DNA of 32,000 bases from Candidatus Electronema aureum. Its GTDB lineage: Bacteria > Desulfobacterota > Desulfobulbia > Desulfobulbales > Desulfobulbaceae. How positions within the stretch are numbered: the first letter of the stretch is position 1; the number at the start of each line of letters is the position of its first letter. Of the stretch, positions 1 to 32,000 are shown piece by piece. The position numbers and the translations under genes are program-made. The stretch is from the NCBI GenBank assembly GCA_004284765.1, contig NQJD01000001.1, positions 60,001-92,000 on the forward strand, read 5' to 3'. The notes under the pieces were generated by a model. It had not been told where the DNA came from. It worked only from the letters and a program-made list of their open reading frames with translations, and made no database searches.

Positions 1-1413
1 GCCGATAGCCACGGACAACGTTTCGCCGTCCTGCCAAGGCTTACCGTACCTTTTCAGCTTCCATTCTGAGGTAGGAATCAAGCCGCTCTTCTCATGCTCA
101 ATCTCGACTCCAGTTTTTTTGCCCAAACCAAGGTGACTGGCATAATTTGCCAACCGATTTACTCCCAGCCGTTGTCCTAAGTGATAAAAATAAACATCGC
201 AGGATTCAGAAAGGGCGCGTTTGAGATTCACCGTGCCGTGTCCGCCTTTGTATTTCCAACAACGATAGCTGCGGTTGCCGAAACGATAGGAACCCGGACA
301 ATAGACCGTGCTGTCTGGAGTGATAATGCCTTCTGCCAAACCAGCGAGTGCCGTCACGATTTTGTAAGTAGAGGCAGGTGGATACTGGCCCTGCACGGTT
401 TTGTTGATCAGCGGATGATGGGGGTTATCGAGCATCTCTTTCCAATTTTTACTGGAAATACCGCCGAGAAATTTGCTCAAATCCAGCACTGGCGAGCTGG
501 CAACGAGGAGCAAGCGGCCCGTATTTACCTCCACCGCCACCACTGCCCCGGACTTATTCTCGTCCATCATGATTTTTTCTGCCGCCTGTTGGAGATCAAC
601 ATCTAAAGTAAGCTGGATATCGCTGCCCGGCAGTGGCTCTAAGCCCTTGAGATTGCGCTGCTCAAAGCCGAGCGAATTTACCTCCATGTATTCGCGGCCC
701 TTTTCTCCGCGCAGGTCTTTTTCCCGTAACCGCTCTAAGCCCATCTTACCCGTCATATCGCCGGGCCGATAACTATCGGTTTCAGCATCTGTTAAATCTT
801 CTTTGCTGATTTCTGCAAGATAACCGATCATGTGAGAGGCTAAGTTGCCGTAATGATAGACCCGCTGCGGCACTACCTCAATTTTGATACCCGGCATGTC
901 CATCCGGTTATTCTCAATATAGGCCACTTTGTCCCATTCTATATTCTCGGCCAGACGAATCGGAATGTGACCGGGCGTGCCTGCCATCTTGCGGATGCGG
1001 GCTAAGAGATCGGAGGGGTCAACTGCTAAAATTGCGGCAACTTTTTTGATCAGTTCTTCATCGATGCGGTTTTTCTCCCGCACCCAAACCACGTTAAAGG
1101 AAGGTTTGTTGGTGACAATCTCTCGGCCTTTTCGGTCTAAAATATTGCCACGGGGAGCGGCGATATCAACTGTGCGGACTCGGTTATTTTGGGCAAGTTT
1201 GGCATACTGATCGCCTTGAAGTATTTGAAGGTACCAGAGTCGGGCTGCTAAGGTGGCAAAAAAGAAAATCAGCACTGCTGAGGAATACATAGCCCGACGG
1301 CGGTATAAGTCCAGCTCGCCTTGGTTGATGTGGCTGATAACGGTTTTGTCGTCGCCGCTGCGGGCGGCATCTTCCTCTGTCCCGTGCGTCCTTCTCCGGT
1401 TGATTTTCCTCAT
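1..1413 (-). CDS. mrdA: Penicillin-binding protein 2 (peptidoglycan D,D-transpeptidase), N-terminal 471 codons; the 3' end runs off the left window edge
   Basis: Not in the supplied ORF track because there is no in-window stop. Manual reverse-complement translation from the ATG at 1413..1411 stays open to position 1. It reads MRKINRRRTHGTEEDAARSGDDKTVISHINQGELDLYRRRAMYSSAVLIFFFATLAARLWYLQILQGDQYAKLAQNNRVRTVDIAAPRGNILDRKGREIVTNKPSFNV... It has an N-terminal TM anchor, an in-frame transpeptidase SxxK motif (PPASTYKIVTALAGL, codons at 372..361) and SESCDVYFY. The start overlaps the mreD stop, and the order mreBCD-mrdA is the classical synteny. Confidence 0.9.
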   Translation of the reverse strand, partial: MRKINRRRTHGTEEDAARSGDDKTVISHINQGELDLYRRRAMYSSAVLIFFFATLAARLWYLQILQGDQYAKLAQNNRVRTVDIAAPRGNILDRKGREIVTNKPSFNVVWVREKNRIDEELIKKVAAILAVDPSDLLARIRKMAGTPGHIPIRLAENIEWDKVAYIENNRMDMPGIKIEVVPQRVYHYGNLASHMIGYLAEISKEDLTDAETDSYRPGDMTGKMGLERLREKDLRGEKGREYMEVNSLGFEQRNLKGLEPLPGSDIQLTLDVDLQQAAEKIMMDENKSGAVVAVEVNTGRLLLVASSPVLDLSKFLGGISSKNWKEMLDNPHHPLINKTVQGQYPPASTYKIVTALAGLAEGIITPDSTVYCPGSYRFGNRSYRCWKYKGGHGTVNLKRALSESCDVYFYHLGQRLGVNRLANYASHLGLGKKTGVEIEHEKSGLIPTSEWKLKRYGKPWQDGETLSVAIG

Positions 1414-1961
1414 TGCAGCTTGTTGTCCTGACGGAACTGGTTGCCAGTACCCGCACCTTTTGGCCCGGCAAAAGAGAATTTGCCGCGCAGTCGGGAATCT
1501 AAGAAATCAAAACAGCGGAACAGCGGATAGGAAAACAGACAGACTAAACCAGCCCGAAACAACATCGGCGGCCATGACCAGAGGATTCCAGCCTCAGGCT
1601 GAAGGATATCAAGCAGTAAGGAGGATAACCAAGAAATTAACAAATAGCTTACCGCTACCAAGGGCAGCTGATAGAGCGGCTTTCGCACCGGCATTTTGAT
1701 CGTCATGAACTTGAGCAGCAGCCAGCCGCAGCAGCAAATGGCTGGATACAAGCCGACTAAGGTGCCGGAATAGACATCCATCACGCAGCTGACGGGCAAC
1801 AAAATAATGATGCCTCGGCAAAGGCTGAACTGACACGCCACGTAGGCAACGAGGACGTAATACAAGTCTGGCGCGACCGGCCAGAGCGGTCCGGGCATGA
1901 AGACCGTGGTTTGCACCGCTGCCAGCAGCAGACCTACAAGAATGAAAACAAGGGTCGCCAT
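1410..1961 (-). CDS. mreD: Rod shape-determining protein MreD (polytopic membrane protein)
   Basis: 183-aa hydrophobic ORF immediately downstream of mreC. Its stop overlaps the mrdA start. Position and size fit MreD. Confidence 0.75.
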   Translation of the reverse strand: MATLVFILVGLLLAAVQTTVFMPGPLWPVAPDLYYVLVAYVACQFSLCRGIIILLPVSCVMDVYSGTLVGLYPAICCCGWLLLKFMTIKMPVRKPLYQLPLVAVSYLLISWLSSLLLDILQPEAGILWSWPPMLFRAGLVCLFSYPLFRCFDFLDSRLRGKFSFAGPKGAGTGNQFRQDNKLQ

Positions 1962-1970
1962 AAGTACAGC

Positions 1971-2849
1971 TCAGGGGTATCCGGCCTCAGACTGCGGGCG
2001 GAACTCCTTTTTTTTCTGTTCAATCACTAACAAGTTTTCCAAGGTACTGAAATCGACCGCTGGCACTACTTCAATTTCCAGAAACATCCCCCGCCGATTG
2101 CGAGTGACTTCTGAGACAATACCCACAGGCAGGCCGGGCGGAAACATGCCGCCATAGCCCGCAGTTACCACATGATCGCCTTTGGCAACTTCGATGGTTT
2201 TCAACACATATTCAAGGCGATACGTGCTGCCACCAGTCCCCTTGAGGATACCTCGCACACGGGAGTCTTGGAGTAACACATCAATCGCACTGGAGGGGGA
2301 GATAGTTAACAGAACTTTGGCATAGTTGGCCGATGCAGCATACACTTGGCCAACAATACCTTCGCCCGTAACCACTGGCATCCCCTTGTCCACGCCGTCA
2401 CTGAGACCCCGATCGATGATCACGCTGCGGAACCACGGCGAGGGATCTTTACCGACAATGCGGGCAGTCACTGTGGGTAGCCCAGAGGATTCTTTGAATT
2501 CTAATAACTTACGCAGGCGAGCATTCAGTGCCACTGCGCCACGGTTGGCGTAGGCAGCAGTCCGGCATTTCTGTAGCTCTTGGAGCAGACGCTCTTTCTC
2601 CTCCCGCACGGTCAGCAGGTCGAGATACTTCTCCCGCATCGAGCGAAAAGGAACGGCGAACTGCGAGGCACCCTTCTGAAGCGGGCCAGTCGCATCAAGA
2701 ACTAACTTGTAAACCGGACCGAATTCTTGACTGCCAAAGATGAATACAAGGAAAATCAGCAAGAGCGTCAACACAGCTCCGCCGAGCAGCACAGGCCGGA
2801 ATCCTTCGGAACCGTCCTTCTGCTTTTTGTTGCGGTTATTTCTCTGCAT
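1971..2849 (-). CDS. mreC: Rod shape-determining protein MreC
   Basis: 292 aa with an N-terminal TM segment (VLLGGAVLTLLLIFLVFIF) and a coiled-coil stretch (REEKERLLQELQKC). The C-terminal beta-domains carry the MreC-typical GDHVVTAGYGGMFPPGLPVGIV. It lies between mreB and mreD. Confidence 0.9.
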   Translation of the reverse strand: MQRNNRNKKQKDGSEGFRPVLLGGAVLTLLLIFLVFIFGSQEFGPVYKLVLDATGPLQKGASQFAVPFRSMREKYLDLLTVREEKERLLQELQKCRTAAYANRGAVALNARLRKLLEFKESSGLPTVTARIVGKDPSPWFRSVIIDRGLSDGVDKGMPVVTGEGIVGQVYAASANYAKVLLTISPSSAIDVLLQDSRVRGILKGTGGSTYRLEYVLKTIEVAKGDHVVTAGYGGMFPPGLPVGIVSEVTRNRRGMFLEIEVVPAVDFSTLENLLVIEQKKKEFRPQSEAGYP

Positions 2850-2914
2850 CTGCGCGAAGCGGCCAGCAAGGTAAAAAAAACGGCAGGATGGAGCAAAAAG
2901 CCGCCGCGCTGTGG

Positions 2915-3946
<1,032 letters not shown>

Positions 3947-3974
3947 TCACCTAAGGTAAAAAGTCGTTTTGTCA

Positions 3975-3999
3975 ATAAAAGAAAGGCTCCATAGGAGCC
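3975..3999 (-). terminator. Possible weak intrinsic terminator after the EndoQ-UvrD gene
   Basis: GGCTCC-ATA-GGAGCC hairpin (3985..3999). On the minus strand it is followed by TTTCTTTTAT. The stem is short (6 bp) and sits about 150 nt after the stop at 4145. Confidence 0.3.
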
Positions 4000-4144
4000 A
4001 AAAAATAATTCGTGATCGCTTCAGATGCAGCGTGGTTGTAGTTTACCAGCACCACCGCAAACTGGCAATGCAAAATACAAGAACTTTCTTCGGAGAAAAA
4101 ATAATGGGATTTCAGCGAGCTGCTTTCTATGGCAGATGTATTCT

Positions 4145-7100
4145 TTAGAAGAGGCGGAGCTGCCTGCCGCTGCTTTTTTTCCGTGCTTGCTTTGGCAGGA
4201 GCAACGGAGTATTGAGCAGTTCTGCTGGAATCTCAGCAAGAAAGCGGGAGGGAGCGGATCGTTCAAGTCCGGCATATCCCTGCCGCTCGCCTGCGCTGCT
4301 CAGATACAGCACCTCAGCGGCACGAGTGAGGCCGACAAAGAAAAGCCGCCGTTCCTCGGCAAGATGCTCCTCTGTCGCCGCTGTGTCTAACACAGTGCGA
4401 GGAGCAATCGGCAGCAACCCTTCCTCGCAGCCAGCCAGAAAGACGGCCTTAAACTCTAAGCCCTTGGCCGCGTGCAAAGTTGCCAGTAAGACAGCTTCAG
4501 CCCGCTCGTCATAGATCAAGCTGTCCTGATGCTTGCGGAGATGTTCGGCAAAGGCAGGCAGCGAGACAGCAGAAGCAGCCATATTGCGGAAGCGAACAAG
4601 ATCAGGCTCATCGTTATTGAAGCTACAATGAATCAAGGCAAGATCAACAGCAGCAACGGGTGATTCTGTCGATAACCGGGCAGCGACTTTCGCCATTCTA
4701 TTGCCACACTGACGCAGATGTTCTGGCAAAGAATCGGCAGATAGTAAATCAGCAAGCGGCGAGCGACTGCTTTCTTGTGCCGAGAGAATCTGTTCAGCCG
4801 CTGCAAGAGTCTGTGCGCCAATACCTTCTTCGTGCCCAAGGAGAAAGAGCAGTTCCGCCTGATCTATCCGTTCGGCAGCGAGCAGCAGCCAATAATAGAT
4901 GATTTTTGTGTTGCCGCTCAGGTAAAACGGCTGAAGATCAACCACCTGGCAAGGCAGCGTGCGGTCCGCCAGAGCTTGGGCGATGAGCGGCATCTGCCGG
5001 GCCGTGCGGCAGAGAATAGCGATTTCCGACAACGCAAGCTCGCCCTCAGAGCCGACAAGCCGGTCAATCTCCCGATGTGAGGTACCACCGATCAACTGCT
5101 GAATCTGCTCGGCAATGAATCTGGCCTCGGCAGCGGCGTTCATGGCAAGATGGCGGTAGATGACACTTTGCTTCTTCGTTGCTGCTTGGGTGCCTGGTTG
5201 CTCCCCGTTTTCGTGATTGTTGGCAATGACCGCAGCAGCAGCCTCAAGTATCTGCGTTCCGCTGCGATAGTTGATGGTCAGGTGATGGCGTTCTGGTTGT
5301 TGCTCAACGATAAACTTGCGGAACCAAGCTGGGTTCGCGCCCCGGAAGCCATAAATGGCCTGATCTGGATCGCCAATGGCAAAGACGCTGCCGTTCTCCG
5401 CCAAAAGACGCACCAGCTCGTACTGAGCCGCGTTGAGGTCTTGGAACTCATCCACCAAGAGATGGGCAACAGTCGCCCGTACCTCTGCGGCAAAGCTGCT
5501 ATCCCGATGCAGCAAGGCAGTGCAGGCCGGAACCACTTCATCCAGATCAAGCAGGTTGTGTTCCCGCAGATAGGCAGCAAAATAAGGGCGCAGCGGATCA
5601 TCTTCAGCGTAGCTTTCTGGTAACACACGCTGATCCGCGAGCAATAGACTTGCCTGCCGCTGGAGGTCTTTCCGCTCGCGTTCGGAAAGCTGGGGATACT
5701 GCTGGCGGAAAATTCGTTCCCGCATTTCTGGCCCAGCCAGCGAAAGATCGGGCTGGCGGCGGAGCAGCCAATGGAGGCAGAAGCCATGAAAGGTCTCCAC
5801 CCAAGGCAGGGACTGTTCCGCGCCGAGAGCAGTGCTGAGTCGTTGGCGGATTCCCTCTGCCGCCTTGTTGGTAAAGGTGATAACCAATACCGGCCCTTGC
5901 CCTGCTGCGATCAGGCGCACAGCCCGCTGCACGAGGGTGTGCGTTTTGCCAGTGCCTGGCCCGGCCTGCACGATGATTCGGGTGGCCTCACTCTCCACAG
6001 CGGCTTGCTGCTCTGGGTTGAGCGGCCTGTTCTGGGGCTGAAGTACCTCTTCTTTGGCCTTTTTGCGAACGATGGCTTGCTTCCGTTCTTTCTTCGCACG
6101 AGGCTTGCTCGGAGTCAGGCCGAAGAGATTGAGCTGACCGCCTAACTCATCGCGTTCTGTATCGGCAAAGACCTTAATCACCCCGAATTCACCGTCAAAG
6201 CCTGGCGTGCGGATAACCTGCTTCGTCCGCACCCGCTTGACAGCCTCGGCCAGTAAGGGCGAGACCGCTGCAATCTCTGCCAGCGGGGTTTCCAGCAGGA
6301 GGTGGAACTCCGAGCCAAAGGCGTTGATCAACCTGCCGTAAGCTGTGTCAACCTGCTTGCTGGCTGGGCCGCAGCCGAATAACTCGCCCAGCAGCTCTGG
6401 CAGTGGAATTAGGCTGTGAACTGCGGGCGCACCTTCTGGCCAATGCGGTGCCTCGCGGTCAGCCAGCTCCAGTACCCGGTATAAAACCCCGATAGTCAGC
6501 GGCTTACCGCACTGCGGACAGATGCCCTGAGCTGCTGCGGTCTGGTGTGGCTCTAAGCAGATACCGCAGCTGCGGTGGCCGTCACAGTGGTACTTGCCTT
6601 CCTCTGGGTAAAATTCAATGGTGGCTTGAAACTGCCCCCGCAGCGGATTGCGCAGTGCCTCTTTGAGGGCAAAGAAGTCTAACGGCGCTGTAAAGATATT
6701 CGCCTCTCGTCCCAACTTAGCCGGAGAATGGCAATCAGAGTTGGAGATCAGCGCGAAACGGTCAAGGGCAGAAATACGCCGGTTCATTTCTGGATCAGAG
6801 GAGAGACCGGTCTCCAAGGCAAAGACTTCGCCGCTCAGATCCCCGAAGCATTCTTCCACTGCATCAAAGCCGGATTTGGAGCCGAACAGAGAGAACCACG
6901 GAGTCCAGATGTGAGCTGGGACGAGAAAGCCTTGCGGCGCATGTTCGAGCAAGAGTGCCAGCAAGGTCTGCGAGTCAAGGCCGAGAATGGGGCGGCCATC
7001 AGCCTCCAGATTGCCGATCCCCGCCAGCACGCTGTTGAGTCGCTGCACAGCAGCAAAGTCCGGCGCGTAAAGGAGGTTATGCACCTTCCGCACCTTACCG

Positions 7101-7414
7101 CCGCGCTTGTAGATGGAACTGATTTCCGCGCTGAGAACAAAGCGAATGTGCGAGGTGTCGGGCTGCACACCGGGTGGCAAGAGCGAGGCCAGCTTCTCAA
7201 AGGAAGGAGGCTGCTTGAGGCGGAACAAGCCTGGCTCGGCTGGCTCTAATTCCACACAGAGCTGCGCGAACCAGCCCGGATGGGTGAAATCACCCGTGGC
7301 AACAAGGTCAATACCTTTAATCGCTGCCCAAGCCGCCAGTCCGTGTAAGGTACTGGCCTTACTGGTGGCACGGGAATAGAGGGAATGGACGTGGAGGTCA
7401 GCGATATAGGGCAT
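4145..7414 (-). CDS. Fusion protein: N-terminal EndoQ-like PHP-domain nuclease with zinc finger, plus a C-terminal UvrD/PcrA superfamily-1 DNA helicase
   Basis: The N-terminal ~420 aa align by eye along their whole length with archaeal endonuclease Q. Shared motifs are DLHVHSLYS, DGRPILGL, VPAHIWTPWFSLFG, LETGLSSDPEM, SNSDCHSPAKLGREAN, EEGKYHC...CPQCGKPLTIGVLYRVLELAD and PGFDGEFGVIKV. A basic linker follows. The helicase motifs are I AGPGTGKTHT, II LLVDEFQDLN, III IGDPDQAIYGFRGA, IV INYRS, V LHAAKGLEF and VI VGLTRA. I placed the start at Met29 of the track ORF (ATG 7414..7412, MPYIADLHVH). EndoQ homologues begin just before the DLHxHS motif, and this start avoids overlap with the upstream gene. 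No clear SD, so the start is uncertain (the track start at 7498 is GTG). Confidence 0.88.
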   Translation of the reverse strand: MPYIADLHVHSLYSRATSKASTLHGLAAWAAIKGIDLVATGDFTHPGWFAQLCVELEPAEPGLFRLKQPPSFEKLASLLPPGVQPDTSHIRFVLSAEISSIYKRGGKVRKVHNLLYAPDFAAVQRLNSVLAGIGNLEADGRPILGLDSQTLLALLLEHAPQGFLVPAHIWTPWFSLFGSKSGFDAVEECFGDLSGEVFALETGLSSDPEMNRRISALDRFALISNSDCHSPAKLGREANIFTAPLDFFALKEALRNPLRGQFQATIEFYPEEGKYHCDGHRSCGICLEPHQTAAAQGICPQCGKPLTIGVLYRVLELADREAPHWPEGAPAVHSLIPLPELLGELFGCGPASKQVDTAYGRLINAFGSEFHLLLETPLAEIAAVSPLLAEAVKRVRTKQVIRTPGFDGEFGVIKVFADTERDELGGQLNLFGLTPSKPRAKKERKQAIVRKKAKEEVLQPQNRPLNPEQQAAVESEATRIIVQAGPGTGKTHTLVQRAVRLIAAGQGPVLVITFTNKAAEGIRQRLSTALGAEQSLPWVETFHGFCLHWLLRRQPDLSLAGPEMRERIFRQQYPQLSERERKDLQRQASLLLADQRVLPESYAEDDPLRPYFAAYLREHNLLDLDEVVPACTALLHRDSSFAAEVRATVAHLLVDEFQDLNAAQYELVRLLAENGSVFAIGDPDQAIYGFRGANPAWFRKFIVEQQPERHHLTINYRSGTQILEAAAAVIANNHENGEQPGTQAATKKQSVIYRHLAMNAAAEARFIAEQIQQLIGGTSHREIDRLVGSEGELALSEIAILCRTARQMPLIAQALADRTLPCQVVDLQPFYLSGNTKIIYYWLLLAAERIDQAELLFLLGHEEGIGAQTLAAAEQILSAQESSRSPLADLLSADSLPEHLRQCGNRMAKVAARLSTESPVAAVDLALIHCSFNNDEPDLVRFRNMAASAVSLPAFAEHLRKHQDSLIYDERAEAVLLATLHAAKGLEFKAVFLAGCEEGLLPIAPRTVLDTAATEEHLAEERRLFFVGLTRAAEVLYLSSAGERQGYAGLERSAPSRFLAEIPAELLNTPLLLPKQARKKSSGRQLRLF

Positions 7415-7448
7415 CAAAGGAATAGATGGCAGAATTGAAGGATGACGA

Positions 7449-8549
7449 TCAGAACAGCTTGATTCCCATGCCATCATCCGAGCTACTGATGAACACACTG
7501 CTGAAGCCCAGCGTTGCTGCTATCCGACGAACAAACTCTGCTTCATTGTTGCAAAAGATTATACTGCCCTGCCACGTAAAACGGTACTCATCTTGGACAT
7601 GATCCAAACAAGTGATGACTAAATGCCTGTTGTTGGTTGAACGCAGCAGTTCATCTCGGTTGATGGCATATTCTACCAAGGAAAGGTCGAGCAGGCTACG
7701 CCGAAACTCTCCTTGATAGCTATTACAGACGTTGGTTTCCTGCGGGTTCGCTTTGATGTTGTGCGGCAGATGCTCGTTGCTCATTGGCCCAGCCCCGTGT
7801 CTGGTCTGGTAGGCGCGGGTGACGAGATAAACCTCAAGCTCTCTGCTGCCATGCAGGGCAACGGCATTGATCGTACCAGTATTCGAGCGCGTCACATAAG
7901 GGAAAAAGCCGAAGTGCTGATCAAGGAGCAGTCCCTGCGAGCCTTCATAGATGTGATCGCTAAAACCGGGCGGTAGTCCCTGCGTGCTGCGGATATACGG
8001 TGAGCTGACCACTGCTGCACAGCAATCAAGAAACGCCTCCACAGAAGCTGCTGCGTATTCTTTATAGAAGAACGTGCGCAACAGGTCAAGGCGGGTCTGA
8101 AGAACCCACGGAGAAAAGAGGTCGGCAAAGGTGAGGGAGTAATACTGCTCCTCTCGATTGAGGGTATTACCCACCCCCACGCCGCAGCTGCCGTGCGGAT
8201 GCTGCTGCCGGTTGCGGGCAATGTCATACGGGGTGGTGACAGGGCATTGCGCGTCAATGTAGAGCAGTGGCTGCACACCCTTAGCGAGCAGTACAGCCAA
8301 TTCGTTGCAGAGGCCAATTGGCTCTATCGTGCAAAAGCGCGAGAAGTACGTTGGTGCGCCTTGCAACGTGCCAGAGCCAAAGTTGGAAAATACATGGCGC
8401 AGGCCGTTTGCGACCACCGTATGACCAGCTTGCTGACCACCAGAGAAACGGATCACCAAGGGTTGTTCGCAGTGCCGACAGAGCCAGTCTGTGACCAGCC
8501 CTTTGCCCTCATCGCCAAAGCCTGCGCCAAGGACGACCTTGCCTTTCAC
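7449..8549 (-). CDS. Short, divergent adenylosuccinate-synthetase-family (PurA/PurZ-like) enzyme
   Basis: 366 aa with a GTG start in a GTGA overlap with the vWA stop. Retained PurA motifs: GFGDEGKG (P-loop with catalytic Asp), GGQQAGHT (catalytic His), YEGSQGLLLDQHFGFFPYVTRSNT and YQTRHGAGP. Diverged motifs: GTTGRGIGP becomes GSCGVGVGN, TTGRRRR becomes YQGEFRR, and TKLD becomes TCLD. It is about 65 aa shorter than E. coli PurA. Confidence 0.8.
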   Translation of the reverse strand: MKGKVVLGAGFGDEGKGLVTDWLCRHCEQPLVIRFSGGQQAGHTVVANGLRHVFSNFGSGTLQGAPTYFSRFCTIEPIGLCNELAVLLAKGVQPLLYIDAQCPVTTPYDIARNRQQHPHGSCGVGVGNTLNREEQYYSLTFADLFSPWVLQTRLDLLRTFFYKEYAAASVEAFLDCCAAVVSSPYIRSTQGLPPGFSDHIYEGSQGLLLDQHFGFFPYVTRSNTGTINAVALHGSRELEVYLVTRAYQTRHGAGPMSNEHLPHNIKANPQETNVCNSYQGEFRRSLLDLSLVEYAINRDELLRSTNNRHLVITCLDHVQDEYRFTWQGSIIFCNNEAEFVRRIAATLGFSSVFISSSDDGMGIKLF

Positions 8550-9409
8550 AAGAGAATCGAGGTCTCTGCTAACCCTGTGGATAGAGAAGGCGCAGCTGGC
8601 TTGGCTGTTGTACGCATAGTCTCTGCGATTAGCTCTGGAATGACCTTCGACACATCCTCGTGTCGATCAAGAATGATAAGCTGATTGCCCATCAGCTGTT
8701 TCCACCCATCCATCGTCTGTTGATTACTGCCTGCGCTGGTTTGGCGAATATGCAAGTGAAAGACGTGATACAGCTCTCTGGCTCTGTCTAAAAGCACTGA
8801 AGCAGAATAATTCTCATACTGTCCGTCGCCCATGATGTGCTTTACTGCCTGCGCAGGCACATCAAGTAAGGTCGGCTCATCGCCAATAGTAAAGAGAAAG
8901 CCCTTCTGTTGCCGTTTCTCAAAGCAATCAATGGAGGTGTGGAACCCGGCAAAGTACCATGCTAACAGATAACTCTCACCGGCATTGCCACCACCGCCAC
9001 CCTCTAAATAGACATCGGTCAGCCACTTATCAAGCAGCTCATCATTCGATTCAAATTGACCCACCTGAAGCGGGCTGTTGTCACACTCGTGGTCTCCTAC
9101 CGCAAGGAAAAGCAACTGTGGATCAGGTGTGCCGCTTTGGATAATCCGACCCATGATCTTCGGCAATCCCTCTTTGACTAAATGATGCGGGATAGAACCC
9201 ATTGAACCAGTTACATCTAAGGCGAGGATAATCGCCACCGAATTAGGATGTTCAGCTGAATCTCTTGCCTCCCTTACCCTAATCCCGTGCGGGTTCATGG
9301 CATTATTGATCGACCGCTGCGTGAATATCTCACGAGCCGACTTAGTACCGTAGCTCAGAGATGCTGCCCGCGTTGCTCGATCATCGACTGAATAGTAGCC
9401 ATGTCCCAT
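8546..9409 (-). CDS. Stand-alone von Willebrand factor A (vWA) domain protein
   Basis: 287 aa. A MIDAS-type motif (IILALDVTGSMG) follows a beta-strand, and later there is FLFTIGDEPT, giving Rossmann-like alternation typical of vWA. The ATG at 9409 is 2 nt after the upstream stop. The gene's own stop overlaps the next start. Confidence 0.75.
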   Translation of the reverse strand: MGHGYYSVDDRATRAASLSYGTKSAREIFTQRSINNAMNPHGIRVREARDSAEHPNSVAIILALDVTGSMGSIPHHLVKEGLPKIMGRIIQSGTPDPQLLFLAVGDHECDNSPLQVGQFESNDELLDKWLTDVYLEGGGGGNAGESYLLAWYFAGFHTSIDCFEKRQQKGFLFTIGDEPTLLDVPAQAVKHIMGDGQYENYSASVLLDRARELYHVFHLHIRQTSAGSNQQTMDGWKQLMGNQLIILDRHEDVSKVIPELIAETMRTTAKPAAPSLSTGLAETSILL

Positions 9410-9411
9410 GA

Positions 9412-9750
9412 TTAGTGTCCTCCAAAGAGATAGTTGTACCGTTGCTTTGCTATTTCCAAAGTAATTTCCGCCTGCCTGATCTTAATACCGAGTTCGATGT
9501 CCTTGGCTACATACTCATCGCAATTGAAATCGCTGGCGAGGATCAGGCTGTGCGCAGAGGTGGGCGAAAGATCAAGCATATTCTCCTGCTCTCGCTGCAT
9601 CTTACGGATACTGATCTCCAAGTCTTCGATCTTGCGCTTATAAACTAACTGCGCATCCTCAGCAATCGCTGCTGCCCGATCTTCGCGAATCTCTTTGTTG
9701 TTGCGCTTCAAGGAACCTATGAAGGCTCCGGTCAGCTCCTTGTCGTCCAT
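9412..9750 (-). CDS. Small helical/coiled-coil protein of unknown function, first gene of the cassette
   Basis: 112 aa with a charged heptad-like sequence (EDAQLVYKRKIEDLEISIRKMQREQENML ... ELGIKIRQAEITLEIAKQRY). A good SD (AAAGGAGA) lies upstream of the ATG at 9750. I do not recognise the family. Confidence 0.6.
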   Translation of the reverse strand: MDDKELTGAFIGSLKRNNKEIREDRAAAIAEDAQLVYKRKIEDLEISIRKMQREQENMLDLSPTSAHSLILASDFNCDEYVAKDIELGIKIRQAEITLEIAKQRYNYLFGGH

Positions 9751-9832
9751 TTTCCGTTCTCCTTTGGTTGCGCCTTACTTTCCAGTTTGAGCTTAACTAC
9801 GGCGTATAACTCCTGAAACGGGATGATCAGCC

Positions 9833-9861
9833 AGAGTAGAGCAGTGACAGGAATTTGTCAA
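9833..9861 (-). promoter_or_regulatory. Putative sigma70-type promoter for the coiled-coil/vWA/PurA-like operon
   Basis: On the minus strand: TTGACA (9861..9856), a 17-nt spacer, then TACTCT (9838..9833), about 80 nt upstream of the ATG at 9750. The -35 is perfect and the -10 is a partial match (T1, A2, T6). Confidence 0.4.
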
Positions 9862-9889
9862 GAGGAATGTGGAGCTGTCTCTATCTGAA

Positions 9890-9999
9890 GAGCTACACCC
9901 GTAGCTCTGGGGGAGCATACTGCTATGCTCTTACCGAGCATACTACTATGCTCCCAAAGAGGATAACGTTATGCTCTTGAGGAGGATAGTGGTATCCTC
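9890..9999. promoter_or_regulatory. Array of five 18-bp palindromes (7-4-7 architecture, GAG-N12-CTC) at an exact 23-bp period
   Basis: The units start at 9890, 9913, 9936, 9959 and 9982. They read GAGCTAC-ACCC-GTAGCTC, GAGCATA-CTGC-TATGCTC, GAGCATA-CTAC-TATGCTC, GAGGATA-ACGT-TATGCTC (hybrid arms, one mismatch) and GAGGATA-GTGG-TATCCTC. The array lies in the divergent intergenic region between the cassette and the Roco gene. Confidence 0.85.
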
Positions 10000-10052
10000 T
10001 TTGCGTTGCATAGGTTATAGAGCAAGATTCGTTCGAGGCATGATGACAGGCC

Positions 10053-10080
10053 GTAGGGACACGACATGTCGTGTCCCTAC
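10053..10080. repeat. 28-bp perfect palindrome, a member of a dispersed GTAGGG..CCCTAC palindromic family
   Basis: GTAGGGACACGACA|TGTCGTGTCCCTAC, 14+14 with no loop, 22 nt upstream of the Roco SD. Its arm ends match the palindromes at 25269..25322 and 25484..25511. Confidence 0.8.
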
Positions 10081-10117
10081 ATGGTTGCGGCAATAACACC
10101 CACGGAGGAACAAGGCA

Positions 10118-12001
10118 ATGAGCAAAGAAGATGCGTTGTGGAGGATTAAAAACGCGGCGAAGACAGGGGTAACAGTGCTTGATCTTGGCCAACAAGGATT
10201 AACCGAGCTGCCGCCAGAACTCTTTCAACTCACCAATCTCACCGCGCTTAACCTCTACAGCAATCAGCTTACCACTCTGCCGCCAGAAATCATACAGCTA
10301 ACCAAGTTAAGGCAGCTTTATCTTTACAACAACCCCCTCATCTCCCCACCTTACGAACTTGCTGTCCAAGGCATAGAAGCCATACGCGAATACTTCGCCG
10401 AAGTGGAAGGCGAGACCAAGGAAGTGGCAGAGGTCAAGGTCATCCTTGTAGGCGAAGGCGCATCAGGCAAGACCTCGCTCACCCGCTGCCTGAAAGGTGA
10501 GCCGTTCGACAAGCACGAGCCTACCACCCACGGCATCAGGATTGAGGAACTGACCCTCGCAGGCCCATCCCGGTCAATCCGCTGCAAGCTGTGGGACTTC
10601 GGCGGCCAGGAGATCATGCACGCCACGCACCAGTTTTTCCTCTCTCGCCGCAGCCTGTACGTTCTTGTCCTCGACGGCAGGCGCGACGAGCGGCCCGAAC
10701 ACTGGCTGCGCTACATCGAAACCTTCGGCGGCAGCTCGCCCGTCTTAGTTGTGCTCAACAAGTACGACACCAATCCCAGCTTTGATCTCAACCAGCGTTT
10801 TCTGAAAGAGAAATACCCGTTCATTGTTGATTTCTACCGGACTTCCTGCCCAAGAAACTACGGCATTGAAGAGTTGCGGCAGGCCATGACCGAGGAGCTG
10901 GACAAGCTGCCTATGACCAAGAACCAGTGGCCCATGAGCTGGTTCCGGGTAAAAGCAGAGCTGGAGGAGATGAACAGGCCGTGCATCCGCTACGAGGAGT
11001 TCGAGGGCATCTGCCTCAAAGCAGGCATCAAGGGCAAGACCACCCGCAAAGTGCTGGGGGCGTTCCTGCACGATCTGGGCAGCGTCATTCACTTTGAGGA
11101 CTTTGCCTTGGATGACAATCACGTCCTTGCGCCCAAGTGGGTGACTGGCGCGGTGTATAAGATCATCAATGCCGAACCGCTGGCTGCGAGCAAAGGGCTG
11201 CTCAAGCTCGATGATCTCAAGCAGATACTGGAATGGCAGGAAGGCGACGACTATCCATACTATCCGGGCGATTACGTCTATATCATCGAGCTGATGAAGA
11301 AGTTCGAGCTGTGCTATGAACTCAATGAGAAAGAGGTTCTTATTCCGCAGCTCTTGGGTGTGGCAGAGCCTTCCTTTGCCTTTGCAGAAGAGGGTGCTCT
11401 CCGCTTTGAGCTGCGCTATGAGGACTTCTTTCCGCCTTCCATCATGCCGCGTTTCATTGTCAAACGGCACCATGAGATAAACGACGGTCTGCGCTGGCGC
11501 AGCGGTGTTTTTTTAAAGAATCCCCAGCTTGATGCAAGCGCGGTGGTGCGGGCGGATAACGAGGCGAAGCGCATTCATATCGCCGTGACCGGCAAGGAGC
11601 GCAAAGTCTTCCTCGCCCTGATTTGGCTCACCTTGCGGGAAATCAATTCCGGCTTTGAAGGCTTGAAGGTGAGCGAAGAGGTCTGCATACCAGGTCAGCC
11701 CGACATCACTGTTGATTACGAGACTCTGCTCAACAGCCAGAAAGAAGGCATCCCAAAGATTTTCCCAAAAGGTGCGGAAAAGGCATACACCGTGCAAGAG
11801 CTGCTCGATAGTGTGCATTTCGATAATCCGAGCGAGGGAAAAAGAATGATTGCCTTGGCGGAAGGAGAAAGGAAGGTTGGAGCAGTAAACAAAACAGGCA
11901 CGGCGTTGAACACCATGTTCAAACTGGAACCTTCAGTGTTTGGCGTAGGAATCAACCTCAATGCTGTGTTCGATTATCTGCTGAAAAGGGAGAGGAAATA
12001 A
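10118..12001 (+). CDS. Roco-family protein: N-terminal leucine-rich repeats, a Roc (Ras-of-complex) GTPase and a COR domain
   Basis: 627 aa with SD GGAGGA upstream. LRRs: LTELPPELFQLTNLTALNLYSNQLTTLPPEIIQLTKLRQLYLYNNPL. GTPase motifs: G1 GEGASGKTS (10451..), G3 DFGGQE (10595..) and G4 NKYD (10757..). COR-like sequence: WFRVKAELEEM...FLHDLGSVIHFED...LAPKWVTGAVYKIIN. Confidence 0.88.
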   Translation: MSKEDALWRIKNAAKTGVTVLDLGQQGLTELPPELFQLTNLTALNLYSNQLTTLPPEIIQLTKLRQLYLYNNPLISPPYELAVQGIEAIREYFAEVEGETKEVAEVKVILVGEGASGKTSLTRCLKGEPFDKHEPTTHGIRIEELTLAGPSRSIRCKLWDFGGQEIMHATHQFFLSRRSLYVLVLDGRRDERPEHWLRYIETFGGSSPVLVVLNKYDTNPSFDLNQRFLKEKYPFIVDFYRTSCPRNYGIEELRQAMTEELDKLPMTKNQWPMSWFRVKAELEEMNRPCIRYEEFEGICLKAGIKGKTTRKVLGAFLHDLGSVIHFEDFALDDNHVLAPKWVTGAVYKIINAEPLAASKGLLKLDDLKQILEWQEGDDYPYYPGDYVYIIELMKKFELCYELNEKEVLIPQLLGVAEPSFAFAEEGALRFELRYEDFFPPSIMPRFIVKRHHEINDGLRWRSGVFLKNPQLDASAVVRADNEAKRIHIAVTGKERKVFLALIWLTLREINSGFEGLKVSEEVCIPGQPDITVDYETLLNSQKEGIPKIFPKGAEKAYTVQELLDSVHFDNPSEGKRMIALAEGERKVGAVNKTGTALNTMFKLEPSVFGVGINLNAVFDYLLKRERK

Positions 12002-12062
12002 ACCCGCAAACGCTTAGGATGTTCCCCGCCGCGATAAGCCCTGCTGCATAGGCACCAGCAGC

Positions 12063-14636
12063 TCACACGCCCAGCAAACGGTAGATCGCCTTCATATCTA
12101 AATTCCAGCGGAGGACTTCGGCCAGCTGGTCTAAGGCGGGTTCAAGGTCGTAGTGCGCACCTTGTCCACTTAATGCTGGCAGACCTTTCGCAGCCCGCCA
12201 GCGGTTGATCAGCCAACGGCGGAAAAGGTCGCTATCAAAGATACCATGCAGATAACTGCCCCAGACTTTGCCGCTGGGGTCAGTGCAGCCACAGGACGCG
12301 CCTCCCTCGAAGTGCAGCAGAGCCGCTGCTGCGGTTTCGCTGCGGCCATGATGAATCTCATAGCCACACACTGGCTGCCCAGAAGGAAGATGTGTTCCTT
12401 GCCTGCGGGTCAGGGTTTTCTCAGTGGCCAGCTCAGTGGTCAGGTCCAGCAGCCCAAGCCCCTTGCGCAGGCTGCCTGGCTCGCCTTCCAAACCGTGCGG
12501 ATCAAGCACCGAATGGCCCAGCATTTGAAAGCCGCCACAGATACCGATGATCTCCCGGCCTTGCTTGGCCGCCCGCAGGATGGCCGCATCTAAGCCGCTC
12601 TCCTTTAACCAAGCTACATCAGCAATCACGTTCTTAGAACCAGGCAGAATCACGCAGTCTGGCTGACCTAACTGATCGGCATGGCGCACGGTTCGCAGCC
12701 AAACATCCGGCTCGGCCAACAGCGGCTCAATATCAGTGAAGTTGGAGATATGCGGCAGGTCGATCAGGGCAATTTCAATATGCTCGGTAGCAGGCTTGGG
12801 CCGATTATACAGTCCGGCTTTGAAGCTGACTGAATCCTCCTGTGGCAGACCAAGCTCATGCAGCCAAGGAATCACCCCGAAAACGGGCTTGCCGGTGCGT
12901 TGTTCGAGGAAATGATGCGCATCGGCAAGCAGGCTGACATCACCCCGAAAACGGTTGACGATGAAACCAGCCAGCAGCTTGCGTTCCCAAGGCACCATTA
13001 CTTCCACATGACCGATAAAGGAGGCATAAACCCCGCCTCGGTCAATGTCACCGACCAACAAGGCAGGGGCTTGGCTGTGCTGGGCCATGCGTAAATTAAC
13101 GATATCATGAGCCTTCAGATTAACCTCACCCGCACTTCCTGCGCCCTCCAGAATGATGCAGTCCTGTTCGGCAGCCAGCTCGTCGTAGGCGGTGCAGACC
13201 GTCTGCCAGAGCTTGTCTTTGTAGCGCACGTATTCCGCCACCCGCATATTGCCCACGGGTTTGCCAAGGACAATCACTTGGCTGCCGGTATCGGAAGAGG
13301 GCTTGAGCAGAACTGGATTCATCCGCACATCCGGGTCGAGAAGGCACGCTTGGGCCTGCACCACTTGGGCACGGCCCATCTCGCCGCCGTCCTTGGTCAC
13401 GCAGGAGTTGAGCGACATGTTCTGGGCCTTGAACGGGGCCACGCGCAGGCCATCTTGCAGCAAGACACGACAGAGGCCAGCCGCTAACACGCTCTTGCCC
13501 ACATCTGAGCCAGTGCCGATCAGCATCAGGGCTGGAGTTCGTTTGCGCTGGGTTGTGCTTGAGACGGTCTTCTCTGGGTCGAGAATCTTTTGCAGGGCAT
13601 GGACAAGGCGGTTATTCTCTTCTTCCGAGCGCACGGCAATGCGGAAATACTGACTATTCAAGCCCTCGTAGTCGCTACAGACCCGAATGGCAATCTTGCT
13701 TTCCCGCAGCAGGCGATCAGCCAGATTCGCTGCGGATATCCGCCCGGACAGATGAATCAGCAGGAAGTTGGCTGCGCCCTCAATCACCCGGAGCCTTGGC
13801 AAGTTTTCTGCCAACTCTCGCAGCAGCTTTTCGCGGCAGTTCTGTACGGTTTCTCGGCTGCGCTGGATGTAGCTTGTCTGCCCTAAAACAAAGGTTCCGG
13901 CAGCCTGCGCCAAGGAGTTTACCGACCACGGCGCAATTTGTGTTCTGATCTTCTGGCAAAATGCTTCCGAAGCAGCGAGGAAGCCGAGACGGAGGCCAGG
14001 CACCGCAAAGAGCTTGGTCAGCGAGCACAGGGTGATGATGTTCTCTCGGCAGCAGGCTATCGACTCGTATCCCTCGATAAAGCCAGCAAAAGCCTCATCA
14101 ATGAGGAAAAGAACTTCTGGTTGCCTATCAGCCAAGGCTAACAGCTTTTGCCGATCATTCAGCCGCCCTGTAGGGTTGTTCGGTTGACCAAGGATGAGTA
14201 AATCACCGGGACGCAGCAGCTCGTAGAGCTGGCGCAAGTGAGGCTGGAAGTCTTGTTCCGCTGAGAGCGGCACCGGCAGCACCTTTACCCCAGCATGGGC
14301 GCAAGCGTTGCGGTAGTCGATGTACGCAGGCACAGGAATCACCGCCCGCTGCGGCTTCGCGGCCCGGACAGCAGCATAGAGCAGCTCAGAAGTACCATTG
14401 CCAACAACGATCTGGCCAGAGCCAATCCGATACTGGTTAGAAATGGCTTTAACTAAGTCTGCTGCTTCTGGGTCAGGATAGTGGATAATGTCAGGCAGCC
14501 GGGCGGCCAAAACCTGCCAAAGCTGCTCTGGTGGGCCAAGCGGGTTGATGTTGGCACTGCAATCAAGAATCTCTTCTGCCTTGCAACCAAGCCGGGCCGC
14601 CAGCTCGTGCAAGTTGCCGCCGTGTGTGCTGCTCAT
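12063..14636 (-). CDS. cobDQ: Fusion of CobD-type L-threonine-O-3-phosphate decarboxylase (class I/II aminotransferase fold) with cobyric acid synthase CobQ/CbiP
   Basis: 857 aa. The N-terminal ~355 aa (HGGNLHELAARLG...ILDCSANINPLGPP, PNNPTGR, SLTKLFAVPGLRLGF) are CobD-like. The rest (LMLIGTGSDVGKSVLAAGLCRVL..APFKAQNMSLNS, then the GATase part IGICGGFQMLG...YEIHHG) is CobQ. The junction is near nt 13560. Confidence 0.88.
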   Translation of the reverse strand: MSSTHGGNLHELAARLGCKAEEILDCSANINPLGPPEQLWQVLAARLPDIIHYPDPEAADLVKAISNQYRIGSGQIVVGNGTSELLYAAVRAAKPQRAVIPVPAYIDYRNACAHAGVKVLPVPLSAEQDFQPHLRQLYELLRPGDLLILGQPNNPTGRLNDRQKLLALADRQPEVLFLIDEAFAGFIEGYESIACCRENIITLCSLTKLFAVPGLRLGFLAASEAFCQKIRTQIAPWSVNSLAQAAGTFVLGQTSYIQRSRETVQNCREKLLRELAENLPRLRVIEGAANFLLIHLSGRISAANLADRLLRESKIAIRVCSDYEGLNSQYFRIAVRSEEENNRLVHALQKILDPEKTVSSTTQRKRTPALMLIGTGSDVGKSVLAAGLCRVLLQDGLRVAPFKAQNMSLNSCVTKDGGEMGRAQVVQAQACLLDPDVRMNPVLLKPSSDTGSQVIVLGKPVGNMRVAEYVRYKDKLWQTVCTAYDELAAEQDCIILEGAGSAGEVNLKAHDIVNLRMAQHSQAPALLVGDIDRGGVYASFIGHVEVMVPWERKLLAGFIVNRFRGDVSLLADAHHFLEQRTGKPVFGVIPWLHELGLPQEDSVSFKAGLYNRPKPATEHIEIALIDLPHISNFTDIEPLLAEPDVWLRTVRHADQLGQPDCVILPGSKNVIADVAWLKESGLDAAILRAAKQGREIIGICGGFQMLGHSVLDPHGLEGEPGSLRKGLGLLDLTTELATEKTLTRRQGTHLPSGQPVCGYEIHHGRSETAAAALLHFEGGASCGCTDPSGKVWGSYLHGIFDSDLFRRWLINRWRAAKGLPALSGQGAHYDLEPALDQLAEVLRWNLDMKAIYRLLGV

Positions 14637-15343
14637 GGTTGCAGCCCCAGCGTTGCGAAGGGTGGCAGAGCCAGTATCTCCATGAACGTAGAAACATGCC
14701 AGCGGGCTTCTAAGGCCGGGTTGCCAAAGGCGATCAAATCCACGCCTGCGGCTGCGCTGTGTGCCTGATCGACCGTGGAATCACCGATAAAGATCGCCTC
14801 ATCGGGTCGCAGCTGGAAATGATCGAGGATAACATGCAGGGCATCGGGCGCAGGCTTGGGTCGAGGCGCATTGGCAGCAGTCATGACGATCTCGAAATGC
14901 TGCCGTAGCTCGAAGATATCTAAGATCATGTCCATCGAGGTGGTGCGGTTGGTCGAGATAGCCCGGTGGCAGCGCGGCGTGATGATTTGCAAAAACTGCT
15001 TCAAGTCAGGGGCCATCTGCATGTGGCGGAGGTAAGGCGTATAATCGAGCGATTGCGAATAACTGCTTACTGCCTCCCTGCTGATCTGGTGGTGCTTGTG
15101 GAAGATATGGCGGATGGAGTCAGCGACATTGTGCATGTGGACATATTCAAGCTCCTCCATGCTCATAGGTGGGCAAGAGAAATGCGCAAGCAGATCATTG
15201 TAATAAACGCGGTTGGCCTCGCGAGAGTCGAAGAGCACTCCGTCACAGTCAAAGACGACAAGTTTCAGCATGGCAGGGGGAGGTGTGGTGGCGGGGAAAT
15301 CTGCTGATGTACTCAAGAGTATAGTGCAGATAAAACTTATCAT
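14633..15343 (-). CDS. HAD-superfamily hydrolase (phosphatase-like)
   Basis: It has HAD motif I VVFDCDGVLFDS, motif II STNR and motif IV-like FIGDSTVD. The stop overlaps the cobDQ start (ATGA at 14633..14636). The true start may be Met25 (ATG 15271..15269, MLKLVVFDCDG) rather than 15343; neither has a convincing SD. Confidence 0.75.
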   Translation of the reverse strand: MISFICTILLSTSADFPATTPPPAMLKLVVFDCDGVLFDSREANRVYYNDLLAHFSCPPMSMEELEYVHMHNVADSIRHIFHKHHQISREAVSSYSQSLDYTPYLRHMQMAPDLKQFLQIITPRCHRAISTNRTTSMDMILDIFELRQHFEIVMTAANAPRPKPAPDALHVILDHFQLRPDEAIFIGDSTVDQAHSAAAGVDLIAFGNPALEARWHVSTFMEILALPPFATLGLQP

Positions 15344-15377
15344 CCTTTATAGATGAATCGCATCTTTGAGAACATAT

Positions 15378-15488
15378 TCACGAAGCAATGTGTTCAGCCC
15401 ATTCTCGGTGACAACATCTTATATTAAAATATTTTATCTGGTTAGTGTCCATCATGGACAGGATGTTGAGTTTTTCTTTCTCAAACAT
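15378..15488 (-). pseudogene. Possible truncated remnant of a HEPN (DUF86-like) toxin gene
   Basis: A 36-codon ORF (MFEKEKLNILSMMDTNQIKYFNIR...) starts in an ATGTTTGA overlap with the MNT reading frame, as in HEPN-MNT pairs. It is far too short for a ~110-aa HEPN. The call rests on position and a weak N-terminal resemblance only. Confidence 0.25.
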
Positions 15489-15780
15489 AGATTATCTCGT
15501 TTCTCAGATAATCTTTCACGTAAGGCTTCAGATATTTTTCGCGGCACAAATCAACATCGCGCTGGAAGTGATTGGTTAAAAATTCTTTAAACCTGCTCTT
15601 CTTTTCATAGATATCTTCAGTTCCTTCTTGGAATTAAAGGATGATGTCTATATCGCTGCTGTCGTCTTGTTCATTTCTGGCGAAAGAGCCAAATAAGCCG
15701 AGCCTTGAAATATGACACTCATCTTTCAAGAACGAAATATAATCACTGAGGAATTTGATTATATCGTTTCCATTTAACAT
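15481..15780 (-). pseudogene. MNT-type minimal nucleotidyltransferase (HEPN-MNT antitoxin family) disrupted by an in-frame TAA
   Basis: Manual translation from ATG 15780 gives MLNGNDIIKFLSDYISFLKDECHISRLGLFGSFARNEQDDSSDIDIIL*FQEGTEDIYEKKSRFKEFLTNHFQRDVDLCREKYLKPYVKDYLRNEIIYV*. The nucleotidyltransferase signature GSxxR-x(n)-SDxD is present. The stop at 15636..15634 sits exactly where family members read DIDILVEF. Both halves are below the track's length cutoff. Confidence 0.7.
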
Positions 15781-15827
15781 TGTATCCTCAAACATGTTTT
15801 CCTATTCGGAAGAGGGGGCTGGCAGTG

Positions 15828-16085
15828 CTATTTATCATAATGGTAACGGCATTGCGCTATAATCAGATTCCCATCTTTGATGGTATAGACAAGCCTGTGC
15901 TCATCGTTGATTCTTCTGCTCCAGAATCCACTCCATTCATGCTTCAACAGCTCTGGCTTGCCTATACCAGAAAAAGGATTTCTCAAGATGTCTTTGATCA
16001 GCGCGTTGATGCGCTTCAGCATCTGTTTGTCGTTGCCCTGCCAATAAATATAATCTTCCCATGCCTGCTCGTGCCAGTTAATCAT
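15828..16085 (-). CDS. yoeB: YoeB/Txe-family type II toxin (ribosome-dependent mRNA interferase)
   Basis: MINWHEQAWEDYIYWQGNDKQMLKRINALIKDILRNPFSGIGKPELLKHEWSGFWSRRINDEHRLVYTIKDGNLIIAQCRYHY matches E. coli YoeB closely along its full length. I used the ATG at 16085, which overlaps the antitoxin stop by 8 nt; the track start at 16097 adds 4 aa. Confidence 0.93.
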   Translation of the reverse strand: MINWHEQAWEDYIYWQGNDKQMLKRINALIKDILRNPFSGIGKPELLKHEWSGFWSRRINDEHRLVYTIKDGNLIIAQCRYHYDK

Positions 16086-16317
16086 TGAGCAGCCCATGCG
16101 TTTCGTATTTGCCAGACTCGATATCTTTCACCGCCTTATCAAGGCGTTCTTTATTCGTCGCGGACTGCGCAAGATACTCAGTTTCGCTGTATGCACTGTC
16201 ATGATCTATCCGATCTCGCAGAGTCTCAAGAACGAATTCTTCCGCTGTTTGGCAGAATGATTTTGCAATATCATGTATTCTGCTTGTCAGGCTATCAGGA
16301 ATATTTATTGTCAGCAT
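16078..16317 (-). CDS. Chimeric antitoxin: ribbon-helix-helix N-terminus plus a YefM-type toxin-binding C-terminus
   Basis: 79 aa. The N-terminus LTINIPDSLTSRIHDIAKSFCQTAEEFVLETLRDRI has a strand-helix-helix (CopG/RHH) pattern. The C-terminus ETEYLAQSATNKERLDKAVKDIESGKYETHGLL resembles the YefM C-terminal YoeB-binding segment ([27 protein letters not shown]). Confidence 0.8.
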   Translation of the reverse strand: MLTINIPDSLTSRIHDIAKSFCQTAEEFVLETLRDRIDHDSAYSETEYLAQSATNKERLDKAVKDIESGKYETHGLLND

Positions 16318-16346
16318 TTGCTCCCCATCTTGTTTCCGTACCTAAA

Positions 16347-16371
16347 GTTGGGCAACAAAAAGTTGCCCAAC
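16347..16371. promoter_or_regulatory. Perfect 10-bp inverted repeat: candidate antitoxin operator, or terminator of the upstream membrane-protein gene
   Basis: GTTGGGCAAC-AAAAA-GTTGCCCAAC lies 30 bp upstream of the antitoxin ATG (16317) and 58 nt after the stop at 16429. Confidence 0.5.
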
Positions 16372-16428
16372 CTACCGAACTTGTCCCTACACCGGAACGT
16401 AGGAATAAGTATTGAAAAATTGCTACTA

Positions 16429-16827
16429 TCAGCTTGATAAGCTTTCTTTGATAAATGTTCCTATAAAAACACCTATTGTTGCTGCACCTGTAAAACGGAA
16501 GTCTGTACCAGTGAACACAGCAACAATAATTCCTCCTACCGCTGCTGCCGCCATCGAATAAAATACTTTTTCAAAGAAAGATGGCGCACTCTCTCTGATT
16601 TTCTTTCCAGCTCCCCATATTCCCTTTAAAGCTGCTATGAGGATATTAAAGGCAATAAAAGCAAGAACTCCAATCACCACTAACGCCAATAACTCGTTCA
16701 TAATGTCACCAATCATGGAAAAAACAAGCAATATCCCTGCCGCCCAAACGACGGCAGGGAATTTAGGCCACAACTCACTTCGCCGGTTTCCACTCCTTGA
16801 GGAACGCAGGCAAATGTCCTGCCTCAC
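16429..16827 (-). CDS. Small multi-pass membrane protein, unknown function
   Basis: It has hydrophobic helices (LLALVVIGVLAFIAFNILIAAL, AAAAVGGIIVAVF, ATIGVFIGTF) and looks AT-rich by eye. The start is uncertain. The track start (GTG 16827) overlaps the acsC 3' end by 53 nt; the alternatives are ATG 16716 or ATG 16701. Confidence 0.5.
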   Translation of the reverse strand: MRQDICLRSSRSGNRRSELWPKFPAVVWAAGILLVFSMIGDIMNELLALVVIGVLAFIAFNILIAALKGIWGAGKKIRESAPSFFEKVFYSMAAAAVGGIIVAVFTGTDFRFTGAATIGVFIGTFIKESLSS

Positions 16828-18124
16828 GCGGCCCGATGGTGATAGTCCACTCCGGCAGCTCCTCTTCCAGCTCGCCCTTGATGGTGGCGAGATAGCCCGG
16901 AATGATCAGCTCGCGGTGTTTGACCTTGTCGGCAATGCCGGACTTCTTGACAAAGGCGGCGATCAGGTCTGCGCCGAACTTGCCCGCCGCCCACGCGGTG
17001 AGCACAGACAGGCCCTCGGTGTCCTTGATCAGCAGCCAGCTCGGCACTTTGGAGCCTTCGATCTCGCCGGAAACAATGAAGTAGGTCAGCGAGAAGTTGC
17101 AGGTGATCAGCACCGGCGAATTCTCGTCCGGCCCAGTGATCGGGTAGATGTCCTCGGCCACGACCATTGGCCGCTGCGGGTCGGTGAAGATGTTGAGCTG
17201 CTCCAGCAGAAGCGGGAAGAGCACGTCGCCTTGGATGTCGGAAAAGACGGCGATTGCCGCATACTTGGCCATCAACACCGAGCCGATCAGTGCTTCCATC
17301 ATCAGGTCGTCGCACATCTCGCAGGGGAAGGCGATGACCGGGAAGCCGAGGGCTTTGAACTTCTCCTTCACGGCGGAGCGGCGGGCGACGATGCTGTCCT
17401 CGAAAGCACCGCGCAGGGTTCTCGCGCCGCTGTCAAGCACCATGTCCTTGACCCCAGCGGCGATCAGCTTGTTGACCAGATCAACCAAGTCGCTGAGGTT
17501 CTTGCCCTTCACGCCGATAGGGCAGCCGGTCTCTTTGGCGAGCGCGGCAAAGGCATCGGCATTCTCGGCAGTCGCGCCGTAGAGCAGCGGCTTGTTGTCA
17601 CCGCAGACAGCGGCAGCAGCCTTGAGCGCGGCAGCGTCGCCGCTCATCAGAATCAAAGCCTGCTTGGGCGCGGCGGCCATAACTTTCTTCGCCATATCCG
17701 CCAGCGAAACACCGCCCGCATCTTTAATCGCCACGAGATTGTTGCGCATCATCACCCCGACGCGCTCATACTCCAAGGTCGCGGCCCGCTTCAGCTTGCC
17801 GTCCACCGAGGCTGCGTCCTCGTTCGTGCTGATCAGCACGGCAAGGCCGGTTTTGTTTTCAAAGCGCTTCTCGTGCCGGAACTGGCAGGTCTCGCCGCCT
17901 GCGGTGAAGGCCGCCTCGCCGCCGCCGATCTTGATCGTGCGGATGGGCGGAGCCGATGCCTCGCCGATGGTGGCCTTGGCCTCCTCGCTCACATCAACAC
18001 ATGCTACGATCTCAGCCTGCCCTGCCGCCACTTTCATGGCAAAGGCCAGACAGGTGGGGATGCCGCACTTGCCGCAGTTGGTCTTGGGCAGCATCTTGAG
18101 AATCTGGATACCGGTTAACGCCAT
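16775..18124 (-). CDS. acsC: Corrinoid iron-sulfur protein, large subunit (AcsC / CdhE-like)
   Basis: The N-terminal [4Fe-4S] motif LTGIQILKMLPKTNCGKCGIPTCLAFAMKVAAGQ is as in Moorella AcsC, followed by a TIM-barrel and a corrinoid-binding C-terminal region. I placed the start at ATG 18124, which has a strong SD (AGGAGGG 5 nt upstream). The track start at 18142 is TTG. Confidence 0.92.
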   Translation of the reverse strand: MALTGIQILKMLPKTNCGKCGIPTCLAFAMKVAAGQAEIVACVDVSEEAKATIGEASAPPIRTIKIGGGEAAFTAGGETCQFRHEKRFENKTGLAVLISTNEDAASVDGKLKRAATLEYERVGVMMRNNLVAIKDAGGVSLADMAKKVMAAAPKQALILMSGDAAALKAAAAVCGDNKPLLYGATAENADAFAALAKETGCPIGVKGKNLSDLVDLVNKLIAAGVKDMVLDSGARTLRGAFEDSIVARRSAVKEKFKALGFPVIAFPCEMCDDLMMEALIGSVLMAKYAAIAVFSDIQGDVLFPLLLEQLNIFTDPQRPMVVAEDIYPITGPDENSPVLITCNFSLTYFIVSGEIEGSKVPSWLLIKDTEGLSVLTAWAAGKFGADLIAAFVKKSGIADKVKHRELIIPGYLATIKGELEEELPEWTITIGPREAGHLPAFLKEWKPAK

Positions 18125-18234
18125 TTTATCCCTCCTGGTCAAAAAAATCAGAATCAGAACACCGGGAACACGATTCTCTGTCCGCCCGGCTGCTGGTGCT
18201 TTGTTATTTTTATTTTGCTTGAATCAGCTACATC

Positions 18235-18498
18235 TCAGCGCAACATGCGCTCATAGCCTGCATGTCTGCCAATCCAAAACCATGTGATGGTGTCCCCGCG
18301 CAAAACACCCAATGCCCGACAATCCAAGCTGATGCGCACAGAGTAAATCGGCTCCTCTTGGTCAACCCGTTTGAATTGCAGACCCGGACTGTGCGGATTG
18401 CTGTGCCATAATTCATACGCCTTCTCCGCCCGTTCCCGCAGTTCTGTTGGCAATGCCTGATAGAGATTCCAGAATTGCTTCGTGGTGCGGGAAATCAT
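18235..18498 (-). CDS. ParE-like/RelE-superfamily type II toxin
   Basis: 87 aa with the pattern LP..LRE.A.KAYELW..NP.HPGLQFKRV......YSVRISLDCRALGVL.GDTITWFWIGRHAGYERML, characteristic of the ParE-like toxin family. ATGA overlap with the upstream antitoxin stop. Confidence 0.75.
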   Translation of the reverse strand: MISRTTKQFWNLYQALPTELRERAEKAYELWHSNPHSPGLQFKRVDQEEPIYSVRISLDCRALGVLRGDTITWFWIGRHAGYERMLR

Positions 18499-18800
18499 CG
18501 GGCCTTCACTTTGCCGTCCGCAATGACCATTTCCAAGGTTTCGCCTGCATCCAAATCAGCAAGTGCCTGACGAGCCATAGCCAGGAAGTCATCGCGGTTG
18601 GCATTGTACGTTTGCTCCCAAGCCTTTTCTTCCTGTTCCATTGCGGCTTGAGCGACATGCTCTTCGTCCGGCGCAAGCTGCGTTTGCAGCCAGCGGGCAA
18701 AATCAAGCACCTGCAACACGCGGCGCGAAGGCAAGGTTCTCACCACGTCAATCAGTGCCAGTTCTAACGCGGCTGGCTGCCGGGCAGATTGAGTTGTCAT
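18495..18800 (-). CDS. Putative cognate antitoxin (DUF2281-like N-terminus)
   Basis: MTTQSARQPAALELALIDVVRTLPSRRVLQVLDFARWLQTQ..., acidic in the middle. The stop overlaps the toxin start. I used Met24 of the track ORF (ATG 18800), 4 nt after the ParA-like stop at 18805. Confidence 0.6.
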   Translation of the reverse strand: MTTQSARQPAALELALIDVVRTLPSRRVLQVLDFARWLQTQLAPDEEHVAQAAMEQEEKAWEQTYNANRDDFLAMARQALADLDAGETLEMVIADGKVKAR

Positions 18801-18804
18801 TTTG

Positions 18805-19782
18805 TCAACTTGTAAGTTGATCAACACGAGTCGCGATCTCTTGAATTTTATTTTTAAAAGAGATCGCATTACTATGCTGTGTGCCTTTCAATCCAGCGAG
18901 TTCATGAACAGGCATTCTTTTTGTTTGCGCTAACGGTATCAAACTGGAAAGGCTTTTTATCTCGCCTATTTCATAGTTATCTTGAGGTATTATTAATTTA
19001 TACCCATTTACATCATCAAGCACATCAACAATATTATTTTTTATCGCAACTGGAAGGCTCTGTACCCATGGTTGCCAAAATTTTGCTGATTCGTTCCGAT
19101 ACACATTAAACATTTGTGTAACATAGCCAATAAATTTTGGTTTACCGTTGGGAACAGGAAATGGAAGAGATGCTATTCTGGTTCTGGCATCTTGCCACAA
19201 AATAGACCATTCTCGTAATTTTTTTCCAAAGTTTTCTGTGGCACGAATAGAAAATGCATCAGGAATCATTGGAGAAATAAAATAATCGCTGGACAAGAGC
19301 AGTGAACGTGTTAAACTGCCAAGATTTGGGCCTAAGTCAAAGAAAACAAAATCAATTTCGTTTTCTTGAATATATTGTTGCACGATTCGATAGATAGCTG
19401 TTGTTATCCTGAATCCTCTTTCTCGACCTGCGAGGCATTCTACCCATGCATTACTAAGTTCTTCTTCATAATCTCCAAAGAGCACATCTCCTGGATACAT
19501 ATAAATGTCCCTTCCTATTTTACGCCAAGGTGCTCTCGTTCTTATATCTCCTGTGCCTTTTAACAAAGGTTCAACCATTCTATAGATACTTCGACCTTCT
19601 GGCTTCCATGAGCTTTCCAAACTTGAGTCAGTTAAGAAATGAATAGATAAGCTGCATTGAGGGTCGCCATCAACCAGCAATACCTTTTTCCCCATTGCTT
19701 CAAGCGCATAAGCAAGGTGATAAACAAAAGTTGTTTTTCCAACTCCTCCCTTATTATTAAAAATCGATATAATTTTCGACAC
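18805..19782 (-). CDS. ParA/Soj-family deviant Walker-A ATPase (orphan; no ParB seen)
   Basis: 325 aa with a GTG start, the deviant Walker A NNKGGVGKTT, and VDGDPQCSLS (ParA-type DxDPQ). The gene looks strongly AT-rich by eye compared with the flanking acs genes. Confidence 0.8.
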   Translation of the reverse strand: MSKIISIFNNKGGVGKTTFVYHLAYALEAMGKKVLLVDGDPQCSLSIHFLTDSSLESSWKPEGRSIYRMVEPLLKGTGDIRTRAPWRKIGRDIYMYPGDVLFGDYEEELSNAWVECLAGRERGFRITTAIYRIVQQYIQENEIDFVFFDLGPNLGSLTRSLLLSSDYFISPMIPDAFSIRATENFGKKLREWSILWQDARTRIASLPFPVPNGKPKFIGYVTQMFNVYRNESAKFWQPWVQSLPVAIKNNIVDVLDDVNGYKLIIPQDNYEIGEIKSLSSLIPLAQTKRMPVHELAGLKGTQHSNAISFKNKIQEIATRVDQLTS

Positions 19783-19894
19783 AGTTATTCCTTTTAGGTT
19801 ATTACCTTCTTTTTAAAATCGGACAAGCCTTTACATCCTCAAGAATCAACAAGGGGCAGACGAGCATCTCTGCCCCTTGCATCTCCGCCGAAAA

Positions 19895-22102
19895 TCACCC
19901 CATCGCCGCTTCCATCTCCAAAGCAGGATGACCCTTCTCCTTCATGAAGGCCAAGATTTCAGCCTCGGTGGTGCCCTGCTCCTCGGTGGCGATCATGTCG
20001 TACAGCTCCGGCATACCAATATCCGCGCAGGCTGCCTTCAGCTTTTCACTGATCTCCTCCTTCATCATCTTGGGCATCCAGACCATCCGCTTCAGACCGC
20101 CTTCCGCCTTGAAGAGCTTTTTGCTGGTCATGAAGTGCTTGGACACGCCCATGAAACCGGGGGTCTGCATTCCGCCGCCCGCCATGCCCGCGAGGGTGGT
20201 GAACTTCATGCCGGACGGAGTCATGCCCATGTAGTCGCGGTTGACGACCATGATGCCGTTGCACTGCGGCAGCATGGCGGCGATGGCCTCAAAGCAGCCG
20301 CAGGCGGTCATCGGGTTGTTCATCAGCGAGTAGCAGCTGACCTCGGTGACTGCGCCGCGTGAAGCCTGGTTGACAAACTCGTTGATGCCGCTGAAGTAGC
20401 CGTTGTCCGGGTCAGTGCATTCGCCTTTGGGAATCGGCTGGTTCGGGCCAGTTGGGTTGATCTGGAACGAGGCCTTGCCGTCTAACCAGTTGTACGCTCC
20501 GCACATGCCGATGCGCTCCGGCGTGATCACGCAGACATGGCTCGGCGCAAAGGACTGGCAGAGGGTGCAGGAGTAGAAGACCTCCTCGGTCTCGTCGGTC
20601 ATCGCGCCAAGACGGAGGTCGCGCTCGGTATAAACCTGCTTGGCCAAGGCCATCACTTCCTCAACCTTCTCCTGCACGGTGTAGATTTTCACCTGCACCT
20701 TGTCGAGGATTGCGCCGAACTCCTGATGCAGCTTGCCGTGCAGCACCTTGCCGATGTGCTTGAAGGAGAATCCTTTCTCGACCGCGCCCTTGCCGATGCG
20801 CACCCACATGATGTTGCGCTGACCAATGTGCATGATGCCCTGCACGTAGTTGATCAGATGGTGGAACTGGCGCTCCAGAATCGGCTCAAAGTCAGACTGC
20901 ATCTCGCGGCCAGCGACCTCGACCAGAATGGCGATGGGCAGGTTTTGCCCCTGCTTGATGTCGCTGATGTCCGGGCCTTCGAGAATCACCTTGCCGTCCT
21001 CAACCTCGTCCATCTCCTTGGAGATCAAGACTTCCACGCCGGTCGTCCGACCGCCGCCGCACTCCATGAACAGATCATCCTTGCGGATGCGCTCGCCCTC
21101 AAAGGCCGGGCCGAAAGACATCGGAATATCAATCTTGTTGACGCTGACCTTGAGGCCGCGCACCTCAATCGCCTTCTGGACGATTTCGTCGTGCGGCACA
21201 TTGGAGACCACGTGCTCGTAGGTGCAGATGCCGGTCGGCAGCACCTGCGGGATGTCGTAGTCAGAAATGGTCGGGAAGCCCCAGTTGATCGCGCCTGCCG
21301 CGTTGGCGTACCACTCGTCGCTGACCGGGCCAAAGGCCATGACAAAGGCGAAGGTGCGGTTCTTGTTGTAGATCAGGTTGGCGCGGTAATCACCGGGCTT
21401 CACGCCGCCGAAGGCCAAGGCCACGCGGCAGGCAAAGCCGATGGCAAAGACCACCGAAGTGTAGGACTTGCCGAAAGGCACGAGCCGGGTATTCCAGCCG
21501 ACCTGTACGCCGTTCTCCTTGAGCAGCTCGGCCATGTTCTTGCCCTTGGACTGGTCGTGCATGAAGATATACAAGTTCTTCTCCTGCAATTCCAAGGCGA
21601 TCTTGGAGGCCACCGCTTTATCCTCCGGCGAGCCGACAATGGCCGCGAAGCCCGGCGCGGTGCCGTCCACAAACTCCACGCCGCGCTTGCGGAAGATCAC
21701 GTCGTCCGCCGCGCCCAGCCAGAGATTCTCCGACGTAGGCTCTTCGCTTTTGGTGTAGAAATTCGGCTCGTTGAGGTAGCGGATGGCCTCGTACATCTCC
21801 TCAGCGAAATACGTGGCCATGCCTGCGTCTAAGGCAGGCGCGAGATACGGCAGCCAGATCTTGTCGCTGACGATGGCGGGCAGCAGCGTGCGGCATTCTT
21901 GGAAAATTGCCTTCATGTCGCCCAGCTTCTCCACCTTCGCGCCGAGCATCGAATAGATGATCGGCAGATAATAGGCAGTGTTGGGGAAGGAAACCTCGTG
22001 CTCAGGCCCGAACTTCTTCAGGGCCTCCTCGTAGGCCGCCTCAGCCATGTCCACAATTTTATGGGCACCCCGGATGGCTGCGGAACAGATGATCTTTGAC
22101 AT
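19895..22102 (-). CDS. acsB: Acetyl-CoA synthase (CO-methylating; CODH/ACS alpha subunit, AcsB/CdhC-like)
   Basis: 735 aa. The N-terminus (KFGPEHEVSFPNTAYYLPIIYSMLG) parallels Moorella AcsB (YGPDHPVGYPDTAYYLPVI). The A-cluster Cys-Gly-Cys motif MTACGCFEAIAA and CTLCQSFAPSHVC are present. SD AAGGAG upstream. Confidence 0.96.
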   Translation of the reverse strand: MSKIICSAAIRGAHKIVDMAEAAYEEALKKFGPEHEVSFPNTAYYLPIIYSMLGAKVEKLGDMKAIFQECRTLLPAIVSDKIWLPYLAPALDAGMATYFAEEMYEAIRYLNEPNFYTKSEEPTSENLWLGAADDVIFRKRGVEFVDGTAPGFAAIVGSPEDKAVASKIALELQEKNLYIFMHDQSKGKNMAELLKENGVQVGWNTRLVPFGKSYTSVVFAIGFACRVALAFGGVKPGDYRANLIYNKNRTFAFVMAFGPVSDEWYANAAGAINWGFPTISDYDIPQVLPTGICTYEHVVSNVPHDEIVQKAIEVRGLKVSVNKIDIPMSFGPAFEGERIRKDDLFMECGGGRTTGVEVLISKEMDEVEDGKVILEGPDISDIKQGQNLPIAILVEVAGREMQSDFEPILERQFHHLINYVQGIMHIGQRNIMWVRIGKGAVEKGFSFKHIGKVLHGKLHQEFGAILDKVQVKIYTVQEKVEEVMALAKQVYTERDLRLGAMTDETEEVFYSCTLCQSFAPSHVCVITPERIGMCGAYNWLDGKASFQINPTGPNQPIPKGECTDPDNGYFSGINEFVNQASRGAVTEVSCYSLMNNPMTACGCFEAIAAMLPQCNGIMVVNRDYMGMTPSGMKFTTLAGMAGGGMQTPGFMGVSKHFMTSKKLFKAEGGLKRMVWMPKMMKEEISEKLKAACADIGMPELYDMIATEEQGTTEAEILAFMKEKGHPALEMEAAMG

Positions 22103-22163
22103 AGAAACAAGCTCCTTATATGCGATTCAGAGGTTCAATTGTTCAGGTTTGTTCGGAAAGGAT

Positions 22164-22472
22164 TCATGAATAGGAATCGAATCCTTCTATCAGCATTTTC
22201 TTCAAGGCAGGAAAACCAGTACCCATGTTTTTGATAAACTCATCAGGGTATTTATCCCAATACTTTGGAAGAATTGCATCTTTCTTGGAAAGAAAAGCGT
22301 AACTTAGCCAAGTTAATGCGAAAGCGAATGGATAGATTATAGGAGCGCATATTATGCCAATGAAGTTTAAAATAACCACTAATGGCCATAAAGTACAAAC
22401 CCATAAGATAGTCAGTGCCAACACCACTGGTGCTCTTAGAATGACACCAACAGAATATCGAAGATCTGACAT
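22164..22472 (-). CDS. Small two-TM membrane protein, unknown function
   Basis: 102 aa with a good SD (GAGGAGA), two hydrophobic helices, and a visibly AT-rich sequence lying between acsB and metF-acsD. Confidence 0.55.
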   Translation of the reverse strand: MSDLRYSVGVILRAPVVLALTILWVCTLWPLVVILNFIGIICAPIIYPFAFALTWLSYAFLSKKDAILPKYWDKYPDEFIKNMGTGFPALKKMLIEGFDSYS

Positions 22473-22579
22473 TGTTGTTCTCTCCTCAACTACCCACTCA
22501 ACCTTTTGCTTAACTGACAGAGACCTTTCTTTTTTTGAAGAAGAAAGGTCATTATTCCCGGAACCTGAACGCTTTTCGA

Positions 22580-25186
22580 TCAGCCGACCAGCCCGTTGAT
22601 CAGGGACTTGGTCATATTGACCGCCTTGGGATGACGCATGATCAGCACTTCGCCGCCAGCCATCAACATGCAGGAGGCTGTGACCGCCTCCATCATGATG
22701 CCGCGCCGCTCCTGATCGCCCATCATCGCATCGCTGGGCAGGCCAGCCTCCTTGGTCTTCCAGACTTCGCGGCCCAAGTTGCAGATGAGCGGCACTTGCA
22801 GCTTCTCGTCTTTCTGGGTGAGAGCGGCGAGGCGGATGCGCTCCATGACCGAGTAGGTGTACTCAATGCCGTAGCCGAGCGCGCCGACCGAGGGATCCAT
22901 CAGCACGGTGTCGAGACCCACGCCAAGGTTCTCCAGTAGGATGTTGAGCTGCTTGGCAAGGTTCACGTCAATCGGCGAAGCGGCCACCACTGGGTAGCGG
23001 AAGGCCATTGCGGTCGCGCCGATGGAGCGGTAGTTGCTGTCCTCCAGCGGGGCCAGGCAGACCTTCTTATCGCCGATCATCGAGGTGACTTCGCGCAGAG
23101 TCTCGGTGTCCTTGTCGGCATTGCCGCAGCCCCAGACGATCACTGGCACGTCAATGGCCTGAATCACCTTGGCCGCATCTTGCGCCGCATCCTTGGCCGG
23201 ACGGTTCGCGCCGTTGGGATCCGTGCCAGCCAGCCAGATGTTGATCGCGTCAGCCTTATAAACATCCACGCACTTGCGCGCCCAAGCCACCGGGTCGCTC
23301 ATCACGTCCTCGAAATGCCTGCTCAGGGTCTGCGGCCAGTTGTCGGGACGGATGTCCATCACTTCCATCGCGATCAACGGCTTGTTCTTCATCGCCCCTT
23401 CAAAGAGATGGAAAGGCAAGGAGGTCGAGCCGCCCACGGTCACGGTCTTGCCGCCGTTGCCGAGGGTCACTTCGCGAATTGTGCCGGAGTAGTTGACCTT
23501 GTACGACGAGGCAGGCACCTTGGCTGCGCGTTCCGCAAAGGGGGCTTCGCCGGTTGCTAATGCCGGAGCCGCAAAGTCAGCCGAAGCAGCAGCCGGGGCA
23601 GGCTTAACTGCTGCCGCAACTTTCGCAGCTGCTTCTGCGGCGGCTTTTGCCTTGGCCTCTGCTTCCGCCTTCAACTTGGCTTCCGCATCTGCCTTCGCCT
23701 TTGTCTCGGCTTCAGCCTTCGCTTTGGCCGCAGCCTCTTCCTTGGCTTCTGTCTCTGCCGCTGCTTTTGCGGCTGCATCCGCCTCAGCCTTCAATTTGGC
23801 CTCTGCTGCTGCCTTGGTTGCCGAGTCATCCACAACCGGAGCTGCCGGAGCGACCGGCGCAGCCGCAACTGGCTTCTTGGCGCAGCATTCCGGCTCGCGT
23901 TTGAGGACAGCCTCAGCCCTGGCAAAGTTCATCAGGGCCTCGAACTGATCATCGCTCAGGCCGTAGGCCGCCTTCAATGCCTTCAGCCCCACGCTGACCG
24001 AATCCAAGGCCAGCAGGCGTTCCTTCTCATTCATCTCATGCTCTCCCGCATCATCTGCCGCAGGCGCGGCAGGGTTAATCTCTGCCCCAACCTGCGGACG
24101 GGCGGCGGCAATGGCCTCCGCTTCGGCACGGGCTGCGGCTATAATCTTCTCGGCTTCGGCCTTGGCCTGATTGAGCAGCTCATCAGCCGCCGCGCCGCGC
24201 ACCTCAATGGTCTCGGCAACAGGGGCCGCGCTCTCTTTGACAGGCTGAACAGCGGCGGCATCCTCAGCAAAGGTCGGACGGGGCAACAGACCGGCCTTCT
24301 CGCAGATTTCGCCGACCGCCTCCTCCCACTCAATCGCCATGACATGGACACCAGCCACGCCCGGAATCTCCTTGACCTGATTGATGATGTCAACGCAGAT
24401 GTTGATGCCTTCCTGCTTCTGGTTCTTTGCGCCCTTCATCCGCTCGATCACTGCGTCGGTCACATCCATGCCCGGCACGAACTTCTTCATGTAGTTCGCC
24501 ATGCCCAAGGACTTGGGCGGAGTCACACCGGCGAGGATGTAGGCCTTCTCGGTCAGGCCGAGGTCGCGGGCCTGCTTCATGAACTCCGCAAACTTCTCAA
24601 CGTTGTAGATGATCTGGGTCTGGATGAAGTCCGCACCATTGGCGATCTTCTTGCCCATGCGCACGGCCCGGAACTCGAACGGCCAGGCAAAGGGGTTGGC
24701 CGCCGCGCCGAGGAAGAGCTGCGGGGCCGTGCCCTTCAGCTCCTCGCCGCATTGAAACTTCTTCGCGTCGCGTAAGTCCCGCATCATGCCGAGCATCTGG
24801 ATCGAGTCCATGTCGAACACGCCCTTGGAGCCGGGATGATTGCCGAACTTCTGGTGGTCGCCCGTCAGGCAGAGGAGGTTCTTCAGGCCCAAGGCGGAGG
24901 CCGCCAAGATGTCGGACTGCATCGCGATCCGGTTGCGGTCGCGGCAGGTCATCTGGATGACCGGCTCCACGCCCTCAGCTTGGGCCAGCAGGCCCGCGCC
25001 GATAGACGACATGCGCACAATGGCGGTCTGGCAGTCGGTGATGTTGACCGCATCCACCTTGCCCTTGAGCAGCCTCGCCTTGGCGCGGACCACCTCCGGG
25101 TCACTGTTCTTCGGCGGCCCCAGCTCGCCCGTGACGGCGAACTGGCCGCTGCGGAGCACCCGCTCCAAATTGCTCCCTGATTTCAT
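22580..25186 (-). CDS. metF-acsD: Fusion: methylenetetrahydrofolate reductase (MetF), a ~255-aa Ala/Lys/Glu/Pro-rich linker, and the corrinoid Fe-S protein small subunit (AcsD/CdhD-like)
   Basis: 868 aa with SD AAGGAGGA. Residues 1-~303 (nt 25186..24278) are MTHFR-like: FAVTGELGPPK, VDAVNITDCQTA, IQMTCRDRNR, NLLCLTGDH, FLGAAANPF, ADFIQTQIIYN. Residues ~455-530 (nt 23824..23597) are an AEAKLKAEADAAAKAAAETEAKEEAAAKAKAEAETKAKADAEAKLKAEAEAKAKAAAE repeat. Residues ~561-868 are AcsD-like: VTVGGSTSLPFHLFEG, PLIAMEVMD, INIWLAGTDPNG, VPVIVWGCGN, MDPSVGALGYGIEYTYSVMERIRLAAL. Confidence 0.88.
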   Translation of the reverse strand: MKSGSNLERVLRSGQFAVTGELGPPKNSDPEVVRAKARLLKGKVDAVNITDCQTAIVRMSSIGAGLLAQAEGVEPVIQMTCRDRNRIAMQSDILAASALGLKNLLCLTGDHQKFGNHPGSKGVFDMDSIQMLGMMRDLRDAKKFQCGEELKGTAPQLFLGAAANPFAWPFEFRAVRMGKKIANGADFIQTQIIYNVEKFAEFMKQARDLGLTEKAYILAGVTPPKSLGMANYMKKFVPGMDVTDAVIERMKGAKNQKQEGINICVDIINQVKEIPGVAGVHVMAIEWEEAVGEICEKAGLLPRPTFAEDAAAVQPVKESAAPVAETIEVRGAAADELLNQAKAEAEKIIAAARAEAEAIAAARPQVGAEINPAAPAADDAGEHEMNEKERLLALDSVSVGLKALKAAYGLSDDQFEALMNFARAEAVLKREPECCAKKPVAAAPVAPAAPVVDDSATKAAAEAKLKAEADAAAKAAAETEAKEEAAAKAKAEAETKAKADAEAKLKAEAEAKAKAAAEAAAKVAAAVKPAPAAASADFAAPALATGEAPFAERAAKVPASSYKVNYSGTIREVTLGNGGKTVTVGGSTSLPFHLFEGAMKNKPLIAMEVMDIRPDNWPQTLSRHFEDVMSDPVAWARKCVDVYKADAINIWLAGTDPNGANRPAKDAAQDAAKVIQAIDVPVIVWGCGNADKDTETLREVTSMIGDKKVCLAPLEDSNYRSIGATAMAFRYPVVAASPIDVNLAKQLNILLENLGVGLDTVLMDPSVGALGYGIEYTYSVMERIRLAALTQKDEKLQVPLICNLGREVWKTKEAGLPSDAMMGDQERRGIMMEAVTASCMLMAGGEVLIMRHPKAVNMTKSLINGLVG

Positions 25187-25268
25187 AATCCTCCTTCTAT
25201 CTGATCCGCCGCTGCGGGCGGAAAATGTTTGGCAATTTCTTTATTGAACGCTGACGGTCGGGCTGGAC

Positions 25269-25322
25269 GGGCCGCTTTTCTGTAGGGGCGAAAAATTTTT
25301 CGCCCCTACAGAAAAGCGGCCC
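25269..25322. repeat. 54-bp perfect palindrome containing the GTAGGGGCGAAAAATTTTTCGCCCCTAC core
   Basis: GGGCCGCTTTTCTGTAGGGGCGAAAAA|TTTTTCGCCCCTACAGAAAAGCGGCCC, verified base by base. It lies in the cooS / metF-acsD spacer. Confidence 0.9.
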
Positions 25323-25483
25323 TGTGCTGTCATTCATCGGCCCGCCGCATCCGCAAAACGGCTGTTTGGATAGGTTCAACGGCTCTCAGGTGCCGTTCTA
25401 CATATCTGCGGGGCGGTTCATCCGCCCTTGGGAGCTGTTCAGCGGCCAGCCGGATACGTTCTGCGTATCATCAAGGCGGTTTT

Positions 25484-25511
25484 GTAGGGGCGAAAAATCT
25501 TTCGCCCCTAC
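25484..25511. repeat. 28-bp near-perfect palindrome of the same family
   Basis: GTAGGGGCGAAAAATCTTTCGCCCCTAC (one arm mismatch), 8 nt downstream of the cooS stop. Confidence 0.85.
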
Positions 25512-25518
25512 CTGCCCG

Positions 25519-27510
25519 TCAATGCTTCCCGCCGCCGCATCCTGCTCCGCCTATGCCCTTGCCCGCCTCAATCTCGCGGCGCATCGCCATATCCATCAGC
25601 ACGCGCTCTTTCTTCTTGTTGATGCCCAGAGCCTCGCGCTTCTCCTCAATGGCCGCAATCATCGCCTTGGCAATGTCCAACGGCTCGCTTGCCACGCCCC
25701 AGCAGGCCCCGTACTCCTCTTTCAGCCCCTTGAGGATGTACTCGGAGAACTTCTTGGCCCCGCTGATCGGCAGGTCTTGGAAGATGACATGCGCACCGCT
25801 GGCGACAAAGTATTGACCAATAGCCACCGCCTTCTCGCTCATCCAGACCGGCGCAGTGCCAACCGCAGGCAGCTCGGCGATATCGTTGCCAAGGCCGCCT
25901 TCACGCACCATCTCGGTCAGGGCAATCAGCAAGCGGGAGTTGTCCACGCAGGAGCCGACATGCAGCACCGGCGGCATACCCACTGTCTCGCAGACCTCGC
26001 GCAGACTGTCGCCGGCAAACTCGGTCGCCGCCTCTGGCCGCATCAGACCAACGCGGCCAAGAGCCTGCGCCGCGCAGCCAGTGGCCAGCACCAGCACGTT
26101 GTTCTTGATCAGCTCTTTGGCAATGATCTCATGGACGTTGTCGGCGTGCTTGTAGTGCTCGCAGCCGACAATCGCAGCCACGCCCCGGATGCGGCCATTG
26201 ATGATGTTGTCGTTCAGCGGGCGGTACGACTGCCGGAAACGGCCGCCGAGCATGTAATTAATGGTCTCGTGCGAGAAACCAACCACCACGTCGAACTTCT
26301 TGTCCTTGGGAATGTAGTGCGGCCCGCGCTTCTTGAAGTTGCCAATGGCGTGGGTGAGTATCTTCTTGGCCGAGGCGTAGGAGTCATGCTCGTCAAACTG
26401 GATGTGCACCGCGTCCGGCATCATCGCCCGGTAGTTGGTGGTGATGATGTCGGTGTGCTTGTCCTTCACCACTTGCGCGACCGACTGCATCACGCACTGG
26501 ACATCCACCACCATTGCCTCGACTGCGCCGGTCGCTAAAACCATCTCCTGCTGAATGAACGAGCCTGCCACCGGAATGCCCCGGCGCATCAGGATCTCGT
26601 TGCCTGTGCAGCAGACACCGGCAAGGTTGATGCCTTTCGCCCCGGCTTTCTTCGCCAGAGCCAGCATTTCCTCATCCTCGGCAGCGAGACAGAGCGATTC
26701 AGCTAAAAGCGGCTCATGCCCATGCACCGTGACGTTGACCATGTCCTCGCGCAGCACGCCCAAATCAATGGTGGCCCGCTTGGGCACCGGCGTGCCGAAC
26801 ATGATGTCGGTCAGCTCGGTGGAGAGCATGGACGCGCCCCAGCCGTCAGCCAGTGCGCAGCGGGAGGCTTGGCGCATGATGTTGTGGTATTCCTGATCCA
26901 CGCCCATGTGGGTACGGTGCATCATTTCGACCACCTCGCGGTCAACGCCGCGCGGCTCCACGCCCTTGGCCTTCCATATCTTCTGCTGCTTCTCCGGCGC
27001 GCGCTTGAGCATGGTCAGTATGCCGTCCTGCTGGCCGAACTCAGCCAAGGCACGCTCGCCCAGCTCAAGGGCGATCTCGTTCTTATCGCGGCCTTCCGTG
27101 GCAATGCCAAAGAGCTGGGCCATCTTGTGCAGCTTGGCCACGTCTTTGATCTCGTGCGGGGTCTGGCCCTTGGCTGTGGCGATAAAGCCGCGCACCATCT
27201 CGCGAGCATGGTCGGTGTGGGCCGAAGTGCCTGCGGCGACAATGCGGCCAAAGTTGCGGGCGGCCACGGTGTCGGCAGTGGCTCCGCAGATGCCGACCAT
27301 GGATTCCACGCCGTCAATGATCTGGCACGGCCCCATGTTGCAGTTCTTGCAGCAAGTGCCCTGCGAACCGAAGAGGCAGGCAGCCATGCCCCGCTCTTCA
27401 ATCCGGGTGTAGGCGGTGCGGACTTTCTTTGCTAAATCCTGATTGAGCAGCTCGCGGGTGGAGCTGGCGGTGATCTCGTTGCTGCTGGCGATGCGGCTGG
27501 GCTTGGCCAT
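25519..27510 (-). CDS. acsA: Anaerobic Ni-Fe carbon monoxide dehydrogenase catalytic subunit (CooS/AcsA)
   Basis: 663 aa with SD AGGAGA. N-terminal Cys cluster motifs CLFGSQGTCCKNCNMGPCQI...GICGATADT, plus SAHTDHAREM, HGHEP, GVCCTGNE, GCEHYKH, TGCAAQ and HVGSCVDNSR, which are typical C-cluster ligand contexts. Confidence 0.96.
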   Translation of the reverse strand: MAKPSRIASSNEITASSTRELLNQDLAKKVRTAYTRIEERGMAACLFGSQGTCCKNCNMGPCQIIDGVESMVGICGATADTVAARNFGRIVAAGTSAHTDHAREMVRGFIATAKGQTPHEIKDVAKLHKMAQLFGIATEGRDKNEIALELGERALAEFGQQDGILTMLKRAPEKQQKIWKAKGVEPRGVDREVVEMMHRTHMGVDQEYHNIMRQASRCALADGWGASMLSTELTDIMFGTPVPKRATIDLGVLREDMVNVTVHGHEPLLAESLCLAAEDEEMLALAKKAGAKGINLAGVCCTGNEILMRRGIPVAGSFIQQEMVLATGAVEAMVVDVQCVMQSVAQVVKDKHTDIITTNYRAMMPDAVHIQFDEHDSYASAKKILTHAIGNFKKRGPHYIPKDKKFDVVVGFSHETINYMLGGRFRQSYRPLNDNIINGRIRGVAAIVGCEHYKHADNVHEIIAKELIKNNVLVLATGCAAQALGRVGLMRPEAATEFAGDSLREVCETVGMPPVLHVGSCVDNSRLLIALTEMVREGGLGNDIAELPAVGTAPVWMSEKAVAIGQYFVASGAHVIFQDLPISGAKKFSEYILKGLKEEYGACWGVASEPLDIAKAMIAAIEEKREALGINKKKERVLMDMAMRREIEAGKGIGGAGCGGGKH

Positions 27511-27544
27511 AACTCACGGTCTCCTGAAAGAATTTTTCAAAGGG

Positions 27545-28432
27545 TTACGCCAGCCCGGCGAACTGCTTCGCCGACTGAACGGTGTTCTTCATCAGCATGG
27601 TGATGGTCATCGGCCCGACTCCGCCCGGCACTGGCGTGATGGCGGCGGCCTTCTCCTTCACCGAGTCAAACTCCACGTCGCCTGCGAGCTTGGCCTTGCC
27701 AGACTCGGTCATGCCGACGCGGTTGACCCCGACATCAATCACCACCACGCCTTCTTTGACCTGATCGGCCTTGATCATGTTGGCGACACCGGCAGCAACG
27801 ATCAAGATATCTGCCCGCTTGGTGTGGAAATCCATGTCCTTGGTGCGGGTGTGGCAGAGGGTGACAGTGGCGTTGCCGCCTGCCCGCTTTTGCAGCATCA
27901 GGTTGGCTACCGGCTTGCCGACAATGTTCGAGCGGCCCACAACCACGACCTCAGCCCCGTCGGTCTTCACGCCGCTGCGCTGGAGCAGCTCCAACACACC
28001 GTGCGGGGTGCAGGGCAGGAAGCATTTCTCGCCTAAGACCATGCGGCCCACGTTGACTGGGTGGAAGCCGTCCACGTCCTTGTCCGGGCTGATGGCGTTC
28101 AGCACCTTGGCTTCATTGATCTGCTTGGGCAAAGGCAGCTGCACGAGGATGCCGTGAATCTTCGGGTCGTTGTTGCACTTCTCCACCAAGGCTAAAAGCT
28201 CGGCCTCGCTGGTATCAGCAGGCAGCGTCACCTGCTCGGAGTGAATGCCCAGCTCCTTGGCGGTCTTGTTCTTCGCCGCCACATAGGACTGCGAAGCCGG
28301 GTCTTCGCCCACCAGAATTGTGACCAGACCCGGCACGACCTTATGCTTTGCTGCCAGCTCGGCAACTTCTGCCTTCAGCTCCGCCCGGATTTCCTTTGCG
28401 ACTTCGGTTCCGCTAATGATTTTTGCACTCAT
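27545..28432 (-). CDS. folD: Bifunctional 5,10-methylene-THF dehydrogenase / methenyl-THF cyclohydrolase
   Basis: 295 aa with PGLVTILVGEDPASQSYVAAKNKTAKELGI, HGILVQLPLP, DKDVDGFHP, CTPHGV, VVVGRSNIVGKP and PVPGGVGPMT. SD AAGGAG upstream. Confidence 0.97.
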   Translation of the reverse strand: MSAKIISGTEVAKEIRAELKAEVAELAAKHKVVPGLVTILVGEDPASQSYVAAKNKTAKELGIHSEQVTLPADTSEAELLALVEKCNNDPKIHGILVQLPLPKQINEAKVLNAISPDKDVDGFHPVNVGRMVLGEKCFLPCTPHGVLELLQRSGVKTDGAEVVVVGRSNIVGKPVANLMLQKRAGGNATVTLCHTRTKDMDFHTKRADILIVAAGVANMIKADQVKEGVVVIDVGVNRVGMTESGKAKLAGDVEFDSVKEKAAAITPVPGGVGPMTITMLMKNTVQSAKQFAGLA

Positions 28433-28587
28433 TACTACTCCTTAAAAAATATATAGTCTGGCAACCGATCAATCTACCGCAGAGCGATGGAAGGAAAACT
28501 ATCGGCTGAATAAAATCAATTTTCTAATTATTGAAGGCAAGGAGAATATATACTCCATTCTCTGTATTTTTTTCAACCTAAATCCGT

Positions 28588-28616
28588 TGCCCTGCTCGTG
28601 TTCAGCGGCATTTTTT
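28588..28616 (+). terminator. Candidate plus-strand intrinsic terminator with no annotated plus-strand gene upstream
   Basis: The stem TGCCCTG / CAG(C)GGCA is 7 bp with one bulge, has an 8-nt loop, and is followed by TTTTTT (28611..28616). Confidence 0.35.
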
Positions 28617-28682
28617 CCATTTTTGTTAACAGGGATAAAGCTGACTGAATCAAGGAGAAGGGAAGTAGCGGGGAAAGAAACG

Positions 28683-28714
28683 GCACCGACACGAGGTGCA
28701 AATCGAGTCGGTGC
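28683..28714 (-). terminator. Candidate terminator of the TPR gene
   Basis: GCACCGAC-N16-GTCGGTGC (8-bp stem) lies 15 nt after the stop at 28729. On the minus strand it is followed by CGTTTCTTTCCCC. Confidence 0.4.
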
Positions 28715-28728
28715 GAAGGCAAAAACGA

Positions 28729-29568
28729 TTACTCCGTCTGTTCAGCGATGAGGCGTTTTTTTACTTGATCGTATTCCGCCTCAAGAGGTTCTATATCTGG
28801 ATGTCCAGCCGGAAATTTTGCTTTGAGAATGGTCAGCGCGTTTTGATATGCTGATGCAGCTTCTGTCCAGCGGCCTCGCGTTTGATAGGATGTGGCTAAT
28901 TTGGCAAAATCCTTGGCAAGGTGAGGATGATCTTTACCCAGCGTTTTTTCGTCAATAGCCATATCACGCAGCTGCAAAGATTCTGCTTCCTTAGGCTGAC
29001 CTATCTGCCAATGTAGTCCAGCCAACTTACCCAGTTCGGCTCCCACCTCTGAATGCTCTTTGCCCAAGTTTTTTTCTTTGACCGCCATAGCGCGGGCATA
29101 CAGCGACTCTGCTTCCACATAACGCCGCTGGTTTTGATAGAGTCCGGCTAATTTGTCCATCGTAACGGCCAAATCGGGATGATTTTTAGGCAGTGCTTTT
29201 TCTTGAATACGCAGGACGCGCTCGTACAAGGATTCCGCTTCGGCCTGTTTTCCGTGCAAATGATGCAGTTCGGCCAAGCTGCTTAGGATTGCCGCACGTT
29301 CAGCAGCATATTTTTCCGCTGCTTTGTCATAAATCTCAACAGCTCGCCAGTACAGCGGTTCCGCTTCTGCATACCGTTCTTGCGCAACATAGCAGGCAGC
29401 CAGCTTGCTCAAGGCCGCTGCCAGCTCAGGATGCGCTTTGCCCAAGGTGTTCTCTTGAGTAGAAACCACCTGTTTCAGTTGTGCCACATCATCTCCCGCC
29501 GCTGATGCTCCGGCAGGGACAGCAGTCAGCAAGAAACAGCAGCACAGCAACTTGACTTTTCTTCGCAT
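28729..29568 (-). CDS. Secreted tetratricopeptide-repeat protein (kinesin-light-chain-type 42-aa TPRs)
   Basis: Signal peptide MRRKVKLLCCCFLLTAVPAGASAAG. About six repeats follow the form LGK.HP.VA..L.KLA.LY..Q.RY.EAE.LY.RA..I.EK. SD AGGAGG upstream. Confidence 0.85.
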   Translation of the reverse strand: MRRKVKLLCCCFLLTAVPAGASAAGDDVAQLKQVVSTQENTLGKAHPELAAALSKLAACYVAQERYAEAEPLYWRAVEIYDKAAEKYAAERAAILSSLAELHHLHGKQAEAESLYERVLRIQEKALPKNHPDLAVTMDKLAGLYQNQRRYVEAESLYARAMAVKEKNLGKEHSEVGAELGKLAGLHWQIGQPKEAESLQLRDMAIDEKTLGKDHPHLAKDFAKLATSYQTRGRWTEAASAYQNALTILKAKFPAGHPDIEPLEAEYDQVKKRLIAEQTE

Positions 29569-29664
29569 GTTTTCCTCCTTTTTTTGTCAAACTCCCCTCA
29601 TCCACTGCAATAATATCGTTTTTCTGCCAACCTCTGTACTCTTTTTTGCAAAAAAAACAATTCT

Positions 29665-29703
29665 GTTCATGCTCCGTTCATGGGTTGTTCATCTCACGTT
29701 CAT
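29665..29703 (+). promoter_or_regulatory. Four direct GTTCAT hexamers at an exact 11-bp phasing, upstream of an AT-rich -10-like element
   Basis: GTTCAT occurs at 29665, 29676, 29687 and 29698. TATTAT at 29715..29720 follows 11 bp after the last repeat. The downstream gene starts at 29814. Confidence 0.6.
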
Positions 29704-29813
29704 CTGCGGCTTGTTATTATAAAAGCATAAGAGGAGAAGAACGCGGTCTGAGGAGGCCGTTTTCCGAAGAACAGAATAGAGCGGGACCAACTACAACCCC
29801 CGTAGGGGAGAGA

Positions 29814-30203
29814 ATGATGAAAACGAACACCATGAAGTTAGCAGGCAGAACTCTTGTAACAATCGCAGCAGCAGGTTTATTCTTGCTTGCTGGTTCAGCA
29901 GCCTTTGCACAACAAAACACTGCGTCACCGATACTGAGCGACGCGATTCAGCACTGCGGCTGCGACAAGAAGGAAGGCATTGAGATGTACGTGCAGAATA
30001 TTATCAATGATGCTAAGAATCGCGGTATGAACTGTGAAACAGCAAAAATTCACGCCTTTGCCTGCATCACCTCGTATTGCTCCATCTGTAAAGAGCATCC
30101 CGGTATCATGGAGAGCTGCATAAAGATGGGTGCCGATTATTTTGCCGCCTCACCGGGTTTCTGCCAGTCTTCTGGACAATTAGCAGTCACACCGATGTTC
30201 TAA
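29814..30203 (+). CDS. Small secreted cysteine-rich protein, unknown function
   Basis: I placed the start at ATGATG 29814, with SD GGGGAG 4 nt upstream; the track's TTG start at 29646 is unlikely. The signal peptide is MMKTNTMKLAGRTLVTIAAAGLFLLAGSAAFA-QQ. The mature ~95 aa contain 8 Cys (HCGC, NCE, FAC, YCSIC, SC, FC). Confidence 0.65.
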   Translation: MMKTNTMKLAGRTLVTIAAAGLFLLAGSAAFAQQNTASPILSDAIQHCGCDKKEGIEMYVQNIINDAKNRGMNCETAKIHAFACITSYCSICKEHPGIMESCIKMGADYFAASPGFCQSSGQLAVTPMF

Positions 30204-30309
30204 GATAGGCGTAAACTGAAGGGCGGTCTTATCCTTGGTTCCGACAGACCGCCCGGAATATATCTCCGCCCGTTTTTTTGCGGTACGGAGCAAAGACAAG
30301 GAGCCGTAT

Positions 30310-30459
30310 ATGGAGATGCTCCACGAATGCTGTTCTGACTGGCTCTTCATTGGTACAGCATTGTTCGGCGTGTTTCTGATCGTAGCTATTGGTTTACTGG
30401 CGGCAGGAAAAAAGGAAGATGACACCAAGAAAAAGCAGAAGTTGACTCAAGACTTTTAA
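30310..30459 (+). CDS. Possible 49-aa single-pass membrane peptide
   Basis: MEMLHECCSDWLFIGTALFGVFLIVAIGLLAAGKKEDDTKKKQKLTQDF, with a strong SD AAGGAG 7 nt upstream of ATG 30310. It has one TM helix and a Lys-rich tail. Confidence 0.45.
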   Translation: MEMLHECCSDWLFIGTALFGVFLIVAIGLLAAGKKEDDTKKKQKLTQDF

Positions 30460-30480
30460 GAGAGCGATACCGTCTTCAAG

Positions 30481-30632
30481 AGTGTCTTTGCCTCGACTCC
30501 TCCTCCACGCAATGGTGCGTGGAACAGAGGCAAAGGCACTTGTTTCAACCCATTTACGAAAACACGCCTCTCAGCGTCTCTGTTCCGACTCCTCCTCCAC
30601 GCAATGGTGCGTGGAACAGGGGCAGAGACGCT
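30481..30632 (+). repeat. Two 60-nt hairpin units (14-nt arm, identical 32-nt core, 14-nt arm) with compensatory arm substitutions: candidate structured RNA / 3'UTR element
   Basis: Unit 1 is 30481..30540 and unit 2 is 30573..30632. The core GACTCCTCCTCCACGCAATGGTGCGTGGAACA is identical in both and contains the inner hairpin TCCACGCA-ATGG-TGCGTGGA. The outer arms differ in sequence but pair in both units. The only non-Watson-Crick pairs are G-U, and only when the plus strand is read as RNA. Confidence 0.7.
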
Positions 30633-30641
30633 GTCTTTTTT
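30573..30641 (+). terminator. Intrinsic terminator formed by hairpin unit 2 plus a U-tract
   Basis: A 14-bp outer stem is followed directly by GTCTTTTTT (30633..30641). It lies between convergent genes. Confidence 0.6.
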
Positions 30642-30649
30642 AGATGAAA

Positions 30650-32000
30650 TCAGCTGTAAAACGCCGCCCGCAGCAACTGCTGGGTGTAGTCGTGCTTGGG
30701 TTGGGTGAAAATCCGATCTGCCGGGCCTTGCTCGACGATTCTCCCTTGGCGCATGACTGCCAATTCATCCGCTAAAGACCGCAGCACTCGTAGGTCGTGG
30801 GTGATGAAGACATACGTCAGGCCGTGCCTCCGCTGTAAACTCCGCAATAACGTAATAATCTGTGCTTGAATAGTCACGTCCAAGGCCGAGGTGGGTTCAT
30901 CAAGGATCAGCAGCTCTGGCTTGAGGATTAAGGCGCGAGCAATGGCGATGCGCTGTCGCTGACCACCTGAGAACTCATGCGGAAAGCGGCCTGCCATCTC
31001 CGGGGTTAGCTCCACTTCTAAGAGTGCCTGCTCAACCAGCACCTGCCGTTCCTTTCGACTAAGACTTGGCTCATGCACTTGCAAGCCTTCACCGATGATC
31101 TGCTCTACCGTGAGGCGTGGCGAGAGCGAAGAAAAGGGGTCTTGAAAGACGATCTGCATGTGGCGGCGCAGAGGTCGCAACTGGCGGCTACTGAGCTGAG
31201 AAAGCAGTATTTCTCGGTCATCGCGACTATAGCGAATCGTCCCTTGAAAGGTAGTCAAGCCGAGCAAGCAAAGGGCAAGTGTACTCTTGCCAGAACCAGA
31301 CTCACCGATGATACCCAGCGTAGTGCCTTGGTGGATAGTGAGGTTGATATCATCCACCGCTTTCAGCAGTGTACTGTTCCGCTTAAGCACCCCCTGCCAC
31401 GACTTCTTCACCGTAAAGACACAGTTCAACCTCTCTATGCTGATCAGTGCCTTACCACCTACCGCTGGTGTCTTGCTGTCCTGTGGCACTGACTCCAGCA
31501 GCTTATGGGTGTAGTCCTGCGTGGGGGCACTGAAAATCTCCTCTGCTGGGCCTTGCTCAACAATCCTTCCCCTGTGCATGATCGACACCGTATCTGCTGC
31601 CTTCCGCACCAAAGGTAGGTCGTGAGTGATGAGCAGCACGGCCATCTTGAATTCCTGCTGCACATCCTGAATCAACTCCAATATCTGCGCCTGGAGAGTT
31701 ACATCCAAGGCAGTCGTCGGCTCGTCGGCAATTAACAGATGAGGACGACAGGCTAAGGCCATCGCAATCATCACCCGCTGGCGTTGGCCACCGGAAAGCT
31801 GGTGCGGATACGCGTTGATTCTGCTCTCCGGCTCCTGAATACCGGTGCGTGCCAACAGACTGATAGCCTCCTGCCTTGCTTCTTCCTTAGACATCTGCCG
31901 ATGAAGCACCAGCGGCTCTACCAGCTGACTACCGATAGTCAGCACTGGATTGAGCGAGGTCATCGGCTCCTGAAAGATCATGGCTATCTCATTGCCGCGT
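30650..32000 (-). CDS. Dual-domain ABC transporter ATP-binding protein (oligopeptide/dipeptide/nickel type, YejF/GsiA-like); the 5' end is beyond the right window edge
   Basis: The frame stays open upstream of the track's Met (31982..32000 translates [18 protein letters not shown], the usual internal motif). Domain 1 has [15 protein letters not shown] and [12 protein letters not shown]. Domain 2 has the Walker [25 protein letters not shown] and [12 protein letters not shown]. Confidence 0.9.

Follow-up and report, generated by a model that had tools for sequence, protein, structure and literature searches.

A stretch of 32,000 nucleotides from Candidatus Electronema aureum (GCA_004284765.1 NQJD01000001.1:60001-92000; hereafter the window) contains, at positions 9890-9999, an array of five 23-bp units, each composed of an 18-bp dyad-symmetric core and a 5-bp spacer. 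Sequence comparison identifies this array as the local copy of a dispersed repeat family specific to cable bacteria (Desulfobulbaceae). We tentatively regard it as a row of in-phase, symmetric half-site pairs that a DNA-binding dimer of the host would occupy, lying at about -64 to -173 of the presumed promoter of an adjoining gene cassette. We would put the chances of this reading somewhat below even.

The units start at 9890, 9913, 9936, 9959 and 9982, at an exact period of 23 bp, and all have the architecture 7-nt arm, 4-nt centre, 7-nt arm with an invariant outer GAG...CTC, exactly as had been claimed in the earlier note on this DNA. Unit 1 (9890-9907; GAGCTAC-ACCC-GTAGCTC), which is the closest to the cassette promoter, has an odd arm type that appears in relatives as GAGCTAC..GTAGTTC or GTGCTAC..GTAGCTC. 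Like unit 1, unit 2 (9913-9930; GAGCATA-CTGC-TATGCTC), unit 3 (9936-9953; GAGCATA-CTAC-TATGCTC) and unit 5 (9982-9999; GAGGATA-GTGG-TATCCTC) are complementary at 7 of 7 arm positions. Unit 4 (9959-9976; GAGGATA-ACGT-TATGCTC) is complementary at 6 of 7 and was correctly recognized as a hybrid of arm types. The spacers between the units are exactly 5 nt long (TGGGG, TTACC, CCAAA and TTGAG), and a TTTGCG end motif that is also found at other arrays follows directly after unit 5. The coordinates are given without a strand; the canonical family orientation of the array is the minus strand, as judged by comparison with loci L006, L084 and L092 (C-form hybrids of the type GAGC...CCTC, spacers ctcaa/cccca).

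This five-unit regularity far exceeds chance. Perfect 7-4-7 palindromes number 12 in the whole 32-kb window; four of them are array units and one more is contained in a separate palindrome of 28 bp. A run detector covering periods of 18-30 returned a single array, of period 23. Tandem Repeats Finder at default settings missed it because the units are too diverged. No leader, tail, TIR, flank homology or flanking/target duplication was found around the array. Two Logan contigs that are 100% identical to the window (L118 and L119) both terminate at window position 9973, within unit 4, which is consistent with an assembly-graph break at repeated sequence.

Next to unit 1, on the minus strand, lies a putative sigma-70-type promoter (9833-9861) with TTGACA at 9861-9856, a 17-bp spacer and TACTCT at 9838-9833. 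Because a strict promoter/terminator consensus scan of 9300-10500 gave no match, we infer this cassette promoter from its perfect TTGACA, its 17-bp spacing and its conservation; the promoter core is kept in three lineages of cable bacteria, whether or not an array is present. The array edge is 28 bp upstream of the presumed -35 hexamer, and the Roco ATG at 10118 is 119 bp from the array, so that the distances given in the earlier note (just upstream of the -35, about 120 bp to Roco) were correct. If transcription starts near 9826, the array would extend from about -64 to -173. In the window the units and the -35 hexamer share one register; in L127 the hexamer is 2 bp off, and we therefore take the shared register as a coincidence. 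No convincing candidate for a plus-strand promoter was seen upstream of the array.

The minus-strand genes following the promoter encode a helical 112-aa protein without known domain (9750-9412), which is not part of the repeat family, then a 287-aa vWA-like protein with a DxTGS motif, a PurA-like protein and a PHP-UvrD helicase. On the plus strand, a perfect 28-bp palindrome (10053-10080) is followed by an LRR-Roc-COR (Roco) protein from 10118. No DNA-binding domain was found in the products of the flanking genes (Pfam, NCBIfam, PADLOC and PDB sequence search), in agreement with the earlier remark that no classical DNA-binding regulator is encoded nearby, and a sequence search of the 112-aa and vWA proteins against PDB chains yielded no matches.

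The three-gene cassette itself (7449-9750, minus strand; 112-aa helical, 287-aa vWA-like and PurA-like proteins) stands out for its conservation and wide distribution. Homologues of the 112-aa protein number 958, from Desulfobulbaceae and gammaproteobacteria, and those examined are 66-95% identical; the best ones with a name belong to Candidatus Electrothrix and Electronema, which places the window in cable bacteria. In several cable bacteria the cassette comes directly after psd. The vWA protein matches phrog_2971, the PurA-like protein matches the PurZ-like phage family phrog_1211, and the PHP-UvrD helicase, which is GajB-like, is joined to the cassette only in the lineage of the window. The palindrome at 10053-10080 (GTAGGGACACGACA/TGTCGTGTCCCTAC), between the array and the Roco start, is replaced in L121 and L122 by a longer composite, GTAGGGGCAGAC...GTCTGCCC...GGGCGGCC...GGCCGCCCCTAC, which amounts to two hairpins bracketed by GTAG/CTAC. 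By its sequence this element looks like one of the REP/REPIN type; it is the most variable intergenic part, with variation in 53 of 118 columns. The LRR region of Roco differs in copy number among close relatives (window 10208-10305 versus L117 2060-2295 and L121 249-419), with additional copies, in tandem, of a segment measuring about 70-98 bp; the called Roc gene of L117 is only 160 aa long and may be disrupted. Elsewhere in the window, a 24-bp tandem repeat at 23651-23720 (2.9 copies, 73% match) lies within a long minus-strand ORF (22580-25186) and is probably a coding repeat.

The wider family was sought with the pattern (GAG-N12-CTC-N5)x3, which fixes the period at 23 bp, in one genome per species. 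At least 116 loci matched. The search for GAG-N12-CTC at a 23-bp period that had been proposed in the earlier note thus found the motif elsewhere: the matches listed include 21 loci in about 11 assemblies of cable bacteria (Ca. Electronema, Ca. Electrothrix and Desulfobulbaceae MAGs), with at least 2-5 loci in single assemblies and 3-8 dyad-symmetric units with variable arms per locus. Many other listed matches are ordinary 23-bp tandem repeats without dyad symmetry, from actinomycetes, Bacteroidales and spirochaetes. Such GAG...CTC repeats of 23 bp occur in many Bacteroidales (Porphyromonas, Prevotellaceae, Bacteroides and Parabacteroides), and the listed loci outside cable bacteria include L017, L064, L052, L004, L056, L059, L112, L078 and L096; some of the Bacteroidales repeats are probably relatives of the BrickBuilt element considered below. 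Long arrays with a 23-bp period were also seen in Treponema and Leptonemataceae.

Members of the cable-bacterium family form head-to-tail rows of 3-8 units, always of 23 bp and always with the 18-bp two-fold-symmetric core, and several sequence sub-families are carried per genome. One main sub-family, GAGWBAS-N4-STVWCTC, is found in Electronema-like genomes. The other, GAGSATR-N4-YATSCTC, comprises the array of the window, those of one Desulfobulbaceae MAG (L006, L049, L084 and L090) and one from Ca. Electrothrix aarhusensis (L092); the window array aligns with L006 at 71% identity. There was no crossing between the two groups of loci. Across the family, units start with GAG, GAT, GAC or ATA. 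When Tandem Repeats Finder was run on 235 kb of cable-bacterium DNA, every non-coding minisatellite had a period of 23, including arrays with different sequences outside the search pattern (L054 and L127). In L054, the unit ATACATG-CTAG-CATGTAT-tgccg is repeated 5.7 times and the fully palindromic 23-mer GCTTATGAGTCAGACTCACAAGC three times; fully palindromic arrays of these kinds lie at L054 3532-3661 and 5941-6009 and at L050 232-293, and a GAG-type array stands within a few kb on the same Electronema contig. Solo units are very rare: only two were counted in 129 kb, versus 70 units in arrays.

The arrays are found after stop codons, between convergent genes and between divergent genes. Those of the window's sub-family stand beside unrelated genes (sulphur transport, oxoprolinase, radical SAM, periplasmic binding protein), and other array neighbours are TIR/beta-helix and HEPN/MNT genes. 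No protein family is common to the array-bearing loci, the only recurrent neighbour being the TIR/beta-helix gene, and that at one orthologous locus alone. Six genomes were compared at an orthologous locus where all of them have an array, with four to at least six units and differing unit content. Related arrays are polar: in oriented units, the base after CTC is C in 85% and the centres conform to YNNR, the linkers are C-rich, and the arrays often begin 20-85 nt past the stop codon of a co-oriented gene. Homogeneous arrays with the look of recent amplification were seen at L006, L009 and L012. The Electronema-type arrays L054 and L013 and, weakly, L048 are bracketed by directly repeated copies, 32-43 bp long, of the end (3') of the gene before the array; in L054 the two copies lie 94-126 nt before and 18-50 nt after the array. 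A conserved 'tail', GAGGGTGCTTTCGGGCTG.GAAG, that follows many Electronema-type arrays also resembles the 3' end of the upstream gene. Read from sequence, the flanking duplications and the gene-end-like tail suggest insertion into, or amplification at, the 3' ends of genes.

Rfam matched nothing in the whole window at gathering thresholds and nothing in 9700-10200 under permissive E-values. A literature search on cable-bacterium repeats found nothing relevant, and the family appears to be undescribed so far. A phage origin is unlikely, as viral contigs lack the window-type pattern and yield a single, unrelated tandem repeat for the general one; origins as a type III toxin-antitoxin RNA, a CRISPR array or an iteron were rejected on anatomy.

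At the cassette promoter, the presence of the array is specific to the window's lineage. Three relatives with 83-95% identical DNA (L117, L121 and L122) retain all five units in register, and about 90 orthologous loci keep the 112-aa/vWA/PurA-like cassette without an array. The latter comprise E. aestuarii, Electrothrix YB6, AR4, MAN1_4, one gammaproteobacterium and 80 metagenomic loci, and the array is also missing at loci whose 112-aa protein is 88-89% identical. We therefore rejected the array as a conserved component of the cassette. The earlier note had judged the array well placed to control both divergent units and had singled out the orthologous loci beforehand as the place where that idea could fail; the many arrayless loci, together with similar arrays beside unrelated genes, weaken it. 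In L210 and L211, the same promoter core stands without an array, with the terminator of an upstream ompA-like gene in its place, so that the array would be dispensable for basal expression. Ca. Electronema sp. TJ and its close relatives (L127 and L217-L220) carry a different five-unit array upstream of the same promoter, at a distance of 26 bp and again with a period of exactly 23 bp. Its units (GATGTGC-GAGC-GCACCTC, GACTAGC-ACTC-GCTCCTC twice, GAGCAGC-ACTC-GCTCCTC and GATGTGC-GCCC-GCACATC) are entirely unlike those of the window in sequence.

The variation of the arms had been described as both arms changing together, as expected for selection on a hairpin or cruciform. A clean symmetric switch is seen only in unit 1 (CTAC/GTAG), where the description holds. 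Overall the effect is weak: when the right arms were permuted among the units of the window, the observed complementarity was reached in 10% of trials, and C or G at arm position 4 varies independently in each arm, giving a hybrid unit 4 in the window and a hybrid unit 2 (GAGGATA/TATGCTC) in three of four relatives. The G:G clash at arm position 4 of unit 4 is present in all four relatives. Among the four related sequences, none of the 35 arm pairs has changed on both sides; of the four variable pairs, three lose pairing, one becomes G·U and none is compensated. The same independence was found in 69 Electronema-type units, in which Watson-Crick pairs at variable positions occur at frequencies of 0.51, 0.48 and 0.68, versus 0.47, 0.54 and 0.69 for independent arms. 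In this set G·U is as frequent as A·C at position 5 (12 each) and shows no excess anywhere; therefore, neither strand is favoured.

Comparison of about 20 arrays revealed that the complementarity of an arm to its own partner equals that to arms of other units. A C:C or G:G mismatch in mid-stem is the usual state in the window's sub-family, roughly one unit in two has an A:A, T:T, C:C or G:G mismatch in mid-stem, and centres are found in both orientations inside one array. Single-strand folding of both strands is well below that of shuffled sequences (z = -6.5 and -6.6), and in the minimum-free-energy folds the arms of neighbouring units pair with each other, rather than forming one hairpin per unit. 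Because the arms vary independently and without covariation, clash in mid-stem and fold across units, these sequence comparisons do not support selection of the arms for hairpin pairing, and the proposal of hairpin or cruciform selection from compensatory changes is thus left unsupported. Extrusion of cruciforms with 7-bp arms is, moreover, energetically unlikely.

The arms are nevertheless conserved and not freely drifting. In a comparison of the window with L117, L121 and L122, 4 of 70 sites vary in the arms, 2 of 20 in the centres and 4 of 20 in the spacers, as against 7 of 139 in the promoter and leader and 12 of 39 at four-fold synonymous sites of the adjacent gene (arms versus four-fold sites, Fisher p = 0.001). 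Spacers and centres are unrelated in sequence between units, no indel was found within arrays, and the only exceptions to the register are a few terminal units offset by 6 nt. A row of dimer sites on duplex DNA would be expected to show this combination of conserved but independent half-sites, centres and spacers of free sequence, and a fixed register.

On the reading that we tentatively prefer, the array would have been gained upstream of the cassette promoter in the window's lineage and would act, most likely, as double-stranded DNA. Each core would provide two half-sites, about one helical turn apart, for a symmetric dimer, and the fixed 23-bp register would allow contacts between neighbouring dimers. 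With their centres about 11 bp apart, the two half-sites would face the same side of the helix, and successive units would be 2.2 turns apart, as in lambdoid operators. The binding protein would be a genome-wide host factor encoded away from the array locus and not a regulator private to it, and the protein row, covering the promoter-upstream region given above and the space towards Roco, could modulate transcription. Of the readings put forward in the earlier note, the cooperative dimer row is thus still the best fit to the anatomy, with its exact register, its symmetric and independently varying half-sites and its free centres and spacers. Searches of the flanking genes with Pfam, NCBIfam and PADLOC identified no candidate binding protein, and none is encoded nearby.

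A close structural parallel for such a row is provided by the lambdoid operators (lambda OR1-3/OL1-3 and the 18-bp sites of P22), which are likewise 17-18-bp two-fold-symmetric sites with variable central bases and with half-site variants that differ from site to site, and whose centre-to-centre distance of 23-24 bp permits pairwise cooperativity of adjacent repressor dimers. The phage operators, however, overlap the -35 and -10 elements and occur in threes beside a repressor gene, whereas the window array lies wholly upstream of the presumed -35, has five units (similar arrays have up to eight), is without an adjacent HTH or RHH regulator and belongs to a family with many copies per genome. 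Some observations fit a dimeric regulator poorly. Many arrays follow closely on stop codons or separate convergent genes, positions at which a promoter is not to be expected, and the C that follows CTC in most units is not explained by a symmetric dimer. Furthermore, since sequence-unrelated sub-families share the same geometry, several proteins would be needed, or else a readout of shape and not of sequence.

The main rival explanation, which we consider possible but rather doubtful, makes the array a minisatellite, selfish or structural, comparable to REP/BIME or BrickBuilt-MITE elements, in which a palindromic 23-bp unit spreads and multiplies through insertion, slippage or unequal exchange. 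There would be no dedicated regulator, and effects on the cassette and Roco promoters would be incidental (roadblock, bending, spurious promoter, or gyrase- or IHF-like binding). The diversity of sub-families, the polarity, the sites without an expected promoter and the flanking duplications favour such an origin by insertion and amplification. The arrays are indeed multi-copy, strictly intergenic and lineage-restricted; they vary in unit number at the orthologous locus of six genomes, are polymorphic for presence at the cassette promoter and in L006, L009 and L012 seem freshly amplified, and some have flanking direct duplications or the tail common to Electronema arrays. Short imperfect palindromes in many extragenic copies, often after stop codons or between convergent genes, in clusters of fixed spacing and with conserved 'stem' mismatches, are also typical of the RAYT-associated REP/BIME elements of enterobacteria and pseudomonads. 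Unlike cable-bacterium units, however, REPs carry a 5' GTAG, the RAYT recognition and cleavage site, alternate in orientation and are commonly single, whereas the units described here run head to tail and almost never stand alone; the GTAG...CTAC signature sits on the separate palindrome at 10053-10080 and not on the array units. BIMEs are binding sites for IHF and gyrase, and by analogy a dispersed repeat can serve as a site for a host factor, so that the views of the array as a repeat and as a row of protein sites are compatible. A published analogue of the minisatellite is the BrickBuilt element of Porphyromonas gingivalis, with 23-nt tandem repeats in 19 intergenic copies of 1-22.8 repeats, bidirectional promoter activity and IS5-like ends on the MITE that contains it (Klein et al. 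2015, PMC4596501). Both repeats are exactly 23 nt long without extra spacer between units, intergenic, multi-copy, variable in number and narrow in lineage, and both are dyad-symmetric, predicted to form stem-loops and close to promoters. BrickBuilt differs in its phylum, in its long leader and tail and in its IS5-like inverted ends GAGACCTTTGCA, none of which the window array has, and it shows no sequence homology to the cable-bacterium units, which for their part have the 7-4-7 symmetric core, free spacers and several sub-families; the Porphyromonas matches L017 and L064 (GAGAGCG-TGTT-TGGGCTC-ttacc) have low dyad symmetry. Against the minisatellite speak also the arms, whose rate of change is about one fifth of that at four-fold synonymous sites, with the spacers drifting, the complete lack of indels despite fully diverged spacers and centres, the absence of leader, tail, TIR and flanking duplication at the window array, and the head-to-tail order, missing REP GTAG and rarity of solo units.

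A transcribed row of RNA hairpins, with a 7-bp stem, a 4-nt loop and a 5-nt linker, could form a Roco 5'-leader or a stabilizing or processing signal, with the same role in 3' UTRs elsewhere. The folding of both strands far better than shuffles would fit this, as would the strand polarity of linkers and centres, the starts shortly past co-oriented stop codons and the one arm change in relatives that turns G-C into G·U on the minus strand. We nevertheless consider it improbable in view of the zero covariation, the mid-stem mismatches in about half of the units, the lack of a G·U over A·C bias on either strand, the best folds joining arms of neighbouring units and the lack of Rfam matches; in addition, the cassette mRNA would exclude the array because the presumed cassette promoter is downstream of it, and a convincing plus-strand promoter upstream of the array was not seen. 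An operator specific to this locus, through which the 112-aa protein, the vWA protein or a dedicated regulator would control the cassette and Roco, draws on the position of the array, 28 bp from the -35 and 119 bp from the Roco start, and on the second five-unit array at the same promoter in Electronema TJ. It is very improbable, given a highly conserved cassette that at about 90 orthologous loci is arrayless, arrays of the same sub-family adjoining unrelated genes and a 112-aa protein without any match to a DNA-binding domain. Hardly credible at all is an iteron- or centromere-like element, integrated or chromosomal, acting in replication control or partition. Plasmid iterons are 17-22-bp repeats with a 22-23-bp period in 3-7 copies, and the geometry of the array matches that of iterons (RK2, pSC101, R6K and P1), with their strict register and copy number, and of arrays like sopC of F, in which each unit has a short inverted repeat bound by a dimer. 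Iterons, however, are directional and lie beside rep genes and AT-rich DNA, and sopC has a period of 43 bp, whereas the array is dyad-symmetric, has no rep or par gene, DnaA-box cluster or AT-rich stretch nearby, and belongs to a family with many copies per genome at ordinary intergenic sites.

A further idea, which we regard as unlikely, is that cable bacteria conserve the geometry of these arrays and not their sequence, by means of a system with a 23-bp molecular ruler. The idea arises because unrelated sub-families (GAGWCAC, GAGSATR, ATACATG, GATGTGC, GCTTATGAGTC...) share the 23-bp dyad unit and because two different five-unit arrays stand at the same place upstream of one promoter. Such a ruler might be a protein or filament that recognizes dyad symmetry in DNA in steps of 23 bp, whatever the sequence. 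Alternatively, it might be a dedicated enzyme that builds the arrays unit by unit, for instance an integrase- or transposase-type activity adding 18-bp mini-elements with 5-bp junctions.

Cable bacteria, which are uncultured, form multicellular filaments that conduct electricity, and to our knowledge almost nothing is known of their gene regulation or genome dynamics. In these organisms, individual 23-bp arrays should not be taken as private operators of the adjoining genes, and co-regulation of the vWA/PurA-like cassette and Roco through the array should not be assumed. The repeat family accounts for assembly breaks at array sites, and it offers a concrete handle on a global DNA-binding factor or a repeat-generating activity in cable bacteria.

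Follow-up and report, generated by a model that had tools for sequence, protein, structure and literature searches.

It was found that a single ORF at 22580..25186 on the minus strand of the window (the whole 32-kb stretch of DNA analysed here) joins a complete methylene-THF reductase (MTHFR or MetF) domain to a complete AcsD domain, the small subunit of the corrinoid iron-sulfur protein (CFeSP). The two are consecutive components of carbon fixation by the Wood-Ljungdahl pathway. This fusion is the standard form of AcsD in cable bacteria and across Desulfobulbia, and it is present in at least 75 species-level genomes. The ORF starts with ATG, encodes 868 amino acids followed by a stop codon, and has no internal stop codon. 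A Shine-Dalgarno sequence, GGAGG (inside AAGGAGG), can be read at 25190..25194 on the same strand, 3 nucleotides 5′ of the ATG at 25186. The MTHFR domain occupies residues 1-305 and the AcsD domain residues 557-868, with a linker of about 251 residues (about 306-556) between them. The product is probably a genuine bifunctional polypeptide, whose linker would be a covalent tether and docking arm that keeps MetF close to the corrinoid protein and to CODH/ACS. What was established in this study is the identity of both domains, the unbroken frame, the degree of conservation, the gene neighbourhood, and the anatomy of the linker.

The MTHFR domain (24272..25186, minus strand) ends with a conserved LLPRPTF motif. 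Its match to Pfam PF02219 spans residues 7-299 and profile positions 2-287 of 287 (E = 2e-35; 122.8 bits, cut-off 24). E21, D110, and Q191 align to the catalytic E28, D120, and Q183 of E. coli MetF and are invariant in 76 orthologues, over which the mean majority-residue frequency of the domain is 0.92. The identity to stand-alone MetF representatives of about 310 residues is 47-67%. The best NCBIfam model is NF006396 (212.6 bits over residues 4-283), the score being below the model's cut-off of 453. The bifunctional homocysteine S-methyltransferase/MTHFR proteins (NF006396, PRK08645) resemble the fusion in that an MTHFR is joined to an enzyme using methyl groups derived from CH3-THF, but their partner is an N-terminal methyltransferase and they have no long helical tether. 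The fused domain appears to be an acetogen-type methylene-THF reductase and is presumably active in catalysis.

It is known that cable bacteria have a separate second metF gene elsewhere in the genome. Thus, the fused domain is not necessarily the sole MTHFR of these bacteria. It might even be a non-reductase domain that binds CH3-THF/THF or has a regulatory role while the separate metF does the catalysis, and the lack of metV and hdr genes in the window would be compatible with this. Such a role is very improbable, since the catalytic Glu, Asp, and Gln residues are invariant in a domain that is 92% conserved. Moreover, the fusion of a sister lineage lies directly 3′ of metV and hdrA/mvhD genes, as in the Moorella-type MetFV-Hdr clusters, and unlinked metV cassettes are present in genomes with the type A cluster, one of the two cluster types in which the fusion occurs.

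The AcsD domain (CFeSP small subunit or CdhD-delta; 22583..23518, minus strand) matches Pfam CdhD PF03599 over residues 572-813 (E = 2e-44; 152.3 bits against a cut-off of 24.8). The NCBIfam models of the AcsD/CdhD-delta subfamily cover residues 562-867, NF003376 with 376.8 bits (cut-off 280) over profile positions 6-312 of 313. The solved AcsD structures align near end-to-end to residues 563-865 with E-values of 1e-81 to 1e-82: chain residues 27-316 of 323 for 4DJD_D of Moorella thermoacetica (E = 1e-82) and 7-303 of 310 for 2H9A_B of Carboxydothermus hydrogenoformans. While these are stand-alone proteins of about 310-323 residues, the AcsD of the fusion has an N-terminal extension of 556 residues consisting of MetF and the tether. 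As with known AcsD proteins, the gene for the AcsC partner is found in the same cluster. The mean conservation of the AcsD domain in the orthologue alignment is 0.88. The original prediction of one 868-residue ORF with a complete MTHFR and a complete AcsD was thus borne out by the Pfam, NCBIfam, and PDB-chain alignments.

Is the frame truly continuous, as was also predicted? I compared 83 loci, consisting of the window, two loci from a protein look-up, and 80 species-representative genomes. In 75 of them, the MTHFR and AcsD domains lie in one unbroken ORF, which supports the continuity independently of the window. Of the remaining eight loci, six run into a contig end, and in two the frame is interrupted by a stop codon, in one case beside a run of unresolved bases. 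A frameshift or a repeat collapse during sequencing or assembly might have fused two genes. This would be in line with the repetitive protein sequence of the linker, with the two broken loci among the 83, and with one draft genome in the literature for which acsD has been entered twice. However, the tandem repeats in the linker DNA are weak (24-bp period, 2.9 copies, 73% matches); thus, repeat collapse is unlikely. The single frame recurs in 75 of the 83 assemblies, which are independent and include closed genomes, and there is hardly any chance left for such an error. The fusion is not an assembly artefact.

The linker is structured and consists of a helix, a helical-hairpin module, a Pro/Ala hinge, and an Ala/Glu/Lys helix. 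In the full-length AlphaFold model (pTM 0.46), helices are predicted at residues 332-361, 380-423, and 458-523, and the domains do not pack against each other in a fixed arrangement. The confidence within the linker is moderate (pLDDT 50-77), and the stretches of residues 309-330, 363-385, and 427-463 have pLDDT values below 50. Conservation is low (0.36-0.51) over large parts of the linker, whose length varies from 225 to 320 residues in type A.

The first helix (residues 332-361, LLNQAKAEAEKIIAAARAEAEAI; 24104..24193, minus strand) is predicted with pLDDT values of about 65-77, and all 76 aligned sequences have I348, A352, and A356. The linker had been likened to the stalk of the ATPase b/E subunits. 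This helix does match the V-ATPase E fragment 2kk7 weakly over 36 residues (E = 0.0028) and has no Pfam match, but the likeness does not extend to homology past one helix. Homology to the V/A-ATPase subunit E or the F-ATPase b stalk was rejected, as nothing was found beyond one short Ala/Glu/Lys helix at this E-value.

A conserved module follows at residues 376-432 (DDAGEHEMNEKERLLALDSVSVGLKALKAAYGLSDDQFEALMNFARAEAVLKREP; 23891..24061, minus strand). It is predicted to be a helical hairpin with helices at residues 380-408 and 412-423. About 20 residues of this module of about 55 residues are invariant in 76 sequences, and its mean conservation of 0.82 is not far below that of the MTHFR (0.92) and AcsD (0.88) domains. 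The module HMM detected it in 80 of the 83 loci, including those of the sister lineage, in whose linkers two TPR repeats have been added. A single origin of the fusion would be expected from this shared module; the lineage of L002 lacks it and may have arisen by a separate fusion. The module matches no Pfam family. A profile search of a collection of 5.8 billion proteins returned only three tiny ORFs and did not recover even the known fusions. A resemblance to TAL-effector repeats was considered, as whole-chain E-values of 1e-22 to 1e-28 were obtained. These values are the sum of about 20 repeats of 3-5 bits each, and the fusion has a single copy of the TALE-like unit rather than a tandem array. 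Since each unit scores just 3-5 bits, homology to TAL effectors was rejected. The helical-hairpin module is a candidate docking site.

A globular-looking segment with a pair of Cys residues had been described here in the original prediction. The segment turned out to be the conserved helical hairpin, and the Cys-Cys pair (C434 and C435; 23882..23887, minus strand) lies just 3′ of it and is not conserved. The pair is confined to close Electronema relatives. Two Cys residues in the linker are found only in the window, in L003 and L028, and in a few other loci, and the linkers of most orthologues lack Cys altogether. A role of the pair in metal binding or redox chemistry was rejected for lack of conservation, and for the same reason nothing suggests a function for it. 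The pair is part of the Pro/Ala-rich hinge at residues 433-455 (23822..23890, minus strand), which is 17% Pro with a conservation of 0.42 and a pLDDT below 50.

The last part of the linker is an Ala/Glu/Lys (AEAK) repeat at residues 456-525 (23612..23821, minus strand), which is predicted to be a single charged helix from its composition, charge pattern, and AlphaFold model. It consists of 51% Ala, 20% Glu and Asp, and 20% Lys and Arg, with 4% hydrophobic residues. Opposite charges are paired at i/i+4 positions 22 times, compared with 5.3 ± 1.9 in shuffled sequences, and none of 2000 shuffles reached 22. AlphaFold places a helix at residues 458-523 (pLDDT 51-66), in agreement with the long charged single helix that had been proposed for these roughly 70 residues. 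It would be about 10 nm long if helical throughout, and the segment varies from 57 to 109 residues in 76 orthologues. Such a non-random i/i+4 pattern suggests that a stiff helix has been selected for. ER/K single alpha-helix domains, TolA domain II, and engineered (EAAAK)n rigid linkers are known Ala/Glu/Lys helices. The AEAK segment resembles them in composition, i/i+4 salt bridges, and the lack of a hydrophobic seam, but it shares no sequence homology with them and is a spacer between metabolic enzymes. The TolA model TIGR02794 gives a weak compositional match to the fusion (E = 2.6e-5), which is under its cut-off.

In other lineages, AcsD is fused via long linkers to AcsB (L085) or CooS (P0134), and some AcsD proteins have a C-terminal AEAK tail. 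P0188, P0269, P0134, and P0128 resemble the present fusion in that their AcsD has an AEAK repeat of this kind or is joined to another Wood-Ljungdahl enzyme by a long linker that is charged or rich in Pro/Ala. Unlike the present fusion, they have another partner domain and, as judged by eye, apparently lack the helical-hairpin module. The L085 and P0134 fusions, in which AcsD has joined its neighbour gene, may also be taken as examples of near-neutral "Rosetta-stone" fusions. The stop codon between metF and acsD would simply have been lost, the domains would be independent, and the linker would be low-complexity filler with no scaffold or docking role. The fusion of adjacent operon genes may be nearly neutral, and the poor conservation and the variable lengths of most of the linker and of the AEAK segment agree with this. 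On the other hand, a filler would hardly contain a module of 55 residues whose conservation comes close to that of the catalytic domains and which is common to both cluster types. The insertion of TPR repeats (protein-binding units) in the sister lineage, the non-random charge pattern, and the retention of the fusion in at least 75 species-level genomes also speak against filler, which I consider possible but rather unlikely.

Another possibility is that the fusion is a precursor, from which separate MetF and AcsD arise in the cell by proteolysis of the linker or by internal initiation. The long Pro/Ala-rich, disordered stretches with the lowest pLDDT values would be accessible to proteases. 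However, the aligned orthologues have no conserved Met near the AcsD boundary. Thus, internal initiation at an ATG is unlikely. The strong conservation of the module is also hard to square with a linker that is discarded, and separation of the two domains in the cell seems improbable. The idea of a tether or scaffold fits the AcsB and CooS fusions, the TPR-bearing linkers of the sister lineage, and the conserved module, from which a function in a supercomplex may be supposed.

The gene order in the window, a Candidatus Electronema genome, is folD-cooS-[fusion]-acsB-acsC. On the minus strand, folD (27545..28432; Pfam THF_DHG_CYH and THF_DHG_CYH_C) and cooS/acsA for CODH (25519..27510; Pfam Prismane, E = 9e-152) lie upstream of the fusion. 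Downstream are acsB for acetyl-CoA synthase (19895..22102; Pfam CODH_A_N, CdhC, and ACS_CODH_B_C) and acsC for the CFeSP large subunit, the obligate partner of AcsD (16775..18142; Pfam FeS and CdhD). The cooS gene adjoins the fusion in 74 loci, and among the loci with an unbroken frame the fusion is always positioned between cooS and acsB. A ParA-like gene in the acsB-acsC interval was considered as CooC and rejected, as it was found in the window alone and inside a low-GC insert.

MetF of the type found in acetogens and sulfate reducers partners MetV, and Moorella has a MetFV-HdrABC-MvhD complex. The fusion has the full-length PF02219 domain and the catalytic Glu, Asp, and Gln in common with these systems. 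In the sister lineage, it is immediately preceded by hdrA-flpD-fer4-flpD-metV, a set of metV, flpD/mvhD, ferredoxin-like, and hdrA-like genes as in the Moorella-type clusters. Unlike the MetFV systems, the MetF is covalently bound to AcsD, and the metV of Desulfobulbia is unlinked. The metV, hdrA, mvhD, and acsE genes are absent from the 32-kb window. While metV adjoins the fusion in 15 type B loci, no metV (PF12225) was found within 10 kb of any type A locus. Two type A assemblies, HyVt-474 (L054, L088) and strain B35 (L023, L090), have an unlinked fer4-flpD-metV cassette in the same genome. An hdrA-like gene was found within 10 kb in 54 related loci and flpD/mvhD in 19, and no HdrB-like gene could be identified. 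That acsE is hidden in the type A cluster was rejected: a tblastn search with type B AcsE found nothing, the gap between fhs and folD encodes a GspE-like ATPase, and the gene of 997 amino acids 3′ of acsC encodes a selenocysteine formate dehydrogenase.

I infer that both domains are catalytically active with their own partner proteins and that tethering or channelling may bring a benefit. The MTHFR domain would reduce CH2-THF to CH3-THF, with electrons probably supplied through the unlinked MetV/MvhD/ferredoxin-like cassette and an HdrA-like flavoprotein. The AcsD domain would form the corrinoid iron-sulfur protein with AcsC, which would receive the methyl group of CH3-THF via AcsE and pass it to AcsB. 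The tether may hold the producer of CH3-THF close to both the mobile corrinoid protein and CODH/ACS, set the MetF:AcsD ratio to 1:1, and leave space for the large movements of the corrinoid protein between AcsE and AcsB.

More tentatively, and with the odds rather against it, the linker may be an assembly platform. Partners such as MetV/MvhD/HdrA, AcsE, or AcsB would bind to the hairpin, in the sister lineage also to the TPR repeats, and the stiff helix would determine the spacing in a megacomplex of the form [HdrA-MvhD-MetV-MetF]~[AcsCD]-[AcsB/CooS]. Such a complex would physically couple flavin-based electron bifurcation at the MetF step to the use of ferredoxin by CODH and to the hand-over of the methyl group, and it would link the methyl and carbonyl branches. 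A Wood-Ljungdahl metabolon could then be isolated from natural carriers such as Desulfolithobacter dissulfuricans, which would help settle the energetic coupling of methylene-THF reduction. The wiring of this step, namely its electron donor and energy conservation, is an unsettled point in the bioenergetics of the Wood-Ljungdahl pathway. The conserved covalent link of MetF with a corrinoid protein suggests that in these bacteria the reduction takes place inside or beside the CODH/ACS-CFeSP machinery. The carriers include cultured or enrichable bacteria such as D. dissulfuricans, Thermodesulfobacteriota strain B35, and cable bacteria.

The best 120 of 1257 database matches (E ≤ 1e-10) all have both PF02219 and PF03599 and are 749-937 residues long. 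The carriers belong to Desulfobulbia and to Dissulfuribacterales/Thermodesulfobacteria-like lineages. No characterised MetF-AcsD fusion had been known in the original prediction. The architecture is not rare, given the number of species-level genomes, and no description or test of such a fusion was found in the papers that were searched in full text. The database entries carry single-function names. In papers on cable bacteria, the gene is named either acsD only or MTHFR only, and the MetF of the pathway is assigned to another locus. In the published gene tables of cable bacteria, the fusion locus is the sole acsD, and acsE is placed elsewhere. Thus, the MetF in the cluster was overlooked because of the single-function naming, which is of practical relevance for annotation.

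It was found that the metF~acsD fusion is a single uninterrupted ORF of 868 codons (22580-25186, minus strand) with an ATG start; an AAGGAGG sequence can be read 3 nt 5′ of the ATG. The MTHFR (MetF) domain is full-length (PF02219, aa 7-299, profile positions 2-287 of 287, E = 2e-35). The CdhD domain PF03599 lies at aa 572-813 (E = 2e-44), NCBIfam AcsD/CdhD-delta models cover aa 562-867 (NF003376 exceeds its cut-off), and the AcsD chains of the Moorella and Carboxydothermus structures align nearly end to end (E = 1e-81 to 1e-82). Thus, the original prediction of one ORF joining both domains through a linker of about 250 residues (aa ~306-556) is borne out. The identity and completeness of the parts, like the conservation and context described below, are direct observations.

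Is the fusion real, and how far does it extend? All of the 120 best matches in a collection of 5.8 billion proteins have both Pfam domains and a length of 749-937 aa. The closest are from Candidatus Electronema (98% identical in the best local segment), with others from Ca. Electrothrix, Desulfolithobacter, MAGs labelled Desulfobulbus, and further Desulfobulbaceae; these matches identify the source of the window as a freshwater cable bacterium. When one genome of each GTDB species was scanned with two MTHFR-domain peptide patterns, at least 592 relatives were found, of which the best 80 were retained; together with the window and two loci from a protein look-up, they make 83 loci. In 75 of these, a single unbroken ORF spans the MTHFR and AcsD parts, a contig end cuts the fusion in six, and a stop breaks it in two, one of them beside a run of unresolved bases. 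Since the frame is continuous in so many loci and the linker repeats are weak at the DNA level, a frameshift or repeat-collapse artefact is effectively excluded, and an artefact of any kind is exceedingly improbable. Clustering at 50% identity left only two full-length representatives, P0121 (1038 aa) and P0122 (845 aa), among the top 150 matches, which indicates a phylogenetically compact yet species-rich family. In Desulfobulbia, it covers Desulfobulbaceae, Desulfocapsaceae, and Desulfurivibrionaceae; it also includes a sister set, whose adjoining MetV proteins bear names such as Dissulfurirhabdus, Dissulfurimicrobium, Thermosulfurimonas, and Thermodesulfobacteria.

The gene order in the window, all on the same strand, is folD (27545-28432), cooS/acsA (25519-27510), the fusion, acsB (19895-22102), a low-GC insert with a ParA-like ATPase gene, and acsC (16775-18142). 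With the window counted, 62 complete loci have this arrangement, folD-cooS-[metF~acsD]-acsB-acsC (type A), and an NfnB-like gene, a gene for a selenocysteine formate dehydrogenase, and an hdrA-like gene usually come next; neither metV nor acsE occurs within 10 kb of the fusion in type A loci. The 13 complete type B loci have fhs-folD-cooS-hdrA-flpD-fer4-flpD-metV-[metF~acsD]-acsB-acsC-acsE and then an NfnB-like gene and fdhA. Twelve of them have a fusion of 994-1070 aa, and L002 has one of 846 aa; the linkers examined, those of P0121 and L072, each proved to have two TPR repeats. The fer4-flpD-metV trio lies directly upstream of the fusion in type B genomes. Desulfobulbia also have a conserved fer4-flpD(mvhD-like)-metV cassette without an adjacent metF, distant from the acs cluster (L088, 6264-8166; L090, 4789-6669; L086, 8003-9669). 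In type A genomes, this cassette persists unlinked to the fusion; both were found in one assembly in MAG HyVt-474 (L054 and L088) and in strain B35, which has the fusion on contig 2 (L023) and the cassette on contig 1 (L090). The formate dehydrogenase alpha subunit gene that comes after acsC in relatives (17941-20934 in L001 of Desulfolithobacter dissulfuricans, with equivalents in 51 loci) encodes the motif CARY-U-HSPT with a TGA codon in frame, and the protein therefore contains selenocysteine. The protein has ferredoxin-like clusters of Cys at its N-terminus, and its gene comes after an NfnB/GltD-like one.

Does the fused MTHFR domain work as a reductase? Residues E21, D110, and Q191 align with the catalytic Glu28, Asp120, and Gln183 of E. 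coli MetF (from the MG1655 record) and are invariant in 76 orthologues. Stand-alone relatives of about 310 aa share 47-67% identity with the domain, which by sequence is of the acetogen/sulfate-reducer type. The position of metV immediately before the fusion in type B makes it far more probable that the reductase works than that it has decayed into a mere binding domain, and a non-catalytic MTHFR-like domain seems very improbable. The AcsD domain is complete, and AcsD has no cofactor motifs to check. A gene table of cable bacteria lists the orthologous gene as the sole acsD per genome.

The linker was compared over the 76 orthologues by mean majority-residue frequency, which is 0.92 for the MTHFR and 0.88 for the AcsD domain. 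A junction (aa 300-331, 0.51) with a conserved LLPRPTF is followed by helix 1 (aa 332-361, 0.64; I348, A352, and A356 invariant), predicted as a helix by AlphaFold, and a spacer (aa 362-375, 0.36). The next segment (aa 376-432, window 23891-24061), hereafter the module, reaches 0.82 with about 20 invariant residues and is a predicted helical hairpin (AlphaFold helices 380-408 and 412-423). A module HMM detected it in 80 of the 83 loci, type B included, with the common core RE..L.SL..GL.AL+K..GL.D.QFEAL..F..AE; the exceptions are the divergent L002 lineage and two truncated loci. A Pro/Ala hinge (aa 433-455, 0.42) leads to the AEAK segment of Ala/Glu/Lys repeats (aa 456-525, 0.69), 57-109 residues in length in orthologues. 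This segment has 22 opposite-charge pairs at i/i+4 (5.3 ± 1.9 in shuffled sequences; none of 2000 shuffles reached 22), none at i/i+3, and only 4% hydrophobic residues. This pattern is characteristic of a charged helix that is monomeric and does not form a coiled coil. AlphaFold gives one helix at 458-523, about 10 nm if fully helical. In the model (pTM 0.46), the domains take no fixed position relative to each other, as would be the case with a flexible tether.

No Pfam match was found in the window's linker. The stalk-like character proposed for it holds as a resemblance only: helix 1 gives a weak match (E = 0.0028) to 2kk7, in the helix at the N-terminus of V-ATPase subunit E. The Cys pair picked out earlier (C434 and C435) is limited to close Electronema relatives, so nothing suggests a function for it. 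The module profile matches TAL effectors in the PDB with whole-chain E-values of 1e-22 to 1e-28. These values sum about 20 repeats at 3-5 bits each; the likeness to the repeat pattern ALE.V...L..L..A.GL(S/T).(D/E)Q probably reflects a shared helical-hairpin motif rather than homology.

The fusion is probably a functional MetF-tether-AcsD protein, whose tether would keep the CH3-THF-forming reductase beside the CFeSP and CODH/ACS. The MetV/MvhD/HdrA electron-input partners of MetF are probably held there too; the hairpin module, with the TPRs in type B, is a candidate docking element, and the charged helix may serve as a spacer. I infer catalysis, partners, and any channelling or stoichiometric advantage. 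A near-neutral fusion with the linker as filler is a less likely reading, weakened by the conserved module and the TPR insertion, and a post-translational separation of the chain into two proteins is more doubtful still.

Other AcsD and MTHFR architectures were surveyed among representatives at 50% identity. AcsD is fused to AcsB in P0188 and P0269 (1209-1225 aa; cluster cooC-cooS-[acsB~acsD]-acsC-RACo) and to CooS in P0134, and has a C-terminal extension in P0128, P0130, and P0133 (a Pro/Ala and AEAK tail in P0128). A long charged linker tying the CFeSP small subunit to another pathway enzyme is thus a recurrent solution. Such tethering agrees with the swinging of the CFeSP between methyltransferase and acetyl-CoA synthase, known from CFeSP/MeTr structures such as 4DJD. 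In the same survey, P0126 (455 aa) is an MTHFR with a C-terminal response-regulator receiver domain, and P0129, P0152, and P0153 (482-546 aa) have an N-terminal extension of 160-240 residues and could be MetV-MetF fusions.

Both domains are textbook enzymes, and their tethering is not surprising in principle. As for the suspected novelty, no published account or test of a MetF-AcsD fusion was found in the literature searched, but the architecture is already present in public databases, named for one function alone (for example 'ACDS subunit delta') or, in one RAST-style name, for both. In gene tables of cable bacteria, the present gene is plain acsD, and acsE and a second metF have loci of their own; thus, these pathway tables overlook the fused MetF. 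An earlier paper named the orthologous ORF between acs and cooS 'methylenetetrahydrofolate reductase'. What appears new is that consecutive Wood-Ljungdahl components are joined covalently by a tether that is both conserved and structured. In growable organisms, this arrangement offers a concrete, testable handle on supercomplex formation and on how the MTHFR step is coupled, a matter of long debate.

Between cooS and the fusion, an intergenic region of 332 bp has two copies (25282-25309 and 25484-25511) of a perfect palindrome of 28 bp, GTAGGGGCGAAA(a/g)ATTTTTCGCCCCTAC; by chance no copy would be expected, and the window has no further ones. It is not a canonical terminator because no T-run follows either copy, and it may be a REP-like element or operator. 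Between the fusion stop codon and acsB lies an insertion of about 430 bp (22145-22576); the blocks homologous to its two sides are only ~5 nt apart in Ca. Electronema sp. PJ. The insertion contains a hydrophobic 102-aa ORF (22164-22472, minus strand) that has no Pfam match and is absent from the rest of the 83 loci. The low-GC (0.41-0.50) insert between acsB and acsC (18143-19894) carries small ORFs at 18235-18869 and a ParA/AAA_31-type ATPase gene (18805-19782, minus strand); this ATPase is distinct from CooC and occurs in the window alone. Other cable-bacteria loci have non-homologous inserts of 1.6-2.4 kb at this position. An hdrA-like gene lies beyond acsC in most type A loci and in Ca. 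Electronema sp. PJ (~2 kb beyond), and none is present in the 32-kb window. Synteny is lost downstream of acsC (10118-16317). Here the window carries toxin-antitoxin-like small ORFs (15828-16317; L003 has this stretch too), a gene for a HAD hydrolase, one that fuses a CobD-aminotransferase to CobQ (12063-14636), and, on the plus strand, one for a bacterial Roco protein (10118-12001) whose domains are LRR-Roc-COR.

Follow-up and report, generated by a model that had tools for sequence, protein, structure and literature searches.

RNAs of the alpha-r14 family consist of hairpins that each bear an identical, unpaired CCUCCUCCC anti-Shine-Dalgarno motif on stems that differ from one another (PMC10746234). 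In NfeR1, a member of this family, three such motifs act redundantly on ribosome-binding sites, and they do so independently of Hfq (PMC10746234). A second system, LhrC of Listeria monocytogenes, needs the two-component system LisRK and carries three redundant CU-rich sites, one of which is located in the terminator (PMC4132741). CpxQ, in turn, originates from the 3'UTR, including the terminator, of a Cpx-driven mRNA, that of the small periplasmic protein gene cpxP (PMC4817254). At the level of promoters, the torCAD operon of E. coli and Salmonella is preceded by the TorR boxes, four decamers in direct orientation that share a GTTCAT core (CTGTTCATAT; CCGTTCATCC in box 3) and are bound by a regulator of the OmpR/PhoB family (PMC9239176).

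Here we describe a locus with features of all of these systems. It lies in the window, i.e. the whole stretch of 32,000 nucleotides of DNA that was analysed, and consists of a phased promoter box followed by two small genes and by two composite hairpins, each of which is predicted to expose the CU-rich motif ACUCCUCCUC. With NfeR1 and the other alpha-r14 ('cuckoo') RNAs the hairpin module has in common, in principle, the repeated hairpins, the identical and presumably unpaired CU-rich motif and the differing stems; the part shared by the two motifs, CCUCCUCCC and ACUCCUCCUC(C), is CCUCCUCC. It differs from them in that the alpha-r14 models of Rfam give no match here (E <= 10), in carrying one or two modules instead of three, in presenting the seed in an asymmetric internal loop with a nested hairpin, unlike alpha-r14 as described, in belonging to one genus of the Desulfobulbaceae and not to the Alphaproteobacteria, in having a phased response-regulator box in place of LsrB/NtrC promoter logic, and in being able to form a 3'UTR as well. 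By this comparison the likeness of module and alpha-r14 is convergent, not homologous.

LhrC1-5 are under the control of an envelope-stress two-component system, occur in tandem or multiple copies and bind Shine-Dalgarno regions by redundant CU-rich sites (PMC4132741), an organisation that the module appears to share; however, their UCCC motif is placed in loops and a linker, scaffold and phylum are unrelated, and their genes always stand alone. The parallel with CpxQ concerns gene layout: in the window and six other loci the RNA would be the 3' end of an mRNA including its terminator, the module being situated between the stop codon and the terminator and sharing the latter (7 of 13 loci). 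CpxQ is released by RNase E and acts with Hfq, whereas no Hfq gene was found here; moreover, the module has its own promoter in six loci, a flexibility not described for CpxQ, and the type of seed differs. The resemblance to TorR is restricted to the promoter, in which the four half-sites of the window read CTGTTCATGC, CCGTTCATGG, TTGTTCATCT and ACGTTCATCT, but the candidate regulator linked to the box scores best as heavy-metal (CusR/CopR/CzcR) type. The best reading of these comparisons is that the module would work like NfeR1/alpha-r14, LhrC and CpxQ while being a member of none of them.

Results

A previous reading of this DNA from its letters and open reading frames (hereafter the sequence-only reading) had described two tandem hairpin units with an identical core of 32 nt, an 8-bp inner hairpin within a 14-bp outer stem, compensating changes between the outer stems, and a U-tract after the second unit. 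That the two tandem hairpins are real, non-random repeat units is confirmed. Their elements are as follows.

30481-30540, plus strand: unit 1; minimum-free-energy fold of -34.3 kcal/mol (z -5.9); covariance-model match at 30477-30549, 77.6 bits
30481-30494 and 30527-30540, plus strand: outer stem of unit 1
30495-30503, plus strand: unpaired GACUCCUCC of unit 1
30504-30523, plus strand: inner hairpin of unit 1
30524-30526, plus strand: unpaired ACA of unit 1
30573-30632, plus strand: unit 2; minimum-free-energy fold of -35.7 kcal/mol (z -6.1); covariance-model match at 30569-30641, 87 bits
30633-30641, plus strand: G followed by the U-tract UCUUUUUU (30634-30641), directly 3' of the base of the unit 2 stem; predicted point of intrinsic termination

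Both units are 60 nt long, start 92 nt apart and are 85% identical overall. In each of them an outer stem of 14 bp (15 bp in unit 2 when C30572-G30633 is included) encloses the unpaired GACUCCUCC, the 8-bp inner hairpin (UCCACGCA/UGCGUGGA, loop AUGG) and the unpaired ACA; this composite structure, which agrees with the stems described before, is the minimum-free-energy fold of either unit and was equalled by none of 200 shuffled sequences. For a region of 190 nt around both units the z-score of the fold was -6.1. The core is indeed identical in the two units, but it is 33 nt long (GACTCCTCCTCCACGCAATGGTGCGTGGAACAG, at 30495-30527 and 30587-30619), or 34 nt with the preceding C, instead of 32 nt; the number of core matches expected by chance in the window is zero. 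Counted by hand, the outer stems differ in six pairs. Two of these changes are C-G to U-G (positions 11 and 12), as had been reported, and one is U-G to U-A (position 5), while U-A to C-G double changes number three (positions 3, 8 and 13) and not two. All non-Watson-Crick pairs of both units are G-U when the plus strand is the RNA, as the sequence-only reading had stated.

Unit 2 has the form of an intrinsic terminator, namely a GC-rich stem of 15 bp followed on the plus strand by the U-run that the previous reading had placed there. A simple terminator scanner missed it, as its 'loop' exceeds the scanner's limit of 8 nt. Unit 1 has no strong U-tract 3' of its hairpin. Across 13 loci (see below), the last unit is followed by four or more consecutive T in 11. 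An open reading frame of 53 codons that spans the units (30482-30643) was considered as a coding sequence and ruled out by single-nucleotide indels between homologous units.

The genome to which the window belongs (2.76 Mb on 73 contigs, 92% complete) contains two copies of the unit only, both at this locus. When positions 29500-31500 were compared by cmscan with all 4227 models of Rfam 15 at E <= 10, no family was matched, the only two hits (mir-4716 and sobemo_FSE) being due to chance. The sequence-only reading had proposed to search the genome and its relatives for the core and to build a covariance model. The exact core was found only here, and none with up to 3 mismatches was found in 59 relatives, yet diverged copies of the units were detected by blastn in relatives of the same genus; the view of the locus as a singleton, which the near-exact search had suggested, was overturned by these copies and by the covariance model (R1), which was built from 13 aligned units of 8 genomes and recovers the units at one locus per bearing genome of the genus.

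Across 118 genomes of the family, true copies, defined by the presence of the CU-rich loop plus the inner hairpin, were recovered by R1 only in the window's genus, i.e. in its own genome and in 7 of the 8 other genus genomes, with one locus each, one or two units per locus and scores of 55-97 bits. They were absent from the 109 other family genomes, and none was found in 150 further genomes of the order. In the remaining genus genome (G001) neither the RNA nor the Cys-rich protein described below was found, which reflects either loss or an assembly gap. R1 also matched six genomes outside the genus (G031, G083, G072, G141, G086 and G067); the five matches whose sequence was inspected (all but that of G067) are plain terminators, resembling the module in their outer stem (GCGUCUCUGCC.../...GGCAGAGACGC) and ending in a U-run but having neither CU loop nor inner hairpin. 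A scan of 185,579 species genomes with a degenerate pattern yielded 3 real loci among the 80 matches listed, in Desulfobulbaceae UBA5173, Ca. Electronema sp. TJ and Desulfobulbaceae S01.Bin068, the other matches listed being mostly chance occurrences in high-GC Actinomycetes. In a metagenome scan, five full contigs and one partial contig were found to carry the module. As far as searched, the module is restricted to one genus, apparently Candidatus Electronema. Members of this genus are freshwater cable bacteria.

The homologous units allowed us to evaluate covariation. Changes on both sides of a pair were seen for 15 of 24 pairs in a MAFFT alignment of 13 units and for 14 of 24 pairs among the 20 distinct units of a model-based alignment of 21 units; since the aligned units come from close relatives, fewer independent events underlie these counts than the numbers suggest. 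Alignment by the model is biased in favour of the structure, but the MAFFT alignment, which is independent of it, leads to the same result. At the 24 base pairs 94.4% of the cells can pair, compared with 36-50% when the partners are slid by 1-3 columns, and none of 500 shuffles reached the observed covariation score. The terminal units of all relatives have their ortholog in unit 2 (outer stem CAGCGUCUCUG.../...CAGAGACGCUG). Covariation as a sign of a selected RNA structure, which had been claimed from two units, thus holds strongly across 20 distinct homologous ones, and comparative sequence analysis makes it very highly probable that the plus-strand RNA structure is under selection.

Upstream of the hairpins, the plus strand of the window carries a putative promoter and two genes.

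29665-29703, plus strand: predicted OmpR/PhoB-type response-regulator box; four GTTCAT half-sites at 29665, 29676, 29687 and 29698 in exact 11-bp phasing
29715-29720, plus strand: -10-like hexamer TATTAT, exactly 11 nt 3' of the proximal half-site; predicted transcription start near 29727
29814-30203, plus strand: first cargo gene; secreted protein of 129 aa with eight cysteines (HCGCD...YCSIC)
30310-30459, plus strand: second cargo gene; single-pass membrane peptide of 49 aa (MEMLHECCSDWLFIG...), preceded at a distance of 6 nt by an AAGGAG ribosome-binding site

A GTTCAT-N5-GTTCAT box was found upstream and on the same strand in all 13 loci that include upstream sequence, each time with a TAnnnT hexamer 11 nt after the proximal half-site (TATTAT, TATCCT, TATTGT, TATAGT, TATGCT, TAAGAT, TACTAT or TATTCT). 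The pattern TTCATCT-N4-TTCATCT has 2-10 matches per genus genome, compared with 0-1 for the reversed control. Between 30203 and 30481 no sigma-70-like promoter was called. The conservation of box and hexamer suggests that the RNA is expressed from the box promoter, which we regard as likely.

In 6 of the 13 loci (G002, G004, G005 and three metagenome contigs) the box directly precedes the hairpins, which are its sole cargo; there, the predicted start lies 31-52 nt before the first unit and the predicted RNA measures approximately 120-210 nt. The other seven loci, including the window, contain a gene for a Cys-rich secreted protein and/or for a membrane peptide of 38-51 aa between box and hairpins, with predicted transcripts of 0.5-0.9 kb. 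The sequence-only reading had left open whether the hairpins are a 3'UTR or an independent small RNA, and both layouts exist, as an mRNA 3' end in seven loci and as a stand-alone element in six. The 129-aa Cys-rich protein is matched by neither a Pfam nor an NCBIfam model. A search of 5.8 billion proteins yielded just 15 homologues, and within the family its distribution coincides exactly with that of the RNA (the 8 genus genomes carrying the RNA, and 0 of 109 others). Homologues of the peptide (38-51 aa, CCSDWLF or CWNDWSF motif) are encoded at the equivalent position in G005, G006, G008 and metagenome contig L201.

The start of unit 1 in the window is 21 nt past the stop of the peptide gene (30459), and a convergent gene for a double-domain Opp/Dpp-type ABC ATPase has its stop at 30650, 9 nt from the U-tract. 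The downstream convergent gene varies by species (ABC ATPase in 4, thioredoxin-reductase-like in 2, others in 2), and in most loci the module is placed between convergent genes. This position, the long stem of unit 2 followed by the U-tract, and the ordinary terminators with a similar outer stem that R1 matched outside the genus, which suggest that the outer stem is terminator-derived, are what would be expected of a purely cis-acting 3'-end structure, i.e. a terminator or 3'-exonuclease barrier that stabilises box-driven transcripts, perhaps also terminating the convergent gene, with no role in trans. Such a structure needs neither an invariant single-stranded motif of 10 nt nor an inner hairpin that covaries separately. 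Furthermore, the six loci with the hairpins as sole promoter cargo have no mRNA to stabilise, unit 1 retains the full module although it usually lacks a U-tract, and the minus strand offers no adjacent U-run and contains A-C mismatches. We therefore consider a purely cis-acting function unlikely.

The box was also searched for elsewhere in the genome of the window. Only two other strict matches precede real genes (C41:11229 and C41:11730), and both of these genes encode small secreted His/Tyr-rich proteins; two further matches with one mismatch (C3, C55) are not followed by a convincing gene. On the same strand as the C41 boxes and 3 kb downstream of them, a response regulator (C41:14487-15161) and a histidine kinase are encoded. 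Their best NCBIfam matches, TIGR01387 (252 bits) and TIGR01386 (251 bits), are subfamilies of the heavy-metal type, with both scores just below the curated cut-offs. Linkage of a box cluster to the regulator was also found in G002, G003 and G007. From gene neighbourhood only, this heavy-metal-type regulator is most plausibly the protein that binds the GTTCAT box. Feedback of the RNA on the box regulon or on its two-component system was considered as well and rejected as a strong hypothesis because pairing is weak: the initiation regions concerned pair with the RNA at -0.8 to -12 kcal/mol, compared with a genome 1st percentile of -18.4 kcal/mol.

The conserved motif of the module is complementary to Shine-Dalgarno sequences and is present twice in the window.

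30496-30505, plus strand: anti-Shine-Dalgarno seed 1, ACUCCUCCUC; predicted unpaired probability 0.93 (transcript mean 0.38)
30588-30597, plus strand: anti-Shine-Dalgarno seed 2, ACUCCUCCUC; predicted unpaired probability 0.75

While both stems vary, ACUCCUCCUC is the sole invariant single-stranded block (20 of 20 distinct units). Within it lies CCUCC, which forms the core of the 3' end of the organism's 16S rRNA (GGAUCACCUCCUUU, contig C28). In four modelled transcripts the predicted unpaired probability of the seed is 0.75-0.96, compared with transcript means of 0.34-0.42. The exposed anti-Shine-Dalgarno CUCCUCC of the sequence-only reading is thus recovered across the genus as a conserved seed of high predicted accessibility, which is a feature of the class of base-pairing anti-Shine-Dalgarno small RNAs. 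Apart from a CRISPR array, no second RNA locus with multiple CCUCC motifs was found in the same genome.

Targets for CUCCUCC were predicted, as proposed before. A crude RNAduplex comparison of the RNA with translation-initiation regions returned only generic genes with a strong Shine-Dalgarno sequence (e.g. C2:101987, C4:30598, C6:92141, C24:33402 and C30:4124, none of which is put forward as a target) and revealed neither a specific target nor a functional theme. CUCCUCC would pair with most strong ribosome-binding sites, which leaves target specificity unexplained; the hairpin is, moreover, very stable (-34 to -36 kcal/mol) and the seed is part of its internal loop, being neither terminal nor free, which may restrict pairing. 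Two GAGGAG motifs are present in the mRNA leader of the Cys-rich protein of the window and also in that of G007, and these leaders are a possible target of the RNA in cis or by auto-regulation. The anatomy of the locus, i.e. a signal-dependent promoter, identical accessible seeds, variable stems and a terminator module, is the one known from small RNAs that mask ribosome-binding sites by base pairing. On these grounds we lean, with some reserve, towards a mechanism of anti-Shine-Dalgarno base pairing.

The chaperone Hfq bears on this question neither way, because NfeR1 is Hfq-independent; a gene for it was not found in the 92%-complete genome, while control genomes gave matches. Alternatively, ACUCCUCCUC and the inner hairpin may constitute the site of a pyrimidine-binding protein (S1, a KH or cold-shock-domain protein, or an unknown factor) that is titrated or recruited by the RNA. 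The conserved geometry of the module, with a 5' bulge of 9-10 nt, the inner hairpin and a 3' bulge of 2-3 nt, is typical of protein sites, its repetition resembles that of sponge RNAs, and no specific mRNA target emerged from the scans. Against this, no candidate protein is linked to the locus, the motif matches the anti-Shine-Dalgarno core exactly, the best-studied RNAs with repeated CU-rich motifs act by base pairing, and CsrA, the classical sponge partner, binds GGA and not CU. Protein binding as the primary function of the module therefore appears improbable.

The strand of the functional RNA was evaluated by the distribution of non-Watson-Crick pairs in the aligned units, of which 46 are G-U on the plus strand and 8 are A-C, i.e. 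G-U on the minus strand. This asymmetry points to selection at the level of RNA, and together with the U-tracts and the upstream promoter it indicates that the plus strand is the functional one. A functional minus strand would yield a GGAGGAG-rich RNA, either a sponge of the CsrA/Rsm type or a Shine-Dalgarno mimic, or else the 3'UTR of the convergent ABC ATPase gene that ends so close to the U-tract. It folds well (-80.2 kcal/mol, z -5.3) and exposes its GGA motifs. Nevertheless, R1 scores the units at 55-97 bits on the plus strand compared with 20-27 bits on the minus strand, U-tracts and conserved promoter are on the plus side, the convergent gene differs among species, and the GGA motifs by which sponges such as CsrB and RsmZ are recognised occur on the disfavoured strand only, in a genome (92% complete) in which no CsrA gene (PF02599) was found, control genomes giving matches. 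A minus-strand function is thus very unlikely. Finally, mobile or repetitive DNA (a MITE, a REP or an attC-like site) or a chance duplication, to which a tandem repeat of a palindromic unit between genes might point and of which the sequence-only reading had named the MITE as one outcome that would speak against a functional RNA, is effectively refuted by the presence of two copies in 2.76 Mb, both here, instead of many dispersed ones, by a single syntenic and promoter-linked locus per relative, by the lack of target-site duplications, transposase or integrase near the locus, and by the G-U asymmetry.

Discussion

Our findings are probably best explained by a genus-specific, response-regulator-controlled anti-Shine-Dalgarno small RNA that is made either free or as a 3'UTR. 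This reading is built on comparative sequence analysis, which shows structure, covariation, strand, restricted distribution, the fixed linkage to the box promoter and the predicted accessibility of the seed; expression of the RNA, the identity of the regulator at the box, base pairing of the seed in preference to protein binding, and the mRNAs concerned are inferred. A response regulator of the OmpR/PhoB class would bind the phased GTTCAT repeats and activate the promoter, giving rise to a plus-strand transcript that always ends in one or two composite hairpins, the last of which would double as intrinsic terminator. In the genome of the window the RNA would be the 3' end of an mRNA of approximately 0.9 kb for the Cys-rich secreted protein and the 49-aa membrane peptide, acting as a 3'UTR or after excision from the mRNA, while in other species transcription from this promoter would yield a free RNA of approximately 120-210 nt. 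Each module would hold ACUCCUCCUC open in the asymmetric internal loop between its two covarying stems, and this motif may then pair with GGAGG-type ribosome-binding sites of mRNAs and block the initiation of translation, the two seeds acting redundantly. Most likely, the module represents a new RNA family, whereas the kind of regulator, a CU-rich anti-Shine-Dalgarno small RNA under a two-component system, is well known.

A more far-reaching interpretation, which we regard as speculative and quite improbable, is that the RNA is the post-transcriptional arm of a genus-specific circuit for envelope or metal sensing that arose together with the new family of Cys-rich periplasmic proteins, that it is a broad mimic of the 16S rRNA 3' end, and that it is the first regulatory RNA described in cable bacteria. 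If so, the circuit would be made up of the two-component system of the heavy-metal type, the GTTCAT box with its phased half-sites, the secreted proteins (Cys-rich and His/Tyr-rich) and the anti-Shine-Dalgarno RNA, with a module that is interchangeable as free small RNA or 3'UTR in sister species; as a 16S mimic, the RNA would not be limited to a few targets but would compete broadly for strong Shine-Dalgarno sites when the sensor fires and thereby re-weight translation in the filament. No paper on regulatory RNAs of cable bacteria was found in the literature searched, and a 2026 paper on the genome repertoire of cable bacteria mentions neither small RNAs nor two-component systems.

To our knowledge, cable bacteria have so far been neither obtained in pure culture nor manipulated genetically. 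The locus represents a compact and testable circuit, with a kinase and regulator, a defined DNA box, small Cys-rich proteins and an RNA with a clear seed, each of which is accessible to experiments in E. coli or in vitro. An RNA module that switches between a stand-alone small RNA and a 3'UTR in sister species would also bear on the evolution of small RNAs derived from 3'UTRs.

A minor observation concerns the relation of the two units within a locus. The core of the two units is not more alike than their outer stems in G002 and G006, while its identity between units is 1.00 in the window and 0.94 in both G005 and G007, compared with 0.63-0.77 for the outer stems. Across species, the first unit is more variable than the terminal unit.

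Genes at the hairpin locus

The two 60-nt hairpin units at the end of the predicted plus-strand RNA share their locus, or their genome, with the following genes (window coordinates, except where contig C17 of the same genome is named):

29814-30203: Cys-rich secreted protein of 129 aa, eight cysteines (motifs HCGCD and YCSIC), no family assignment
C17:36839-37147, minus strand: paralogue of the Cys-rich protein
30310-30459: 49-aa single-pass membrane peptide, good ribosome-binding site
30650-31999, minus strand: convergent gene for a fused double-NBD Opp/Dpp (YejF-like) ABC ATPase

Within the 118 Desulfobulbaceae genomes, the Cys-rich protein was confined to the same eight genus genomes as the RNA, with 1-4 paralogues per genome. 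The 49-aa peptide carries a conserved CCSDWLF motif at its N-terminus, and homologues of 38-51 aa occupy the equivalent position in four other loci, so 30310-30459 probably encodes a genuine small protein. The ABC ATPase gene ends 9 nt from the U-tract that follows the second unit. It lies downstream in four of the eight genomes and is replaced by other genes in the remainder; judged by this gene order, the ATPase is without functional tie to the RNA.

The stretch separating the Cys-rich protein gene from the peptide gene holds a GC-rich 9-bp hairpin (GGGCGGTCT...AGACCGCCC; window 30219-30254). No plus-strand U-tract adjoins it, and the operon's transcript might be processed or partly terminated there.

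GAGGAG motifs in the mRNA leader

In two species, the one studied here and the relative G007 of the same genus, the Cys-rich protein mRNA ends in two hairpin units. In both, its 5' leader contains two GAGGAG motifs placed far upstream of the real ribosome-binding site (window 29727-29813; 1540-1620 in the G007 hairpin locus, L039). Their sequence is the complement of the CUCCUC seed, part of the invariant unpaired stretch of each unit (best predicted duplex, -13.2 kcal/mol), and a 5'-3' interaction or auto-targeting is therefore possible.

A predicted GTTCAT-box regulon

Phased GTTCAT repeats with a -10 element at fixed spacing precede real genes at three loci of the genome, two of them on contig C41:

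window 29665-29720: GTTCAT box and -10
C41:11229 and C41:11730: the other two GTTCAT-box sites
C41:14487-16573: heavy-metal-type response regulator and kinase pair

Small secreted His/Tyr-rich proteins are encoded behind both C41 boxes (two of the three loci), and these sites and genes lie a short way upstream of the regulator/kinase pair, a linkage repeated in three relatives. The GTTCAT-box loci form a sharply defined predicted regulon.

Genome-wide observations

Searches of the organism's 92%-complete assembly with the Hfq (PF17209) and CsrA (PF02599) models found neither gene, although each model matched control genomes. Elsewhere in the genome, nearly all of the 28.9-kb contig C31 (~400-28735) is taken up by a very large CRISPR array, in which the 32-nt repeat GTCGCCTCCTTCACGGGGGCGTGGATTGAAAC recurs in 394 exact copies.
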